Virus record (IMG/VR): IMGVR_UViG_3300032246_001735
Span: 1-60,000 of that record
Length of the DNA stretch: 60,000 bases
Direction: 5' to 3' (one strand)
Source: a virus
Lineage: Duplodnaviria; Caudoviricetes
The notes under the pieces are model-generated. The model ran no database searches, was not told where the DNA came from, and worked only from the letters and a program-made list of their open reading frames with translations. Positions 1 through 60,000 of this stretch are shown in pieces (position 1 is the stretch's first letter; every line of letters begins with the position of its first letter). Made by a program: the position numbers and the translations under genes.

Positions 1-134
1 ACAACTCCGTGATCTAATAACCATTGCCCGTGCCCAACTTGGTTACGATCACAATCAAATCTGTTGATAATCATCAGCCCCTGTTCAGTACTGACCAGGA
101 CATTTTTCCTCACTCGATTGTTTACATAAAACAT
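1..134 (-). CDS. 5' part of a gene running off the window edge; possibly FkbM-type methyltransferase
   Basis: ATG at 134 overlaps the TAA of the previous gene (TAATG). Open to position 1: MFYVNNRVRKNVLVSTEQGLMIINRFDCDRNQVGHGQWLLDHGV. Not in the ORF track; family is a resemblance only. Confidence 0.5.
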   Translation of the reverse strand, partial: MFYVNNRVRKNVLVSTEQGLMIINRFDCDRNQVGHGQWLLDHGV

Positions 135-745
135 TATTTTAGATTTTTTCTTAGCCAGTCTGCATATCTAGCCGGTTTGTGTACCTTGATAAAAATATTA
201 ACGGATTCGGCTACATTGGCCAAGGTATTTAGGTTGATGTCTAATTGTTTAGGTGCCAACATACCATCTTCTTGCTGTCCTCGCCAATATCCTACAATAT
301 TATAGGTAACATCTGTGACTTCTATGTCAACATCGTGATATAAGCCAAATGTACTATCACTAAGTCTTTTTTGAATAGATTCAACATTGGCCTGTTGATC
401 CCACATCTTGAAAGTTTTAGGGGTAAGTACTCGCACGTGAGTATAATCATCCCAGAAGAGATCGCAGCGATGGTGAGGTACATTCACAAACCATTCGGCA
501 TCAGGTTTGCTCACACGATACATTTCTTTAATAATATTGGTAAACACCTTCGGATCTTGTCCTAGGTGCTCCAGTATGTTATCGGCAGTGATCTTGTCAA
601 AGAAATTGTCTTCATAGGGCCACGGTGTTTGTTCAAAATCCAACACTTGGTCAGGATTACAGGATTGCTGTACATCTACATTCCAGTAGTTGTCCAGTTT
701 CTTAAAACCACAACCCATATTTAATTGTGTATGTTCAGGTATCAT
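134..745 (-). CDS. Class I SAM-dependent methyltransferase (type 11-like)
   Basis: LNMGCG motif I, NVD, then WPYEDNFFDKI..NILEHL and EMYRV.KP. Confidence 0.8.
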   Translation of the reverse strand: MIPEHTQLNMGCGFKKLDNYWNVDVQQSCNPDQVLDFEQTPWPYEDNFFDKITADNILEHLGQDPKVFTNIIKEMYRVSKPDAEWFVNVPHHRCDLFWDDYTHVRVLTPKTFKMWDQQANVESIQKRLSDSTFGLYHDVDIEVTDVTYNIVGYWRGQQEDGMLAPKQLDINLNTLANVAESVNIFIKVHKPARYADWLRKNLK

Positions 746-1536
746 ATCCAGGCGTCCCAGAAAATTTCACGATTGTACTGCTGATACAGATCCAGGCCCA
801 GGTAGTCCACACAATTCAGTGTGGTTCTTTCCAGTGCGGGCTTGATCCGGTGTAGATTTGGCAAACCTGCTGCTAGATCATTAAATTGTTCCGCCTGTTC
901 GATTTTTTTAAAATCGTGTTGAAACTCAGGTAGTTCAAAAAAATCATAGATGCGTTTTGTTTGACTCTTGGGACTATTGCAGAATCGTGAATAGTCAATA
1001 AATAGCAACCTATCTAGGTAACCACTGGTCACTGCGTCTTTGATACCAGCGTGTGCTAATCCCATAGGACCATTAGGCCCGGCATAGTAGTAGGCTCTAG
1101 CAGCAATAGTGGAACTTTCTCTCAAATTTTGATCAGGCAGCACAAATGCCAGTGGATTTTCTCTACGAATCTTTTCAAATGATGACAATATCTCAGCAGG
1201 ATTACGCACCGGGCACAGCATCTTTACTCTACAGCCAGTGACCGCTTCTAGTAGACCAATCTTGGTAACCCAGGCTCGATCCTTGTCAAACACAATAGGT
1301 CGATCAATGTGTTTGAAGTATCCCTCCAATATACTCTGTAAGACACCCAACTTGGCCGCATCATTGACATATTCTTTGTTCATCTCAAAACTGTCCCAAC
1401 TGGCGTGAACAGATGAAAAGATACTGGACAAACTGCTAACAGGTTCTGTGTGTATTTGGGGATTTTGTCTTAATAGATAGGCCAACATAGTGGCTCCTGA
1501 TCTCGGTAGTCCCGCAATAAAATATAGTGTTTTCAT
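742..1536 (-). CDS. Sulfotransferase family protein
   Basis: PAPS-binding loop FIAGLPRSGATML; VRNP..ILSS; IYDFFELP. Confidence 0.85.
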   Translation of the reverse strand: MKTLYFIAGLPRSGATMLAYLLRQNPQIHTEPVSSLSSIFSSVHASWDSFEMNKEYVNDAAKLGVLQSILEGYFKHIDRPIVFDKDRAWVTKIGLLEAVTGCRVKMLCPVRNPAEILSSFEKIRRENPLAFVLPDQNLRESSTIAARAYYYAGPNGPMGLAHAGIKDAVTSGYLDRLLFIDYSRFCNSPKSQTKRIYDFFELPEFQHDFKKIEQAEQFNDLAAGLPNLHRIKPALERTTLNCVDYLGLDLYQQYNREIFWDAWI

Positions 1537-1538
1537 AA

Positions 1539-2576
1539 TTAGTCTTTTTTGGTTAATTCAAAATGTTTTGCTAATTCTAGTTCTAGTTTTTCAAAGGTTT
1601 CAGTCCAGTCACCAAAGGTGGTCTGTCTGAACACTCTAGTGGTCTTTTGATACCAAGGACTATGGTCACCGCCATAGGCCCAAATATGATATGGCAACAG
1701 TGGCACAATGACCCAAGTAGGTTTTCCCATTGCTGCCGACAAATGAGCAATACTGGTACAACTGGTTATGACCAGATCAAGATTGTGTATACAGGCCGCA
1801 GTGTCTTCCCAGGAAATAATCAGGTGCTGTAAATCAAAGATTTCCTCAGGCAGTTCTCTAGTGTCTGTATCTCTCTGTAGACTGTAAAACTCTAGGTCTG
1901 TGTATTTTGATAAGTTGATCAATTTCTCAGGAGGAAAAATTCTAAACTGTTGATGCTCAAATAACGGGCTACCACTCCACCTGATACCAATTTTGGGCTT
2001 ATCTGTTTTCTTTAACATCTGTTTCCAAATTGGTACACTGAGTGGATTAGCAGCAAGATATGGTGTATTAGGCAGTGTTTCAAAAGTATGACCAAATATC
2101 CAACTACAACTAAATCCCGGAATCCAATAATCGTGTTTGGTAGTTTTTACTTTGTCTAAACTGATACAGTGATCCACACCCGGAATTCTAGAAAACAAAC
2201 TGTGTAGCAGTGGTTCGCAACAGAGCACGGAGCGACCTCCGCGTTTTTGTATTTCGCTGGCATATCTTGCGTAGATAATTTGATCACCAAATCCACATTC
2301 TAAATTAATGATCACAGTTTTATTGGTTAAATCTTCTTGATTCCAAATTGGTTTAGTTGTAGGCAATCGTGGACTACCATATACTTTCAAATGTCTACCT
2401 GCCTCGAGACTCTGAAATCCTGCTTGTAAATCCCCTTGATTGATTAAAAACCATCCTCGATTAAACATATGTCTTAGATCATTGGGATTTTCTCGTTCCA
2501 TTTCCTCGCTGAGTCGCCAACCTTCTTCAAATCGGCCACGAATCATTAGGTTAAGTTGTTGATCTATTAGATGCAT
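1539..2576 (-). CDS. TPR-like N-terminus plus glycosyltransferase family 9-like domain
   Basis: ECGFGDQIIYARY, IGIRWSGSP, LDLVITSCTSIAHLSAAMGKPTWV, SPWY..RVFRQ motifs. Confidence 0.8.
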   Translation of the reverse strand: MHLIDQQLNLMIRGRFEEGWRLSEEMERENPNDLRHMFNRGWFLINQGDLQAGFQSLEAGRHLKVYGSPRLPTTKPIWNQEDLTNKTVIINLECGFGDQIIYARYASEIQKRGGRSVLCCEPLLHSLFSRIPGVDHCISLDKVKTTKHDYWIPGFSCSWIFGHTFETLPNTPYLAANPLSVPIWKQMLKKTDKPKIGIRWSGSPLFEHQQFRIFPPEKLINLSKYTDLEFYSLQRDTDTRELPEEIFDLQHLIISWEDTAACIHNLDLVITSCTSIAHLSAAMGKPTWVIVPLLPYHIWAYGGDHSPWYQKTTRVFRQTTFGDWTETFEKLELELAKHFELTKKD

Positions 2577-2679
2577 TCTACGATTATTAAAATTATAGTT
2601 TATAATATTAGACAGACTATGTCAAAGAATAGTATCAATATATTTAAATTAATAATTATCGGGGATTAGAAAAATAAGA

Positions 2680-4776
2680 TTATTGTATAGCCACTGTATG
2701 ATTACCACCAGCTCTGACTATAGTCCACGAACTGGATCCGACTTGTACCGGACTACTCTGGTCAGTAGTATTTCCGTTGCCTAGTTGGCCAGCGGCATTA
2801 CGACCCCAGGCAAATAATAATCCGTCACTGCGTATAGCCGCTGTATGAGTACCACCAGCACTGACTGCAGTCCAGGAACTGGATCCGATTTGTACCGGGC
2901 TGCTTCGACTAGTGGTGGTTTGGTCGCCCAGTCGTCCGAAACCATTATTCCCCCAAGTGAACAATAATCCATCACTACGTATAGCCGTACTATGAAAGTA
3001 TCCGGCGGCAACTGCAGTCCAGGAACTGGATCCGATTTGTACTGGACTACTTTGAGTGGTAGTATTGCCGTTGCCCAATTCTCCATAAACATTACGACCC
3101 CAAGTGAACAGTGTAACCCCACTGCGTATAGCCGCGGTATGATTACCACCGGCGGCAACTGCAGTCCAGGAACTGGATCCGATTTGTACTGGACTACTTT
3201 GAGTGGTAGTATTGCCATTACCTAGTTGTCCATAAGTATTACGACCCCAAGTAAATAGTGTGCCCCCACTGCGTATAGCCGCTGTATGAGTACCACCAGC
3301 ACTGACCGCAGTCCAGGAACTGGATCCGATTTGTACTGGACTACTTTGAGTGGTAGTATTGCCGTTGCCTAATTGACCGAGACTATTATTCCCCCAAGTA
3401 AATAGTGTGCCCCCACTACGTATAGCCGCTGTATGAATGCTACCAGCGGAAACCGCAGTCCAGGAACTGGATCCGATTTGTACTGGACTATTTTTAGTAG
3501 CAATAGTTCCGTCACCTAGTGTTCCGAAACCATTATTCCCCCAAGTGAACAATAATCCATCACTGCGTATAGCCGCTGTATGATAACTGCCAGCAGCAAC
3601 TGCGGTCCAGGAACTGGATCCAGTTTGTACTGGGCTACTTTCAATGCCGAATCCCAGTTGCCCATAAGTACTACGACCCCAAGTAAATAGTGTGCCCCCA
3701 CTACGTATAGCCGCTGTATGAAAAATTCCGGCGCTGATCATAGTCCACGAACTGGATCCGATTTGTACTGGACTGCTATAGGTATTATTGGTTCCATCAC
3801 CAATATTACCGTCAGTATTACTTCCCCAAGTGAACAGTGTACCTCCACTACGTATAGCGGTTGTAAAATATCGGCCAGCACTGACTGCAGTCCACGAACT
3901 AGATCCAATTTGTACTGGACTACTTTTACCGACCGTAGTTCCATCACCTAATCCACCTGCAGTATTACTTCCCCAGGTGAACAGTGTAACCCCACTGCGT
4001 ATAGCCGCTGTATGATTACCACCAGCACTGACCGCAGTCCACGAACTAGATCCAATTTGTACTGGACTACTTTGAGTGGTAGTATTGCCATTACCTAGTT
4101 GTCCATAAGTATTATACCCCCAAGTGAACAGTGTGCCCCCACTACGTATAGCCGCTGTATGATAAGTGCCGGCAGACACCGCAGTCCACGAACTGGATCC
4201 GATTTGTACTGGACTACTTTGAGTGGTAGTATTGCCGTTGCCTAATTGACCGAGACTATTACTCCCCCAAGTGAACAGTGTACCCCCACTGCGTATGGCA
4301 GCGGAGAAATATTTTCCAGCACTGACTGCAGTCCACGAACTGGATCCAATTTGTACTGGACTGCTTTGAGTGGTACCATTACCATTACCTAGTTGTCCAT
4401 TGGAATTAAAACCCCAAGTGAACAATACTCCGTCACTGCGTATAGCCGCTGTATGAGTACCACCAGCAGCAACTGCGGTCCAGGAACTGGATCCGATTTG
4501 TACTGGACTGCTTTGATCGGTACCGGTGAGGCCGTTGCCTAGTTGTCCATCAGTATTACGACCCCAAGTGAACAATAATCCGTCACTGCGTATAGCCGCT
4601 GTATGATTACCACCAGCACTGACCATAGTCCACGAACTGGATCCGATTCGACTTGGTACTGTGTTAGAATGTTCATTACCTAGTTGCCCTTGATTGGAAT
4701 TCCCCCAAGCATAAAGTAATTTTTGAGCAACGGCGCTACTAGGAGGAGATCGTAATAACAATGCTTCTAATAACAT
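2680..4776 (-). CDS. RCC1/BLIP-II repeat protein, 14 repeats (probably two 7-bladed beta-propellers)
   Basis: 14 GSSSWT-containing ~50-aa repeats: SSPVQIGSSSWTAVSAGxxHTAAIRSxGxLFTWGxNxxGQLG. Confidence 0.92.
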   Translation of the reverse strand: MLLEALLLRSPPSSAVAQKLLYAWGNSNQGQLGNEHSNTVPSRIGSSSWTMVSAGGNHTAAIRSDGLLFTWGRNTDGQLGNGLTGTDQSSPVQIGSSSWTAVAAGGTHTAAIRSDGVLFTWGFNSNGQLGNGNGTTQSSPVQIGSSSWTAVSAGKYFSAAIRSGGTLFTWGSNSLGQLGNGNTTTQSSPVQIGSSSWTAVSAGTYHTAAIRSGGTLFTWGYNTYGQLGNGNTTTQSSPVQIGSSSWTAVSAGGNHTAAIRSGVTLFTWGSNTAGGLGDGTTVGKSSPVQIGSSSWTAVSAGRYFTTAIRSGGTLFTWGSNTDGNIGDGTNNTYSSPVQIGSSSWTMISAGIFHTAAIRSGGTLFTWGRSTYGQLGFGIESSPVQTGSSSWTAVAAGSYHTAAIRSDGLLFTWGNNGFGTLGDGTIATKNSPVQIGSSSWTAVSAGSIHTAAIRSGGTLFTWGNNSLGQLGNGNTTTQSSPVQIGSSSWTAVSAGGTHTAAIRSGGTLFTWGRNTYGQLGNGNTTTQSSPVQIGSSSWTAVAAGGNHTAAIRSGVTLFTWGRNVYGELGNGNTTTQSSPVQIGSSSWTAVAAGYFHSTAIRSDGLLFTWGNNGFGRLGDQTTTSRSSPVQIGSSSWTAVSAGGTHTAAIRSDGLLFAWGRNAAGQLGNGNTTDQSSPVQVGSSSWTIVRAGGNHTVAIQ

Positions 4777-4779
4777 TTT

Positions 4780-5262
4780 TTAGAATACCGGCCAATTAAC
4801 TTGACTAATGTCTACCACAGAATCAGTTAAATGAACACTAGGCAAATCGCGCAGTGCCTGTCTGTAAGTTTGCCAACGAACTTTATCCACATCACTGAGT
4901 GGAGAATCTAACAACTGAGTCCAGTCGCTGTCTTTTAATCGATTTGTTCTCATGGATCTCAACTGATTTAAAAACTCTGCCTTTTTCTGTTCAAAGGTCC
5001 TAATTTCACTTTCAGGTATTGACTCTACAATCGGAGTTTCCGTTACCCATTGATCAAATATTTCATAACTGTATCCGTTGGTTCTCGCTGTTTCCGGGTC
5101 ATAAGTTACGTCTACCTTGGTCACAGGATACCAACCTAAACTAACCAAAGAAGGAACATCATCTTTGAGCAAGTTTAAGCCACTGATATTACTCCAACTG
5201 GCGGGCAGACTGCTGTGATATTCTGTTATTACACCATTTTCAACTAGTACGTATTCTGCCAT
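4780..5262 (-). CDS. Phage tail fibre assembly chaperone
   Basis: C-terminal LRSMRTNRLKDSDWTQLLDSPL..W..YRQALRDLP..WP pattern; located next to fibre genes. Confidence 0.8.
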   Translation of the reverse strand: MAEYVLVENGVITEYHSSLPASWSNISGLNLLKDDVPSLVSLGWYPVTKVDVTYDPETARTNGYSYEIFDQWVTETPIVESIPESEIRTFEQKKAEFLNQLRSMRTNRLKDSDWTQLLDSPLSDVDKVRWQTYRQALRDLPSVHLTDSVVDISQVNWPVF

Positions 5263-5274
5263 TTTTGATCCAGA

Positions 5275-5781
5275 TTATTTACTATCCAACATAGAAGCAA
5301 CTCCACGCCAGTTGGTTCCAGCATCGTCTGTGATAAATGCCAGTACATCGACGCCTGATGCAGTTAATGTAGGTGCAGTTCCACTAGGCCATCTTACGCT
5401 AGCCGGCCAGTTTTGAGTAAATGCACCGCCGTTAGTAAGTTCTAAAATAAAACCACTGGCATTGGGGCTGGCTGTGGGATTGCTGAATGTCCAAGTGGTT
5501 ATGCCCCCAGCAGTAGCAGTAACATAATTTCCCAGAGTTAAATCAATAGTTTGTGCACCAGAAATACTTCCCCGTGCGTTACTCTTTAAACTATAACCTA
5601 AAATTTGTCCAGTAAAGGTACCACCAACGTATAAATTGCCCCTAACGCCCACGCCGCCTGTGACTACAAGTGCACCTGTGGTTGTACTGGTGCTGGTTAG
5701 AGTACTGGTTATACTAACCGTACCTGTAGTAACTGCACCGGATAAACTAGTTATAAAACTTAGGTCGCTTGCCGAAGACAT
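5275..5781 (-). CDS. Tail fibre-associated protein
   Basis: STTTGALVVTGGVG motif shared with neighbouring fibres; C-terminal WP.SV.WP.GTAPTLT..GVDV domain. Confidence 0.65.
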   Translation of the reverse strand: MSSASDLSFITSLSGAVTTGTVSITSTLTSTSTTTGALVVTGGVGVRGNLYVGGTFTGQILGYSLKSNARGSISGAQTIDLTLGNYVTATAGGITTWTFSNPTASPNASGFILELTNGGAFTQNWPASVRWPSGTAPTLTASGVDVLAFITDDAGTNWRGVASMLDSK

Positions 5782-5811
5782 TCTTGTTCCTGGTTATTTT
5801 AACTATTTATG

Positions 5812-6798
5812 CTACCAAGCGGTGGCTATAACTAGGCCATCACCGCCGCGGCCGCCGGGACCACCGCCAGAACCCGAAAATCCAGCTCCACCACCTCCGC
5901 CACCACACCCATAACCTCCAGCACCGCCGCGGCCTCCAGTATTTGCTGTTGCGCCGGCAGCTCCGAGGCCACTTGAACCACCACCAGTTCCGCCATAAAA
6001 ATATTGTAAATTACGTAATACCTGAAATCCGTTTGACCCGGAAAATCCGCCTGTTGTATTGTTTGCCACGCCGCCAGCGCCGCCCGGCTGTGCTGGAAAT
6101 ACACCAGTAACTGTAAATGAACCACCAGCAGTTCCTGCTGTGTTTAATGCGCCAAGGCCCCCTCCGCCAGTGCCGCCAGTTACTACTAGTCCAGTAGTAG
6201 GAATAGTTAACGCACCACTTGCGGCCGCGTTGAACGCACCAATAATTCCGTTTTGTCCTGCAATGTTAATATTACCGGCAGTTGTAGAATAAAATTGACC
6301 TAATGCTGCTAGTGGTGCTGAGGCTATAGTTGATATTGCACCACCGACACCAGCAGGACCACCGACTGCAGCAGTACCTGCACCAGCAACAGTCACTGTG
6401 CCACCGCCTTTACAAATCATTAATAAATTATTTGCTGTTACTGACGGGTCTATAGATATGTAACTATCAACTCCTGCACTGCCAGCACTACCGGTTCCAG
6501 TACCACCTGCACCACCATACCCAACACTGATATACAGTACATCAGGTAATGCCCAAGATGGAAAAATAATTGATGCTTGTGCTCCGGAGCCGCCACCTCC
6601 GCCCCCACCTGCAGCAGTAGCGGCTCCGGCAAATCCGCCACCACCACCACCACCACCGGCCAAACAAAAAAAGTGTACAAAGTTAACACCGCGTGGTTTA
6701 ATCCAAGTTTGCCATCCCACACCAAGAGCGGCCGCGTTAGCATAAAATATCTGTTGAACAGCTTTAGGGTTGGTTGGTAAATGAACAAAATCTAACAT
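5812..6798 (-). CDS. Glycine-rich virion/tail protein, paralog 2
   Basis: W.KP.GV..V..AGGGGGGGG and GGRGGDGLVI motifs; N-terminus nearly identical to 6877-7872. Confidence 0.75.
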   Translation of the reverse strand: MLDFVHLPTNPKAVQQIFYANAAALGVGWQTWIKPRGVNFVHFFCLAGGGGGGGGFAGAATAAGGGGGGGSGAQASIIFPSWALPDVLYISVGYGGAGGTGTGSAGSAGVDSYISIDPSVTANNLLMICKGGGTVTVAGAGTAAVGGPAGVGGAISTIASAPLAALGQFYSTTAGNINIAGQNGIIGAFNAAASGALTIPTTGLVVTGGTGGGGLGALNTAGTAGGSFTVTGVFPAQPGGAGGVANNTTGGFSGSNGFQVLRNLQYFYGGTGGGSSGLGAAGATANTGGRGGAGGYGCGGGGGGAGFSGSGGGPGGRGGDGLVIATAW

Positions 6799-6801
6799 AG
6801 A

Positions 6802-6846
6802 TCAATAGGCCTTGGTTATAAAATTTAAATTACTTTGTAAAGACAT
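6802..6846 (-). pseudogene. 14-codon chimeric remnant at the duplication junction (MSLQSNLNFITKAY)
   Basis: Start and upstream region match the 5275-5781 gene (MSSASDLSFIT); end (GCCTATTGA) matches the end of the 7876-8304 gene. Confidence 0.6.
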
Positions 6847-6876
6847 TCTTGTTCCTGTTTATTTTAACTACTTATG

Positions 6877-7872
6877 TTACCAGGCAACGGCTATAACTAG
6901 ACCATCACCGCCTCGCCCACCAGCACCACCAGTTGAACCTGTAAATCCGCCGCCGCCGCCGCCGCCGCCGCAGCCATAACCTCCAGCACCGCCGTTCCCG
7001 CCGGTGTTAGATGTGTTTCCAGCTCCATTAAGGCCGGTTCCACCACCTCCAGTTCCACCATAAAAATAGTTTAATCTGCGAAATGCTTGAAATCCATTGC
7101 TGCCATTGCTACCACCAGTGTTGGTACCGCCAACACCTGCTGTACCACCCGGCTGTGCGGGAAATGCTCCAGCAACAGTAAATGAACCGCCGGCAAAACC
7201 TGCCGCATTCGATGCCGCCGCGTTACCGCCGCCGGATGTACCACCAGTTACCACTAGCCCTGTAAGAGGAAGAGTTAATGCAGTACCGGCAACGGAGGCT
7301 CCACCGTTAATAGTTCCGTTTTGTCCTGCAATGTTAATATTACCGGCAGTTGTAGAATAAAATTGACCTAATGCTGCTCTTGGTGCTGCGGTTATAGCGG
7401 ATGCTGCACCTCCAACACCCGCGGCTGCACCGCCAACCGACCCGCCGCCAGCTGGGGTCACTGTGCCACCGCCTTTACAAATCATTAGTAAATTATTTGC
7501 TGTTACTGATGGGTCTATAGATATGTAAGTATCAACTCCTGCACTGCCAGCACTACCGGTGGCATTGGCACTTGCTCCCCCAGCACCGCCGTACCCAACA
7601 CTGATGTATAGTACATCGGGTATTGCCCACACTGGAAAAATAATTGACGCTTGTGCTCCAGAACCACCACCACCACCGCCAGATGCGTTAGTGACGCCGT
7701 TATTGCTACCACCGCCACCACCACCACCACCGGCCAAACAAAAAAAGTGTACAAAGTTAACACCGCGTGGTTTAATCCAAGTTTGCCATCCCACACCAAG
7801 AGCGGCCGCGTTAGCATAAAATATCTGTTGATCAACTTTGGGATTGGTTGGTAAATGAACAAAATCTAACAT
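6877..7872 (-). CDS. Glycine-rich virion/tail protein, paralog 1
   Basis: Same motifs as 5812-6798; tandem duplicate. Confidence 0.75.
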   Translation of the reverse strand: MLDFVHLPTNPKVDQQIFYANAAALGVGWQTWIKPRGVNFVHFFCLAGGGGGGGGSNNGVTNASGGGGGGSGAQASIIFPVWAIPDVLYISVGYGGAGGASANATGSAGSAGVDTYISIDPSVTANNLLMICKGGGTVTPAGGGSVGGAAAGVGGAASAITAAPRAALGQFYSTTAGNINIAGQNGTINGGASVAGTALTLPLTGLVVTGGTSGGGNAAASNAAGFAGGSFTVAGAFPAQPGGTAGVGGTNTGGSNGSNGFQAFRRLNYFYGGTGGGGTGLNGAGNTSNTGGNGGAGGYGCGGGGGGGGFTGSTGGAGGRGGDGLVIAVAW

Positions 7873-7875
7873 AGA

Positions 7876-8304
7876 TCAATAGGCCCCGGCTATTACACTG
7901 GGAACCCATCCAGAACCTAGTGGAGCACTAGAGCTAATTCCTATAACAATCCTATATCCGGGATTTAACGCCAAGTTCATCGGATAATCAACATCAACTG
8001 TGGCGGCTGTTGGTGTAGCAGTCACTGCCGGCAATGAGAGTTCACCATAGAATATATTATTAGACGCTGTTGTATTGGCCTGGCCATTATTGATATATAT
8101 TCTTGCCACAGAAGCGGTAGAATTTGTTCCTGCAGATTTAAATCTAATTCTTTGAACAAATCCACCGTTAGTAGAATCAGCAGTAAATGGTACAATATTA
8201 TTAGTACCTGTACCAGTATACTCAGTGACTGTGCTCGCGATTACGGTAGAGGTCCATCCTATTGCTCCCACTCTTGAAAAAATTGGTGTTGAATTTCCTG
8301 CCAT
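7876..8304 (-). CDS. Hypothetical tail-associated protein
   Basis: 142-aa ORF with GGAG RBS, in the fibre operon. Confidence 0.65.
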   Translation of the reverse strand: MAGNSTPIFSRVGAIGWTSTVIASTVTEYTGTGTNNIVPFTADSTNGGFVQRIRFKSAGTNSTASVARIYINNGQANTTASNNIFYGELSLPAVTATPTAATVDVDYPMNLALNPGYRIVIGISSSAPLGSGWVPSVIAGAY

Positions 8305-8335
8305 ACTAAATCTCCATTATTCTTTATATATTTAA

Positions 8336-10699
8336 TTAGAGCATATTAAAGCCCATTGACATTACGGTTGCCTGGCCCAGAGTCAATCCGCCTCCGCCAC
8401 CGGTAAAAATTGTTCCATTTATGTATAGATTGCTACTGTCAACTCGAAGACGCTCAGTGGTGCCGGCTGCGATGATCACAGTGTTGGATAAGCCTGCTGT
8501 ACCACTTACACTGCCTATTATGGTATTACCAGTACCTGTGGTAATAGCATTGCCAGCATTATAACCTATACCAATATTGTATTGTCCAGAGGTAACATTT
8601 TGAAGTGCACCTGAACCTAGAGCAGTGTCTGCAAAAGCATTTGAAGTTAGATATAGTGTTTGATAACCCACAGCAACGTTATCGGCTCCAGTAACATTAC
8701 TGTTTAGAGCAAGATAACCAACAGCAATGTTGTCTGTACCAGTAGTATTCGTATCTAAGGCTTGATAACCAAGTGCGGTATTGGTCAATAAAGATCCGGC
8801 ACCGCGACCTATTCGAACACTGTTAAAAGTAGAATCAGCAGTTAATGTCAAAGTACTTTGATAAGCGGGTTGACTAGTTCCAGCACTAACCAGTACTTGA
8901 CCACTAGTTCCCGGGCCAGCAAACGCGGTTACCCCAGGAGCACTTTGATAAACTAACTGCCCTGCAGTTCCTCCTGCTACATAGTTAGCGGTACCACTAA
9001 CTGCGGTAAGTAAAGACATTACTCGAATGATATCACCGGCATTCCTGGCCTGTCCAAATACCACAGTAGATCCGTTAGTAGCAGTATAATCACTGCTAGC
9101 AAGATTTATACCATTAGCAAATACCTGTATTTGTCCAACAGTATATCCTGCAGATACGGTAAATGTGGTTTGACCGGCAGTGGCGGTGAATTCCTGCACA
9201 GTGAATACTGAACCACCGGAAGTTCCTGTACTAACAGGGAATCCATTAACAGTAATTTGTGTAGCAGTGATAGTGCCGCCTACAAATAATCCTCCACCTA
9301 TACCCACACCACCATTAACTACCTGAAGAGCACCTGTTTGAGTTGAATTAACCCCGGTAGAGTTATTAATTGTTAAGGCACCAGTTATTGTTCCACCATT
9401 AAACGAACTACTTAATGTAGTCCACGATATACCATTACCTGTAGAAATTAATACTTGTCCATTAGTTCCCGTAGTACCACCTGCATACAATGCACCACCG
9501 ATAGCTACATTTCCGCCTATACCTACACCACCTACTACCTGCAATGCCCCAGTAATAGTAGATGTTGCACTAGTAGTATTAGTGACTGTGGTTACACCAC
9601 CAATTCTTACCCCTCCTGAGGCCGGGTTTACAGTAAAGGAACTGGTTGTATACACTGGCTCAGATAGTGCAGTAGCATTGTTGGTATCAACAAAGGTTAA
9701 AAAGTAATTGGCGTTAGCAGTCTGTGCTATCGTGTTTACATTAGCAGCTAGGTTTGCAAAACCAACATATGTACTACCGGTGTTTGCCAATGCATACGCT
9801 GTGGCAGCACTTGTGGCCGTTGTAGCTGATCCTACAGTTAGTGTAGACGGGGCGGCCCAAGCAGGTTGCCCATCTCCGCTGCCGTCTGCTACCAATACAT
9901 AACCGGTGGCCCCCAAAGGAAGCCAGGCATTAGGAGCATTTGCGCCGAGCCCGCTATAAGGAATTGCACCTTGGCCGCTAGAGTATATTAAGTATCGTGA
10001 GTTTTCAACTGTGATGAATTGATTACTAACAAATGTAGCTGTGCCTGATGCACCTATCTGCAGCAAAGATCCGTTAACCCCGGTATTAATAAATCTAGTC
10101 ACTCCGGGAGCACTTTGATAAGGAATTGATCCAGCGGCGCCGGCCGCGATATTTGTAGCAGTAGAAGCAGTTCCTGTTAAATTGCCAATGAATGTAGTAG
10201 CTGTAACTACACCACCTACAAATATACTACCACCTACCCCTATGCCACCATTGGTTATCTGTAGTGCACCAGTATTAGTAGAACTGGCGCCTGTTGAATT
10301 ATTGATAATCAGCGGACTAGTGATTGTGCCACCGTTAAAGGAACTGCTCAGTGTGGTCCAAGATATACCATTACCTGTGGAAGTTAATATCTGTCCATTG
10401 GTTCCTGTGGTGCCGTCTGCGTACAGTGCACCGCCTATAGCTATATTCCCTCCTATACCCACACCACCTGTAACTACTAGAGCACCGGTGGTAGTTGATG
10501 TTGCTTGAGTTGAACTTGTGATTGATAGGGCAGTAGTAAATGTTCCACCATTGGCAATGTAATTGATTAAATTGCCTGCAGTTTTATAATAAAGTTTACC
10601 GTCGGAGTAGTTTAGTGCTATCTCACCAAAGGCTAGATCACCTACAAGAGGAACTTTGCCCGCCACGGAGCTTTTTTTAAGAAAAATATTCGGCATCAC
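8336..10699 (-). CDS. Tail fibre protein
   Basis: N-terminal IFLKKS..GEIALNYSDGKLYYK; repeated STTTGALxVxGGxGIGG; C-terminal NTALG..AL..N.TG..N adhesin-head-like repeats. Confidence 0.8.
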   Translation of the reverse strand: MMPNIFLKKSSVAGKVPLVGDLAFGEIALNYSDGKLYYKTAGNLINYIANGGTFTTALSITSSTQATSTTTGALVVTGGVGIGGNIAIGGALYADGTTGTNGQILTSTGNGISWTTLSSSFNGGTITSPLIINNSTGASSTNTGALQITNGGIGVGGSIFVGGVVTATTFIGNLTGTASTATNIAAGAAGSIPYQSAPGVTRFINTGVNGSLLQIGASGTATFVSNQFITVENSRYLIYSSGQGAIPYSGLGANAPNAWLPLGATGYVLVADGSGDGQPAWAAPSTLTVGSATTATSAATAYALANTGSTYVGFANLAANVNTIAQTANANYFLTFVDTNNATALSEPVYTTSSFTVNPASGGVRIGGVTTVTNTTSATSTITGALQVVGGVGIGGNVAIGGALYAGGTTGTNGQVLISTGNGISWTTLSSSFNGGTITGALTINNSTGVNSTQTGALQVVNGGVGIGGGLFVGGTITATQITVNGFPVSTGTSGGSVFTVQEFTATAGQTTFTVSAGYTVGQIQVFANGINLASSDYTATNGSTVVFGQARNAGDIIRVMSLLTAVSGTANYVAGGTAGQLVYQSAPGVTAFAGPGTSGQVLVSAGTSQPAYQSTLTLTADSTFNSVRIGRGAGSLLTNTALGYQALDTNTTGTDNIAVGYLALNSNVTGADNVAVGYQTLYLTSNAFADTALGSGALQNVTSGQYNIGIGYNAGNAITTGTGNTIIGSVSGTAGLSNTVIIAAGTTERLRVDSSNLYINGTIFTGGGGGLTLGQATVMSMGFNML

Positions 10700-10756
10700 A
10701 TACCCTAAAAAGGATCAACCGGGAGAATAAAAATTCTCCCTTATTTCAAAAATTAT

Positions 10757-13700
10757 TTAGTAAGTACCACCATCAATATCGCTATAAATCAAAGCATTAC
10801 CCGCAGTGTTGACCTGTAAAACTTGACCTTGAGTACCTAGTGCTAGATAAGCAGTTGTTCCGGCAACACTTTGATATACCAGTTGATAACTGCCGCTGCC
10901 GCCTGTTAGGTTTGTCGCATTGGTAGCAATTCCTACCATTATGCTACTTGTAGTAACGAATGTTGCTGTACTACTAGCACCCATTTGCAGTAAGGACCCA
11001 ACAGTGCCGGTTCCTATGAACTGAGTAACACCACTAGCACTTTGATAATTTATCGCACCTGCAGTACCACCTGAGATGTTTGTAGCATTAGTAGCATTAA
11101 CTGCCTGGTTAGCAAATCCTACATAAGTTGTTGATGTATTGGCCAATGCGTATGCGGTAGCGGCACTTGTGGCTGTTGTGGCATTTGCAGCCAAGTTAGC
11201 AAATCCAACATATGTAGTACCAGTGTTAGCCAGGGCATATGCAGTTGCAGCACTGGTAGCAGTTGTGGCATTAACTGCTTGATTGGCAAAACCAACATAT
11301 GTAGTTGATGTATTAGCCAGAGCATATGCAGTTGCAGCACTTGTGGCTGTTGTGGCATTAACTGCCTGGTTAGCAAATCCTACATAAGTTGTTGATGTAT
11401 TGGCTAATGCATATGCAGTAGCGGCACTTGTGGCTGTTGTGGCATTTGAAGCATTAGTAGCATTAACTGCCTGGTTAGCAAAACCAACATATGTAGTTGA
11501 TGTGTTAGCCAGGGCATAAGCAGTAGCAGCACTTGTGGCTGTTGTGGCATTTGCTGCTTGGTTAGCAAAACCAACATATGTAGTTGATGTATTGGCCAGG
11601 GCATATGCAGTAGCAGCACTTGTGGCTGTTGTAGCATTTGCTGCTTGGTTAGCAAATCCCACATATGTAGTCGATGTGTTAGCCAGGGCATATGCAGTTG
11701 CAGCACTGGTAGCCGTTGTGGCATTTGCTGCTAGATTAGCGAATCCAACATAGATACTACTAGTATTAGTAAATATCGGTCCAGAAGCACTAGCACCTTG
11801 GCTTACTAATAGCTGTCCTGCTGTACCTGGTCCATAAAAACTAGTTGCACCTGGACCAGTTTGATAAGGAACTTGCCCTGCGGTTCCGCCTGTTATATTA
11901 GTGGCTGTAGTAATACTACCAGAAATTGTAGCATTAATAGTTCCGCTAACAGTTAAATTACCGCCAACAAACATGTTGCCGCCAACGCCAACACCCCCCG
12001 CAACTACAAGAGCGCCTGTAGTAGTGTTAGAACTTGCAGTGGTATTAGTTAATACAATACCGCCGGTTTTAAATGTGCCGTAAACTGTACCTGTGAAAAC
12101 ACTAGATGTCGATTCTGCACCTTTTAGGTACCACTCTAGATAACCAGTATCATTAGCAAAACCTAGGAAACTGTCATTATCTGCGCCATCAATATAATTG
12201 TGAAATACGAATCCAATATCCTTGCCATCGTTAACTGTCCAAGCACCGCTGACTCCGCCTGTAGGAGTATGCAGGTTAAGAATATTGTCAGTAATAACTG
12301 TTTGAGTGGAAAATACATATGTAGTTGTTCCATTAAACACAACATCATTTTGGAATACTGCAGGACCTTTTACATATATAGATCCATCAACACCGATGCC
12401 GCCTGCTACATATAGTGCATTGTTAGCCACTGTTGTAGTGCTGGCCATAGTGCTCAGTATTGTGGCACTGTTTCCAACGAATAAATTACCTCCAATTCCA
12501 ACACCGCCGCGAACTTGGAATGCACCGGTACTAGTGGATGTGGCCTGAGTAGTATTTGTTACCGTACTAACAGCACTAAATGATCCAGCAGTAGCGGTTA
12601 CGGTACCACCGTTAACATTAGTAGCATTAACTGCCTGGTTAGCAAAACCAACATATGTAGTTGATGTATTAGCCAGGGCATAAGCAGTAGCAGCACTGGT
12701 AGCAGTTGTGGCATTAGTAGCATTGACTGCTTGATTGGCAAATCCAACATATGTAGTTGATGTGTTAGCCAGGGCATATGCAGTAGCAGCACTTGTGGCT
12801 GTAGTAGCATTTGCTGCTAGATTGGCAAAGCCAACATATGTAGTGCTAGTGTTAGCCAGGGCATATGCAGTAGCAGCACTTGTGGCTGTTGTGGCATTGA
12901 CTGCCTGATTAGCAAATCCTACATATGTAGTTGATGTGTTAGCCAAAGCATATGCAGTAGCAGCACTGGTAGCAGTTGTGGCATTAGTAGCATTAGTGGC
13001 ATTGACCGCCTGATTAGCAAATCCAACATATGTAGTTGATGTGTTAGCCAGTGCATATGCAGTAGCAGCACTTGTGGCTGTAGTAGCATTAACTGCTTGA
13101 TTGGCAAACCCGACATATGTAGTGCTAGTATTAGCCAGTGCATATGCAGTAGCAGCACTTGTGGCTGTTGTAGCATTGGCTGCTTGATTGGCAAACCCGA
13201 CATATGTAGTGCTAGTATTAGCCAGTGCATATGCAGTAGCAGCACTTGTGGCCGTAGTGGCATTGGTAGCATTAACTGCTTGATTGGCAAAGCCAACATA
13301 TGTAGTACCAGTATTGGCTAGTGCGTATGCAGTAGCAGCACTGGTAGCAGTTGTGGCATTAACTGCTTGGTTAGCGAACCCGACATATGTAGTTGATGTA
13401 TTGGCTAATGAGTAAGCAGTAGCAGCACTGGTAGCAGTTGTGGCATTAACTGCTTGACCGGCAAATCCAACATAGATACTACTTGATGAAACAAATGTTG
13501 CTGTATTGCTAGCACCCATCTGCAGTAAGGACCCCACAGTACCTGTTCCAATGAACTGAGTAACACCGCTAGCACTTTGATAATGCAGTGCACCTGCGGT
13601 GCCACCTGAAATATTTGTAGCAGAACCTGCAGCAAGAGCATAACCTACTACTAGTGTGGAAGTTGATGCCCAAGTTGCTGTAGAGCCGCTGCTTAACAGT

Positions 13701-14278
13701 ATCTGTCCAGCAGAACCTGCAATGATAAAGGATGTGGCACCAGCAGCAGTCTGGATGGGGATATACCCAGCAAGACCACCTGCTATATTAGTAGCAGTTG
13801 TTGAAGCAGCAGCATTTGCCCAGGATAAGTTTCCAGCGCCATCTGTGGTTAATACATAGCCCGCTGTTCCATTTGTAGTCGGAAATGAGTATGCGCTGTA
13901 GAATGTTATCTTACCAGAACCTGCCGGAGTTAGTTTAATATCTCCGTTACTGTTTGTAGAACTAATGGTATTTGTAGAACCAGTAACTGTAATATTACCC
14001 ACGTTGATAATATCAATTTTACTACTAGAATCTACTACGATCGCAGAACTAGCAGTTAGTGTTCCCGGGACTTGATCCAACATATCGGTAAAATACTTAC
14101 CGCCAATCACTAGATGATTCGCAGCATTCCCGCCGGTTTCTGTACCTTGACCAATATATAAGCGATCACCACCGTTAGATTGTGTGCCAGCAAGTGCCGA
14201 GTAGGCTAATTCTCCCGTTGCCAGTGTACCCGGATTTCCGCTCGTATCCGACCGTTTAATTCTGATAGTTGTTGCCAC
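10757..14278 (-). CDS. Long tail fibre protein with ~18 copies of a 29-aa repeat
   Basis: N-terminal TIRIKRS..LATGELAYS; repeat ANTSTTYVGFANQAVNATTATSAATAYAL; C-terminal IDGGTY; GTG start. Confidence 0.8.
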   Translation of the reverse strand: MATTIRIKRSDTSGNPGTLATGELAYSALAGTQSNGGDRLYIGQGTETGGNAANHLVIGGKYFTDMLDQVPGTLTASSAIVVDSSSKIDIINVGNITVTGSTNTISSTNSNGDIKLTPAGSGKITFYSAYSFPTTNGTAGYVLTTDGAGNLSWANAAASTTATNIAGGLAGYIPIQTAAGATSFIIAGSAGQILLSSGSTATWASTSTLVVGYALAAGSATNISGGTAGALHYQSASGVTQFIGTGTVGSLLQMGASNTATFVSSSSIYVGFAGQAVNATTATSAATAYSLANTSTTYVGFANQAVNATTATSAATAYALANTGTTYVGFANQAVNATNATTATSAATAYALANTSTTYVGFANQAANATTATSAATAYALANTSTTYVGFANQAVNATTATSAATAYALANTSTTYVGFANQAVNATNATNATTATSAATAYALANTSTTYVGFANQAVNATTATSAATAYALANTSTTYVGFANLAANATTATSAATAYALANTSTTYVGFANQAVNATNATTATSAATAYALANTSTTYVGFANQAVNATNVNGGTVTATAGSFSAVSTVTNTTQATSTSTGAFQVRGGVGIGGNLFVGNSATILSTMASTTTVANNALYVAGGIGVDGSIYVKGPAVFQNDVVFNGTTTYVFSTQTVITDNILNLHTPTGGVSGAWTVNDGKDIGFVFHNYIDGADNDSFLGFANDTGYLEWYLKGAESTSSVFTGTVYGTFKTGGIVLTNTTASSNTTTGALVVAGGVGVGGNMFVGGNLTVSGTINATISGSITTATNITGGTAGQVPYQTGPGATSFYGPGTAGQLLVSQGASASGPIFTNTSSIYVGFANLAANATTATSAATAYALANTSTTYVGFANQAANATTATSAATAYALANTSTTYVGFANQAANATTATSAATAYALANTSTTYVGFANQAVNATNASNATTATSAATAYALANTSTTYVGFANQAVNATTATSAATAYALANTSTTYVGFANQAVNATTATSAATAYALANTGTTYVGFANLAANATTATSAATAYALANTSTTYVGFANQAVNATNATNISGGTAGAINYQSASGVTQFIGTGTVGSLLQMGASSTATFVTTSSIMVGIATNATNLTGGSGSYQLVYQSVAGTTAYLALGTQGQVLQVNTAGNALIYSDIDGGTY
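11090..11760 (-). repeat. Coding tandem repeat block (~8 units of 87 bp, some with extra 9-bp units)
   Basis: 8 YVGFA-containing units in the translation; boundaries approximate. Confidence 0.85.
12620..13475 (-). repeat. Coding tandem repeat block (~10 units of 87 bp, some with extra 9-bp units)
   Basis: 10 YVGFA-containing units in the translation; boundaries approximate. Confidence 0.85.
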
Positions 14279-14298
14279 TTACAATCTCCCGTAGTTCT

Positions 14299-14598
14299 TT
14301 AAAAATGACCGCCGTCCATACTTTGCTTTGTAAGATCTTTGGTTGCGACCCACTTATTTATGCTGATATCGTAAACAAGCACAGAGCCATCAGCAGGATC
14401 AACTGCTACAACATCGGTCATGTCTCCTAATTTAGTGGTACTATTGGCATAACTTATATCATTCCAGTGATTGACTCCGTTGCCTATTTTAAATTTACCG
14501 GTATCAGTCTCTGCAGCCAATTCGCCGTCTGCAAGTATTGGATTTGCAATAGTCCACTGTGCTGCAAAGCCACGCCGTATTTGTATTCTAACAGCCAT
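14299..14598 (-). CDS. Small protein with Mtd_N (major tropism determinant N-terminal)-like domain
   Basis: RIQIRRG.AAQWT.ANPILADGE..ETDTGKFKIGNG; ends MDGGHF. Confidence 0.8.
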   Translation of the reverse strand: MAVRIQIRRGFAAQWTIANPILADGELAAETDTGKFKIGNGVNHWNDISYANSTTKLGDMTDVVAVDPADGSVLVYDISINKWVATKDLTKQSMDGGHF

Positions 14599-15353
14599 TA
14601 AATTCCGCCTCCGTCTACCGGATCTAATCCACCATATACCGAATTTGGAGTCCCGCCGTCTAAATTACCGAATCCTAGTGCCTCTATAGTTATCGTTTTA
14701 TAGGGCGATGCGGCAGGATCTGTGGTTATGGTAATTGCGTTACCCGCTACAAATTCTATAATATCTTCTCCACTGGCCACTAGATCCGTAGAACTGTTAA
14801 CTTTTATAGTTTTAAAAGTACTCGAAACTCCTACAGTACCAGTATTGGCATTTAATGTACCATCAGGGCCAATAGTTAAATTTGTACCAACTTTAATGCC
14901 ACCTAGTGTTGAAGTAGTAGCAGCAGGTAATGTATACGAACTGGTACTTACTGAGGATAATGTTCCATCACCACTGATACTAAGTCCAGCACCTACCTTA
15001 ACTCCGCCTAGTACACTGCCTGTAGCAGTGTTTAACACATAGGGTGCTGGTGTATTGGTTAAATCATTATAATTGCCACTAAATGGTGCTGCGACAGAAA
15101 TAGTGCCATCTGCGGTAATTGAGACATTGGCACCGATCTTGACGCCACCTAGTCTAGTATTTGTGGCTGTAACCAGTACATAGGTGCCAGTGCCACTGCC
15201 CCCACTAGTGAACAGTATTCCCCCAGGAGTATGCCCGTCACTGAGTCTTAATTCGGGTGTGTCTTCGTCGTAGAATATCGTGCCCTTTTCACCTACATAG
15301 GTAGGGGCCTGAACGGTAATTATTCTACCTGATTTTATTTTTTGTACGGGCAC
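14598..15353 (-). CDS. Fibre protein with three AT..LGGVKVG..DGT repeats
   Basis: Three repeats visible in the translation; ends VDGGGI; GTG start. Confidence 0.7.
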   Translation of the reverse strand: MPVQKIKSGRIITVQAPTYVGEKGTIFYDEDTPELRLSDGHTPGGILFTSGGSGTGTYVLVTATNTRLGGVKIGANVSITADGTISVAAPFSGNYNDLTNTPAPYVLNTATGSVLGGVKVGAGLSISGDGTLSSVSTSSYTLPAATTSTLGGIKVGTNLTIGPDGTLNANTGTVGVSSTFKTIKVNSSTDLVASGEDIIEFVAGNAITITTDPAASPYKTITIEALGFGNLDGGTPNSVYGGLDPVDGGGI

Positions 15354-15395
15354 ACTAAATCTTCCAGTTTAGTGTATTTACCGTTTGAACCCGGA

Positions 15396-15740
15396 CTAGT
15401 CTTCTTGCAGTGTACTGCGAAATTCGTCAGTTAATAGGTCAAGGCTTTCAGAGACATCAAACTCTGTCTGTTCTGCAACTTCTTCATTAGATTCTTCAGA
15501 ATAGGCACCATTGTCGTCGAGTATTTGACTGAGTACTTTACTACGCTTGCCTTCTTGGTGCTTGAGTAATTCTAGTTGTTGCTGTAATGGAAACACATTA
15601 ACAGGAGCCGGGGGTAGTTCTTTTTCTGGGGCAGAGGCCACAACCGGATCACCGCTACCTGACGGTATAGTAATAGTAATAGGAATATTGATAGTAACTA
15701 CTTTACCGTCAGATTCTGATAAAAATTCTCTTGCTCTCAT
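15396..15740 (-). CDS. Hypothetical protein
   Basis: 114 aa, starts MRAREFLSE; TAAATA 7 nt upstream of the ATG. Confidence 0.65.
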   Translation of the reverse strand: MRAREFLSESDGKVVTINIPITITIPSGSGDPVVASAPEKELPPAPVNVFPLQQQLELLKHQEGKRSKVLSQILDDNGAYSEESNEEVAEQTEFDVSESLDLLTDEFRSTLQED

Positions 15741-15772
15741 AGTATATTATTTACCAAAAGCGGCAGCAGTTA

Positions 15773-16318
15773 TTAGAACCGGCGTATGTATGCAAAGTTC
15801 CATGAATTTTGTTCAAGGTCCCCACGCTGATAATCATAGCGAATACTTAATATATCATTTTTAGTTAACTCATAGGCTAAACCTATTCGTGTGGTATTTG
15901 TACGCTCGTTTACGGATCCATTAAATCCATCTCGCATACGATAACCCAGCCTAAAATCCCAATCTTTAGCAAAAGGAATAACAATCCCCGGCTCAATACC
16001 GTAATACTCTCTGTTGCCCGTGCTGGACAATCGTTGTCCCACTGCAAACTTGGTGTAAAATGTTCCAAATCCTAGATCGTATCTAGGCGTTAGCCCAAAT
16101 TCGTATCTAGAAGTAACAGCATTGGTTTTATCGGCCTGAGTTACCAGCATCTGTGCCGAGGCATCTAGATTTTTAGCGACCTGCTCGCTGACCTGAATTA
16201 AATATCCCTCCGAATCTGGGCGGTTGGATACATTTGCATGGGATCCTTCAACTATGAATGATCCAGCGTGGGCAAGACCGGAACAAATTAATAATGCCAC
16301 TGCTAATAATTTTTTCAT
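15773..16318 (-). CDS. Putative outer-membrane beta-barrel (porin-like) protein
   Basis: Start refined to MKKLLAVALLICSGLAHA (signal peptide); alternating beta strands; C-terminal beta-signal NFAYIRRF. Confidence 0.7.
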   Translation of the reverse strand: MKKLLAVALLICSGLAHAGSFIVEGSHANVSNRPDSEGYLIQVSEQVAKNLDASAQMLVTQADKTNAVTSRYEFGLTPRYDLGFGTFYTKFAVGQRLSSTGNREYYGIEPGIVIPFAKDWDFRLGYRMRDGFNGSVNERTNTTRIGLAYELTKNDILSIRYDYQRGDLEQNSWNFAYIRRF

Positions 16319-16319
16319 A

Positions 16320-17255
16320 TTATTTCCTTGATGTTTTAATATATTCAATAAAGTTAGTCTGTTGTTTAATAGACTCTGCTACGCTTTGATTGGCCTGATC
16401 CGCAAGCCGAGGTTCTAAAACTAATCCAGTGGTTCTAATGAGTTGAACAAACTTAGGATTGGTCATTAATTTTTTAACTGCTCTATCAATTTGCTGAAGT
16501 GTACTAGAATCGCTGGTAACATTACTTAGCAGTAGCCATTTGGCATTTTGTGGCATTGTGATACCTTGTTCGGCAAATGTTGGTATACCGGGACTAGTTT
16601 CAACTCTTTGCGGCTGAATGATTGCTATAACTTCAACATTTCCTGCGGCCATTTGATTTTCTAGGCTGGCCAAATTGGACCACATAGCATCAATGTGTCC
16701 TCCGATTAGATTATGTAGCATTTCATTAACACCTTTATAGGGTACCGCCACAATTGGAGTAGTGGGCATCTGATTTTTAAATAACCAATTGTAGTAATGA
16801 TGTGCTCCACCATAACCATTAATTCCAATGTTAATGGGTTTGCCCTTATAATTTCTTAGATCATTTATGGTCTTAATTGGGCTGTCCTTACGAACTGCTA
16901 GACCTATGCTGGTTGTAACTCCTAACTGTGTAACGTATCTAAAATCATCTGGGCCGATATCATCGTGTAGTAAAATAACATTGCTAACTGCCATAGCATC
17001 AATAATGGTGATTAAAACTTCATCATTTTTGGCCTGTGCTATTTGTTTTAGTCCTAGATAACCTGCTGCTCCCGGTTTTAGTTCAATAATAATCCTACGA
17101 TTTAATTCTTCTTCGAGTGCTTCAGCAAATCTGCGATTAAGATTGTCTACCAATCCACCTATGCCAAAAGGTATAACAATTTTTACGGGTTTCTGCTGTG
17201 CCTGTGCCGTGAGTGTAAACAACAATAACACTACAGCCATTATTCTATTAAACAT
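16320..17255 (-). CDS. Bug/TctC family tripartite tricarboxylate transporter substrate-binding protein
   Basis: Signal peptide; PVKIVIPF..GG..D..R, KPGAAG, VPYKG, L.GG.IDA, PTFAEQG motifs. Confidence 0.88.
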   Translation of the reverse strand: MFNRIMAVVLLLFTLTAQAQQKPVKIVIPFGIGGLVDNLNRRFAEALEEELNRRIIIELKPGAAGYLGLKQIAQAKNDEVLITIIDAMAVSNVILLHDDIGPDDFRYVTQLGVTTSIGLAVRKDSPIKTINDLRNYKGKPINIGINGYGGAHHYYNWLFKNQMPTTPIVAVPYKGVNEMLHNLIGGHIDAMWSNLASLENQMAAGNVEVIAIIQPQRVETSPGIPTFAEQGITMPQNAKWLLLSNVTSDSSTLQQIDRAVKKLMTNPKFVQLIRTTGLVLEPRLADQANQSVAESIKQQTNFIEYIKTSRK

Positions 17256-18520
17256 ATTGATTCCTCATATTTTCCATCTGTGGGTAACTGTGTTCTATAT
17301 TCTGTGATACGTATACAATCAAATCCCAGAGTCTTGCGAAATATCTCCAACAGTTGTTCCTTGACTTCTGAAGATAGCGGCTGGTCCGTAACTAGTTTGT
17401 ATTCAATGTCCTCTAGACTGTGTTGTATGATCTGCCATTGATTAATTTTAACAATCTTTGCGGCTGAGTATTGTCCTGCCATAGGCCAATATCTGTCACC
17501 ATTTGCCCTACGGAATAATCCGCGTTCACGACCCACAATCTGTTTCAGCGTGGGCATATTGCGGCCGCAGGGGCAGGCTCCTCCCACTTCGGCATAATCT
17601 CCTATGTCATAGCGTATCAAAGGATTCATTGTATTGTAAAAATCTGTAACCACAACACGACCCACCTCCCCTTGTTTACAGGGCAGACCTGCTTCATTTA
17701 ATACTTCTACTATTAGTGTTTCGGCCATTGTGTGCTGTAGACCTGTGCCCGGACATTCAAGGCTAATACAATTTACTTCGTTGCTGGAATATATATCTTC
17801 TATATCTAGGCCAGTGATTTTTTTAACTCTTTGTCTTAGATCAGGTTGTAGTGTTTCCCCTACATTTTTAATATGTTTGAGGTTGAGTGTATAACCTTCT
17901 GTTTCCCAAATTGAACACAAGACATTTAATACACCCGCGTGTACACTCAGCATATCTGGATTAAACTTTTTCAGGTATTCATTCTGTTCTCGCACAGGAA
18001 TGTTTAAGGGAATGCCCACAGCCGGTCCTGTTTCATACAAGTGGCTAATATGGCCTCCCCAGTTGGGCGCTTCTTCATATTCTCTGTTGTTGGCACGTAT
18101 GCTGGCCAATCTATACTTGTAGTCGTGTTTCCACCAGCGGTGTTCTCGAGCAGCAATAGCACCAAAGAACAATTGATTCATTTGTGTCTTGTAGATGGTA
18201 ACAGGTTCGCCTGTTCGACCACTGGTCTGTGCTTTGAGTATAGGTGCGTGACTGGGCGGTACTGCTAGACTGTTAAAAGAATACCCTGCTTGTTGTATAT
18301 CTCGTTTGGTTATGGGAGTAAGTCTCTTGAGACCTTCTAGTGTGCTAACATCTTTAGCAGTAAGAGTTTGATCTGCTAATCTTTTTTTAAAATGAGGATT
18401 GTATTGACTGTGATGATCTACAATACGAGCCAAACAAGCGGTCTGTCTACTCTCTATTTGTTCCGGTGTATGCCATTCTGATTCTTCTAATTTTTTAATT
18501 AATTCTTCTAGTGTTATCAT
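17240..18520 (-). CDS. Phenylacetate-CoA ligase (PaaK)/F390 synthetase-like adenylate-forming enzyme
   Basis: TSGRTGEP loop, YSSNE, GEVGRVVVTD.YN..PLIRYDIGD, CPCGR..P.L..IVGR. Confidence 0.85.
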   Translation of the reverse strand: MITLEELIKKLEESEWHTPEQIESRQTACLARIVDHHSQYNPHFKKRLADQTLTAKDVSTLEGLKRLTPITKRDIQQAGYSFNSLAVPPSHAPILKAQTSGRTGEPVTIYKTQMNQLFFGAIAAREHRWWKHDYKYRLASIRANNREYEEAPNWGGHISHLYETGPAVGIPLNIPVREQNEYLKKFNPDMLSVHAGVLNVLCSIWETEGYTLNLKHIKNVGETLQPDLRQRVKKITGLDIEDIYSSNEVNCISLECPGTGLQHTMAETLIVEVLNEAGLPCKQGEVGRVVVTDFYNTMNPLIRYDIGDYAEVGGACPCGRNMPTLKQIVGRERGLFRRANGDRYWPMAGQYSAAKIVKINQWQIIQHSLEDIEYKLVTDQPLSSEVKEQLLEIFRKTLGFDCIRITEYRTQLPTDGKYEESICLIE

Positions 18521-19272
18521 CGTATGAATGTTAATATTGGACAGGTTTCTGCTATTTCATATGTGCCCACATCAACAAAACGGCTGCCTGCGGGTGCTAT
18601 ATCTAATATTTCTCGCCTGGTAGGAAACCAACTTGTGGAAGTGCTGGTACGATAAGCATCTATAGAACTGGTATTCTTCCAGGGTAACTGGCCAGGATCA
18701 GGGAACAAATCATCAAACAACTCTGCTATCTTGGTCACAGGAAATACACTTCCGTCCCTGTCGGCAATCAGCATATTGAGCAATCTGCGAAAAGCAGTAA
18801 AACTCATAGTACCTGCTTTGGCCTCTGCCAGTATCTGTTCTCGAGTAACAGGTATATCAGGGCGTGTCCACACACGGGCAGCAAACACACCCCCGTGTTT
18901 GAGCCACTGTAAACTACGATTGAACAACTGCTCAACTTCTACAGGATATGCCAGCATATTCACACTACCATCTCCTATAATAGCATCAAATGTGCCTGCA
19001 GGTAAATCTACAGTAAGCCAATTATCCTGTTGTACCTGTTTAGTTGCTGTGTTACCGGGCCATACTCGCTCGATCATTTCCGGACTATAGTCTACCGCAG
19101 TGATATGTTCATAGGCCGCGTGTATTTTAGCCGTTACACCTAGCAATAGGATATGTCCACTGGTAGGTGCTAGACTGATAAACTGGTCTATGATTTCTTG
19201 ATTTGGATTTAAGGGAGGGCCGCTCTGGTTATATGTTAAACTACGAGCGGCCCAGTGTGTTGTATTCGACAA
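18517..19272 (-). CDS. Class I SAM-dependent methyltransferase
   Basis: LLLGVT, AVDYSPEMI, FDAIIGDG, LKHGG; TTG start after AGGAGG. Confidence 0.75.
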   Translation of the reverse strand: MSNTTHWAARSLTYNQSGPPLNPNQEIIDQFISLAPTSGHILLLGVTAKIHAAYEHITAVDYSPEMIERVWPGNTATKQVQQDNWLTVDLPAGTFDAIIGDGSVNMLAYPVEVEQLFNRSLQWLKHGGVFAARVWTRPDIPVTREQILAEAKAGTMSFTAFRRLLNMLIADRDGSVFPVTKIAELFDDLFPDPGQLPWKNTSSIDAYRTSTSTSWFPTRREILDIAPAGSRFVDVGTYEIAETCPILTFIR

Positions 19273-19302
19273 GATAGCCTCCTGTCGATATTTAATTATA
19301 TA

Positions 19303-22089
19303 TTACCAACTCCAGTCCATAATATGAACAGGACTATCGCAGGACAGCAACCAACGGTTTATATCAACTTTGGTCAATGTGGCGATACAAGGAATTTGAG
19401 TGTAGTTAGGGTGACGCACACTCCAACCTTCCCCGCTGTCATACTGGTTACCTATCATATACTCTGCTGGGTTGGCAGGCATAATTGTAACACTATTGTT
19501 TTCTGGCCAGAACATCAATGACTTAAAACCTTTATCTTTCATAAAATGAATTCGAGTACCTATTTCAAAAGGCACACTACTGTTTGTGGGCACATAAATG
19601 TATACGCTTACACCCCAAGCCCAATTTTCAGCAACCCAACGAGTCATCCTGCCTGCATCATCTAGGTTGAGATAATAGTCATCGGTATTGTAAATTCGCG
19701 GACTGTCATAACCCTGCGGATATCCAGGTTTGTAGGCAGTTTTTTGTACGCTACCATCTTCAAATCCTAAAGAATACAGATTTTCAATTCTTCCGTTAGT
19801 TTCTCCAGATCTAATCGATACTGAAGTATTGCTAACTGTTGAATTAGCAGCAGTGAAACTTGATGTTGTAGACACGGTCAAACTGGTAGCAGTTGTCCAA
19901 AATATAGCCATAGTTTGAACAGTGGCTGTTGAGGTTGTTACATTCCAATTAACTGCTCGATAATGGAATCTTCCAATGTGGTCATCGCTAGCACCCGTGC
20001 CGTCTGTGGGGAAATTCAGGCCGAATCCGACATCATCGCTTCCTTGATAACTGTTGCCAGCAAGATAAAATCTATCGCCCTGTACAGATAAAATTTGATA
20101 ACCGTTGTTCCAGTTAGAATCTTCGTCAGCAGTGGTTCCAGCGTCTCTTTGCCATATGGTATTACCGTGAGTATCAAATTTAACGATTAAGAAATCGTCG
20201 CCGGTGTTATTACCCATATAATCGTATTCAGCAGCAACATAAACATTATTGTCGCTGTCAACTTTTACACAGGCATTCCACATATCCAAAGGATCCCCTC
20301 GAGCAATCCATTTTTGCCATAGAACAGTACCAGAACTGTTTACCTTGGTAATAATTTTATCGTGGCAGACTATGATATTATCTTGACTGTCAACTACCAC
20401 ACCGGTATAACCGTTATCGAAATCATTAAAGTTTACCGGATCAAAGTTCTTGGCCCATATCAAGTTACCCGAACTGTCCACCTTGACCAATATACCTCTG
20501 GTTCGATAGTTTAGAACAGAAAGATCATATGTGTTACCGGCTATGTAAATATTGCCATTGCTGTCAGTGTCTACTGCTTGGGCGTTATCCCAGGCAGTAT
20601 CACCAAATAGTCTATTCCAGGTTGGGGTCCAAATAAATGATTGCTGTTCTTCGTGTCGTACATACCAAGTACCTGTTGTACCAAAATTTACACTGCTGCC
20701 AGAATACAATTTAATTGTGCTGGTATTAAACGTTCCTGTAAACGCAAAATCAGTAACTTCTCCGCTTCCGCCAACTGCGGTAACAGTAACAGTAGCACTG
20801 GTTAAACCTCCGTAGTCTCCGGGATTGATGTACACAGTATCATTTACAGCATAGCCCGATCCTTGTTGTTGTAACCAGAAACCAACATGATCTTGATAAC
20901 TTGGAAAATAGACATCACTGCCCTTCATACGCCACACCGTACTCAACAGCAAGTTTGATCCTGACGCAATATTTGTGCCGGTAACACCGATAAATTGTGC
21001 TCCACCTGTGCTCAATCCGGTGATAGATGCGGCTGTTACACTACCAGTGGTTACTGCAGTAATAGTGATAGTGGCATCATTTACTGTGTCAGCACCGCCC
21101 AACGCACTGCCTAACACCAAAATCTTGTTTCTTACAAAGTAGTTTGAACCACCTGCGGTAACGGCATCAAGTGTGTATCCACCTGCTCCGTCACTGCTGA
21201 CCGTAAATGTAGCACCGGTGCCAGTACTGGCAATTCCAAATGTAGGAATGTTATTATATTGATTTACCCCAGTGATATACAGTTTGTTTACAATATTTGT
21301 TCCTGTTATGTACCAATTATAATAAGGAACCGGATACTCACCTGCTGGGAATACTGTAGCATCAACGAACGCAATATCTTGTGTGCTACCTGTTTGTGTA
21401 GTAACAGCATATACAGTTAAATTACCAGTTTTACTGCCTATTACAATAGGATCACCTGAATTTGTCAGTGCGATATCATAAACATATAGATAGCCGTAGT
21501 CACTACCATCTGCAATATTGTCATCTCTAATAGTAACAACATCGCCGATGAGAGCACCAGTTGTGGGGTTCATTTTAATAACCGCAACTGTATCATCATA
21601 TTCAGGACCCGGAGTATTCTTCCACCACTGTGCTGTTAAGACCAGTTGATCTGTGGCAGTATTGTAGATACCGCTAATTCCAGCACCTTCATAGCCATCT
21701 GCCCAGGTTATTTCTTTTGCCCAAACAATATCACCATTGACATCAACTTTAACCACATGACCTCGGCCGGTTCCATGATCATATTCAGTATCGCCACCTA
21801 GATAATAAGCACCGCCGTTTGGATCTGCAACCACTGATTCAAACCACCAATCTTGACCACTCGGTGGTGTGTCGTTAGGCACCGGGCCGTGTAGTAAAAA
21901 ACCGCCAACAACATCTCTAGGCTTAACATAGGCACTGGAATATTCCAAGTTAGACCAATTCAAGGTACCGTCACCGTGCTTGACTTTGCCAGTGTCGGTT
22001 TCTAAACCTGGTTCACCTGCGGCTAGGATGGGATTGTTTGTGGTCCAGTTGGCCGCTGTATCTCTGCGTAGTTTAATTCTTGTTGTCAT
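19303..22089 (-). CDS. Tail fibre/spike protein: Mtd_N-like head plus beta-propeller-like repeats
   Basis: Start refined to MTTRIKLRRDTAANWTTNNPILAAGEPGLETDTGK (GGAG upstream); repeated VK.D..G..W segments. Confidence 0.78.
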   Translation of the reverse strand: MTTRIKLRRDTAANWTTNNPILAAGEPGLETDTGKVKHGDGTLNWSNLEYSSAYVKPRDVVGGFLLHGPVPNDTPPSGQDWWFESVVADPNGGAYYLGGDTEYDHGTGRGHVVKVDVNGDIVWAKEITWADGYEGAGISGIYNTATDQLVLTAQWWKNTPGPEYDDTVAVIKMNPTTGALIGDVVTIRDDNIADGSDYGYLYVYDIALTNSGDPIVIGSKTGNLTVYAVTTQTGSTQDIAFVDATVFPAGEYPVPYYNWYITGTNIVNKLYITGVNQYNNIPTFGIASTGTGATFTVSSDGAGGYTLDAVTAGGSNYFVRNKILVLGSALGGADTVNDATITITAVTTGSVTAASITGLSTGGAQFIGVTGTNIASGSNLLLSTVWRMKGSDVYFPSYQDHVGFWLQQQGSGYAVNDTVYINPGDYGGLTSATVTVTAVGGSGEVTDFAFTGTFNTSTIKLYSGSSVNFGTTGTWYVRHEEQQSFIWTPTWNRLFGDTAWDNAQAVDTDSNGNIYIAGNTYDLSVLNYRTRGILVKVDSSGNLIWAKNFDPVNFNDFDNGYTGVVVDSQDNIIVCHDKIITKVNSSGTVLWQKWIARGDPLDMWNACVKVDSDNNVYVAAEYDYMGNNTGDDFLIVKFDTHGNTIWQRDAGTTADEDSNWNNGYQILSVQGDRFYLAGNSYQGSDDVGFGLNFPTDGTGASDDHIGRFHYRAVNWNVTTSTATVQTMAIFWTTATSLTVSTTSSFTAANSTVSNTSVSIRSGETNGRIENLYSLGFEDGSVQKTAYKPGYPQGYDSPRIYNTDDYYLNLDDAGRMTRWVAENWAWGVSVYIYVPTNSSVPFEIGTRIHFMKDKGFKSLMFWPENNSVTIMPANPAEYMIGNQYDSGEGWSVRHPNYTQIPCIATLTKVDINRWLLSCDSPVHIMDWSW

Positions 22090-22090
22090 T

Positions 22091-22297
22091 TTATGCTCCG
22101 CCACCGTCTATGGTGTTATCTATTAGTTCGTTGTATACCGTATCAGAGTATCCTCCCTCTGCTACTGAATTTGCCTGCCCGTGTACTACGGGCCACGCTG
22201 TGCTCCATCTATCCCCGACCCAAACGTAAACTGTTCCGTTATTAGGGATGTATTCCTGACCTAGTGTGGGATTTTTTGGAAATGTAATTGCTGTCAT
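22091..22297 (-). CDS. Small tail-associated protein
   Basis: Start refined to MTAITFPKNPTLGQEY..YVWVGDRW; ends IDGGGA. Confidence 0.65.
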   Translation of the reverse strand: MTAITFPKNPTLGQEYIPNNGTVYVWVGDRWSTAWPVVHGQANSVAEGGYSDTVYNELIDNTIDGGGA

Positions 22298-22313
22298 ATG
22301 TGTATTTACCCTA

Positions 22314-23048
22314 TTATAGTCCGAATCTTGCTCGCTCGGCATTGTAATTTTGTAGCACTCCTGCGGCGTCTAAAGCTGTTTCGTAGATGCGTACAACTGC
22401 TAGTCTACCTCCCCACCACTCGGCATTGTCCCATCGACCCATTAGTCTAATGCCGTTACCGCCTCTTGAAGAAGGCGGCGAACCAGGTGTATTGGAAGTT
22501 ACTACTTGCCCATTAACATACAATTTAATAGTAGTTCCGTCCCAGGAACCCGCAATATGATACCAGTTGCCCGCTGTAAGAGTATATCCCGGAGGAGTAG
22601 CAGCCCACCCACCACCGGGGAAATAACCTGCCTGTAGATTAGGGCTAGTATCTTGAGTATTACCTAGGGTAAAGTTTATAGGATTACCGAAGTACAATTC
22701 CGTAAGGATACATGGACTATTACCGGTGTTAGTGCCAGTGTAATAATGCCAAACTTCCGCTGTCCAATTAGTTAAATCGTTAGCAAGACTACTGCCATCA
22801 GCATACTGACTGCTAGTAGGATCAAAGGTAAGGTATCCGCCATTGTCAGCAGAATATGTAGGACCGTTGTTTAAGGTAAATGCGTTAGCAGCCACTAGAT
22901 CAGTCCAAGTAGTTCCCGAACCTGGATAACTAGTGGGATTACCGGCATCTAGATGTAATCGTAGTCCAGCAGTAACCACAATATATGGATTAGCATCTAG
23001 AACTATGCCCGGACCTAGGCTAAATCCTGAATTTAATATTAGACTCAT
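22314..23048 (-). CDS. LamG/concanavalin A-like lectin domain virion protein
   Basis: GL.LHLDAGN..SYPGSGTTWTDL; WYHIAGSWDG..LYVNG; QNYNAERARFGL. Confidence 0.85.
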   Translation of the reverse strand: MSLILNSGFSLGPGIVLDANPYIVVTAGLRLHLDAGNPTSYPGSGTTWTDLVAANAFTLNNGPTYSADNGGYLTFDPTSSQYADGSSLANDLTNWTAEVWHYYTGTNTGNSPCILTELYFGNPINFTLGNTQDTSPNLQAGYFPGGGWAATPPGYTLTAGNWYHIAGSWDGTTIKLYVNGQVVTSNTPGSPPSSRGGNGIRLMGRWDNAEWWGGRLAVVRIYETALDAAGVLQNYNAERARFGL

Positions 23049-23800
23049 AGTCCATACCTTGTTTTAGTTCTGTTAAACTCACTGGTAACTTCTTGCTGTG
23101 TAAGTGCTCGGCTATAGGCTATGGCACCGCCAATGTATCCATGTAAAGGGTAACTATCTCCAGGAGCACTGCCTATCCTAAATGGTAAAACGCTGTCGGC
23201 CCAATTGTAACTGGTAATAATGGTTGTTCCTATTTGATTACCGTTAACATAAAGTCTCGATTGTCCGGCATTGCCATCGGCTACAAATGTTATATAAGCC
23301 CACGTGCTAAAATAAGCATTGTAGGGTTGGTTTATATCAAAACTGCTACTGGTATTCAGTACTCTTGCTTCTGTTATATTATTAGATCCGCCCGACAGCA
23401 TTAAAAAATAAAAATGGAAATTGCCATCTCGCCAACCGGCAACGTGTTGATAATCAAGAGTTTGAGTAATGTTAGCCCATACGCTTAATGTGGCGTTAGG
23501 TGTTGTATTATCTGCTATACCCCAACCTGACTCACTGCCCACTATATCAATGTAGTTAGCACCTACACCACTAAACCCAAAGTAACCACCTATTGAATCA
23601 GTGTAGTAAGGAACTGTGCCATGTAGTGTAGCGTGTCTATTATTACCAGATATGTCTAACCAAGTAGTACCTGATGTATAGGTGCTAGCATCTAATTCAA
23701 ATAGAATAGGCAATCGCACAGGTGCTACATACTGAGTATTATTTCCTCTCAACGTAATACCGTTTCTAACTGTTTGTGCTCTTCGTATGGTTATTGACAT
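23045..23800 (-). CDS. LamG/concanavalin A-like lectin domain virion protein
   Basis: LDAS.Y.SGTTW.DISGN; RLYVNG; YSRALT..EV..FN..K.RYGL. Confidence 0.82.
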   Translation of the reverse strand: MSITIRRAQTVRNGITLRGNNTQYVAPVRLPILFELDASTYTSGTTWLDISGNNRHATLHGTVPYYTDSIGGYFGFSGVGANYIDIVGSESGWGIADNTTPNATLSVWANITQTLDYQHVAGWRDGNFHFYFLMLSGGSNNITEARVLNTSSSFDINQPYNAYFSTWAYITFVADGNAGQSRLYVNGNQIGTTIITSYNWADSVLPFRIGSAPGDSYPLHGYIGGAIAYSRALTQQEVTSEFNRTKTRYGL

Positions 23801-23803
23801 ATA

Positions 23804-26800
23804 TTAAAGAGTTGTATAACCCCAGTAGGCTGTTTGCGTTGATCCGCTGTTGTTTGTAATGCCAAAGCTAAACACGTTAGAAATAGTTCCGGTGTAACCA
23901 GTAGCTGAGCTGATAACGCCCGCTGTTCCAATAATTTGATTGGGTATAGAAGTTAATACCAAGGCATTTCCCGCGGCATAATACCACCCATATTGGCTTC
24001 CTATTGCCGGAACATTTGTGTTTGAAACATTTACTGTAGCATTCCATTCAACAATACCATAGTCACATGTTCCGCTAACCCACATTTGGTAGTTGCCGTT
24101 GGGGGGCACAGTGATACTAACTGTGTTAGCACCTGTAGCCAAAATCCAACTACCTGTTGTTCTATTAACAACTGCCGGGGCACCTGTTATATTACTGTAG
24201 GCAACAGTTCCGGTATAGGCTGTGGTCTGTACTGTGGCATCTGGAAACTTCAATGACTTGCCGCTGGCTATCTCTAAACCTGTTGGAACAAACTTAGCAA
24301 TTTGACCATTACCGGCATACACAGTGACTTCATTTTCTATCACAGCGTAACCGTCCCGTCCATTGCGGTATACAGTGATGTCTGAATCTGTTGTCCATAT
24401 TCTCGATTCGAGCGAACCGACGCTACCGTAACTGCTGATAGTTAGATCATTGTTAGGAAATGTCAGTGTGCCATTTGACGCCAACGAAACTACTGCTGTG
24501 CTAGATGTAAGTTGGAATACTGGGCCACCTGCTCCGCCACCTAGTACGCTGGCACCGTTGCGTACAATATCGCCTCCGGTTGGTAATATCAATGTACCAG
24601 TTGAATCAAACGTCCAAGTCTTGTCAGCGGCCTTGATATCAAGTTCAAGATATTGACTTATGGTATAGACAAGATCTGGACTTGTTGGATTATGTCCACC
24701 ACTGTTGAATTCTGATCCATCTGGTAATGGCGTATTGCCACTGCCTATTCTTATGATCAGATTATCGCCGTTGTCTTGTACTCCAGTGATCTGTTTCCAA
24801 CCTACTAAACCAGGACCTTTGATATACCAAGCGCCGCCTATGGTTGCGATTGATCGCAATATAGGATTGTCAGTATAATAAAAGGCTCCTGCCTGTGGTA
24901 GATAGTTGAAAACTGCGTTAGTAGCAGTAAAGCAGTAGCCCTTTAGAGTGTTTTCGGGAAGTACAGTACTACCATCATGAGCAAAGATCCAGTTATTGCG
25001 ACTGTTAAACGCACCTGTAGATACAACCACCGAACCGGTTGATGCGTTTTCTGGACTGTTAACTCTCACAGCGGCCCATTTTCTTGTTGGCATTGTACCA
25101 TCCGCAAACCAATATTGATTGATTCCTGAGGTGTTACCTTGTACACTAGTACCATATTGTGTTCCACTACTAACTGATATTCCATTGTTGTAAAAGGTTG
25201 TACCTTCAGGGAATAACAGTTGTCCTGGCAATGTTAGATCACCATCTGTGCCAAAATTCCAAGTGTTAAATGTTGACCCGGCATCTGGGCTTGTTGCGAC
25301 ACGCACATCTTGATCTTGGGCAAGTATTGCATTATATCCAGCATTGTTAGCTAATACTGCTTGACTACCCGAAGGTGCCTTAACTATTACTGCCGCCACA
25401 CCATCACTAGTAATAACTCCGCCTTGAGGCAATGTTAAGTTACCATCTGTGCCAAACTGCCAAGTGTTGAATACTGTTCCAGAATTGTTCACACTGGTCT
25501 GTACATAGGCACCGTCACCTTGAACGAAGAATTGTTGATAACCTGTACCACCGTTGGTTACTCCTGCTCCTTCGCCTGGAGCACCAAAAATAAATCCACC
25601 AGCTACTCCAGACCCACCTGGTAATGTTAGTGTACCATCTGCGCCAAACACCCAAGTACTTGTGTTAGTTCCTGTGCTGGCTATAACTGTAACATCTGTG
25701 CCTGTGCCGCCGCCTTTGATGATAGGTGTTGCAGCAGGTAGTGTTAGTACACCGTCTGTACCAAATGTCCAAGTGCTGGTTGTGGCTGTTGTGGCAGTTT
25801 CAATGTAGACATTAGGATCACTACTATTACCTAAAATTGTACTGGCTGTGCTGAGTGTTAGAACACCATCCTGTCCGTATACCCAGTTATTACGAGCGTT
25901 CATCGCACCGGTTGATACAACTACTGATCCTGTCGACGCATCTTCAGGAGCATTAACTCTTATTGCCGCCCAGTGTCTTGTTGGGTATGTGCCGGGACCA
26001 AACCATTGTAAGTTAATTCCGCTGTCGTTACCTGCTGAGGAAATAGCATACTGTGTGCCACTGGTTACTGATATTCCATGATTGTAAATGGCTGTGCCAT
26101 CTGTTGAACCAAAGTATAAGTTACCGTCAGGTAGTAATGTTGACCCATCTGTACCAAAGGTCCAGGTGCTGGTTGTTGTAGCAGTTGAGTAAGTTCCAAT
26201 AACTATGGTACCACTGTGATCTACTTTAACATACTGGCTATCATTGCCCAGGTATAGATCAGTATCATTACCATTTGCAGTTAGATGTATATGATTACCA
26301 TCAGCAACTGTAGGATAAATTACTAGGGCTTGTCCAGTGCTTGCATTTGCCGGAGCAATAGACAACCATCCGCCACCTGGGCCATCGTTGTCAAAAATAG
26401 TTGCACCGTTTGGTAATGTCAATACACCATTCGATGCTAAACTTACTACCGATGTGCTTGATGTTAGTTGCCAACCGTTAGCAGTTCCGCCACCTCCTCC
26501 GCTGGTCTCAACCACAGTCATTCTGCCAGCAAGTTGATCTAATCCTTCGCCAAAGGTGGATACTATTACTGAAAGGCTATTTGACCAATCTAGAGGATTT
26601 GCCGGTATGTATGTACTGTTATTATTTGTAACCTCACTACCATTAACCAATAAAATACCATCATTATTGATCGACAATGTGCTACCATTCATATTGATAG
26701 TTGACCCATCAATAGTGATGTTGCCTAGGTATGTTTCTGGATCAGGGACGGCCGAAGGACTAGCGTCAACCCATTGTCCACTGTAGGCAATATAAATTCT

Positions 26801-29353
26801 ACCTTCCCTAGAGTTAAACCATTGTGATCCCGGTGTGGTTGCGTCCGGAGCAGTGTCACTTATAATCACACTACCCAGTACAACATCAGTGTTTCCCTGA
26901 ACAGTTAGTGTACCCGATGTACTAACTGTGATAATGGGGTTGCCGTCAACTGTAATATAATTGTTTTGGCTAACTCCTAGAGCCACCCCGCCAATGTAGA
27001 TAGTGCCTGTACCCACATATAGACTATGCCATTGACTGCTGGTACTGCCTAGATCGTATTTTAAATTTTCTGCTGGTATAAGATTATGCGACACAATGTT
27101 GCCGGCAACTCCAATACCGCCAGCAACGGTCAATGCACCTGTAGTAGTACTGGTACTATTTGTGCCCGCAGCATTAAAGGTAGCCACAACATGTTTTTCC
27201 AGCGTACCTCCAGTATGTATTTTAACTGTAGTACCTGAACTGTCTGTACCCACAGTGAGATTATTACCAGAAGCATATAAGTATCCGTCTCTGCCTCCGG
27301 ATATGGTCCATCTGTTAGAACTAAAATTGCTACCGTTAATACCAAGATCTATATAATCAGTAGAGTCATTACCGCTATCTGCAGTGGCCACAAAGTCTGT
27401 ACTAGCACTAGTTCCTGTGCTTTGATTTTGTGCCTGTATCTGACTATAACCATCAACTTCAGAGGTAAACACCGACAATGGATTGATCGCTATCCAAGAA
27501 GGTATAACACCAAAAAATCCTGTTCTGGCATATAGATTACGCCAATGAGAGGAGGTAGATCCTAGATCATGAATATATGATATATTTGGGTTAACAGAAG
27601 TGTTGATTTTGGTAAGATCAATTTCATCACCTAGATTCCTGATTAAAAACTGTCCGGTCATGCCAGGATGATACTCACAGGCATAGTATAATATATCTGC
27701 AGCATTTTCCGGAACTGTAAATGTCAGTGTGCCAACCTCAACACCATTGTTAATGATTCCATCTGTATAAACAGAATTTATGTCAAAAGCACCCGGAGTG
27801 GTTTGAATCCAAAATGGATGACCTGGTAAGTTTGCTTCAAAATAATAAGTCAGCCCTCGAATTAATACAATATCAGGACTGTCCGGTGTTCCATTAAACA
27901 CATATTTTAAACCGTCTTGACTTTCAGTTACTACAAAAGTTCTACCTACTAGACTGCTTAATACCGAAAGACCATTGCGCTCAATGTCTCCACCCGCAGG
28001 AATAACCAATTTGCCATCTGGATTAAAGATCCACTCCTTTTCATTTGACCGTACTGTTAATCTAGATTTTACATCCTGAAACTCTAGTTGCCCGCCGCCC
28101 TGAAAGGTGCCAGTAAACGCATAAGATGCTTGATTTACCAGGGGCCAAGTATTATCTAGAATAAACTGATAGAGCACTCTACTGGACGTGGTCTGTGTGT
28201 TTATGGCTAATACTTTTGATGTGCCTACTCCGTTACTGATGTATATGGGCCCTACCATTCCTGCATGATGCTGGCATTGATAGTACAGAACATCCGGAGC
28301 ATTTAGAGGTACAGTAAAAGTAATAATTCCATCACCGGTACCTTGATTTGTAACACCAAGACTGTAAACATCTGCAGGATTATATCCTGCACCTGTGGTC
28401 TGTATATAAACAGGATGGGGAGGAGCAAATACATTCAAATAGTAGGTATTTCCCCTCTGCAGATACAGTGGTTTATTCACTGTTCCATCTACAAGATAAT
28501 TCAAAAAGCCAGGCTGTTTGATTACGGTATAACTAGTAGCATTTGGATCGGGCTGATCTATTCCTGCACCACTAGCATACCAGTTGACACGAATATTAGT
28601 CATAGCAGGGTGAACATCGAGGAATTGACTAATAACGTTAGATCTGCCAGTAGTACCTGTATTGGTAAATGTTTCGGCGTTGGATAGACCAAGATAAGGC
28701 GTATACCCTGTTCCGTTAACTGGAACGGACAGCGCAGCGTCTTCGTATAGATTTATTGTATTAGGATCTATTACTTGAACATAGTGATATTTGTTGTTGA
28801 GCTCTACAGTGGTTCCGATGCCTGTAATCTTTACTAGATCAGAATTACTTAGGTTATGCAATCCAACAGTGTGTACCATTACCGGAGAATCCAGCATGAT
28901 ATCATTAATATAAATTATTGTAGCAGTGGTTGCAGAACTAACGTAGGATTGAAGTATTCCACTGGGCGGAAAATGTAAACTTCCTTGAGCATCTAAATGT
29001 ACTTGAGCAGAACCGTTGATTAAAGAACTGGTAGACGCAAATCCACTCTGAAATGGTGTGCCGTTAATTGTGATATTTCCGCTACCGTTAATGGTTAACG
29101 CATTGCCATTAATAGTAACACCATCTGGACCCACATACAACTTGTCCCATTGTTTGCTGGCACTGCCTAGATTGTGTGTTTGGTCATTATCTGGAACAAG
29201 ATTGCTAGGAATTGCCAACAGATCAAAATTTGTACCTGTGGCTATCGTGGCCAATTCCGCAAAGTTAGCATTAACTTTACTAAATGCTGTGCGAATACTG
29301 TCGCCGTTGCCCGAATTAGGGCCAGTTCCTGTGTTAATGACTTGAATGGTCAT
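23804..29353 (-). CDS. Large baseplate-anchored fibre protein with two cupredoxin-like domains
   Basis: T4 gp9/gp10-like N-terminus (INTG..NSGNGDSIRTAF.KVN.NF.EL); YYQCQHHAGM and YYACEYHPGM; many W.FG.DG.L.LP repeats. Confidence 0.8.
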   Translation of the reverse strand: MTIQVINTGTGPNSGNGDSIRTAFSKVNANFAELATIATGTNFDLLAIPSNLVPDNDQTHNLGSASKQWDKLYVGPDGVTINGNALTINGSGNITINGTPFQSGFASTSSLINGSAQVHLDAQGSLHFPPSGILQSYVSSATTATIIYINDIMLDSPVMVHTVGLHNLSNSDLVKITGIGTTVELNNKYHYVQVIDPNTINLYEDAALSVPVNGTGYTPYLGLSNAETFTNTGTTGRSNVISQFLDVHPAMTNIRVNWYASGAGIDQPDPNATSYTVIKQPGFLNYLVDGTVNKPLYLQRGNTYYLNVFAPPHPVYIQTTGAGYNPADVYSLGVTNQGTGDGIITFTVPLNAPDVLYYQCQHHAGMVGPIYISNGVGTSKVLAINTQTTSSRVLYQFILDNTWPLVNQASYAFTGTFQGGGQLEFQDVKSRLTVRSNEKEWIFNPDGKLVIPAGGDIERNGLSVLSSLVGRTFVVTESQDGLKYVFNGTPDSPDIVLIRGLTYYFEANLPGHPFWIQTTPGAFDINSVYTDGIINNGVEVGTLTFTVPENAADILYYACEYHPGMTGQFLIRNLGDEIDLTKINTSVNPNISYIHDLGSTSSHWRNLYARTGFFGVIPSWIAINPLSVFTSEVDGYSQIQAQNQSTGTSASTDFVATADSGNDSTDYIDLGINGSNFSSNRWTISGGRDGYLYASGNNLTVGTDSSGTTVKIHTGGTLEKHVVATFNAAGTNSTSTTTGALTVAGGIGVAGNIVSHNLIPAENLKYDLGSTSSQWHSLYVGTGTIYIGGVALGVSQNNYITVDGNPIITVSTSGTLTVQGNTDVVLGSVIISDTAPDATTPGSQWFNSREGRIYIAYSGQWVDASPSAVPDPETYLGNITIDGSTINMNGSTLSINNDGILLVNGSEVTNNNSTYIPANPLDWSNSLSVIVSTFGEGLDQLAGRMTVVETSGGGGGTANGWQLTSSTSVVSLASNGVLTLPNGATIFDNDGPGGGWLSIAPANASTGQALVIYPTVADGNHIHLTANGNDTDLYLGNDSQYVKVDHSGTIVIGTYSTATTTSTWTFGTDGSTLLPDGNLYFGSTDGTAIYNHGISVTSGTQYAISSAGNDSGINLQWFGPGTYPTRHWAAIRVNAPEDASTGSVVVSTGAMNARNNWVYGQDGVLTLSTASTILGNSSDPNVYIETATTATTSTWTFGTDGVLTLPAATPIIKGGGTGTDVTVIASTGTNTSTWVFGADGTLTLPGGSGVAGGFIFGAPGEGAGVTNGGTGYQQFFVQGDGAYVQTSVNNSGTVFNTWQFGTDGNLTLPQGGVITSDGVAAVIVKAPSGSQAVLANNAGYNAILAQDQDVRVATSPDAGSTFNTWNFGTDGDLTLPGQLLFPEGTTFYNNGISVSSGTQYGTSVQGNTSGINQYWFADGTMPTRKWAAVRVNSPENASTGSVVVSTGAFNSRNNWIFAHDGSTVLPENTLKGYCFTATNAVFNYLPQAGAFYYTDNPILRSIATIGGAWYIKGPGLVGWKQITGVQDNGDNLIIRIGSGNTPLPDGSEFNSGGHNPTSPDLVYTISQYLELDIKAADKTWTFDSTGTLILPTGGDIVRNGASVLGGGAGGPVFQLTSSTAVVSLASNGTLTFPNNDLTISSYGSVGSLESRIWTTDSDITVYRNGRDGYAVIENEVTVYAGNGQIAKFVPTGLEIASGKSLKFPDATVQTTAYTGTVAYSNITGAPAVVNRTTGSWILATGANTVSITVPPNGNYQMWVSGTCDYGIVEWNATVNVSNTNVPAIGSQYGWYYAAGNALVLTSIPNQIIGTAGVISSATGYTGTISNVFSFGITNNSGSTQTAYWGYTTL

Positions 29354-29355
29354 GG

Positions 29356-29658
29356 TTAAATTCCTGCAAGTTTGCGTATTGCTTCTAATTCTACATTAGG
29401 TTCTGCTTCTGGTTGTTCTTTTGCTGCCAACTGATCATATTGATCCATGGTCAGCACACCCTGGTTTTTCATTTCAACTAACTTGGAAATAAGATCGTGT
29501 AATTCAGTGTCGGATTTGATTTCTTCTCGAGCCAATTCTAGAATTTTAGTTAATAAAGGGACATCCATGGTCACAGTGTCTACGGGATCTTGTGTTTCTT
29601 TAAGTTTTGGCTTGGCTGGGTTTACCAGGCTGGAATGTATAATAGTAGAATAAGTCAT
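29356..29658 (-). CDS. Hypothetical phage protein
   Basis: Start refined to MTYSTII (TAAATA 5 nt upstream); D.VT.DVPLL..LE.ARE..ends IRKLAGI. Confidence 0.65.
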   Translation of the reverse strand: MTYSTIIHSSLVNPAKPKLKETQDPVDTVTMDVPLLTKILELAREEIKSDTELHDLISKLVEMKNQGVLTMDQYDQLAAKEQPEAEPNVELEAIRKLAGI

Positions 29659-29735
29659 ATGACTATTTAGTTGCTCTTTTATAGTTTTAATCTTATAATA
29701 TTCAGTACAACTATTCGAATAAATATTGTTATAAT

Positions 29736-30245
29736 ATGGCCGCACTAATGTTGAACGCCGACGGAGCACCTATTTCATATTTGCCTCTCTCCATCATTAC
29801 TTGGGAAGAATCCATTAAGTACCTAGTTTTAGAAAAAGCCAGTGTACTTGAATTCTATGAAGATTGGATAGTTCGCAGTGCCAATTGGAGCACACACGTT
29901 CCAGCAGTAATGATCCTAAAAGACTACGAAAAAAGAAAAACCACTGTGAGATTTTCCAAACAGAATGTTTTTTTGCGGGACGGGTATGTATGCCAATACT
30001 GCGGAGTTCAACTGAATAAAAAGACCGCAACTCTAGATCACGTGCTACCAATTAGCCACGGCGGGAAATCCAACTTTGAAAACTGCACTACCAGTTGCGG
30101 ACCTTGTAATGCTGTTAAAGGGAACAATCAGAAAATTGTTCCTGCAGTAAAACCCAACAAACCTAGTTATTTTACACTGGTTGAAAAGAGAAAGAAACTA
30201 AAATGGGAAATAGCCCATTCAAGTTGGGCAAACTATTTAGATTAG
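29736..30245 (+). CDS. HNH endonuclease (McrA/HNH_5-like)
   Basis: NVFLRD..CQYCG..TLDHVLP.SHGG..NCTTSC.PCN..KGN. Confidence 0.9.
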   Translation: MAALMLNADGAPISYLPLSIITWEESIKYLVLEKASVLEFYEDWIVRSANWSTHVPAVMILKDYEKRKTTVRFSKQNVFLRDGYVCQYCGVQLNKKTATLDHVLPISHGGKSNFENCTTSCGPCNAVKGNNQKIVPAVKPNKPSYFTLVEKRKKLKWEIAHSSWANYLD

Positions 30246-30246
30246 T

Positions 30247-30465
30247 CTATTTTTCTCTATATACAATGCGACCTTTGGACAGATCGTAGGGACTCATTTC
30301 TACTTTAACTCGATCTCCAGCAAGAATTTGAATTTTATTCTGCCGCATCTTTCCGCTTATATGGCCTAATATAATTGAGCCTTGTTCTAGTTTAATTCTA
30401 AACATCGCATTAGGAAGAACTTCTTGTATACTTCCATCCATTGAAATTACATCATCTTTAGCCAC
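30247..30465 (-). CDS. infA: Translation initiation factor IF-1
   Basis: [51 protein letters not shown]. Confidence 0.96.
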
Positions 30466-30510
30466 GGTTTAAATATTTTTCCTTTAATTTAGTAAATTTT
30501 TACTTATGCG

Positions 30511-31812
30511 TTAAATTTTATCACCTGCAGTAAAACCACGAAAACGTTCGAATCGAGGAAATCGAAGACTGTAAGCCTCATCGCTGTCTTGATTCTTAGT
30601 TACACAATCTGCTTTAATTTCGACAATTTGTCCAATTACAGACTGTCTATCTTTCCAAATTTCATCTCGTTGCTCATCAGAGAGTCCTGAGCCCACATTT
30701 ACTCGAATAGTTCTACCTTGATCAATTCCTTCACAGATCAATGCACCCAATTTACCTTGATTCTTGCCTGTGCCTTCTTCAACTGCAACCACAGCAAGAT
30801 CCACAGTGATCACAGGTTTGATCTTGAGCCAACTGTGACTGCGTTTGCATTCATATTTGGCATCGAGGTCTTTTAGCATGATGCCTTCGAACCCATTATC
30901 GATAGCCCATTGGTTGTATTCTTTAAATTCCACTTGGCCTACAAAGGTATCTAGATTCACTTCCTTTTGAGGAATAATGTCAACATTACCCAATTTATCA
31001 AAGACTGCATTTAGTGATCGTAGTAGATTGCTACGACGTCGCTGACCCAAAGTACTTCGTCCCGCTTGAAACTCTGATAGGGGAATAATATCAAACAGCA
31101 TGAGTCTGGCATCTTCTGCCTGCACATTGTCTTTACGATGTACCTGTTTCATTAAGGCCTGAAAACTAGATGAAACCATTTCCCCATCAAGAACTACACT
31201 TCGATCAAACATTGTGATATTTTGTTCAATAGCCTGAGTAATGTGCCCAAAGTTCTCTAGAACTTTTCCGTTACGGGTGTATTGTGTAACTGTTTTACTC
31301 TCTGCATCAATCACTGTTAGAACTCTAACCCCATCTAACTTAGGCTCAATCAATTTTTTCCCGACAACTTTCTTTTCGTGATTGGCACCATCATGAGACA
31401 GCATACATTCGAATACTGGAACAGCATCTTTAACAATTTTGTTAATGGTCTTTTCACTTACACCACAACGTAGATCTTTGATAAGAATCCTTCGATACCA
31501 ATCGTTCCATTGTGTTTTAGTACTGGCGCTGAGTGCTAATTCAATAGCGGCTCGAGCATCATCTCCAGTAAGTTGGCGTGTACTCAAAAGATGAGTAAGT
31601 TCTTTGAACGCAGCCCAAGGCAAGCCTTGTCCATCCGGGCCACCATGAGTAGGTACTTTCTTTACACCAAATGTAATATAGGGACTGAGAGCCAGTTTGA
31701 ATCCTTCAAACAGTTCTTGATTATCTCGTTGTGCCTCTATAATGGCTTCTTTGTTAAGACGGCTAGGGTGATCTTCTAGACTACGAATTACTCGATCACA
31801 GGAGTCAATCAT
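30511..31812 (-). CDS. ATP-dependent DNA ligase
   Basis: Motif I EPKLDGVR, LDGEM, FDII, motif IV EGIMLK, WLKIK, OB domain with SLRFPRF. Confidence 0.95.
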   Translation of the reverse strand: MIDSCDRVIRSLEDHPSRLNKEAIIEAQRDNQELFEGFKLALSPYITFGVKKVPTHGGPDGQGLPWAAFKELTHLLSTRQLTGDDARAAIELALSASTKTQWNDWYRRILIKDLRCGVSEKTINKIVKDAVPVFECMLSHDGANHEKKVVGKKLIEPKLDGVRVLTVIDAESKTVTQYTRNGKVLENFGHITQAIEQNITMFDRSVVLDGEMVSSSFQALMKQVHRKDNVQAEDARLMLFDIIPLSEFQAGRSTLGQRRRSNLLRSLNAVFDKLGNVDIIPQKEVNLDTFVGQVEFKEYNQWAIDNGFEGIMLKDLDAKYECKRSHSWLKIKPVITVDLAVVAVEEGTGKNQGKLGALICEGIDQGRTIRVNVGSGLSDEQRDEIWKDRQSVIGQIVEIKADCVTKNQDSDEAYSLRFPRFERFRGFTAGDKI

Positions 31813-31845
31813 GAATTATTTCCAAATAGTTATAGTAACTATACG

Positions 31846-31874
31846 ATTATAACACAGTTATCAATAAAGGTCAA
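31846..31874 (-). promoter_or_regulatory. sigma70-type promoter for the DNA ligase gene
   Basis: Minus strand TTGACC-N17-TATAAT with TG extension; the -35 contains the TGA stop of the upstream gene. Confidence 0.8.
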
Positions 31875-32374
31875 TCAGATAAAATAATATCTACCGCTCG
31901 GTCAAGAGTGATATAATCTTTTTCAGTAAAATGTGGATAACGTTCCAGAATACGTTCAGTTCCGACATATCCAAAAGATTTGTATTTGACTTTACAGGTA
32001 TAACCGGATAACTTTTCCGACATTGTTTTTAGAGACATTTTTTCGGCTTGATAATTTAACAAATCAAATCTTGATTCCGGAAGATTTACTTCGGTAACCC
32101 TACTACCGATATTAATTATAGTTTTTTCTAAATCAGCCCATCGATTGAAAAAATCGATAAGCATGTAAGTTTGGCCAAATCCATTATAAGCACAATTGAT
32201 AAATGTATCGAAATCTATTGATTCATTTAAAATTTGTTTTCGACTCACGGGATTATTGATATCATATCCATTTGATCTAGAAAATCCCTTACACTCAACT
32301 CCTTGATTCGATAGATGCTCGAATAGTGATTTACCGATTCCATAAGTATGACCGGTTATTGCTACCCTTTTCAT
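31871..32374 (-). CDS. Short SDR/Rossmann-fold protein
   Basis: VAITGHTYGIG, FINCA, IINIGS, Y..K (YQAEK). Confidence 0.75.
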   Translation of the reverse strand: MKRVAITGHTYGIGKSLFEHLSNQGVECKGFSRSNGYDINNPVSRKQILNESIDFDTFINCAYNGFGQTYMLIDFFNRWADLEKTIINIGSRVTEVNLPESRFDLLNYQAEKMSLKTMSEKLSGYTCKVKYKSFGYVGTERILERYPHFTEKDYITLDRAVDIILSD

Positions 32375-32523
32375 ATTGAAAAACTGGATTCGAAAATGTT
32401 TACAGAACGATTTTTCATTTATAAAATTATAATAAATATATTTAACTATAAAACTAGATTAAAGTAGTTAAAAAGATTTAATAAAGACAAAACAAGATAT
32501 GAATTAATTAAAAAGTTCAAAAT

Positions 32524-32862
32524 ATGAAACCATGGCTTAGAGAAGATACCAAAGATTGGATCAACCAAGTAGAGCATCGCATTGAGGATATAGATTACTA
32601 TCTCAAACGCACTATAGAATGGTGTGAGATCAATGAAGTTTACCAAGACGAGCAGGTGTTTATGTGTAGTTTTTTAACCTGTATTTGGGTATGTAGAATG
32701 CGTAATGAGCAAGTTTCATATAATGAACTGCTGGAAATATTGGGACTAGAAAGTCATACTATTCCAAACGCTGATAAATTATATGACCTAGGTCCTATGT
32801 TTGAAAATCTAGATCACGAAGAAATACTCAACTTAGCAGTCAATCACTTTCCGAAATTTTAA
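32524..32862 (+). CDS. Hypothetical protein
   Basis: 112-aa ORF filling the gap, convergent with 32863-33108. Confidence 0.6.
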   Translation: MKPWLREDTKDWINQVEHRIEDIDYYLKRTIEWCEINEVYQDEQVFMCSFLTCIWVCRMRNEQVSYNELLEILGLESHTIPNADKLYDLGPMFENLDHEEILNLAVNHFPKF

Positions 32863-33108
32863 TTACTTGCCGTCGTAGTCCTTAACCGGACCGCCATGTA
32901 TTTCGCTTTTGGCCTTTTTACCTTTAAGACGAACACCGCTACCTTTTCGACCTTGCTGACCAGTACCGGCTGTATGATCAGTGTCATGTGCTCTTAGGCC
33001 CAAACTCACGCACTGAGAATATCTCACATTGCTTAACCGTTTGACAGCACACTGACTCTTAGTGGGATTTGCTATCTTCTTTTCTAGAATAAATTCAATG
33101 GCACGCAT
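32863..33108 (-). CDS. Small basic hypothetical protein
   Basis: Start refined to MRAIEFILE; TAAATA 5 nt upstream. Confidence 0.6.
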   Translation of the reverse strand: MRAIEFILEKKIANPTKSQCAVKRLSNVRYSQCVSLGLRAHDTDHTAGTGQQGRKGSGVRLKGKKAKSEIHGGPVKDYDGK

Positions 33109-33112
33109 GTGA

Positions 33113-33667
33113 TTATTTACCAATTAAATCTGCAAGATTAACCGTTTCCTGTTTAACCACTTGTAGGGCATTTTGATCAAAAGCAATGTAACTCATCTGA
33201 CCGGGATCTTCTATTTGATTTACATATCTAAATCCTTCAATACCGCAGTTTCTTAGAATATTAATAAATTCATCAATAAATTTCTGAGCATTGGGTATCA
33301 GTCGAGCTTTGATTCTAAGACTGATATCAGTTAATTGTTCGGCTCCGCCGCAGGAGTTAATCCTAGGATCCTTTTTTAATTCCGGAATCCATTTAACTAA
33401 CTTTTTAAAATCGCCGGGAGGATCACCTAAATTGGGATAATCTGTCACAAGAGCAGTTTTGCTGGTATCCAAATTTACTGTGTAAATGTAAGCACGAGTT
33501 TTGGACTGCCAGTCGGGCTCATTGGTATGCACTTGCACCAGTCTATCTAATGCAGCCTGACGACTACCCAAATGTGTGAAAGGTCTAAATTTCTTAATAT
33601 TGGGGCTAAAACTGCCATGAAAAGCAGATCCGCTTATGTCTTCAGTTAATAGATCACAGATTTTCAT
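33113..33667 (-). CDS. Hypothetical protein, possible ADP-ribosyltransferase-like fold
   Basis: AFHGS..F..HLGS..AA..IY.V.L..G.EG..Y.N..E pattern; fold is inference. Confidence 0.5.
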   Translation of the reverse strand: MKICDLLTEDISGSAFHGSFSPNIKKFRPFTHLGSRQAALDRLVQVHTNEPDWQSKTRAYIYTVNLDTSKTALVTDYPNLGDPPGDFKKLVKWIPELKKDPRINSCGGAEQLTDISLRIKARLIPNAQKFIDEFINILRNCGIEGFRYVNQIEDPGQMSYIAFDQNALQVVKQETVNLADLIGK

Positions 33668-33671
33668 ACGA

Positions 33672-34397
33672 TTATTTATCGTAGAAAATGTGTGCTCCGG
33701 TTCTGGTTACTCGATTCAACCTCCAGCCTGGGTTAACATAGTAAGCATGATAATGAAAACTAGTCGAATACTTTTTCTTCCATTCCTCATAGCCATCAGT
33801 TATCACTTTCTTAGCCACACGCTGGCTAGCAATCCATCTAGGATTATCATCATCTGGTACCTTAACTGCTTCGCAAGTCCAGGAAAACTGGCAAACAGTC
33901 CAGGTTTTGTTAACTTCTTTGGTTTTATTTTTAGATATCTTAACCGTTTTAACTGCGGAAAAAGAACTACGCTGATAAACTACATCGCACAATGTTTTAG
34001 GATAAGACCTGTTATTCAATCTATTTAAAGTAACAATACCCACAGCAGCCATACCTTCTTCGGGTTCATTGGCTGCTTCGTGGTAAATGTTACGGGATAA
34101 GCAATAAAAATCTTTAGATGTTATAGGTGCGGGAGTAGCAGTTGCTTTTCGAATAATGGATTCTAATGCATCTGCTCCGGCGCCCATAACTCTGCCAAAA
34201 AACCCGGGTTTTTTCTCCGGTTGAACTTGCTCTGCAACTGTGTCAATACCGGAATCAGTCTTTTCTACTATTTCTTGTATAGACTGTTCTGATAAAATCG
34301 AATTGTCAAGATTTAACTTTTCTTCTGCAGCCCGCACAGGAACCGCTATTAAACTAAATGCCAATAATAAAACTCCAAATAAGGTTATTTTGGTCAT
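33672..34397 (-). CDS. SleB-like cell wall hydrolase (Hydrolase_2)
   Basis: Signal peptide; CLSRNIYHEA..E..G..AVG.VTLNR..YP..LCDVVYQ..CQFSW..YHA.YV.P.W..HIFY. Confidence 0.9.
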   Translation of the reverse strand: MTKITLFGVLLLAFSLIAVPVRAAEEKLNLDNSILSEQSIQEIVEKTDSGIDTVAEQVQPEKKPGFFGRVMGAGADALESIIRKATATPAPITSKDFYCLSRNIYHEAANEPEEGMAAVGIVTLNRLNNRSYPKTLCDVVYQRSSFSAVKTVKISKNKTKEVNKTWTVCQFSWTCEAVKVPDDDNPRWIASQRVAKKVITDGYEEWKKKYSTSFHYHAYYVNPGWRLNRVTRTGAHIFYDK

Positions 34398-34411
34398 CAA
34401 ACTCTCCCATA

Positions 34412-34933
34412 TTATTCATAAAACACATGCCTCCCGATTTTAGTCACGGGCTGTTTACCCCATTTGGGGTCAACATAGTCGGCGTGATAAAACAACGACG
34501 CTTTTACTGATCTAACACGAACATTCTCTAAAAGTACCTGTTTGGCTACTTCCATTGATTCTACATAGGCTTTTATATTTATAGGTTTTTTAATGATGTC
34601 TTTTTCACAATACCAGGAAAATTGACAAACTGATTGAACTTTTTGATATATCACCTGACAAACATCACTAGGAAACTTGCCACTTTTTACCCTATTTAGA
34701 GTAACCTGTGCTACAGCAACCTTACCTTCCCAGGGTTCAGATGCTGCTTCGTAGTAGATATTTTTAGTAAGGCAGTCAATATGCTGTGCGTTAAATCTCC
34801 GTGAATTAGTTGCAGATCCCTTATCAACCCAAATCTCTCGTTGTTTAATAGTTAGGGCAGGGGAATCAACTGGCTGGATAAGACTAAAAAATAATAAAGT
34901 CGCAACCAAAGATCTAATAATTTTTTTCGACAT
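34412..34933 (-). CDS. SleB-like cell wall hydrolase (Hydrolase_2), paralog
   Basis: CLTKNIYYEA..E..GKVAVAQVTLNRV..FP..VC.VIYQ..CQFSW..YHADYV.P.W..IGRHVFY. Confidence 0.92.
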   Translation of the reverse strand: MSKKIIRSLVATLLFFSLIQPVDSPALTIKQREIWVDKGSATNSRRFNAQHIDCLTKNIYYEAASEPWEGKVAVAQVTLNRVKSGKFPSDVCQVIYQKVQSVCQFSWYCEKDIIKKPINIKAYVESMEVAKQVLLENVRVRSVKASLFYHADYVDPKWGKQPVTKIGRHVFYE

Positions 34934-35051
34934 TGTTAATTATCTATATGTAAGTTAAAGTTGTTATTAGGTGCAAAAATAGTCGCAGATGCTAGAAGCA
35001 ACCGCAAGTTTACATTAAAAACAACAGGAAATCAAGAAAGGCGTGTGGCTT

Positions 35052-35600
35052 TTATTTGACGCCTATTACCATGTATCTTGTAAATTTCCATTCTGGATAA
35101 TTAAAATCCAAACTACCCCGGTACATTGTATCGGTTAATGAGTAGTTAGCACAAAAATCATCCAGCGAATCACTACAAAAGTAGTGATCATCGTGTGGCA
35201 TATTATTGCCCTGTAGGGCCACTACCGTGCCAAGCGGTATATTATCAAACCATTCCTTTGAAGTAAAATGTTCTGTACTAGTATTAATTATAAGATCAAC
35301 ACCGGTAGGGAGTAATTTGTTACAGTCTTCAGTAATGGCCTTGAACTGCCATTCTTTAATAACCCAATTCTCGTTGAGCATATCTGCTACTGATTCGCAG
35401 TGAGGGTCAATGTCAATACTGCGTATCTCTTTAATTTCTATTCGATTGCGCGATCGTAACAACAGAGCGGTTACAGCATACCAACCACCGTAGATCCATA
35501 TTGAATCTATTTTTTCAAATAGGTCTTCTAGTTGTTCGCAAAGCCAAAGTTTGCTGCCCATTTGCCCACTGCTGAAAGCGTCTTTATCTACTGAGATCAT
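35052..35600 (-). CDS. Putative SAM-dependent methyltransferase
   Basis: Start refined to MISVDK (ATGA overlap); SKLWL, IYGGWY, SIDID, INTSTEH, R.MVIG. Confidence 0.65.
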   Translation of the reverse strand: MISVDKDAFSSGQMGSKLWLCEQLEDLFEKIDSIWIYGGWYAVTALLLRSRNRIEIKEIRSIDIDPHCESVADMLNENWVIKEWQFKAITEDCNKLLPTGVDLIINTSTEHFTSKEWFDNIPLGTVVALQGNNMPHDDHYFCSDSLDDFCANYSLTDTMYRGSLDFNYPEWKFTRYMVIGVK

Positions 35601-36079
35601 AGTTCTTGTATTCGAGATAGAGTTTGATCTGTGGTCTTGTGCCAAACACCTATACCACCGGCTCGATCCCAGTCCATTATATTCTGCAGCCTATCATCAA
35701 TTAAAATAGAATTACCTGTACACCACTTCGACTTATCTTTACTGTATGGACCAAACCAAACTGGAATGGCTGGATAATAACGATTGGCCCATTCAACTTT
35801 GTCATTAAATGCCCAAGGAAAGTCATTGTCTCTAGGCACAGCGGTTAAAAATCTCAACTCATAATTTTTCTTTTGAGATAAGGTAACAGCGGCTTCTACA
35901 ATTAAATCTGCGTCTTTACATTTTTCCAAATCTCTGTAGAATCTCGGATACTGTAAAAATTTATCCCAATCTTCTTTAGGATATTTGGCTCCTTGATCAA
36001 CTAGATACCCAGCAAGTTCAAATGCCCTTTTGCTAAAATCGGCTACTACATCATCCATATCTAAAAATATAACAGACAT
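35597..36079 (-). CDS. HAD-family 5'(3')-deoxyribonucleotidase-like protein
   Basis: IFLDMDDVVADF, FLTA, K..W, ILIDD..N..W..GG.G. Confidence 0.85.
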   Translation of the reverse strand: MSVIFLDMDDVVADFSKRAFELAGYLVDQGAKYPKEDWDKFLQYPRFYRDLEKCKDADLIVEAAVTLSQKKNYELRFLTAVPRDNDFPWAFNDKVEWANRYYPAIPVWFGPYSKDKSKWCTGNSILIDDRLQNIMDWDRAGGIGVWHKTTDQTLSRIQEL

Positions 36080-36093
36080 TCGAAAATCCTTGA

Positions 36094-36216
36094 TTAATAA
36101 ATGAAGGGATCTCTTTCTCGGAGTTCCTTTAACCGTTTTTTATATCTATAATGTCGAATAAGTCTTCCAAACAATAATTCTACTAGAAAATCTTTGGCTT
36201 TGATTATGTATTTCAC
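36094..36216 (-). CDS. 40-aa basic small protein (missed by the ORF track)
   Basis: GAGG RBS, GTG start: MKYIIKAKDFLVELLFGRLIRHYRYKKRLKELRERDPFIY; fills the gap between neighbours. Confidence 0.7.
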   Translation of the reverse strand: MKYIIKAKDFLVELLFGRLIRHYRYKKRLKELRERDPFIY

Positions 36217-36220
36217 AGTA

Positions 36221-36556
36221 TTACCTCTTGTATGCTTTGACCGATGTTATCAATCCATTGCTATCAAATTCTATAACATCTACAACATTTATAAAACTAA
36301 TAGTTTGCTGATCTGTAATCTGAATTTTTATCTCTGCCATTGCTGTATTATCTTTTGTAATTAGATTTATTACCTGGATCACAATGCTATCTACCGCAGA
36401 AAATAATTTTTCATTATTGGCAATTACTTGAGATTTACCCATACAGGTATTTTCCCAATCTTGTAGGAAAATGTCTTCAGAAAACATGTCAGCCAAAGAC
36501 ACAATGTCTTTGTTTTGAAAATGTTTAAAATAATTGTAAACTTTTAAATCAATCAT
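36221..36556 (-). CDS. SnoaL/NTF2-like protein
   Basis: YF..F..KD..L..MFSED..L.DW..G..VVDVIEFD..G.I..V.AY. Confidence 0.75.
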   Translation of the reverse strand: MIDLKVYNYFKHFQNKDIVSLADMFSEDIFLQDWENTCMGKSQVIANNEKLFSAVDSIVIQVINLITKDNTAMAEIKIQITDQQTISFINVVDVIEFDSNGLITSVKAYKR

Positions 36557-37436
36557 TGTCTAATATTTTATTTTCAATGATGTATCTATACAACTCTTCT
36601 GCCCATATCATGTGTCCTGTCTCATTTGGATGCCAGCCATTATACCCATTTACACCACACATTAAATCAACATAGGTTTTAAATGTGCTATTTTTTTCAT
36701 CTTTGTTATAGTATCGAGTAGAGTCTACCTCAGACCATATTAAGTTGTAGTCTGGTTTATAATTGTCCCTAACATTATTTTTGCTATCCGTTATTACATA
36801 AGATGGATAATTTATTTCATTAAGTTCTTTTGTAACGTTAATATCAGTCCATCTATTAATATCGAGATTTTTTATTCTATAAAAGGAATTAAAACTAAGA
36901 AATTTAACTTGTTGCTGTTTACAAAAATTCTGAAAATTGTATACAACGGTTGCATATCGTAACATATACTCTTCAGGATGCCAAAAATTTTTTGAATAAA
37001 TTTTTATAAAATTACTAGTGACGGACTGATCAGTAGATATAGTATGGGGATTCAATTTAAATTTATAATTATGTTTACCATCATCACTTTTATACCAAAA
37101 ATCTCTGCGTTCAGGGCTAGTCCATCCTATTACCACAAATATATTCTTTGAAGAATACTTTTTTTTTCTCAAATACAAAATGTACTCTTGAGTTCTTGTT
37201 AAGATACTAGTATTATCATCGCCAGGTTCAGCCAAATTTACTACTCGAGTTCTTAATTTTTTTGCCAAAAACGTCGGCCATATTCTAGTTGTTCTATAGT
37301 CGTCATTTTCCGCTATAAAATCAATCTCTGTTAAATATTTTATTCTCGGATATTTTTTTAATATTTCTGGATCCACTATTTCACAACCAAAGGTCCAACT
37401 GTCACCATTCGCTATCAAGATCGATTCATCTGTCAT
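36549..37436 (-). CDS. SGNH/GDSL-like hydrolase
   Basis: GDSWTFG, NLAEPGDDN, GWT..RR, HPNETGH. Confidence 0.7.
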   Translation of the reverse strand: MTDESILIANGDSWTFGCEIVDPEILKKYPRIKYLTEIDFIAENDDYRTTRIWPTFLAKKLRTRVVNLAEPGDDNTSILTRTQEYILYLRKKKYSSKNIFVVIGWTSPERRDFWYKSDDGKHNYKFKLNPHTISTDQSVTSNFIKIYSKNFWHPEEYMLRYATVVYNFQNFCKQQQVKFLSFNSFYRIKNLDINRWTDINVTKELNEINYPSYVITDSKNNVRDNYKPDYNLIWSEVDSTRYYNKDEKNSTFKTYVDLMCGVNGYNGWHPNETGHMIWAEELYRYIIENKILDND

Positions 37437-38241
37437 AATCGTTTTCTTTCATTCGATTTATTATTAGTTCAGCGGTGTATTGGTGAGCTGGGAAATCAGC
37501 ATGATGACTTCCTATAGTATCTGGATACTGTTTAGACAAATCAAACCAATTGTGATCAATTAAATCCATACTAGGAATCAATGATTTAAATTTAGGGTGA
37601 TTTGACAAAACTAGACAATTAACACCACTATTTTTTATTTTAGTGTATGCCGATAGTATCAAACCTATGTCATAATCAGTCTTGATACTATTATTTGCCC
37701 ATATCTCCATGTAATGATTTAAAATAGTTTCTAACTTATATTTAGTCTGGCCATGCATTCGGTGATAATAATCATCGTGAATTTTATTTTTCATTCTGTC
37801 CAGATAATCAGCAACCGCAGTTATTTGTTCTGTTAATAATCTAGGGCTGTACTCAGGCTTATCTTTTAAATAAAAATCTAATGGCTCATCATGATGTGGT
37901 TGTGGATGTAGGTGAGGAGGATATTGATGATAGTTTAAATTATTCAAATGTATAGTTGTATAATGATCTGAGTTGTTATCAGACAGCCACTCAACTCTAT
38001 CACAACTGGTAAAACTCAATATTACGCATTTAGGTTTTGGCTTTAGATTACTGGCATATACACCTTGGAGATGAACTGCATAGTTACTAGCACTGCCTCT
38101 CGCTAAGGTCAGTAAATTCCAACCAAAATGATCTGCTACTAGCTGACCGTAACGCTGTTTGACCATGTCCACTAATCCTATGCCGACATTAAAACTATCG
38201 CCACAAATTACCAGTGTATCAGTTTGTGAATTATTATTCAT
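37426..38241 (-). CDS. SGNH/GDSL-like hydrolase
   Basis: Start refined to MNNNSQ; GDSFNVG, LARGSASN, SHHADFPAH. Confidence 0.65.
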   Translation of the reverse strand: MNNNSQTDTLVICGDSFNVGIGLVDMVKQRYGQLVADHFGWNLLTLARGSASNYAVHLQGVYASNLKPKPKCVILSFTSCDRVEWLSDNNSDHYTTIHLNNLNYHQYPPHLHPQPHHDEPLDFYLKDKPEYSPRLLTEQITAVADYLDRMKNKIHDDYYHRMHGQTKYKLETILNHYMEIWANNSIKTDYDIGLILSAYTKIKNSGVNCLVLSNHPKFKSLIPSMDLIDHNWFDLSKQYPDTIGSHHADFPAHQYTAELIINRMKENDYDR

Positions 38242-39028
38242 ATACTTGCTTAAATTCAGAAAATAAGTGTTCACCCCATAGTCTGTGACCTTCGATCATG
38301 GTATGATGATCTTTAGCCATGGGAACTCCATTTTCTTTACAGAATTCACTCATGACATTTTCAGATTCCTGACAGTTTCTGGTATTAAGTATCTGCGGCT
38401 TTTGAACTGCACCGATCTCTGTAGCAAACCTCTCAGAGATATTAAAGCGTTCGTGCTCTGGTAGAGGGACATTACGCCACGGAAGACTGCTAAAGAACAA
38501 ATATTTTATACTTAAATTTTCCAAAACGTTACTCATAAGCCACATTTCTTGTAAAAACTTAGTGTAGTTATTATGATGAGTATAAATGTCAAGCAGATAA
38601 TTTTTTTGCCATGCATCCACACGCTTTAGATAGTCTTGTGAAAAATCAGGCCTGAATGGTGGTCGATGTGAACTAACAGGTTGAGTAGCATTTAACATAC
38701 ACCATCCTTCTTTACCATCATTATGGAGATAAACCTCATTTCTATCAACTGTTGTCCATCCTAAAACAACAATCAAATTTTTGTATTTTTCTTTGGGATA
38801 GCATCTTAAAAAATCACATGTTGTTCTGACCATACGGGCATTGCTACCAGCACCTTGTGCGTTATTGACATGTTCGATACCTAACTTGTCAGAGAATACG
38901 CTCGGCCAGGCTCTTTTCTTCAAGTGATTCCATCGTTGTTCTATAGGAATATCACTTAATTGGGGATCATCCTGAATACCATTACCTGCTGTCCAACTAC
39001 AGCCATTAGCATAAAGAAAATCAATCAT
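38234..39028 (-). CDS. SGNH/GDSL-like hydrolase
   Basis: GCSWTAG, NNAQGAGSN, GWT..DR, DHHTMIEGH. Confidence 0.68.
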   Translation of the reverse strand: MIDFLYANGCSWTAGNGIQDDPQLSDIPIEQRWNHLKKRAWPSVFSDKLGIEHVNNAQGAGSNARMVRTTCDFLRCYPKEKYKNLIVVLGWTTVDRNEVYLHNDGKEGWCMLNATQPVSSHRPPFRPDFSQDYLKRVDAWQKNYLLDIYTHHNNYTKFLQEMWLMSNVLENLSIKYLFFSSLPWRNVPLPEHERFNISERFATEIGAVQKPQILNTRNCQESENVMSEFCKENGVPMAKDHHTMIEGHRLWGEHLFSEFKQVYE

Positions 39029-39851
39029 AAAATTTCATCTCCCTATTTTCCATTTGAAATATTTTTTTAAACTCATCCTCTGAATGAGCATTAGAGTAAT
39101 GAATTCTGTCAACATTGAAGCAATGTTTAAAATCAGTCATTGGATCTAACATATACGCTTCCGGGCGATATATAGTATATTGAGGCCAAATCTCGGATGT
39201 GGGTAAATTCGCGATCTCTTGATTCTGCAGATAACTCAATACTATCTGATTATGACTATGTATAATATCTTTGTTTTCGTATTTTTCAAAATAGTACGGT
39301 AAATTAATCATACGATCTGCAACCTCACTATTCAAAATCCAAAATACATCATCCAGTCTACTTAAAGAATAAACATCGCTATAAACAGCTCTATCACTGA
39401 GATTTATGTTATCTAATTCGTATGCTAAATTTCTATTAGGAGGAAATATAACATCCGGGCGTATCTTAATTACCGCATCATATGTGAAGTTATTTTCTGC
39501 TTCGTATTTCTTCTTTAATTCAAAACATCTTGACATTGTATGCCAAACAACATTACCATGTGTCTTGGGATATTCTTTAATGAATTGATGATAGATATCC
39601 ATTTTCCAAGACTTTGGTGTATAAGCATTCAGAAATTGCTCTAATTTGTCTAAGTCTAAGATTTTTGATTGTCTAGGTACAAAAGGCACATCATTCCATG
39701 ATGATCTGGCGTATGGCTTTACAGTTTCGTAGTCCCATGTATGAATAAAAAAATCACACCGCGGCCATAAATCAGCGATATATCTGCGTATGTTTTCAAC
39801 GCAATGAACGCCTGTTCTTATTATACCGCTAAAACAAACTGCAATTCTCAC
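39021..39851 (-). CDS. Glycosyltransferase-like protein (IAxCxSGxxR family)
   Basis: RIAVCFSGIIR, DFFIHTWD, YDAVIKIRPD; GTG start after AGGAG. Confidence 0.6.
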   Translation of the reverse strand: MRIAVCFSGIIRTGVHCVENIRRYIADLWPRCDFFIHTWDYETVKPYARSSWNDVPFVPRQSKILDLDKLEQFLNAYTPKSWKMDIYHQFIKEYPKTHGNVVWHTMSRCFELKKKYEAENNFTYDAVIKIRPDVIFPPNRNLAYELDNINLSDRAVYSDVYSLSRLDDVFWILNSEVADRMINLPYYFEKYENKDIIHSHNQIVLSYLQNQEIANLPTSEIWPQYTIYRPEAYMLDPMTDFKHCFNVDRIHYSNAHSEDEFKKIFQMENREMKFYD

Positions 39852-40569
39852 TTTATATTTCTCCTTATTATGGTTACATTGTTATTTTCGAATTGTCTTA
39901 TTTTAATACCTCTGTCGGTAAGAAATTCTGCATGATGAACTTGCCAATCACTGTTATTTTTTTTGATTCTCGTTCTATAGCAAAACTACAGACGATATCT
40001 TGTATATCGCTACTAGATATCCAACATATATCTTCTAGGTAACCATTTGATAATTTATTATGGAAGTCAACCGTATATAAAACATTTTTTTCTACGCCGA
40101 TATAATTTGTATCTTCTGTTAAAAATCTACCTTCTCCAAAGTCTAAATCAAATCGTAGTCTCATAACAAGATTATATTTACTATTACTGAGATGCTCGTG
40201 TCTTATTTTTAATTGATTTACTTCCCATATACTTTGAAACATAGGTATTTGAGCATGACAGCATCCTTCCCTAGATTTAACTCGTTTTTGATGAACAGAT
40301 TGATAAATATCGAAATTATCAATTCGTATGTCGATGGGATTATATATTTCCACTATCCTTTTAAATTCTAATTCATCTACTTTCCTACGTATCTTACGAT
40401 CTTCGTGTTCCACAACATGAGGACTCATCGTTTCAATGTCCCAGGTATGAATAAAGATATCAACATTATCACGTAGATTGCCTATATACCTTAACAGAGA
40501 ATCTGCGTTTTCCACCCCAGATCGAATTTGACCACTAATACAAATAGCAATTCTATCACTCAAAGCCAT
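39848..40569 (-). CDS. Glycosyltransferase-like protein (IAxCxSGxxR family), frameshifted at an A8 tract
   Basis: IAICISGQIR, DIFIHTWD, LVMRLRFD. The annotated frame stops at 39898; the -1 frame after A8 (39957-39964) runs to a TGA at 39848 overlapping the next GTG. Confidence 0.6.
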
Positions 40570-40604
40570 GATTAGTTATTTCTTCTGAACACAAGATTCT
40601 ATTT

Positions 40605-41465
40605 TCATAAAAACATTCTCCTTTCGTATTCGTATATTTCATTGTGGTCGTTCGGCAAGGTCAAATATTCGGCGATCTTTCTAAACACATATGAATCGAA
40701 ACATAATCGATTATCAACAACTTGTATATTTTTGATAGTTAGCCATTTATAAAGATTCACGTTGTAGCCACATTGCTTGATGTAGGAATCGTTCCAATGA
40801 CTGCCTAGCATACTCCAAAATTTACCACTATGGTAGTACCGATAAAAATCACAAACAACATTCATTACTCGACTAGACCCAAAGAAAATGGTATCATTTA
40901 AGGCAATTTGCCAATATTCTGATGGAAATACACTAGTATTACCATATAAACTTATAGGACCTATTTCCTGTGGAATAAAATCAGAAAATTTTTTATCAGG
41001 AGTATGATAGATGTCGTGTCGTGTTCTAACCACAATATCAAACTGCATGTTATTATTTAATTCATACCGAGTTTTTAGCCAATTAGCTATCATAATACTG
41101 TAGCTCATATGCACAAAACCCATTGGCTTACGCAGACTAGCAGAGTACTTAGCAGTGAAATGTGGTGGCTGATAATCGTTTGCGTGTTCTGGGTTAAGAA
41201 TCAGGACTGACTTATCATCAATGATCAAATCTTGATAGCCAATTTTTGATAGCATAGCATTGTGCAAACTCTCAGAATCTTGATTCTCTTGTTTTTTAAT
41301 GTTATAACTTACATTTTCTTTTGTATAATCACTGCTATTCCATGAATGTCCAAAGAATACAACGTTATGTGTATTACTTTGATAAAAATTCAAAACATTT
41401 TCGGCGCATTTATGCCAAGTTCTAGGCTCACCAGATAAGCATACTGCTATGTTATATGATTTCAT
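40605..41465 (-). CDS. Glycosyltransferase-like protein (IAxCxSGxxR family)
   Basis: IAVCLSGEPR, FFGHSW, FDIVVRTRHD. Confidence 0.6.
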   Translation of the reverse strand: MKSYNIAVCLSGEPRTWHKCAENVLNFYQSNTHNVVFFGHSWNSSDYTKENVSYNIKKQENQDSESLHNAMLSKIGYQDLIIDDKSVLILNPEHANDYQPPHFTAKYSASLRKPMGFVHMSYSIMIANWLKTRYELNNNMQFDIVVRTRHDIYHTPDKKFSDFIPQEIGPISLYGNTSVFPSEYWQIALNDTIFFGSSRVMNVVCDFYRYYHSGKFWSMLGSHWNDSYIKQCGYNVNLYKWLTIKNIQVVDNRLCFDSYVFRKIAEYLTLPNDHNEIYEYERRMFL

Positions 41466-42234
41466 ATGGTTTTAACTCTCCTACTAGATCAGCATAATCC
41501 TGTGATCTCATAATTTTAAAATCCTGATGAGATACTGTATTAATAATTCCCATAGATCGAACAAAAGGGTAAAGTGCAGCCTCGGGAGGGGGACAAGGTA
41601 TGTGTCTAGGAACTACATCATAAGTATCTATATAATATAATGCCCAATAAAATTCAGAAATTTGATCAAAGGTAAAACTGTCAGAAAAATAAAAAGTATC
41701 TCCTATCATAAATGACTCTGTACTAGTCATCCAGCTATTGTTGGGACTATATATAGAATTAGGTAATATAGGTGTTGGTAGGATTACAGGTTTTCGAAAA
41801 AACAGATCAGTACGAATTCTAAACACAATATCATATTCAAAATTATTTTCAATTTCATGTTGACGTTTTAATCTTGAAGCGTACCATTGGCTATAATATT
41901 GACTTCTACACCACCACCCCAGGGGCGTTGTCACATACTTGTTAACAAGACTAGAATCAAAAGCATTGGTCACATTGATATTACGATCATCGTAACAATA
42001 TTTTTTTGGTTTTAAAGTATCTACAATTCTATTCAATTCATCTTGATCTAATGGTATGTCTTTGGTGTTCTCTTTTGATTTTACTTCCCGAGGAGCCGAT
42101 GCCGGCAAAGTGTTATAAGTCCAGAAATGAAAAAAGATATCTTTTTCTAATTTAGGAAAAATGTTATCTAACCAATTTTGATAACACTTTTCCCAGATCC
42201 TGGGCTGTCCGCTGATGCATAAAGCAATTTTCAT
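41452..42234 (-). CDS. Glycosyltransferase-like protein (IAxCxSGxxR family)
   Basis: Start refined to MKIALCISGQPR (ATGA overlap); DIFFHFW, YDIVFRIRTD. Confidence 0.6.
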   Translation of the reverse strand: MKIALCISGQPRIWEKCYQNWLDNIFPKLEKDIFFHFWTYNTLPASAPREVKSKENTKDIPLDQDELNRIVDTLKPKKYCYDDRNINVTNAFDSSLVNKYVTTPLGWWCRSQYYSQWYASRLKRQHEIENNFEYDIVFRIRTDLFFRKPVILPTPILPNSIYSPNNSWMTSTESFMIGDTFYFSDSFTFDQISEFYWALYYIDTYDVVPRHIPCPPPEAALYPFVRSMGIINTVSHQDFKIMRSQDYADLVGELKPYEII

Positions 42235-43634
42235 AGATTTTTCCATCTAGAGTAAATCCCAGAGAACTCAGGAAATGTTTCTAGAAAATTTGTGCCGCGG
42301 CGTCGATCGTGCTCATCAACAAAAGTTATAAAGTTTTTTCTGTTGACATTGGTCCATTCATTTTCCGGAATATCTTTAGCGATGTTATATATTCTTTTTA
42401 ATTTGTCGGCCTCATGTTCAAAAAATCCTCGATTAGCAGTACCATACCAATTCTTATATTCAAGATTTTTATACATGTGAGTAACTTGATCATAGATCAT
42501 TCCGATCATTTCTTTTTCCATAATAAAAACCGCTTGATGATTAGGAAATCTGAGATAGGGAATGTCTAGAAGCATGGGAGTTCTGGACTCATTATGTCTA
42601 CCATACATACGCTTAATTTCTAAAATATCATCAAGGAATTTAGTATAAGAAGTAAGACTTAAAATATTATAGGTACTCATTATGGTAAACTGAATGCTAG
42701 GAATTTCTTTAAAAGTTCTATGAATATTCTTTAGCCAAGATTCATAATTCATACCAAATCTAATGTATTCACTTTGTTTACCATGTGCTTCTGCACTGGT
42801 AAACAATTTAAAATTCTTAAGTTTCTTTTCTTCTACAATAATCTTTACTTTTTCTAGAAATTTAGAAAACACTTCTTCAGGTGGATTCATATTGGTATTG
42901 ATACTTACTTCTAGGTTAGGATTAGGATTTTTAATAATGTAATCCAAGACCTTAAAGGTATTTTTGCTGAGTAATGGCTCTCCGCCAGTGATCCTAAAAT
43001 GCTGCAAACTACTGTACATCTTCGGCCACCAATCCCAGAAAGCATCTACATAGGGATTTTCTTCTCTGTTTGGGATTGGTATCATGTTCTCTTGTTTGAT
43101 CCACTCTAAATTATTGAATCGATCAGTAGTGGGATATGCTCCAAATTTTTCAATCTCTTCCATCCATTGGCTACTGATGTGAGGAGCACAATAACTACAT
43201 TTAAAATTACAAACATTACTAAAACTTACTTCTACATAACTGGGATCTGCATTATCATCCCAAGGTTTAGAAACAATATCTTCTACAAAAGGATATGCCC
43301 AACGATCTGCGCTCTTGTATACCCGATCGCTATGACTCTCCCCTTGATCTTCTACTCGCCAGCAATAATCACATTCTTCCGGCCGGCTTCCTTCCAACAT
43401 TAATTTTCTTTGCTGTTTCTTAAATTCCGAGTTGTGAAGTGCAGTAGGATTCCTTTTAATTTCTGAAACAGGCACAACATGAGCCTTGGGGTGATGGCAA
43501 CTGTGTGTCATACCATTTTGTAGATGCATAGTTACCTGTTTCCATTTTGCCACACAAAACGAGGGACTAACTGTATCTAATTTAGATTTTACCTGAACTA
43601 GATGCTGTTGATATTTGTTTTCTTCACTCATCAT
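42231..43634 (-). CDS. Radical SAM protein with N-terminal twitch/SPASM-like cysteine cluster
   Basis: CNFKCSYC (CxxxCxxC), TGGEPLL, INTN; N-terminal FCVAKW..SCH..CDYCW; start at 43634 or 43631. Confidence 0.88.
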   Translation of the reverse strand: MMSEENKYQQHLVQVKSKLDTVSPSFCVAKWKQVTMHLQNGMTHSCHHPKAHVVPVSEIKRNPTALHNSEFKKQQRKLMLEGSRPEECDYCWRVEDQGESHSDRVYKSADRWAYPFVEDIVSKPWDDNADPSYVEVSFSNVCNFKCSYCAPHISSQWMEEIEKFGAYPTTDRFNNLEWIKQENMIPIPNREENPYVDAFWDWWPKMYSSLQHFRITGGEPLLSKNTFKVLDYIIKNPNPNLEVSINTNMNPPEEVFSKFLEKVKIIVEEKKLKNFKLFTSAEAHGKQSEYIRFGMNYESWLKNIHRTFKEIPSIQFTIMSTYNILSLTSYTKFLDDILEIKRMYGRHNESRTPMLLDIPYLRFPNHQAVFIMEKEMIGMIYDQVTHMYKNLEYKNWYGTANRGFFEHEADKLKRIYNIAKDIPENEWTNVNRKNFITFVDEHDRRRGTNFLETFPEFSGIYSRWKNL

Positions 43635-45633
43635 GAACCTTTTTGTTAAATTGTTTTTCCAACCACACTCGATCATTAATTTTTAGCAGCGAGTTGTGAT
43701 CATTTATATATTTCTCGGCATATTCTATTGCCTCTTTTGCTCCAAGAACTGCATACTGATCTCGAGAAACAAGCCAGGCTTCCAGTCTATTCTTCTGTTC
43801 TAAATTTTCCGGTTGTTGAATGGAATTATGATATAACTTTACACATTCTCTAAATGCACTGCGCCAAGTGGAAAAAGGATCTGTATTAAATTCAGTTACA
43901 TTACTTATTTCTTCCATGACCTTGATGTCTCGAACTACGGCCGCAAACATATCAAGATCATTCCAAGATCGAAGATTCAATAGGGCCGATTTGGAAAATA
44001 ATTTAACTCCCCCGTATCCATACACCAGATCATTAATTGGATTTTTTGAACTCCATACATATGAGCAGTCTCGATCGAATATCCCCGGTTGATAATTAAA
44101 CTCAAAAGAATCAACCAGCCAGGCATCACCATCTACTACATAAAACATATCGGTGTCTGCTAGACCAGCAGCGGCTTTGTGTGCTTGAAATATGCCTCTG
44201 ATTCCATCTACTCGTTTGGCCCAGGGTGCTTTCTCTAACACACGCGGCCAATTCTTTTCTGCGTTGGGTTCATTATAACTGATAAACACCACATCCAATC
44301 TATTGGCCAGCAGGGGTACAACACGACCTGCATCCTTCTCACCCCAGATGATTGACGATGCTGTTTTCTTTGCGGCCCATATTTTCTCATCTCCGGTATA
44401 CAACTCGTCTAGATACCAAACATGAGTGTAATATCTATCATAATAGGGAATATCATAATCAATGTCCAGTTTTAGATTTTTAAGATCAGTATTATATTCC
44501 ACAGTTTCTAGAGGATATAACTCTCCTATGTTTTTCCATCCTTGAGGTTTATTGATCAATTTGACTCTAATAGCCCAAATATCCTGTCCCCCAGACAATC
44601 TAGAATCTAAGTTCCAAACATGCTCATACTTAAAATCATAATACTGTATATCATAATTAATGGCAAACTCATAGCCCGCAAGATCAGTATTTTCTGTTAC
44701 CGTATACTGCGGTGATACATAATCAACAATCTTGGTCCCTGTAGGAGTTGCTGTAGCAGACATCTTAACAGCCCAAATCTCATCATCGAGATTTTTAGAA
44801 TGTTTGGTATCTAACATCCATACATGTTCATAGGCCAGGTCATGCCAGGGTATTGAGTAGTCTAGACCATAATCTAACTGAGGCAGTGTGGAATTATATT
44901 CGATCTTGATCTCGGGAGATATGGTACCATACCATTTCCACTCCTTGACTTTTCTGTAGTTAGGCGTGAACTTGAATATATACTGTCGCTCATCGGTGAT
45001 ATGCTGCTGATCTAACTCCCAAGCACACTCCCAGGCCAAATCATAAAAGGCGGGGCAACAGGCATCGATGTCAATGTTAAAATCCGGAAGATGCTCATTG
45101 AAAGTAACTGTAACATCGGGAGTTAGATAACCCATATCCTTGGTACCTAGGACCTCTTTACCAGCCCGCTGAGCACTCATTACCCATACTTTATCCTCGA
45201 GAGGATTGAATCTAGGATCCATGTACCATATTAACTTGTAATCCATATCCCAAGGATCTGGTTCAAACTTTGAATAGGGATCATCAACAAAGGTCATTAG
45301 CCTATCTAGATCCGGATTCTTAGTCCATATAAAGTAGGGCTTTTTAATTTCCTTTACATAAAATCCCAGATCATAATGCCAGTCAGACCTGAACAATTTG
45401 GCCACCCACTCGTCTTTATAGGTCCATACTTGACACTGCTCTATATCCGCGTACTGCTCTATATAGAGCTCCAGTTTAGGATCTGACAGATAAGGATTTA
45501 CCACTAGAACATGTTCATGACCCTGTAGTTGCACCAACTCAAATAGATCCAGATCATACTGGCGGTCATCTCCAGTCCACTCTACTGTTTTGACCAACTC
45601 GGGATCTAGTTTAAAAATTTTTCTCTGATTCAT
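43624..45633 (-). CDS. Repeat-containing protein with a C-terminal GT-A-like (DxD) domain
   Basis: About 4-5 copies of IP.YD..Y.HVW.LD..IWA.K; C-terminal DVVFISYNEPNA..AHKAAA..FYVVDGD..YGYGGVKLF..WRSAFRECVKL. Confidence 0.65.
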   Translation of the reverse strand: MNQRKIFKLDPELVKTVEWTGDDRQYDLDLFELVQLQGHEHVLVVNPYLSDPKLELYIEQYADIEQCQVWTYKDEWVAKLFRSDWHYDLGFYVKEIKKPYFIWTKNPDLDRLMTFVDDPYSKFEPDPWDMDYKLIWYMDPRFNPLEDKVWVMSAQRAGKEVLGTKDMGYLTPDVTVTFNEHLPDFNIDIDACCPAFYDLAWECAWELDQQHITDERQYIFKFTPNYRKVKEWKWYGTISPEIKIEYNSTLPQLDYGLDYSIPWHDLAYEHVWMLDTKHSKNLDDEIWAVKMSATATPTGTKIVDYVSPQYTVTENTDLAGYEFAINYDIQYYDFKYEHVWNLDSRLSGGQDIWAIRVKLINKPQGWKNIGELYPLETVEYNTDLKNLKLDIDYDIPYYDRYYTHVWYLDELYTGDEKIWAAKKTASSIIWGEKDAGRVVPLLANRLDVVFISYNEPNAEKNWPRVLEKAPWAKRVDGIRGIFQAHKAAAGLADTDMFYVVDGDAWLVDSFEFNYQPGIFDRDCSYVWSSKNPINDLVYGYGGVKLFSKSALLNLRSWNDLDMFAAVVRDIKVMEEISNVTEFNTDPFSTWRSAFRECVKLYHNSIQQPENLEQKNRLEAWLVSRDQYAVLGAKEAIEYAEKYINDHNSLLKINDRVWLEKQFNKKVHDE

Positions 45634-45701
45634 GTTATATGCTAATTATCATAGTGTATAATATACACTGATCAAGAGTGAAACTCAATTTATAAACTAT
45701 T

Positions 45702-46439
45702 ATGCTTATGTCTAAAGACCAAAATAAACGACCCAAACTGGGCATTATACAGAGTAGAGGGCTAGGTGACCTTGTGATAGCCCTGCCCATAGCCAAGTAC
45801 TACTACGATCAAGGCCATGAAATCTATTGGCCCATATTGGAAGAATTTGTTTCCAGTATGCAGCCCGCGGTACCCTGGGTCAAATGGATCCCTGTACCTT
45901 GGGATCCACAGGGCAAGTTCTTTTGGGATGTGCCCACAGAAAGACTGCGTAACTTTAAGGTTACAGAAACACTATGCCTTTATCAAGCACTGACTGGGCA
46001 TCCGTTTCATGAAGAAATTTATTTTCAACATACTAAATTTGATCAGTACAAGTACATACAGGCCGCTGTACCCTTTCTACACAAATGGCAGTTAGGTGAA
46101 TGCATTACTAGAAACAGAGATCGTGAGCAGGCGCTGTACAATCAAATGGTCAAGAACCCTAACTATGCGGTTGTACACCTTGAGGGCAGTGATCATAGAG
46201 CACAATTCGATACTTCGATCATACCCAAGGACTGGCAGATCATTGAGATCACTGCACAGACTGATTCAATATGGGATTGGCTGACCATCTTGGAAGGTGC
46301 ACAGAGTCTGATCATGGTGGACAGTGTATACAGCAATATAGTGGATCAGCTGGGCATAGGCGATGACAGATACTTTATACCTAGAAGCCACATAGGACTG
46401 ACACCTGTGCAAGGGCAACATTGGAATTGGATCAAATAG
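45702..46439 (+). CDS. Glycosyltransferase family 9-like protein
   Basis: RGLGDLVIALP, YAVVH, W..ILEGA..IMVDS. Confidence 0.65.
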   Translation: MLMSKDQNKRPKLGIIQSRGLGDLVIALPIAKYYYDQGHEIYWPILEEFVSSMQPAVPWVKWIPVPWDPQGKFFWDVPTERLRNFKVTETLCLYQALTGHPFHEEIYFQHTKFDQYKYIQAAVPFLHKWQLGECITRNRDREQALYNQMVKNPNYAVVHLEGSDHRAQFDTSIIPKDWQIIEITAQTDSIWDWLTILEGAQSLIMVDSVYSNIVDQLGIGDDRYFIPRSHIGLTPVQGQHWNWIK

Positions 46440-46486
46440 ACTGTATAATATAATTACACATACTACACTATAGGAAACAGTTACAC

Positions 46487-46693
46487 ATGAGCCTGCCCAA
46501 TCCCGAATACCTAGGTCCCCGCTGCCCGCACTGTGCCATGCCCGTTTGGAGGGGTGCTACTCGTTGCCCCCACTGTACCGGTACTATTGATTTTAGTGCC
46601 CTCGACACCATGGGTGCATTGGGCGCACTAGCAGCAGTGGGCTTGATCATTTATCTATTTTTTGCTGCCATATACAAGGTGTTCTTTGGCTAA
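46487..46693 (+). CDS. Zinc-ribbon plus transmembrane small protein
   Basis: CPHC..CPHC followed by a hydrophobic helix. Confidence 0.65.
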   Translation: MSLPNPEYLGPRCPHCAMPVWRGATRCPHCTGTIDFSALDTMGALGALAAVGLIIYLFFAAIYKVFFG

Positions 46694-47456
46694 ATCCGAC
46701 TCCTCTCGATTAGAACCTGCACGTACAGCCTTGCTGTTTGCTGGTGCTCCACGCTGGTGTAGGGACACAGATCTGCAACTCAAGGCATTAAAAACCCTAG
46801 GACAAGTAGATTGGTATGTGGTATTCTGGGCCGAAGACTACTCTCGAGACCCACTGGTCAGCCCCCAGTGGCGTGTGAGTACACCACAAGAGGCCATACT
46901 TAAACTGGAAGCCCTACTGCCCCAGAATCACAAACTGGCCCAGGTACAGATGCTATACCCACACGTATTACCCCCTATACCCAAAGCAAACTATACAGCA
47001 CATCTGGTGGCGCCCCAAACAGTATGGCGGGACTATTGGTGTTTACACCGTGCTGGTCTACTGCTCAAACAGACCGGCAGAGCCTATGATCTAGTGATAC
47101 GCAGTAGACCTGAACTGGCTATTACTACAGGGCAGGTCAACTTGGATATAGCAGCACGATATGTTAGGCAGAATCCACTGACCTTGATCACACCCCGCAA
47201 CTTGAGATTTGGCACTAAAAAGTTCTGCGAGCATTGGGCCATGGGCTCACCCCAGGCCATGAGTGAGTATACAGACAGTGTATTCCAGTTCGATCATGCT
47301 TATATGGGCGGAACACCCTATTATGCCAGTCACCTGCTGGGTGCTCTGCTCAGTGCAAGGGGTCTAGACTGGCCACAATCGGACTTTGAGATCTCGGTTA
47401 GGGACTCTGCTACAGCACATACATATACAGCCAAGGACTGGGGTCGCTGGCTATAG
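46686..47456 (+). CDS. Glycosyltransferase-like protein (divergent member of the IAxCxSGxxR family)
   Basis: ALLFAGAPR, DWYVVFW, YDLVIRSRPE; probable TTG start at 46686. Confidence 0.55.
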   Translation: MAKSDSSRLEPARTALLFAGAPRWCRDTDLQLKALKTLGQVDWYVVFWAEDYSRDPLVSPQWRVSTPQEAILKLEALLPQNHKLAQVQMLYPHVLPPIPKANYTAHLVAPQTVWRDYWCLHRAGLLLKQTGRAYDLVIRSRPELAITTGQVNLDIAARYVRQNPLTLITPRNLRFGTKKFCEHWAMGSPQAMSEYTDSVFQFDHAYMGGTPYYASHLLGALLSARGLDWPQSDFEISVRDSATAHTYTAKDWGRWL

Positions 47457-47495
47457 TATAGATGGCCAGCGAGCAGTTGCAGGCACATGATCTGT

Positions 47496-48254
47496 TTAAT
47501 GCGAACTGTGAAATAAAACACCCAACTCAGAGGCTATCAGTTGAGCCATGCGCTGATGACTGAAGGGCCCGGGATGTACAAGATCTCGTGCAGAATCTAA
47601 AACATTTAGATAGTGACGCACAAGGGCTAAATCTCGTCCCCAGGTTAAATTTATACAGGGACAACCCCACTGCAGACTGCTGATCATCAATTGAGCCATG
47701 GTGGCAGCATACAAAGGATTCAGAACCCATGCAGATGAACTGGCACCTGGAACAGTTAGATCACTGACAGGCTGCGACCAAGGACCCCAGTTTATCACTC
47801 TCTGCCCTCCCTCGATAAACTCACAACTACGATTAACATTGGGCCAATAATAGACCACAGCACGGGGTCGAACTGATTGAGTTTGCAATTTAACTGAATT
47901 GGCCCAATTTAACTGTATACTGCCCCCAGCCACAGATAGATTAATACAGGGAATACCCACGATCTGCTCTAGATAATGGGGCCAAGTTTCAGAATCATCT
48001 ACTCCGATACCAAATGTCATACTGCAACCAAAACACAAGATACTACTGGACCAATTAATAGAATCAAATTCCGGTGCACGATATCCCTGCGAGTTAAGTG
48101 TATAGGTTACTGAACGATTCCTCCAGATCCAGTCAGATGGCTGACTTTGAAGATTATGCTGATAACGAACTCGAGTGTCAATGGGATAAAAATAAGGTAA
48201 ATCCGCTTGAGCATGGGGCGGCAATCGCGGCGGATAAAATAATTCTATGGACAT
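47496..48254 (-). CDS. SGNH/GDSL-like hydrolase
   Basis: Start refined to MSIELF; Y.LNSQGYR..EF, FGCSMTFG.G, NLSVAGGS, RDLVHPG..SH. Confidence 0.68.
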   Translation of the reverse strand: MSIELFYPPRLPPHAQADLPYFYPIDTRVRYQHNLQSQPSDWIWRNRSVTYTLNSQGYRAPEFDSINWSSSILCFGCSMTFGIGVDDSETWPHYLEQIVGIPCINLSVAGGSIQLNWANSVKLQTQSVRPRAVVYYWPNVNRSCEFIEGGQRVINWGPWSQPVSDLTVPGASSSAWVLNPLYAATMAQLMISSLQWGCPCINLTWGRDLALVRHYLNVLDSARDLVHPGPFSHQRMAQLIASELGVLFHSSH

Positions 48255-48295
48255 GATTAGATAAAGAACACTGCTTATAACAGTATTTACACACG

Positions 48296-48381
48296 TACAA
48301 ATACCCCGCTGTAGAGGTTTGAGAAATAATAGAAGCACGGGCCGCAAACATAGTATATACAAATACCCCGCTGTAGAGGTT
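48296..48381. repeat. 24-bp direct repeat x2
   Basis: TACAAATACCCCGCTGTAGAGGTT at 48296-48319 and 48358-48381. Confidence 0.9.
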
Positions 48382-48475
48382 GGGGGAAATCATACTGTAT
48401 ATACACACACGCATATACATATGTGTATATACAGTATAAGTGTAGAGTACACTGGGATCCCTCTGTGAGAACACT

Positions 48476-48545
48476 GGGAGAACTGAAAAGGCACGGTAGG
48501 GAAATGGTAACTGCACTGAGGGAGAACTGAAAAGGCACGGTAGGG
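48476..48545. repeat. 26-bp direct repeat x2
   Basis: GGGAGAACTGAAAAGGCACGGTAGGG at 48476-48501 and 48520-48545. Confidence 0.9.
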
Positions 48546-49121
48546 GACCGCAAAGGATCGGTGAGAGAATGGCGGGAGAATTGTGGGATTATGGTGAAAA
48601 GTATTTTAACTTAACCCCCCACCCCCACCCTGGTCTCACGGTGAATCACTATAGAAACAGTGCTAAATCCTGTCAAATGGTGTCTAGAGTGGGACCAAAA
48701 TTGGGGGAAATAGCCTATTTTTAGACCATTAGGACCCCATATATAAATAGAATTCTAAACCGAGCGCTAGTGGGAATCTAGGATCTAATCTACCGGGCAC
48801 TCTAGGGCCGACGGGTTGATTCATTCTAGAGGTCATGAGGACATGGTCCCTTGAATCTGCGGCTAGTCTGCGACCAACTTAGAGAGGTAAGACCGCCCCT
48901 GTAGGGGTTAACAGCAGAACGGGACTGCTTAGAACTGGTCAGCTAGAGCAGTACTACTAGGGGCACACTGTATACACGTATACTCTGTGCCCTTTAGTTT
49001 CTATCACAGAGCACTGTATACTCATATACAACACTATATGTATAGTATAAACAGTCGAGGATCTCAAGGCCCGTAATCCCACTGTATATACTCACTATAC
49101 TATTATCTCAGTATAGTGTGT

Positions 49122-49330
49122 ATTATAGCCGTATACTCCCGGGTTATAGTGGTATAATATTATCTGATTATACGGGTTTTTAGTCTTATACTCCCGGGTT
49201 ATAGTGGTATAATATTATCTGATTATACGGGGAGTATACGGCTATAATCCCGGGTTTTAAAATTATAATATTATCTGATTATACGGGAGTTTATCGGAAT
49301 AATATTATGTCAGTATACGGGATTATATCA
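49122..49330. repeat. Iteron-like direct repeats bracketed by a 19-bp inverted repeat
   Basis: 45-bp exact repeat at 49132-49176 and 49187-49231, with decaying copies to ~49330. ATTATAGCCGTATACTCCC (49122-49140) is inverted at 49230-49248. Confidence 0.9.
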
Positions 49331-49415
49331 GAATAATGTTATTGGATTATAAGTGGAGTGCCGGGGTGTGGCTTTTGGGCAACGATCACAGTCATCACGA
49401 TCTCACACTTTTCGG

Positions 49416-49443
49416 TTGACACAGTGTGCAGAGACTGTATAAT
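49416..49443 (+). promoter_or_regulatory. Promoter P1
   Basis: TTGACA-N16-TATAAT; ATG 6 nt downstream with no RBS. Confidence 0.75.
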
Positions 49444-49449
49444 ACGAGA

Positions 49450-49794
49450 ATGGACACACAAACACAGCCCCGCAAAAAACGCAGCGACCGCAATCACATT
49501 GTGTACGAGCTGGTCATCGGCTCAGAAAACTATGTGGGAGTCACTGCTAAGACTGAGAGCACTGTGGTCAAGAGTGTGCAGAGCAGGCTCGCCAAGCACT
49601 GGTATCGTGCACAGAAGGAAGGCAAGGACTGGGCCTTGTGCCGTGCACTGCGTCAGTTGACCAATCGTGCAGAAGTTGAGATCCGCATACACGAGATCGT
49701 GCGGGGCAAGAGTGCCGCGCACAAGAGGGAAGTTGAGATCCGTCGTGGCGTTAAGCCCACACTGAACACAGATGTTAGGGGAGATAGTGCTTGA
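49450..49794 (+). CDS. GIY-YIG-like nuclease domain protein
   Basis: Start refined to MDTQ; HIVY..NYVGVT..RL.KH..E..I..P.LN pattern. Confidence 0.65.
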   Translation: MDTQTQPRKKRSDRNHIVYELVIGSENYVGVTAKTESTVVKSVQSRLAKHWYRAQKEGKDWALCRALRQLTNRAEVEIRIHEIVRGKSAAHKREVEIRRGVKPTLNTDVRGDSA

Positions 49795-49854
49795 CAGGGC
49801 ACTAAGACTTCGCTATAATACTTGAACACTAACGCAACAGAGAGAGCACACACT
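49791..49854 (+). promoter_or_regulatory. Promoter/leader cassette P2
   Basis: TTGACA(49791)-N17-TATAAT(49814)-ACTTGAACACTAAC. Confidence 0.9.
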
Positions 49855-50043
49855 ATGCTATACGACCTCGACACCTTCGTTAACACTAACGCTAGCACCT
49901 TTGAGGGCTCGCTTGAGGAGTTCACCAGCACGTTCCCTGCAGCAGACTGCGACGAAACAGCAGACCCAGTGCTGGTGTACCTGCGAGCGGGAGAGCCTGT
50001 TGCTTGGTACGACCTCGAACTTGAGTGCGGGTTTGTGGCTTAA
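49855..50043 (+). CDS. Small acidic hypothetical protein
   Basis: MLYDLD..; 62 aa, 13 D/E vs 1 R. Confidence 0.7.
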   Translation: MLYDLDTFVNTNASTFEGSLEEFTSTFPAADCDETADPVLVYLRAGEPVAWYDLELECGFVA

Positions 50044-50061
50044 ATGCCACAATCTGCGGGG

Positions 50062-50121
50062 TTGACAACAGCCCCGCAGTTCGCTATAATACTTGAACAC
50101 TAACAGCACGGAGCAGCAAAG
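50062..50121 (+). promoter_or_regulatory. Promoter/leader cassette P3
   Basis: TTGACA(50062)-N17-TATAAT(50085)-ACTTGAACACTAACAGCACGGAGC. Confidence 0.9.
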
Positions 50122-51012
50122 ATGAAAGCAGAAATTATTTTCCAAGACGGCAATTGGATCGGTATGGCAGCAGGCAAGAAAGTGGTCAAGAGCTACGATC
50201 AAACCCGTGTGGTCAAGATGATGGCCAAAGCAGGCTACAAGAACGTGCCCATCCGGGGTGAGGATGTTACCACTGCAGTGGAAGATGCAGAGTGCCAGTG
50301 GGACATCAATCAGCGATTCAGTTTCCTCACTGACCTCGTTACCATGGTAGCCAAACGGCAGGCTGTGAGTGTGGTTGTCACAGGTCCTGGAGGCCTAGGC
50401 AAGACGCACACTGTACAGGCTGCGCTCCAGTCAGCAGGTCTCAAAGATGCCAGCGACATGAACAATTATGGCAAAGACGGCCTGTATCGCGTGATCAAAG
50501 GCTATAGCACTGCTAAAGGCCTGTTCCGTGAACTCTACGAGAACCGTGACAGTGTGATCGTGTTTGACGACTGCGATGCTGTGCTCAAGGATCCCGTGGC
50601 CTTGAACCTGCTCAAAGGTGCTCTTGACAGTTACGACAAACGAGTGATTTCTTGGAATGCAGACTTCCGTGACGAAGATCTCGAGCGCAGTTTCCAGTTC
50701 ACGGGGCGTGTGATCTTTATCAGCAACATCAAGCGTGAGAATCTTGATGCTGCCTTGCTGACTCGTGCCTACTGTGTGGACCTGCGTATGACTGATGCAC
50801 AGAAACTGGAGCGTATGAGTGTGCTCACTGAAAGTGCTGACTTCCTGCCGCAGTTTGACATCAAGCACAAGCGGGAAGCACTGGCCCTGATTGGGGAGGT
50901 AGGCGATCGTGCTCGTGAGATCAGTCTGCGTACCCTGCAGGCTGTGACTCGGATCCGTGCTGCTAACACCAAGAACTGGCGTGCACTGGCAGAGTACACT
51001 TTGACCAACTAA
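50122..51012 (+). CDS. AAA+/P-loop ATPase
   Basis: Walker A GPGGLGKT, Walker B IVFDDCD, IFISN, ALLTR. Confidence 0.85.
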   Translation: MKAEIIFQDGNWIGMAAGKKVVKSYDQTRVVKMMAKAGYKNVPIRGEDVTTAVEDAECQWDINQRFSFLTDLVTMVAKRQAVSVVVTGPGGLGKTHTVQAALQSAGLKDASDMNNYGKDGLYRVIKGYSTAKGLFRELYENRDSVIVFDDCDAVLKDPVALNLLKGALDSYDKRVISWNADFRDEDLERSFQFTGRVIFISNIKRENLDAALLTRAYCVDLRMTDAQKLERMSVLTESADFLPQFDIKHKREALALIGEVGDRAREISLRTLQAVTRIRAANTKNWRALAEYTLTN

Positions 51013-51026
51013 GGCGGCAGTGCCGG

Positions 51027-51054
51027 GGTGTTGTAGAAATGCAACACCTTTTTT
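51027..51054 (+). terminator. Terminator-like hairpin / palindromic operator upstream of P4
   Basis: GGTGTTGT-AGAAAT-GCAACACC followed by TTTTTT; 51014-51061 matches 55801-55848 with one mismatch. Confidence 0.65.
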
Positions 51055-51056
51055 GG

Positions 51057-51120
51057 TTGACGGGCGGGCTCTAGTTCGCTATAATCATTGAACACTAACA
51101 GCACACACGGAGCAGTAGAG
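51057..51120 (+). promoter_or_regulatory. Promoter/leader cassette P4
   Basis: TTGACG(51057)-N17-TATAAT(51080)-CATTGAACACTAACAGCAC..GGAGC. Confidence 0.88.
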
Positions 51121-51525
51121 ATGGGCAAGATCTTACACTTTAGACCTACTTGTATCAATCTAGGCTGTAAGAGCCCGTGTACCCCCATGCGAGGCCGGAT
51201 TGGGGACAGTGACGTGCGCTACAGAGTTTTCTGTGACCTTTGCCACAGAAACAGTTATATGGACAAGCCCTTGGCCCCAGGTGTCACTCGCTTCAAGAAG
51301 AACCGTTGCTCCAATACCAATAGCCGACTGGGTTTCCCTTGCGTAGTGGATTGGGCCTTGGTAGAGAGCACAGGCTTCAAGCTGAGCACCGAAGTGGATC
51401 ACAAGAACGGTGACAATACAGACAATCGGTTGCGTAATCTGCAAGAGCTGTGCAGCCTGTGCCACAAGGAAAAAGGCAAGCGCAGTGGGGATCACGACAG
51501 CTGGAAACACTACAGATCGGCTTGA
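51121..51525 (+). CDS. HNH endonuclease-like protein with extra Cys motifs
   Basis: Start refined to MGKIL; VDHKNGDNTDNRLRNLQELCSLCH. Confidence 0.8.
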   Translation: MGKILHFRPTCINLGCKSPCTPMRGRIGDSDVRYRVFCDLCHRNSYMDKPLAPGVTRFKKNRCSNTNSRLGFPCVVDWALVESTGFKLSTEVDHKNGDNTDNRLRNLQELCSLCHKEKGKRSGDHDSWKHYRSA

Positions 51526-51579
51526 CAAGTAGAGTTTGCGGCTATATAATCATTGAACACTAAGCAAATGGGGCACGAG
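51522..51579 (+). promoter_or_regulatory. Promoter/leader cassette P5
   Basis: TTGACA(51522)-N17-TATAAT(51545)-CATTGAACACTAA. Confidence 0.88.
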
Positions 51580-51864
51580 ATGTTGCAAGACTACACCATG
51601 TACATTTGGAAACTGGATCGTCGACTCAAGACCGGGCGGCGTGCCGTTCAAACCTATGTTTATCGTGCCAAGCATGATCAGTGGATGCAGGAGGAGGTGC
51701 GTGATCTGCAGGCAGGCTTGTACCCTAAGAGCAAGGGGTTTGTGCTAGAGTTCGTGCCCACCATGAAGACGGTGCGGAACCTGATGACTGGGGAGGAAGT
51801 GCAGATCCCCCATGATACTCCTCGCTCTTGCGACCCTAGTACTGAACTTTATTGGAGCATGTGA
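51580..51864 (+). CDS. Hypothetical protein
   Basis: MLQDYT..V.NLMTG..V.I..DTP..CDPS.E.YWSM. Confidence 0.7.
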   Translation: MLQDYTMYIWKLDRRLKTGRRAVQTYVYRAKHDQWMQEEVRDLQAGLYPKSKGFVLEFVPTMKTVRNLMTGEEVQIPHDTPRSCDPSTELYWSM

Positions 51865-51865
51865 T

Positions 51866-52105
51866 ATGAATTGGATTCTACTAGCAGTGGCCACTCTGCA
51901 GCCCATTTCCGCTCACACCACGCGAGTGGGCTGTGAGTTGGAGATCAGACAGATGATCCGGCAGGAGAACCCCATGCCCCACCACTTGACATTTGAGCAA
52001 GAAGAAGCATACAAGGCCCGGATTGATGCACTGTACAATGGTCAAAAATCCTACCTCTGTGTGCGAAATAAGCCACAATCTTCGGTTGACAAGCCAGTTC
52101 AATGA
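51866..52105 (+). CDS. Hypothetical protein with hydrophobic N-terminus
   Basis: Start refined to MNWILLAV, after GGAG. Confidence 0.6.
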   Translation: MNWILLAVATLQPISAHTTRVGCELEIRQMIRQENPMPHHLTFEQEEAYKARIDALYNGQKSYLCVRNKPQSSVDKPVQ

Positions 52106-52144
52106 AGGTATAATACTTGAACACTGGGAAACAAGGAGTAGCAG
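52086..52144 (+). promoter_or_regulatory. Promoter/leader cassette P6
   Basis: TTGACA(52086)-N17-TATAAT(52109)-ACTTGAACACT..AAGGAG. Confidence 0.9.
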
Positions 52145-52234
52145 ATGTTAACAGTTCTTGCAGTTTGGTTTGCGGTCAGTGTGCCTGTAGCACTGCTGGT
52201 AGGCGCTGTAATCCGATTTGGCTCAGGAGAGTAA
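52145..52234 (+). CDS. 29-aa single-transmembrane peptide (missed by the ORF track)
   Basis: AAGGAG RBS; MLTVLAVWFAVSVPVALLVGAVIRFGSGE. Confidence 0.7.
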   Translation: MLTVLAVWFAVSVPVALLVGAVIRFGSGE

Positions 52235-52238
52235 CAGC

Positions 52239-52415
52239 ATGAAAATTGATACCATGATGGAGATTGGTGAAATTCAAGGTCTGCTAGAAGATCTTGCTGA
52301 GCGTATAGGCTACCTGCCCATTGCTACCGTGAAGCGGCGGCAGATGGAAAGCAAACTCCTGGAGATCGAAGAGTTCCTGGATGAGGAACTGCAGTTGGCC
52401 AGCACTGATTGGTAG
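52239..52415 (+). CDS. Small acidic helical protein
   Basis: Start refined to MKIDTMM, after AGGAG. Confidence 0.65.
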   Translation: MKIDTMMEIGEIQGLLEDLAERIGYLPIATVKRRQMESKLLEIEEFLDEELQLASTDW

Positions 52416-52416
52416 G

Positions 52417-52475
52417 TTGACACAAGGCTCAAAAGGCCTTATAATACTTGAACACTAGCAAACAAGGAGCAGCAA
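52417..52475 (+). promoter_or_regulatory. Promoter/leader cassette P7
   Basis: TTGACA(52417)-N17-TATAAT(52440)-ACTTGAACACTAGC..AAGGAGCAGCAA. Confidence 0.9.
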
Positions 52476-52808
52476 ATGAACTACACTCAAGAGCAGATTA
52501 ACGCAATCGTAGCAGAAGCCCAAGTTGAAGCCCGCCGGGCAGCAGAAGCATTCCACGCCCAGTATGGCGATCGTGATTGCTGTGGCTTTGCGTGGACCAA
52601 CATATACGGCATCAAAGGCAACACCAAGGTGGGCAAGATGCTCAAGGCTGCTGGTGTGCGGCAGGATTACACCAAGGCCTTCCAGATCTGGAACCCCTCA
52701 AAGTTCCCCACGCAGAGCATGAACATTCTGGAAGCGGGTGCACAGGCCGCAGCGGAGGTGTTCCGCAAGTACGGCTTCGACAGCCTTGCTGGCAGCAGGA
52801 TGGACTGA
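52476..52808 (+). CDS. Hypothetical phage protein (CGFAW motif)
   Basis: 110 aa, strong RBS; CCGFAW..QS..EAGA.A.A.V..SRMD. Confidence 0.75.
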   Translation: MNYTQEQINAIVAEAQVEARRAAEAFHAQYGDRDCCGFAWTNIYGIKGNTKVGKMLKAAGVRQDYTKAFQIWNPSKFPTQSMNILEAGAQAAAEVFRKYGFDSLAGSRMD

Positions 52809-52859
52809 GCCCTAAGGGGTGTGGTGTATGTGCCACACCCCGGCACTCCAATCTAGTGG

Positions 52860-52918
52860 TTGACAGGCGCCCAAGAGTTCGCTATAATACTTGAACACTA
52901 ACAGCAAGGAGCAGCAAG
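52860..52918 (+). promoter_or_regulatory. Promoter/leader cassette P8
   Basis: TTGACA(52860)-N17-TATAAT(52883)-ACTTGAACACTAACAGCAAGGAGCAGCAA. Confidence 0.9.
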
Positions 52919-53137
52919 ATGCAGTGGAACTTGGAAGGTATGCGAGTTTGGGGACACTACCTGGACATGTTCCCGGTCAGCGGAGAGGTTGTCTTGAGCC
53001 GCGTGTGCTATGGTGGCAGTGTACAGCATACCGTGGTCCTGGAGCAGCCCTTGACGGTGTTTGGTCGAGTGCGGGCAGCAGGCGAGCGGGTCTTGCTGGA
53101 TCACAAGGATGTGGTTCGTGTAAAGGATGCGGTATGA
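52919..53137 (+). CDS. Hypothetical protein
   Basis: MQWNLEGMRV..; directly after the cassette RBS. Confidence 0.7.
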   Translation: MQWNLEGMRVWGHYLDMFPVSGEVVLSRVCYGGSVQHTVVLEQPLTVFGRVRAAGERVLLDHKDVVRVKDAV

Positions 53138-53322
53138 CCAATGAGTATATCCCCGTAGTCGCTGTTCGTTGGTGGTTTCGCAATGACCACGAATGGATCC
53201 AGCATTTTGATAATGCCCCCGAGCGGGACTATTGGATCAACCGTGTGGGCTTGGTCACGCATCCTGACATTGTGCGAGTCACTATCTATGAAGGTGACTG
53301 GGAAATGAACCTTAAAGGATAG
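53134..53322 (+). CDS. Hypothetical protein
   Basis: MTNEYIPVV..; ATGA overlap with the previous gene. Confidence 0.65.
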   Translation: MTNEYIPVVAVRWWFRNDHEWIQHFDNAPERDYWINRVGLVTHPDIVRVTIYEGDWEMNLKG

Positions 53323-53323
53323 G

Positions 53324-53378
53324 TTGACAAGTCAGAGACTTGACAGTATAATACTTGAACACTAGCAAGGAGCACACG
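53324..53378 (+). promoter_or_regulatory. Promoter/leader cassette P9
   Basis: TTGACA(53324)-N17-TATAAT(53347)-ACTTGAACACTAGCAAGGAGC. Confidence 0.9.
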
Positions 53379-53570
53379 ATGTTGAACACTTGGGAAATGG
53401 ATACGATCCGCGAGATCAAGGCCCGTGTTGTGCGTAAACAACCCGTGGCAGATTGGGAGAAGCAGCTGGTCCTAGATCTGCTCCGCCGCGAAGGCGAGGT
53501 AGTGCGGCAGGATGTGATCGATCGTGCTCGCAATAGCGGCTTCAATGTGCAGGGCATCAAGACTCGATGA
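53379..53570 (+). CDS. Hypothetical protein
   Basis: Start refined to MLNTWEM. Confidence 0.68.
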   Translation: MLNTWEMDTIREIKARVVRKQPVADWEKQLVLDLLRREGEVVRQDVIDRARNSGFNVQGIKTR

Positions 53571-53580
53571 GGTTGACAAA

Positions 53581-53763
53581 ATGGAGCAAACTGTGAGCAA
53601 AGACACTTACCTGTTCTATACATACGATTCTAGGGGCAATGACAGGATCATCCCGGTCAAGGCCCATACCAGAGACCAAGCGTTCGAACTGTTCGATCGT
53701 GTGTACGGAGAGGACACACCGGTTGACTTCGTGGTACGCCGGGAAGAGCAGTATCTCGGTTGA
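53581..53763 (+). CDS. Hypothetical protein
   Basis: ATG 53581, or GTG 53593 after GGAG; preceded by an orphan GGTTGACA. Confidence 0.6.
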   Translation: MEQTVSKDTYLFYTYDSRGNDRIIPVKAHTRDQAFELFDRVYGEDTPVDFVVRREEQYLG

Positions 53764-53779
53764 CAAATAGGAACAGGAG

Positions 53780-54010
53780 ATGAATATGAGCAGACGTATT
53801 GAGTACCGTGTGGATTTGGATGAGCGTGGTGAATTCCGTGCCACAGTCTACGATGGCGACACTGTATTGGCCGAAGTTGACACCGAGGATATGATGTTTA
53901 TGATAGAGAACATGGGGGTCCGTGATCCTCGTGATCACCATGGGTTGAGGGATTATTTCCGCCTTGCTGGAGTGTTGGATTCTAGCGACACCTTTGAAGT
54001 CTGCGGTTGA
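53780..54010 (+). CDS. Small acidic hypothetical protein
   Basis: AGGAG RBS; ATG 53780 or 53786. Confidence 0.65.
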   Translation: MNMSRRIEYRVDLDERGEFRATVYDGDTVLAEVDTEDMMFMIENMGVRDPRDHHGLRDYFRLAGVLDSSDTFEVCG

Positions 54011-54026
54011 CCGGGAGGATTAAACA

Positions 54027-54206
54027 ATGGAATACCTCAAAAGAGCAGAACTCTACTGTGCGGCCAGAGGTGATGAACTTTGGTTCAAGAACCTGTACAC
54101 AGGATTCCGGCAATACAATACTGTGTCTGACAGTGTATGGAAGACCTTGAGTTACCTGTACAGCAACGAAACCGCTGATCTGCTGGAGAGCCAACAAACC
54201 GGTTGA
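54027..54206 (+). CDS. 59-aa hypothetical protein (missed by the ORF track)
   Basis: GGAGG RBS; MEYLKRAELYCAARGDELWFKNLY..QQTG; stop lies inside the next TTGACA. Confidence 0.68.
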   Translation: MEYLKRAELYCAARGDELWFKNLYTGFRQYNTVSDSVWKTLSYLYSNETADLLESQQTG

Positions 54207-54261
54207 CAAGCCCTAGACCCGGTGCTATAATACACTTACACTGAAACACAAGGAGCAGCAA
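54203..54261 (+). promoter_or_regulatory. Promoter/leader cassette P10 (variant leader)
   Basis: TTGACA(54203)-N17-TATAAT(54226) with TG extension; ..CAAGGAGCAGCAA. Confidence 0.88.
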
Positions 54262-54405
54262 ATGGAAACTTTTGATGATATCCAGTGCGAAGAGTACTAC
54301 GAGGCATTTGGCACCGAGCAGGAGCAGTTTGAGCAGTGGCAGCAGTCCTTGGAAGCAGCAGAGATTGACCTTGTTAACGCTGAACTCAGGTGCATTACTG
54401 GTTGA
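54262..54405 (+). CDS. 47-aa very acidic protein (missed by the ORF track)
   Basis: METFDDIQCEEYYEAFGTEQEQFEQWQQSLEAAEIDLVNAELRCITG; 13 D/E vs 1 R. Confidence 0.72.
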   Translation: METFDDIQCEEYYEAFGTEQEQFEQWQQSLEAAEIDLVNAELRCITG

Positions 54406-54460
54406 CAACGCCCGAAAGGGCTGCTATAATACTTGAACACTAACACAACGGAGCACGGAA
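54402..54460 (+). promoter_or_regulatory. Promoter/leader cassette P11
   Basis: TTGACA(54402)-N17-TATAAT(54425)-ACTTGAACACTAAC; spacer contains GCCC-GAAA-GGGC. Confidence 0.9.
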
Positions 54461-54766
54461 ATGAGCTACCCCAATATGAGTTACTGCATGTGCGAAAACA
54501 CCCTGCTGGCTCTGCAGCAGATTATCACGGCCATGAACATGGAAGGCACGGACTTTATCCGTGACCTGAGCCGTAGTGAGCGGCGTGCGTTCGGCGAACT
54601 GCTCAACGCCTGCGAGGACTTTAGGGCGGTTGCAGAGGAACTGCAGGACGAAGCGGATCGTGAAGAAGAGTACGAGGACGATATGGACGGCGATCATGCC
54701 AGTGCTTTGGCTTCGGCAGGCTTGGGCACAGACGAGGATTATGGTGCCTGCGACGAGCGGTTCTAA
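54461..54766 (+). CDS. Acidic hypothetical protein
   Basis: NMSYCM.ENT..; C-terminal DGDHASALASAG.GTDEDYG. Confidence 0.72.
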   Translation: MSYPNMSYCMCENTLLALQQIITAMNMEGTDFIRDLSRSERRAFGELLNACEDFRAVAEELQDEADREEEYEDDMDGDHASALASAGLGTDEDYGACDERF

Positions 54767-54802
54767 CCTGGATAATTGCGTCTGTTATTTTAAAGGAAAA
54801 TA

Positions 54803-55750
54803 ATGTATAAAACTACTAAGAAATTAGTTCTCACCTGTCTTGTTGGACTTATTCCCACGCTCTCGTTAGCATGGGAACCTACCAAACCAGTTAATGTGGT
54901 TATCGCGTATGGTCCTGGATCGGGAAACGAAATTCTCTTTAGAAAAATTGACAGTATCATCAAAAAAACAAATAAGAATGTAACATTTGTTCTTGAGTTT
55001 AAACCAGGTGCAAACGAATTAGTGGGTATGAACCATTTCGCACAAGCGGCGAATGATGGTTATACAATTTATGCTCCCGCAGTCGGTGTGTGGATTGGTA
55101 CACCTGTTTGGTACAAAAAATCAATGATTCAAGATCCCATCGAATGGTCACCGATTGTCAGTCTAGGCGAAGCGCCACTGGCTCTATATGCTTCTAATGA
55201 AAGTAAAGTGAATAACCCTAGAGAATTTTCACAGGCATTAACAGCAGGTGCTAAAATTAATGTGGGAGTTGGTGCTGCTGTTCATGTTCTATCGTATGAA
55301 TATATGGCTAAACAGACCAATGCGACTAACGCTCAACGTATTCAATTTAATAGCCCTGCCGCGGTGGCACAAGCAGTTTCCGGTAACCAAATTGAATTTG
55401 GTATTAGTCCATTGCCTATCGCTCTAGAACTTGCAAAAGCCGGTAAACTTAAAATTATTGGTATCACAGGAAATATAAAGGGGGGCCCCTATCCAAATAT
55501 AGCAGACACATTTAAAGGTCTTGACTTAGTTGGGCAGATCGGAATCGTACTTCCTAAAAATACTTCGAAAGAAATTTTAGATTTTTATATCGGACTATTT
55601 ACAGAAGCAGTTAATAGCCCAGAATATCTAGAGTTTTTAAAAGAAACTAATTGGTTTGATACTATGTATAATCACAATAATTTCAAAGCATTTATTTTTT
55701 CACAACGCAAGAAGTGGATCCCTGTAGCAGAAACAATACAGTTTAACTAA
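54803..55750 (+). CDS. Bug/TctC family substrate-binding protein (second copy)
   Basis: Signal peptide; WEPTKPV.VVI.Y.PG, KPGA..VG, A..DGYTI, GKLKIIG motifs. Confidence 0.85.
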   Translation: MYKTTKKLVLTCLVGLIPTLSLAWEPTKPVNVVIAYGPGSGNEILFRKIDSIIKKTNKNVTFVLEFKPGANELVGMNHFAQAANDGYTIYAPAVGVWIGTPVWYKKSMIQDPIEWSPIVSLGEAPLALYASNESKVNNPREFSQALTAGAKINVGVGAAVHVLSYEYMAKQTNATNAQRIQFNSPAAVAQAVSGNQIEFGISPLPIALELAKAGKLKIIGITGNIKGGPYPNIADTFKGLDLVGQIGIVLPKNTSKEILDFYIGLFTEAVNSPEYLEFLKETNWFDTMYNHNNFKAFIFSQRKKWIPVAETIQFN

Positions 55751-55813
55751 TTGTGAAATTACCAAATCGAGTGTTTTTTACAGAGGTCACTGGGCTATTT
55801 GCGGCAGTGCCGG

Positions 55814-55841
55814 GGTGTTGTAGAAATACAACACCTTTTTT
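55814..55841 (+). terminator. Terminator-like hairpin / palindromic operator upstream of P12
   Basis: GGTGTTGTA-GAAA-TACAACACC followed by TTTTTT. Confidence 0.7.
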
Positions 55842-55843
55842 GG

Positions 55844-55901
55844 TTGACAGGCAGTCCAAACTCCGCTATAATCATTGAACACTAACGCAATGGAGCAGCA
55901 A
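55844..55901 (+). promoter_or_regulatory. Promoter/leader cassette P12
   Basis: TTGACA(55844)-N17-TATAAT(55867)-CATTGAACACTAACGCAATGGAGCAGCAA. Confidence 0.9.
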
Positions 55902-56159
55902 ATGATTTCAGCAAAACAGCAGGCACGTTTCGATCGCGAAGCACAGCAGCGCGAGGTCTTTGTTCAGGCACTGAATCAAATGATGGAGGCACAGCGTGAA
56001 AACTACGGCGGTTACGCTTATAGTGCCGGTTGGCTGCAGAGTATGTTGACTCAGGCTTGGATGCAAATGCCCAAGGCAAAGCGCGAGCGGGTGCTGGAAG
56101 ATGTGCAGGCTCAGACCATCAAGCAGTTGAAAGAAGTGGTTGACCGGGCTCGAGTTTGA
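55902..56159 (+). CDS. Hypothetical protein
   Basis: Start refined to MISAKQQ; YAYSAGWLQS motif. Confidence 0.7.
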   Translation: MISAKQQARFDREAQQREVFVQALNQMMEAQRENYGGYAYSAGWLQSMLTQAWMQMPKAKRERVLEDVQAQTIKQLKEVVDRARV

Positions 56160-56197
56160 CACTATAATACTTGAACACTAACAGCAAGGAGCACTAG
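56140..56197 (+). promoter_or_regulatory. Promoter/leader cassette P13
   Basis: TTGACC(56140)-N17-TATAAT(56163)-ACTTGAACACTAACAGCAAGGAGC. Confidence 0.88.
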
Positions 56198-56398
56198 ATG
56201 ACTAACATTGAACTGGCAAAAGGCATCAAGCACGGTATGTTCGCTAGCCGCCCTACCGTTGAGGAGGCTTGGGACTATGTGGATCACATTGCCCGCTCCT
56301 GCGGCAAGGACAACCGTGCGGCAGTGATCACTGCGGTGCAGGTCATGCTTAACACCGTGGCAGAGCAGATGTTGCGTAACGAACACACTGAAGTCTAA
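56198..56398 (+). CDS. Hypothetical protein
   Basis: 66 aa, after the cassette RBS. Confidence 0.7.
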   Translation: MTNIELAKGIKHGMFASRPTVEEAWDYVDHIARSCGKDNRAAVITAVQVMLNTVAEQMLRNEHTEV

Positions 56399-56402
56399 GT
56401 GG

Positions 56403-56460
56403 TTGACGCAGCCCTTCGGGGCTGCTATAATACTTGAACACTAGAGCAATGGAGCACACA
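56403..56460 (+). promoter_or_regulatory. Promoter/leader cassette P14
   Basis: TTGACG(56403)-N17-TATAAT(56426); spacer forms GCAGCCC-TTCG-GGGCTGC. Confidence 0.9.
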
Positions 56461-56697
56461 ATGGCTATCACAGAAGATCAAATTGCCGATATGGCTTTGA
56501 AGGCCTGTTTCTATGTTACGCCCGAGGATCAGTGGCTGAGAATCGATTACTGCGATATGTCAGAGGGATACTTTCAGTGCCACGACGAAGAGTCCTTTGA
56601 AGAGTACCGTGTGGATTTTGCAGAGGTCACCCTGCAAGGTAACGAATGCTTCTATCAACTGACCAAGATGGAAGTAGTTGACACAGAGTCAGTTTGA
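56461..56697 (+). CDS. Acidic hypothetical protein
   Basis: Start refined to MAITEDQ; D/E-rich. Confidence 0.7.
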   Translation: MAITEDQIADMALKACFYVTPEDQWLRIDYCDMSEGYFQCHDEESFEEYRVDFAEVTLQGNECFYQLTKMEVVDTESV

Positions 56698-56735
56698 CAG
56701 TATAATACTTGAACACTAGAGCAATGGAGCAAGTG
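56678..56735 (+). promoter_or_regulatory. Promoter/leader cassette P15
   Basis: TTGACA(56678)-N17-TATAAT(56701)-ACTTGAACACTAGAGCAATGGAGC. Confidence 0.9.
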
Positions 56736-57011
56736 ATGCGAGTAAAAACGATCGACCCATACGATACCCGTGCGTACACCTGCGCGGTGCTGGAACTTGT
56801 CGACGAAGGTATGCTGGACAAGGACACACTGATCGCAGACTTGCTCAGTTGGATGAGCGAGTTCGAAGTTGAGCAGTTTTGCCGCAAGAACTTGCGGGAC
56901 GATGACACCAACGAGTGCCTGATTGGTCCCGATGTGGACGATGAGGAAGAGGACAGTGACGAAGCACTACTGAACAACTTTAACTATGTGGGTTCACGTC
57001 ATCACTATTGA
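56736..57011 (+). CDS. Acidic hypothetical protein
   Basis: Start refined to MRVKTID; ends FNYVGSRHHY. Confidence 0.7.
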   Translation: MRVKTIDPYDTRAYTCAVLELVDEGMLDKDTLIADLLSWMSEFEVEQFCRKNLRDDDTNECLIGPDVDDEEEDSDEALLNNFNYVGSRHHY

Positions 57012-57022
57012 TCGGAGAGCAT

Positions 57023-57211
57023 ATGATCCCGGAATTTATTCATAAGATTGACTGGGCTCTGTTACGCAAACAGAAACGTTGGCTGCGGCGGCAATTGCAG
57101 CGCCATCTTGACTGTGCCGAAGCAGAGGGGCTACTGGCCCTAGTGGTTGCGATACAGGACTACGCAGTTGATGAGATGTTTATTGATGAAGCAGAAGTTT
57201 TTGGAGAATGA
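57023..57211 (+). CDS. Hypothetical protein
   Basis: Start refined to MIPEFI, after GGAG; IDW.LLR.QK..L..IQD.AVD. Confidence 0.65.
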   Translation: MIPEFIHKIDWALLRKQKRWLRRQLQRHLDCAEAEGLLALVVAIQDYAVDEMFIDEAEVFGE

Positions 57212-57212
57212 T

Positions 57213-57377
57213 ATGAAAGATTGGTTCAATACTCGCTACAGTGTACAAGAGCTGCGTACTATGATCGCAGACCATCCACAGTGGATCTATCGTGAAGTGC
57301 CTGAGAATATGGGCCGCTGTCGGTTGGCCGCAGAGTTGGAGCGGTTGGATCAAGAACTAGAGGAGCAGGCCCTGTGA
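57213..57377 (+). CDS. Hypothetical protein
   Basis: Start refined to MKDWFN, after GGAG. Confidence 0.6.
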   Translation: MKDWFNTRYSVQELRTMIADHPQWIYREVPENMGRCRLAAELERLDQELEEQAL

Positions 57378-57613
57378 GGATTCCGTCGGGTCCTGTAGAC
57401 AAGGCTCTTAAATGGACCGCCACTGCGATCTTGATTGTAGGATCGCTGATCAACGGTTTGGGCTATTATCCTTGGGGTCCATTAATCCTCACAGCAGGCG
57501 GAGCCGTTTGGCTCATAGTGGCCTGTCGGTGGCGTGAACCCAGTATGATCGTGACCAATGCTGTTATGTTTGTGGCGGGCGCTGGCGGTTTGCTGTTTAA
57601 TCTCATTAAGTGA
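57374..57613 (+). CDS. Small membrane protein (about 3 transmembrane helices)
   Basis: KWTAT..LI.G..YPW..W..WREPS.IV.N; GTG start after GAGGAG. Confidence 0.7.
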   Translation: MRIPSGPVDKALKWTATAILIVGSLINGLGYYPWGPLILTAGGAVWLIVACRWREPSMIVTNAVMFVAGAGGLLFNLIK

Positions 57614-57651
57614 AGTGCCGGGGTGTTGTAGAAATACAACAGAGATTTTGG

Positions 57652-57709
57652 TTGACAAGACAGAACAGATCCGCTATAATCATTGAACACTAACAGCACG
57701 GAGCACAAG
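57652..57709 (+). promoter_or_regulatory. Promoter/leader cassette P16
   Basis: TTGACA(57652)-N17-TATAAT(57675)-CATTGAACACTAACAGCACGGAGC; palindrome at 57624-57641. Confidence 0.9.
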
Positions 57710-57931
57710 ATGACAGACTTTCAAGACCGCGACAACGACAACTTAGACTTCCTGCTCAGCCTGGACCAAGCAGGCCTGGTTGTTTGGTTCATGCAGGCCA
57801 CAGCCGATGACGTTGCTTATGCTATGGAACTGATGGCCCGGCACAGCGAGGAGTTGGCCATTGAGCAGACTCTTAACACCACGGAGTGGATCGAATCCAA
57901 TGTGGTGCTGGAACGTTTTCGTTTACACTGA
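57710..57931 (+). CDS. Acidic hypothetical protein
   Basis: Start refined to MTDFQD; D.DNL.FLLS..W..DD..YA.EL. Confidence 0.7.
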   Translation: MTDFQDRDNDNLDFLLSLDQAGLVVWFMQATADDVAYAMELMARHSEELAIEQTLNTTEWIESNVVLERFRLH

Positions 57932-57958
57932 TTCACACTAACAGCCTGGAGCAACTAA

Positions 57959-58387
57959 ATGGGAACTCGTAGCGCAATCGGTATGCAGTTTGGCAACATC
58001 GTCAAAGCAGTCTACTGCCACTGGGATGGTTATCCAGAGTATGTGGGTGCAATACTGCACAAGTATTACAACAGAACCAAGACTGCACACCTGCTCAGTC
58101 TGGGCAATCTCAGTTCGCTGGGTGAACTTATTGAACCCGATCCGGAATTTCCGCACTCATTCGAGCACAGGCAGAAAGATGTGTGCGTGTTCTACGGTCG
58201 AGACCGAGATGAATCAGGTAATGAGTATCAGGTGTTTGACACAGTGGATCTATTCAAGCAAGACTTTGGTTCAGGTGTAGAATACTTGTACCTACTGACC
58301 ACTGATGGCAACTGGGTGGTTGCTACAGATGACAGTTACTCTAATTGGCAACTGTTGGCTGATGTGCTAGAACAAGAAGAGGCCTGA
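57959..58387 (+). CDS. Hypothetical phage protein (TRS..YCHWDGY type)
   Basis: MGTRSAIG..VYCHWDGYP..VG..L..Y; leader remnant CACTAACAGCCTGGAGCA upstream. Confidence 0.75.
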   Translation: MGTRSAIGMQFGNIVKAVYCHWDGYPEYVGAILHKYYNRTKTAHLLSLGNLSSLGELIEPDPEFPHSFEHRQKDVCVFYGRDRDESGNEYQVFDTVDLFKQDFGSGVEYLYLLTTDGNWVVATDDSYSNWQLLADVLEQEEA

Positions 58388-58388
58388 T

Positions 58389-58595
58389 ATGAACAAGATC
58401 GAAAAGAAGATCCTATCTGCACTAGAAGATCAAGACATCCTAGATGTATACTTTGATTCTGGGCGATTGATCTATATGAATGATTGGGACGGGAGTGCCG
58501 TTCGAAAGACCGTTCAAGACCAATTCCCCCAATTCGATCCCTCAAATATTATCTATGATGAGGAGCCGGAATACTTTGGAAAAATTGGTTACTAA
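58389..58595 (+). CDS. Small acidic hypothetical protein
   Basis: 68 aa, GAGG RBS. Confidence 0.6.
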   Translation: MNKIEKKILSALEDQDILDVYFDSGRLIYMNDWDGSAVRKTVQDQFPQFDPSNIIYDEEPEYFGKIGY

Positions 58596-58601
58596 AAACG
58601 G

Positions 58602-58630
58602 TTGACCATTCGAATAGAATACTGTATAAT
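58602..58630 (+). promoter_or_regulatory. Promoter P17 (no cassette leader)
   Basis: TTGACC-N17-TATAAT. Confidence 0.82.
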
Positions 58631-58687
58631 ATTATTAATGCGAGATAATTCGCAGTCACACACAACACACACAGAAAGGATTTAATT

Positions 58688-59092
58688 ATGTCACAGTTTA
58701 CATATGCAGGTGTTTCCAGGCACAAAGGCGAGTTCAAAGTTCGATTTGCCAATGATCAGATGCGGGTCAAAGTTCTAGCCAAGAACGATCATACTGATAT
58801 TGACATCATTGCTCTTCCGGACGCAATGACCAAAGAGGCCGCTGTGGCCTACCTAACCCAGATCGCATTCTGGGACAAGGGTGGTGTAGTCAATGCTGAA
58901 GTCCGTGCTGCTATTGAAGCAGAGCAGACCAAACGTGAACCCAAGGCTGCTAGCAAGGACAAGCCCAAGAAAGAGGCCAAGAAGCCCAAGAAAGAAGTTC
59001 CCGCTAAGGCGATCACGCTGGACGCTATCAAGGCCAAAGCACCCAAGGTTGCCAAGCCCAATCTAGAAGACCTAGAAGAGGCTCCGTTCTAA
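58688..59092 (+). CDS. Hypothetical protein with Lys/Ala/Pro-rich C-terminal tail
   Basis: AAGGA RBS; YAGVS..KVRFAND..; KPKKEAKKPKK tail. Confidence 0.75.
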   Translation: MSQFTYAGVSRHKGEFKVRFANDQMRVKVLAKNDHTDIDIIALPDAMTKEAAVAYLTQIAFWDKGGVVNAEVRAAIEAEQTKREPKAASKDKPKKEAKKPKKEVPAKAITLDAIKAKAPKVAKPNLEDLEEAPF

Positions 59093-59179
59093 ATCTAAAT
59101 ACCCCTGGGGCTGATACTTGTAAATAATCAAACGCAAGTATCTACTCTTTAGCGGGGTATTTAGAAATGGGTAGGGACA

Positions 59180-59503
59180 ATGGGAAAATTGACTATACTG
59201 ACTAGATCATCTGTAAGGTTTGATCCCCGGGATCCAACTCATAGGTTATACTATTATCAGTACATACGAACAAATAGACAGGGCGAATGTCCTGTAAGAT
59301 TTACCACAGTGCAGGATGATCAGGGCAATATGGTAGAGAAGGTACGCAGAATGCTCTGCGATTACTATACTGGCCTTGAGTTTCAGATGTATCAAGAACG
59401 AGATCCAAATTCTTTTACAGTTCGAGAAGAAAGAATCATCGCAGCAGAAATTCCGGATGAAATCCCCACACTGACAGATACAATTGGTGAAACTGATAGT
59501 TGA
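59180..59503 (+). CDS. Hypothetical protein
   Basis: 107 aa; V.FDP..HR..Y..CP..F. Confidence 0.6.
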   Translation: MGKLTILTRSSVRFDPRDPTHRLYYYQYIRTNRQGECPVRFTTVQDDQGNMVEKVRRMLCDYYTGLEFQMYQERDPNSFTVREERIIAAEIPDEIPTLTDTIGETDS

Positions 59504-59574
59504 TTAACTGTGTTAATATGTGTAATATTATTAGACACTGCACAGCGCAGTTAAAGAACAAAAAGGAAAACAAA

Positions 59575-59817
59575 ATGAGTTTCACGCAAATTAAAACTAC
59601 ACAGAAAGAGTTTCTAGAAGATTATCTACGTGGTACAGGTCGCACTCTATCAGGTGCCCAAGCCCGTGCTACATTTGGTATCATGAACCTTCGTGCTCGA
59701 GTATCGGAACTGCGTAAAGCAGGTCTACGAGTTCGTCGTGAACGTAACACGGAAGGCCGCAGCACATACGCAATCAGTGCTCGCGATGTTACCGGTAGCC
59801 GCAGCAACCTATTCTGA
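59575..59817 (+). CDS. Small winged helix-turn-helix DNA-binding protein
   Basis: Start refined to MSFTQ, after AAGGA; L..YL..G.TLS..QA..FGI.NL.ARVSELRK.G..V..Y. Confidence 0.72.
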   Translation: MSFTQIKTTQKEFLEDYLRGTGRTLSGAQARATFGIMNLRARVSELRKAGLRVRRERNTEGRSTYAISARDVTGSRSNLF

Positions 59818-59897
59818 GTAGAACCAGTCGCTCCGAAGTCCGGGGGTAGTGTCCCGGCAAACTGGAAGGGTCCCGCTGGGAAGCGTCGACCCTTCCG

Positions 59898-60000
59898 CCT
59901 TCTTCTGGTGTTGTGCCTCTACGACACCCCTTCTTCTGGTGTTGTGCCTCTACGACACCCCTTCTTCTGGTGTTGTGCCTCTACGACACCCCTTCTTCTG
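59898..60000. repeat. Perfect 31-bp tandem repeat, at least 3.3 copies, truncated by the window edge
   Basis: Unit CCTTCTTCTGGTGTTGTGCCTCTACGACACC, with no spacers. Confidence 0.92.

What the first reader, a model, noticed from the sequence alone, without database searches (positions are those of the whole stretch)
49416..58630. Array of 17 near-consensus sigma70 promoter-leader cassettes, each carrying one to a few small genes
Seen: TTGAC(A/G/C)..TATAAT at 49416, 49791, 50062, 51057, 51522, 52086, 52417, 52860, 53324, 54203, 54402, 55844, 56140, 56403, 56678, 57652 and 58602. The spacer is 17 bp in all but the first (16 bp). Fourteen continue with an almost invariant leader, (AC/CA)TTGAACACT..(GG)AGCA..ATG, while the spacers and cargo genes are unrelated. 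Known: T4-type phages use repeated promoter/stem-loop cassettes (PeSL elements) in hyperplastic regions. Inference: this is an immediate-early host-takeover region in which the shared promoter-leader acts both as expression signal and as homology for swapping gene cassettes, with no integrase visible in the window.
Basis: partly seen in the sequence, partly recalled or inferred. Interest (0 to 1): 0.85.

Follow-up and report, generated by a model that had tools for sequence, protein, structure and literature searches.

The report
Gene-shuffling promoter cassettes in giant phage
An uncultured giant phage carries a row of 17 near-perfect bacterial promoters, most with the same short leader and a few tiny genes, and related phages have swapped genes at these repeated signals, much as already described for T4-type phages.

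Summary
17 co-oriented TTGAC(A/G/C)-16/17-TATAAT sites lie in 49416-58630, against 0.05 expected, and 14 carry the leader (AC/CA)TTGAACACT. The cassette has fixed geometry: GGAG about 20 nt and ATG about 30 nt after the -10. The upstream gene usually stops in or beside the promoter.

The cassette is confined to one region, in the window and in four of five related viral records (the fifth holds only its end). The window comes from an uncultured jumbo myovirus lineage: a close relative's large terminase is 55% identical to that of Pseudomonas phage PA5oct.

Close relatives differ by gene replacement, gain and loss. 12 of 19 alignment break ends fall between a -35 and a start codon. A distant relative keeps the cassette but shares only about 10 of its roughly 65 listed reading frames, in permuted order on one strand. 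Three small variant contigs carry reciprocal chimeric leaders. Orthologous promoters show AC/CA flips and spacer patch exchanges.

My reading: these are PeSL-like early expression cassettes that also serve as recombination homology. Transcription timing, start sites and host are untested. The kind is known from T4-type phages; this is a new variant in another lineage. Interest is moderate.

The parts
49416..49452 (+). Promoter 1: TTGACA, 16-bp spacer, TATAAT, ATG only 6 nt after the -10 (candidate leaderless mRNA). It drives a 114-aa basic protein.
   Evidence: the same arrangement is seen in relative R1
49791..49857 (+). Cassette 2 (ACTTGAACACT leader). The upstream gene's TGA lies inside the -35. 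Drives a 62-aa gene.
50062..50124 (+). Cassette 3, with the -35 in the loop of an 8-11 bp GC-rich stem. Drives a 296-aa AAA-type ATPase (phrog_1250).
   Evidence: z -5.1; compensatory stem change against R1
51025..51123 (+). Intrinsic-terminator-like hairpin plus T-run (51025-51050) abutting cassette 4 (CATTGAACACT). Drives the HNH endonuclease gene 51121-51525, which relative R1 replaces with an unrelated gene.
51522..51582 (+). Cassette 5. The upstream TGA lies in the -35. Identity with R1 resumes just 5' of its -10.
52086..52147 (+). Cassette 6. The upstream gene ends in the spacer. Drives a 29-aa membrane-like gene and a 58-aa gene.
52417..52478 (+). Cassette 7, with a hairpin in the spacer. 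Drives a 110-aa gene (phrog_22149).
52860..52921 (+). Cassette 8, with a GC-rich hairpin just upstream (about 52810-52836). Drives two genes.
   Evidence: z -3.3
53324..53381 (+). Cassette 9, with a 6-bp hairpin in the spacer. Its leader is the left break of a two-gene block (53376-53774) that is absent from R1.
53570..54011 (+). Three orphan GGTTGAC junctions without a -10 (53570-53576, 53758-53764, 54005-54011). Two of them hold the upstream gene's TGA.
54203..54264 (+). Cassette 10, with the variant leader ACACTTACACT and TG before the -10. The upstream TGA lies in the -35.
54402..54463 (+). Cassette 11, with a GCCC-GAAA-GGGC hairpin in the spacer. Drives a 101-aa acidic gene.
54767..55805 (+). 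Low-GC insertion carrying a TctC-family solute-binding protein gene (54803-55750) with no cassette of its own. Absent from R1.
55812..55904 (+). Terminator-like hairpin plus T-run (55812-55837) abutting cassette 12.
56140..56200 (+). Cassette 13. The upstream gene ends in the spacer.
56403..56463 (+). Cassette 14, with a 7-bp GC hairpin (TTCG loop) in the spacer. Its leader is the left break of the gene replaced in R1 (56457-56670).
56678..56738 (+). Cassette 15. Drives a four-gene operon.
57623..57712 (+). Degenerate copy of the terminator hairpin, then cassette 16.
57935..57961 (+). Leader-only remnant (ACACTAAC..GGAGCA..ATG) with no promoter, in front of the 142-aa gene. The ortholog in relative R3 has a full cassette.
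   Evidence: (E 0.004)
58602..58690 (+). Promoter 17 (TTGACC-17-TATAAT) with an unrelated 57-nt leader. Drives a 134-aa gene.

Best explanation
The region is the early, hyperplastic gene block of an uncultured jumbo myovirus.

Inferred working of one cassette. Each cassette is a standard expression unit of about 62 bp. Its parts, in order, are: a consensus -35; a free 17-bp spacer that often holds a GC-rich hairpin; a consensus -10; an invariant stretch spanning the discriminator and the start of the transcript; an A/C-rich leader predicted to be unstructured; GGAG at a fixed distance; and the ATG. Host sigma70-type RNA polymerase would fire all units at once on DNA entry. The hairpins and the three terminator copies would damp read-through from the unit upstream. 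The uniform leader would give every small gene the same strong translation start.

Supported by comparison. Because the -10-to-GGAG stretch is repeated head-to-tail every 200-1400 bp, general homologous recombination uses it as portable homology. A UvsX-like recombinase is encoded in a close relative's contig. Unequal exchange or excision and re-insertion between cassettes deletes, inserts, replaces and re-orders genes without disturbing neighbours. Short-patch conversion keeps the cassettes alike. This is how PeSL elements of T4-type phages are described as working.
For: Array and geometry. 17 sites against 0.05 expected. 14 exact leaders on one strand. GGAG and ATG in a fixed register.

Confinement. 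The cassette is limited to one region of the window. The same holds in the relatives G001 (14 forward, 0 reverse), G002 (14 on one strand) and G005 (8); G003 and G004 have 1 each. The model found no hit in 51.6 kb of G003 outside its first 6.5 kb, none in 50 kb of PA5oct and none in 25 kb of RsoM2USA.

Selection on the signal. Between window and R1 orthologous promoters (16 pairs), identity is -35 0.969, -10 0.979 and leader positions 1-12 0.969, against spacer 0.812 and upstream 30 nt 0.806. The leader survives in R3, whose shared proteins are only 31-67% identical.

Recombination.
(a) Against R1, the HNH gene is replaced. The left break is at the ATG and the right break just 5' of the next -10. 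Another gene is replaced with its left break in the middle of the leader. A two-gene block is gained with its left break after GGAGCAC.
(b) 12 of 19 break ends lie between a -35 and 4 nt past the ATG, against an 11% share of sequence (p 7e-8).
(c) R3 shares about 10 genes with the window, out of about 65 listed reading frames, in the order b,e,d,c,a,g,h,i,j,f, all on one strand.
(d) Variants L136 and L164 come from two different assemblies. Both join the 5' leader of R3's promoter at 1934 to the gene behind its promoter at 2514. L144 carries the reciprocal chimera (5' leader of 2514 plus 3' leader and gene of 1934), placed behind another gene.
(e) All 6 mismatches in leader positions 1-12 are AC/CA dinucleotide flips in 3 orthologous pairs. 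Two R1 promoters share a spacer half that their window orthologs lack.
(f) Leaders are more alike within a genome than between genomes (0.835 against 0.785, permutation p 2e-4).

Stem-loops. Clear hairpins occur at 9 of 17 sites, plus one degenerate copy, with one compensatory pair change.

Machinery. A UvsX-like recombinase (phrog_97, E 7e-70) is encoded in G003, which overlaps R1's 3' end. No integrase or resolvase family matches the window.

Early timing, by analogy. In PA5oct, small genes of the terminal repeat are highly transcribed early, and 32 TTGAC/TATAATA promoters were reported (PMC7318152, passages read). Cargo here is 31 genes with a median of 78 aa; 16 of 31 have pI below 5.5. 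The 19 cargo proteins scanned against Pfam and/or PHROGs gave only AAA, HNH, TctC and wHTH domain matches plus a few PHROGs of unknown function; 12 small genes were not scanned.
Against: No transcription data exist: start sites, timing and terminator activity are all inferred.

The break-end count does not beat a gene-boundary null (p 0.18 at 0.5). 2 of the 5 window/R1 differences lie outside cassettes.

Hairpin enrichment is not significant in the window against local controls (p 0.11). It is modest in R3 (p 0.01). 7 of 17 sites have no clear hairpin.

The AT-rich tract upstream of the -35 that is described for PeSLs is absent.

The variant contigs are short metagenome assemblies (1.0-1.9 kb). 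The UvsX-like gene is in a relative's contig, not in the window.

Conservation of the leader could be explained by selection on expression alone. The within-genome likeness test used only the 17 leaders in the same register (8 window, 9 R3).
Confidence: 0.7

Rival explanations
1. The cassettes are only an expression device. They are strong early promoters with an optimised leader, kept alike by selection. Gene turnover happens by ordinary illegitimate or flank-guided recombination. It merely looks cassette-bounded because only breaks at gene boundaries survive.
For: The break-end count is compatible with a gene-boundary null (p 0.18). The TctC insertion and the extra R1 reading frame at an ATGA junction are not cassette-bounded. 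The -35, -10 and leader are under clear purifying selection. The leader persists without a promoter at 57935-57958, which suggests a translational role of its own.
Against: Reciprocal chimeric leaders cross over at a shared 9-nt stretch inside the leader. The -35 and spacer travel with the upstream gene in the HNH replacement. AC/CA double flips are the only leader changes between orthologs. Spacer halves are shared between neighbouring promoters of one genome. Leader variants are genome-specific. Gene order is permuted with the strand kept.
Confidence: 0.15
2. Free-standing homing endonucleases drive the cassette mobility. Double-strand breaks near their own genes cause co-conversion of neighbouring genes from co-infecting relatives.
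For: One swapped cassette carries an HNH endonuclease (Pfam HNH_3 E 6e-5; 10 PHROGs annotated as HNH endonuclease). Its homolog sits at a different place in R3 (41% identity). The 2014 PeSL paper names homing endonucleases as a parallel route in T4-type phages (PMC4122927, passages read).
Against: Only 1 nuclease family match was found among the 19 cargo proteins scanned (12 small genes were not scanned). My by-eye GIY-YIG reading of the first gene was not supported. The other events involve no nuclease gene. This route does not explain the chimeric leaders.
Confidence: 0.07
3. The invariant box after the -10 (TTGAACACTA) is the site of a dedicated phage factor. That factor is either a regulator that switches the whole early block off or on, or a site-specific enzyme that exchanges cassettes, making this an integron-like system without a known integrase.
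For: Positions 7-12 after the -10 are invariant in 8 of 8 window and 9 of 9 R3 leaders compared. That is more than a promoter or a ribosome site is known to need (my knowledge). One break lies exactly after this box (event d).
Against: No integrase or resolvase family matches the window. Crossovers are spread over the spacer, the -10, the leader and the ATG rather than at one point. No candidate factor was identified. The box spans the likely transcription start, where sequence affects promoter escape (recalled from work on phage T5 promoters, not checked here).
Confidence: 0.06
4. The rearranged variants are assembly artefacts. Metagenome assemblers joined wrong paths at the repeated cassettes.
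For: The junctions lie in repeated sequence. The variant contigs are 1.0-1.9 kb. Cassettes share up to about 32 identical bases.
Against: The sequence shared at the L136/L164 and L144 junctions is only 9 nt, too short to mislead assemblers that use words of 21 or more (my knowledge). The same junction was assembled in two different assemblies, L136 and L164. So was the same insertion, in L157 and L164. R1 and R2 are independent contigs with one structure.
Confidence: 0.02

Closest known systems
PeSL (promoter-early stem-loop) cassettes of T4-type phages RB49/phi1, T4/PST and KVP40/nt-1 (PMC2839356 and PMC4122927; passages read)
   Same: Near-perfect TTGACA-N17-TATAAT sites are repeated in a hyperplastic region in front of ORFans, ending with a Shine-Dalgarno sequence and a start codon. 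G-run/C-run hairpins lie in the spacer, over the -35 or upstream. Indels and replacements between close relatives are bounded by the element, and crossovers map between the -10 and the ATG. No dedicated recombinase is known. Homologous recombination over short patches is proposed.
   Different: There is no AT-rich tract upstream of the -35: GG and the upstream gene's stop codon sit there instead. The most conserved part here is the -10 plus a fixed transcribed leader, not the stem-loop, which only about half the sites have. All 17 units are co-oriented in one 9-kb array. The phage belongs to a PA5oct/Atu_ph07-like jumbo lineage, not to classical T4-likes. Promoter activity, terminator activity and mini-circles were shown by experiment for PeSLs; none was tested here.
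Early genes in the 39-kb terminal repeat of Pseudomonas jumbo phage PA5oct (PMC7318152, passages read; record MK797984.1)
   Same: PA5oct is the closest cultured relative by large terminase (54.7% to a close relative of the window). It has a long run of small + strand genes of unknown function next to - strand baseplate genes. Promoters with TTGAC and TATAATA were reported around transcription starts, and the region is highly transcribed early.
   Different: PA5oct's first 50 kb holds only 2 strict TTGAC-16..19-TATAAT matches and no hit to the cassette model. No cargo protein of the window matches that region. No shuffling role is reported in the passages read. Its promoter table (supplement S3) could not be seen.
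Host-takeover module of Bacillus phage SPO1 (recalled; one search listed only papers that use the term, none was read)
   Same: It is a cluster of about two dozen small early genes in many short operons, each with a strong host-sigma promoter and a strong ribosome site (recalled).
   Different: The host is Gram-positive and the genes are unrelated. I recall no report of a shared invariant leader or of cassette shuffling. None of this was tested here.
Integron gene cassettes
   Same: Promoterless or single genes are captured, lost and re-ordered as units in one orientation. The PeSL authors draw the same comparison.
   Different: Integrons need a tyrosine-recombinase integrase, attI/attC sites and one common promoter. 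Here no integrase family matches, every unit has its own promoter, and the exchange points are scattered.
Morons (genes added with their own signals by illegitimate recombination), as contrasted with PeSLs in PMC2839356
   Same: The TctC gene at 54803-55750 behaves like one. It has foreign GC content, is absent from the closest relative, and was inserted between a stop codon and a terminator.
   Different: The insert has no promoter-leader cassette of its own, so it would depend on read-through from the cassette at 54402. The other cargo does not fit this pattern.

Membership tests
PeSL cassettes | Sigma70-type early promoter with -35 and -10 boxes and a 17-bp spacer | tested here: met
   16 sites have a 17-bp spacer and 1 has 16 bp. 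13 sites score 12/12 and 4 score 11/12 hexamer matches.
PeSL cassettes | Adjacent stable stem-loop (in the spacer, over a box, or upstream) acting as a terminator or attenuator | tested here: inconclusive
   Clear GC-rich hairpins occur at 9 of 17 sites, plus one degenerate copy. Two are terminator-like hairpins with a T-run. Enrichment against local controls: window p 0.11, relative R3 p 0.01. There is one compensatory change. Terminator activity is not testable here.
PeSL cassettes | [quoted passage not shown] | tested here: not met
   The upstream consensus is tGG. 14 of 17 sites have GG, and coding sequence usually runs into the promoter. T-runs occur only where a terminator abuts the -35.
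PeSL cassettes | Shine-Dalgarno sequence and start codon at the 3' end, directly upstream of ORFans in a hyperplastic region | tested here: met
   GGAG and ATG sit in a fixed register. Of 19 cargo proteins scanned, 4 matched a Pfam domain family (AAA, HNH, TctC, wHTH) and 4 more only PHROGs of unknown function; the other 12 cargo genes were not scanned. The region differs between relatives.
PeSL cassettes | Insertions, deletions and replacements between close relatives bounded by the element, with crossovers inside it | tested here: met
   3 of the 5 window/R1 differences have a break in a cassette. 8 of 9 break ends in R3-lineage variants do. Chimeric leaders are present.
PeSL cassettes | Formation of mini-circles by exchange between neighbouring elements | not testable with these tools
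   Contig L144 has the structure expected after excision and re-insertion. Intermolecular exchange would give the same structure. Testing needs inverse PCR or long reads.
PeSL cassettes | Carried by a T4-type myovirus | tested here: inconclusive
   A close relative's contig encodes a 986-aa tail sheath, a UvsX-like recombinase, and a large terminase that is 54.7% identical to PA5oct's and matches T4-likes more weakly. The Pfam Gp23 search was uninformative because its control matched nothing.
Integron | Tyrosine-recombinase integrase next to the cassette array | tested here: not met
   No PF00589 match in the 60-kb record, while the control matched in 14 of 14 genomes. No PF00239 match either. 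The record is a fragment, so absence from the whole genome is not shown.
Integron | One common promoter, and attC recombination sites at cassette ends | tested here: not met
   Each unit has its own promoter. The repeated element lies 5' of the genes and is a promoter-leader, not an imperfect inverted repeat at the 3' ends.

The most novel reading that the evidence does not exclude
The box that never varies (TTGAACACTA, spanning the likely transcription start) is not just promoter or leader sequence. It is the address of a dedicated, still unknown phage factor. That factor would let the phage switch the whole early regulon with one protein, or would catalyse targeted cassette exchange. The array would then be a self-contained gene-capture system of jumbo phages that needs no integrase.
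Probability: 0.1. Interest if true: 0.8.

Novelty: new variant of a known kind. Interest (0 to 1): 0.5.

Why it matters
The finding extends the PeSL idea, that regulatory cassettes double as portable homology for gene shuffling, beyond T4-type phages. It places it in an uncultured lineage related to PA5oct/Atu_ph07-type jumbo phages. It does so with natural variants that record both products of a leader-by-leader exchange.

It also offers a compact 62-bp promoter-leader module with fixed geometry that could be tested as an expression part.

Finally, it gives a simple sequence tag for finding the early, fast-evolving gene block in metagenomic contigs of this lineage. That block is likely to hold host-takeover and counter-defence genes. 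19 further contigs carrying the full cassette were found with an 18-nt pattern.

Tried and rejected
- RNA evidence: no RNA holder was listed for 49400-58700.
- Rfam: only chance-level miRNA-model matches in the upstream repeats.
- Megablast of the array against 50,697 phage records: no match.
- Host tracing through the TctC gene failed. Homologs of 50-86% identity exist only in metagenome protein sets, without organism names. Two scans of GTDB species genomes gave nothing, then only relatives mostly 19-25% identical (three short partial matches at 35-49%).
- My by-eye reading of the first gene (49450-49794) as a GIY-YIG nuclease was not supported. There was no Pfam or PHROG family at E 0.01, only a 0.067 DmsR_N match, and PDB hits were at chance level.
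- Ralstonia jumbo phage RsoM2USA is the best hit of the AAA gene (45%). It has no comparable array around its homolog and no model hit.
- The T4 capsid family search in five relatives' fragments was uninformative, because its control matched nothing.
- An integron reading was rejected.
- The DNA ligase gave no useful classification (about 34% identity to many phages).

Full report
**Observation.** The window is a 60-kb linear IMG/VR virus record. Shuffles give a mean of 0.05. The site at 49416 has a 16-bp spacer. 14 sites continue with (AC/CA)TTGAACACT, all on the + strand.

- GG precedes the -35 in 14 of 17 sites.
- GGAG lies at a fixed distance after the -10, and the ATG about 10 nt further on.
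- For 11 of the 16 promoters that follow a gene, the upstream stop codon lies in the -35 (4), in the spacer (3) or 1-6 nt before the -35 (4).
- Three GGTTGAC junctions without a -10 (53570, 53758, 54005) look like decayed units. So does one leader without a promoter (57935-57958; E 0.004 with a model built from 15 cassettes).
- That model finds nothing else in the window below E 0.3.

**Surroundings.** Left of the array, genes run on the - strand. They encode tail-fibre and baseplate-type proteins, a DNA ligase, an endolysin-like protein and a low-GC block with radical-SAM-type genes. The array is 48-52% GC against 31-46% for most of the rest. Between the two blocks lies about 1 kb without long reading frames, holding tandem repeats of 22, 55 and 34 nt.

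The array carries 31 small genes with a median of 78 aa; 16 of 31 are acidic. I scanned 19 of them against Pfam and/or PHROGs. Named domain matches were an AAA-type ATPase, an HNH endonuclease, a TctC-family binding protein and a winged-helix protein; four more matched only PHROGs of unknown function, and seven gave nothing.

**Which phage.** An 18-nt pattern from the cassette found related viral contigs.
- R1 (IMGVR_UViG_3300032301_000861) and R2 are 87-96% identical to the window over the array.
- R3 (IMGVR_UViG_3300046007_011930) is distant. Its shared proteins are 31-67% identical, yet it has 23 such promoters in 14.7 kb with the same leader.
- In G001, G002 and G005 the cassettes sit in one region on one strand.
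- Record G003 overlaps R1's 3' end at 83-99% identity and runs on for 67 kb. It encodes a large terminase 54.7% identical to that of Pseudomonas jumbo phage PA5oct (next best hits: Sinorhizobium phage Phosso and Agrobacterium phage Atu_ph07), a 986-aa tail sheath, a helicase and a UvsX-like recombinase.
- CheckV estimates of 14-20% completeness for 50-72 kb fragments, and a relative's cassette lying at the end of a 226-kb contig, point to a jumbo genome.

The host is unknown.

**Break points against the closest relative.** Base-level alignment of the window with R1 shows five structural differences.
- (a) The HNH gene cassette is replaced by an unrelated 161-aa gene. Identity stops at the ATG and resumes just 5' of the next -10. 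So the next promoter's -35 and spacer travel with the upstream gene.
- (b1) R1 has an extra reading frame at an ATGA stop/start junction.
- (b2) The window has two extra genes. The left break lies right after the leader's GGAGCAC.
- (c) A low-GC TctC gene sits between a stop codon and a terminator hairpin, and is absent from R1.
- (d) A gene is replaced, with its left break directly after ACTTGAACACT and its right break 7 nt before the next -35.

Of the 10 alignment break ends, 4 lie inside a promoter-leader and 2 more lie within 40 nt upstream.

**More distant and population-level comparison.** R3 shares about 10 genes with the window, out of about 65 reading frames listed for it. Their order is b,e,d,c,a,g,h,i,j,f relative to a-j in the window, and all are on the same strand. 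Permutation without inversion is what exchange between direct repeats gives.

Several are near-identical variants of R3.
- L136 and L164 come from different assemblies. Both lack R3 1998-2536. The 5' leader of R3's promoter at 1934 runs into the gene behind the promoter at 2514, crossing at a 9-nt stretch that the two leaders share.
- L144 carries the reciprocal chimera. The distinctive 5' leader of the 2514 promoter is joined to the 3' leader and gene of the 1934 promoter. This two-gene module sits behind a different gene. It is followed by the 2514 promoter's own upstream sequence and -35, now fused to a canonical leader and another gene. That is the structure expected after excision by leader-by-leader exchange and re-insertion by exchange near the -10. 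Intermolecular exchange would give the same structure.
- L164 and L157, from two assemblies, share a two-cassette insertion whose alignments overlap within the -10 and leader of the promoter at 3180.

8 of 9 break ends in this set lie between a -35 and 4 nt past an ATG.

**Statistics and their limits.** Pooled, 12 of 19 break ends fall in sequence that makes up 10-11% of the arrays (p 7e-8). If breaks are only tolerated at gene boundaries, about half of which carry a cassette, p is 0.18. The count alone therefore does not prove a recombination role. The chimeras and the following footprints do more.

**Footprints of exchange between cassettes.**
- In 16 orthologous promoter pairs (window against R1), the -35, the -10 and leader positions 1-12 are 97-98% identical, while spacers (81%) and upstream sequence (81%) drift.
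- All 6 mismatches in leader positions 1-12 are AC/CA dinucleotide flips, in three pairs and in both directions.
- Two neighbouring R1 promoters share a spacer half that their window orthologs lack.
- Leaders are more alike within a genome than between genomes (0.835 against 0.785, permutation p 2e-4). R3's positions 13-19 are invariant in 9 of 9, where the window has five versions. This test used only the 8 and 9 leaders in the same register.

**Stem-loops.** Folding shows GC-rich hairpins in the spacer (52417, 53324, 54402, 56403), around the -35 (49791, 50062) or just upstream (51057, 52860, 55844), with a degenerate copy at 57652. Two of the upstream ones are terminator-like hairpins with a T-run that abuts the -35. 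The stem at 50062 differs from R1 by a compensatory pair. Against local control windows the enrichment is weak in the window (p 0.11) and modest in R3 (p 0.01).

**Comparison with what is known.** The PeSL papers describe near-perfect sigma70 promoters with a stem-loop in varying position, a Shine-Dalgarno sequence and a start codon. They sit before ORFans in hyperplastic regions of T4-type phages and are associated with indels between close relatives. Crossovers were mapped between the -10 and the ATG, mini-circles were detected by inverse PCR, and no dedicated recombinase is known (PMC2839356, passages; PMC4122927, abstract and passages).

The present array works like that on every point I could test. 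There are three differences:
- there is no AT-rich tract upstream;
- only about half the sites have a clear stem-loop;
- the conserved core is the -10 plus a fixed transcribed leader.

The phage is a PA5oct-like jumbo virus rather than a classical T4-like one. In the full-text library, a search for PeSL terms listed only papers on T4-type or related phages among its phage items. I saw those as listings only, apart from one jumbo-phage review where the term occurs only in the reference list.

For PA5oct, early transcription of the small genes in the 39-kb terminal repeat and 32 TTGAC/TATAATA promoters are reported (PMC7318152, passages). But its first 50 kb holds only 2 strict promoter matches and no hit to my cassette model, and no cargo homolog.

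**Verdict.** The array is real and highly non-random. Its most likely nature is a set of early expression cassettes that also mediate modular gene shuffling by general homologous recombination (confidence 0.7). Shown here:
- the sequence regularities;
- confinement to one region;
- conservation of the signal over diverged relatives;
- cassette-located break points;
- chimeric leaders.

Inferred only:
- use by host sigma70 polymerase;
- early timing;
- attenuation by the hairpins;
- the translational role of the leader;
- the recombinase involved.

It is a new variant of a known kind and of moderate interest.

Noticed in passing
window 54803-55750 (+) and 16320-17255 (-): The phage carries two TctC-family periplasmic binding protein genes, 25% identical to each other. 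One is a low-GC insertion in the early array and is absent from the closest relative. The other sits among tail-fibre genes. Homologs of the first at 50-86% identity occur only in metagenome protein sets. Scans of GTDB species genomes gave relatives mostly 19-25% identical.
   Followed up: partly
window 48476-48545 and 49132-49359: The ~1-kb gap between the divergent late and early gene blocks holds tandem repeats of 22 nt (3.1 copies), 55 nt (2.9 copies) and 34 nt (2.8 copies) with internal inverted repeats. It is conserved in R1 at about 87%. An origin of replication, a regulatory site or a genome-end signal are all possible.
   Followed up: no
window 59898-60000: A perfect 31-nt tandem repeat (3.3 copies) runs off the window end. 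Each unit contains a 9-bp hairpin that the scan flags as terminator-like. R1 aligns only as far as 59905.
   Followed up: no
window 49416-49452: At the first promoter, the ATG lies only 6 nt after the -10, so the 114-aa basic protein may be made from a leaderless mRNA. R1 has the same layout.
   Followed up: partly
window 48000-60000 against the rest: The early array is 48-52% GC, while most of the record is 31-46% GC. The minimum of 31-35% lies at 36-44 kb, where radical-SAM-type genes and repeated phrog_13607 genes sit. The reason is unknown.
   Followed up: no
window 31846-31874 (-): The only other perfect TTGAC-N18-TATAAT in the window lies directly upstream of the ATP-dependent DNA ligase gene (30511-31812, - strand). 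It lacks the conserved leader.
   Followed up: no
window 19303-22104 (-): This 933-aa protein starts with a Pfam Mtd_N domain (the major tropism determinant N-terminal domain, E 2e-14). I did not look for a diversity-generating retroelement.
   Followed up: no
L180 (G003) 243-1466 against R1 13166-13618: Downstream of the window's end, the relatives continue the array with a variant leader (ACATACACT..). G003 has a 768-nt insertion of small membrane-protein cassettes, two of them paralogous, whose left break lies at a -35.
   Followed up: partly
L177 (contig of 226,173 nt, positions 218953-226173): A more distant relative's cassette array lies at the very end of a 226-kb contig. This fits a jumbo genome, and either a terminal position or an assembly break at the repeats.
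   Followed up: no
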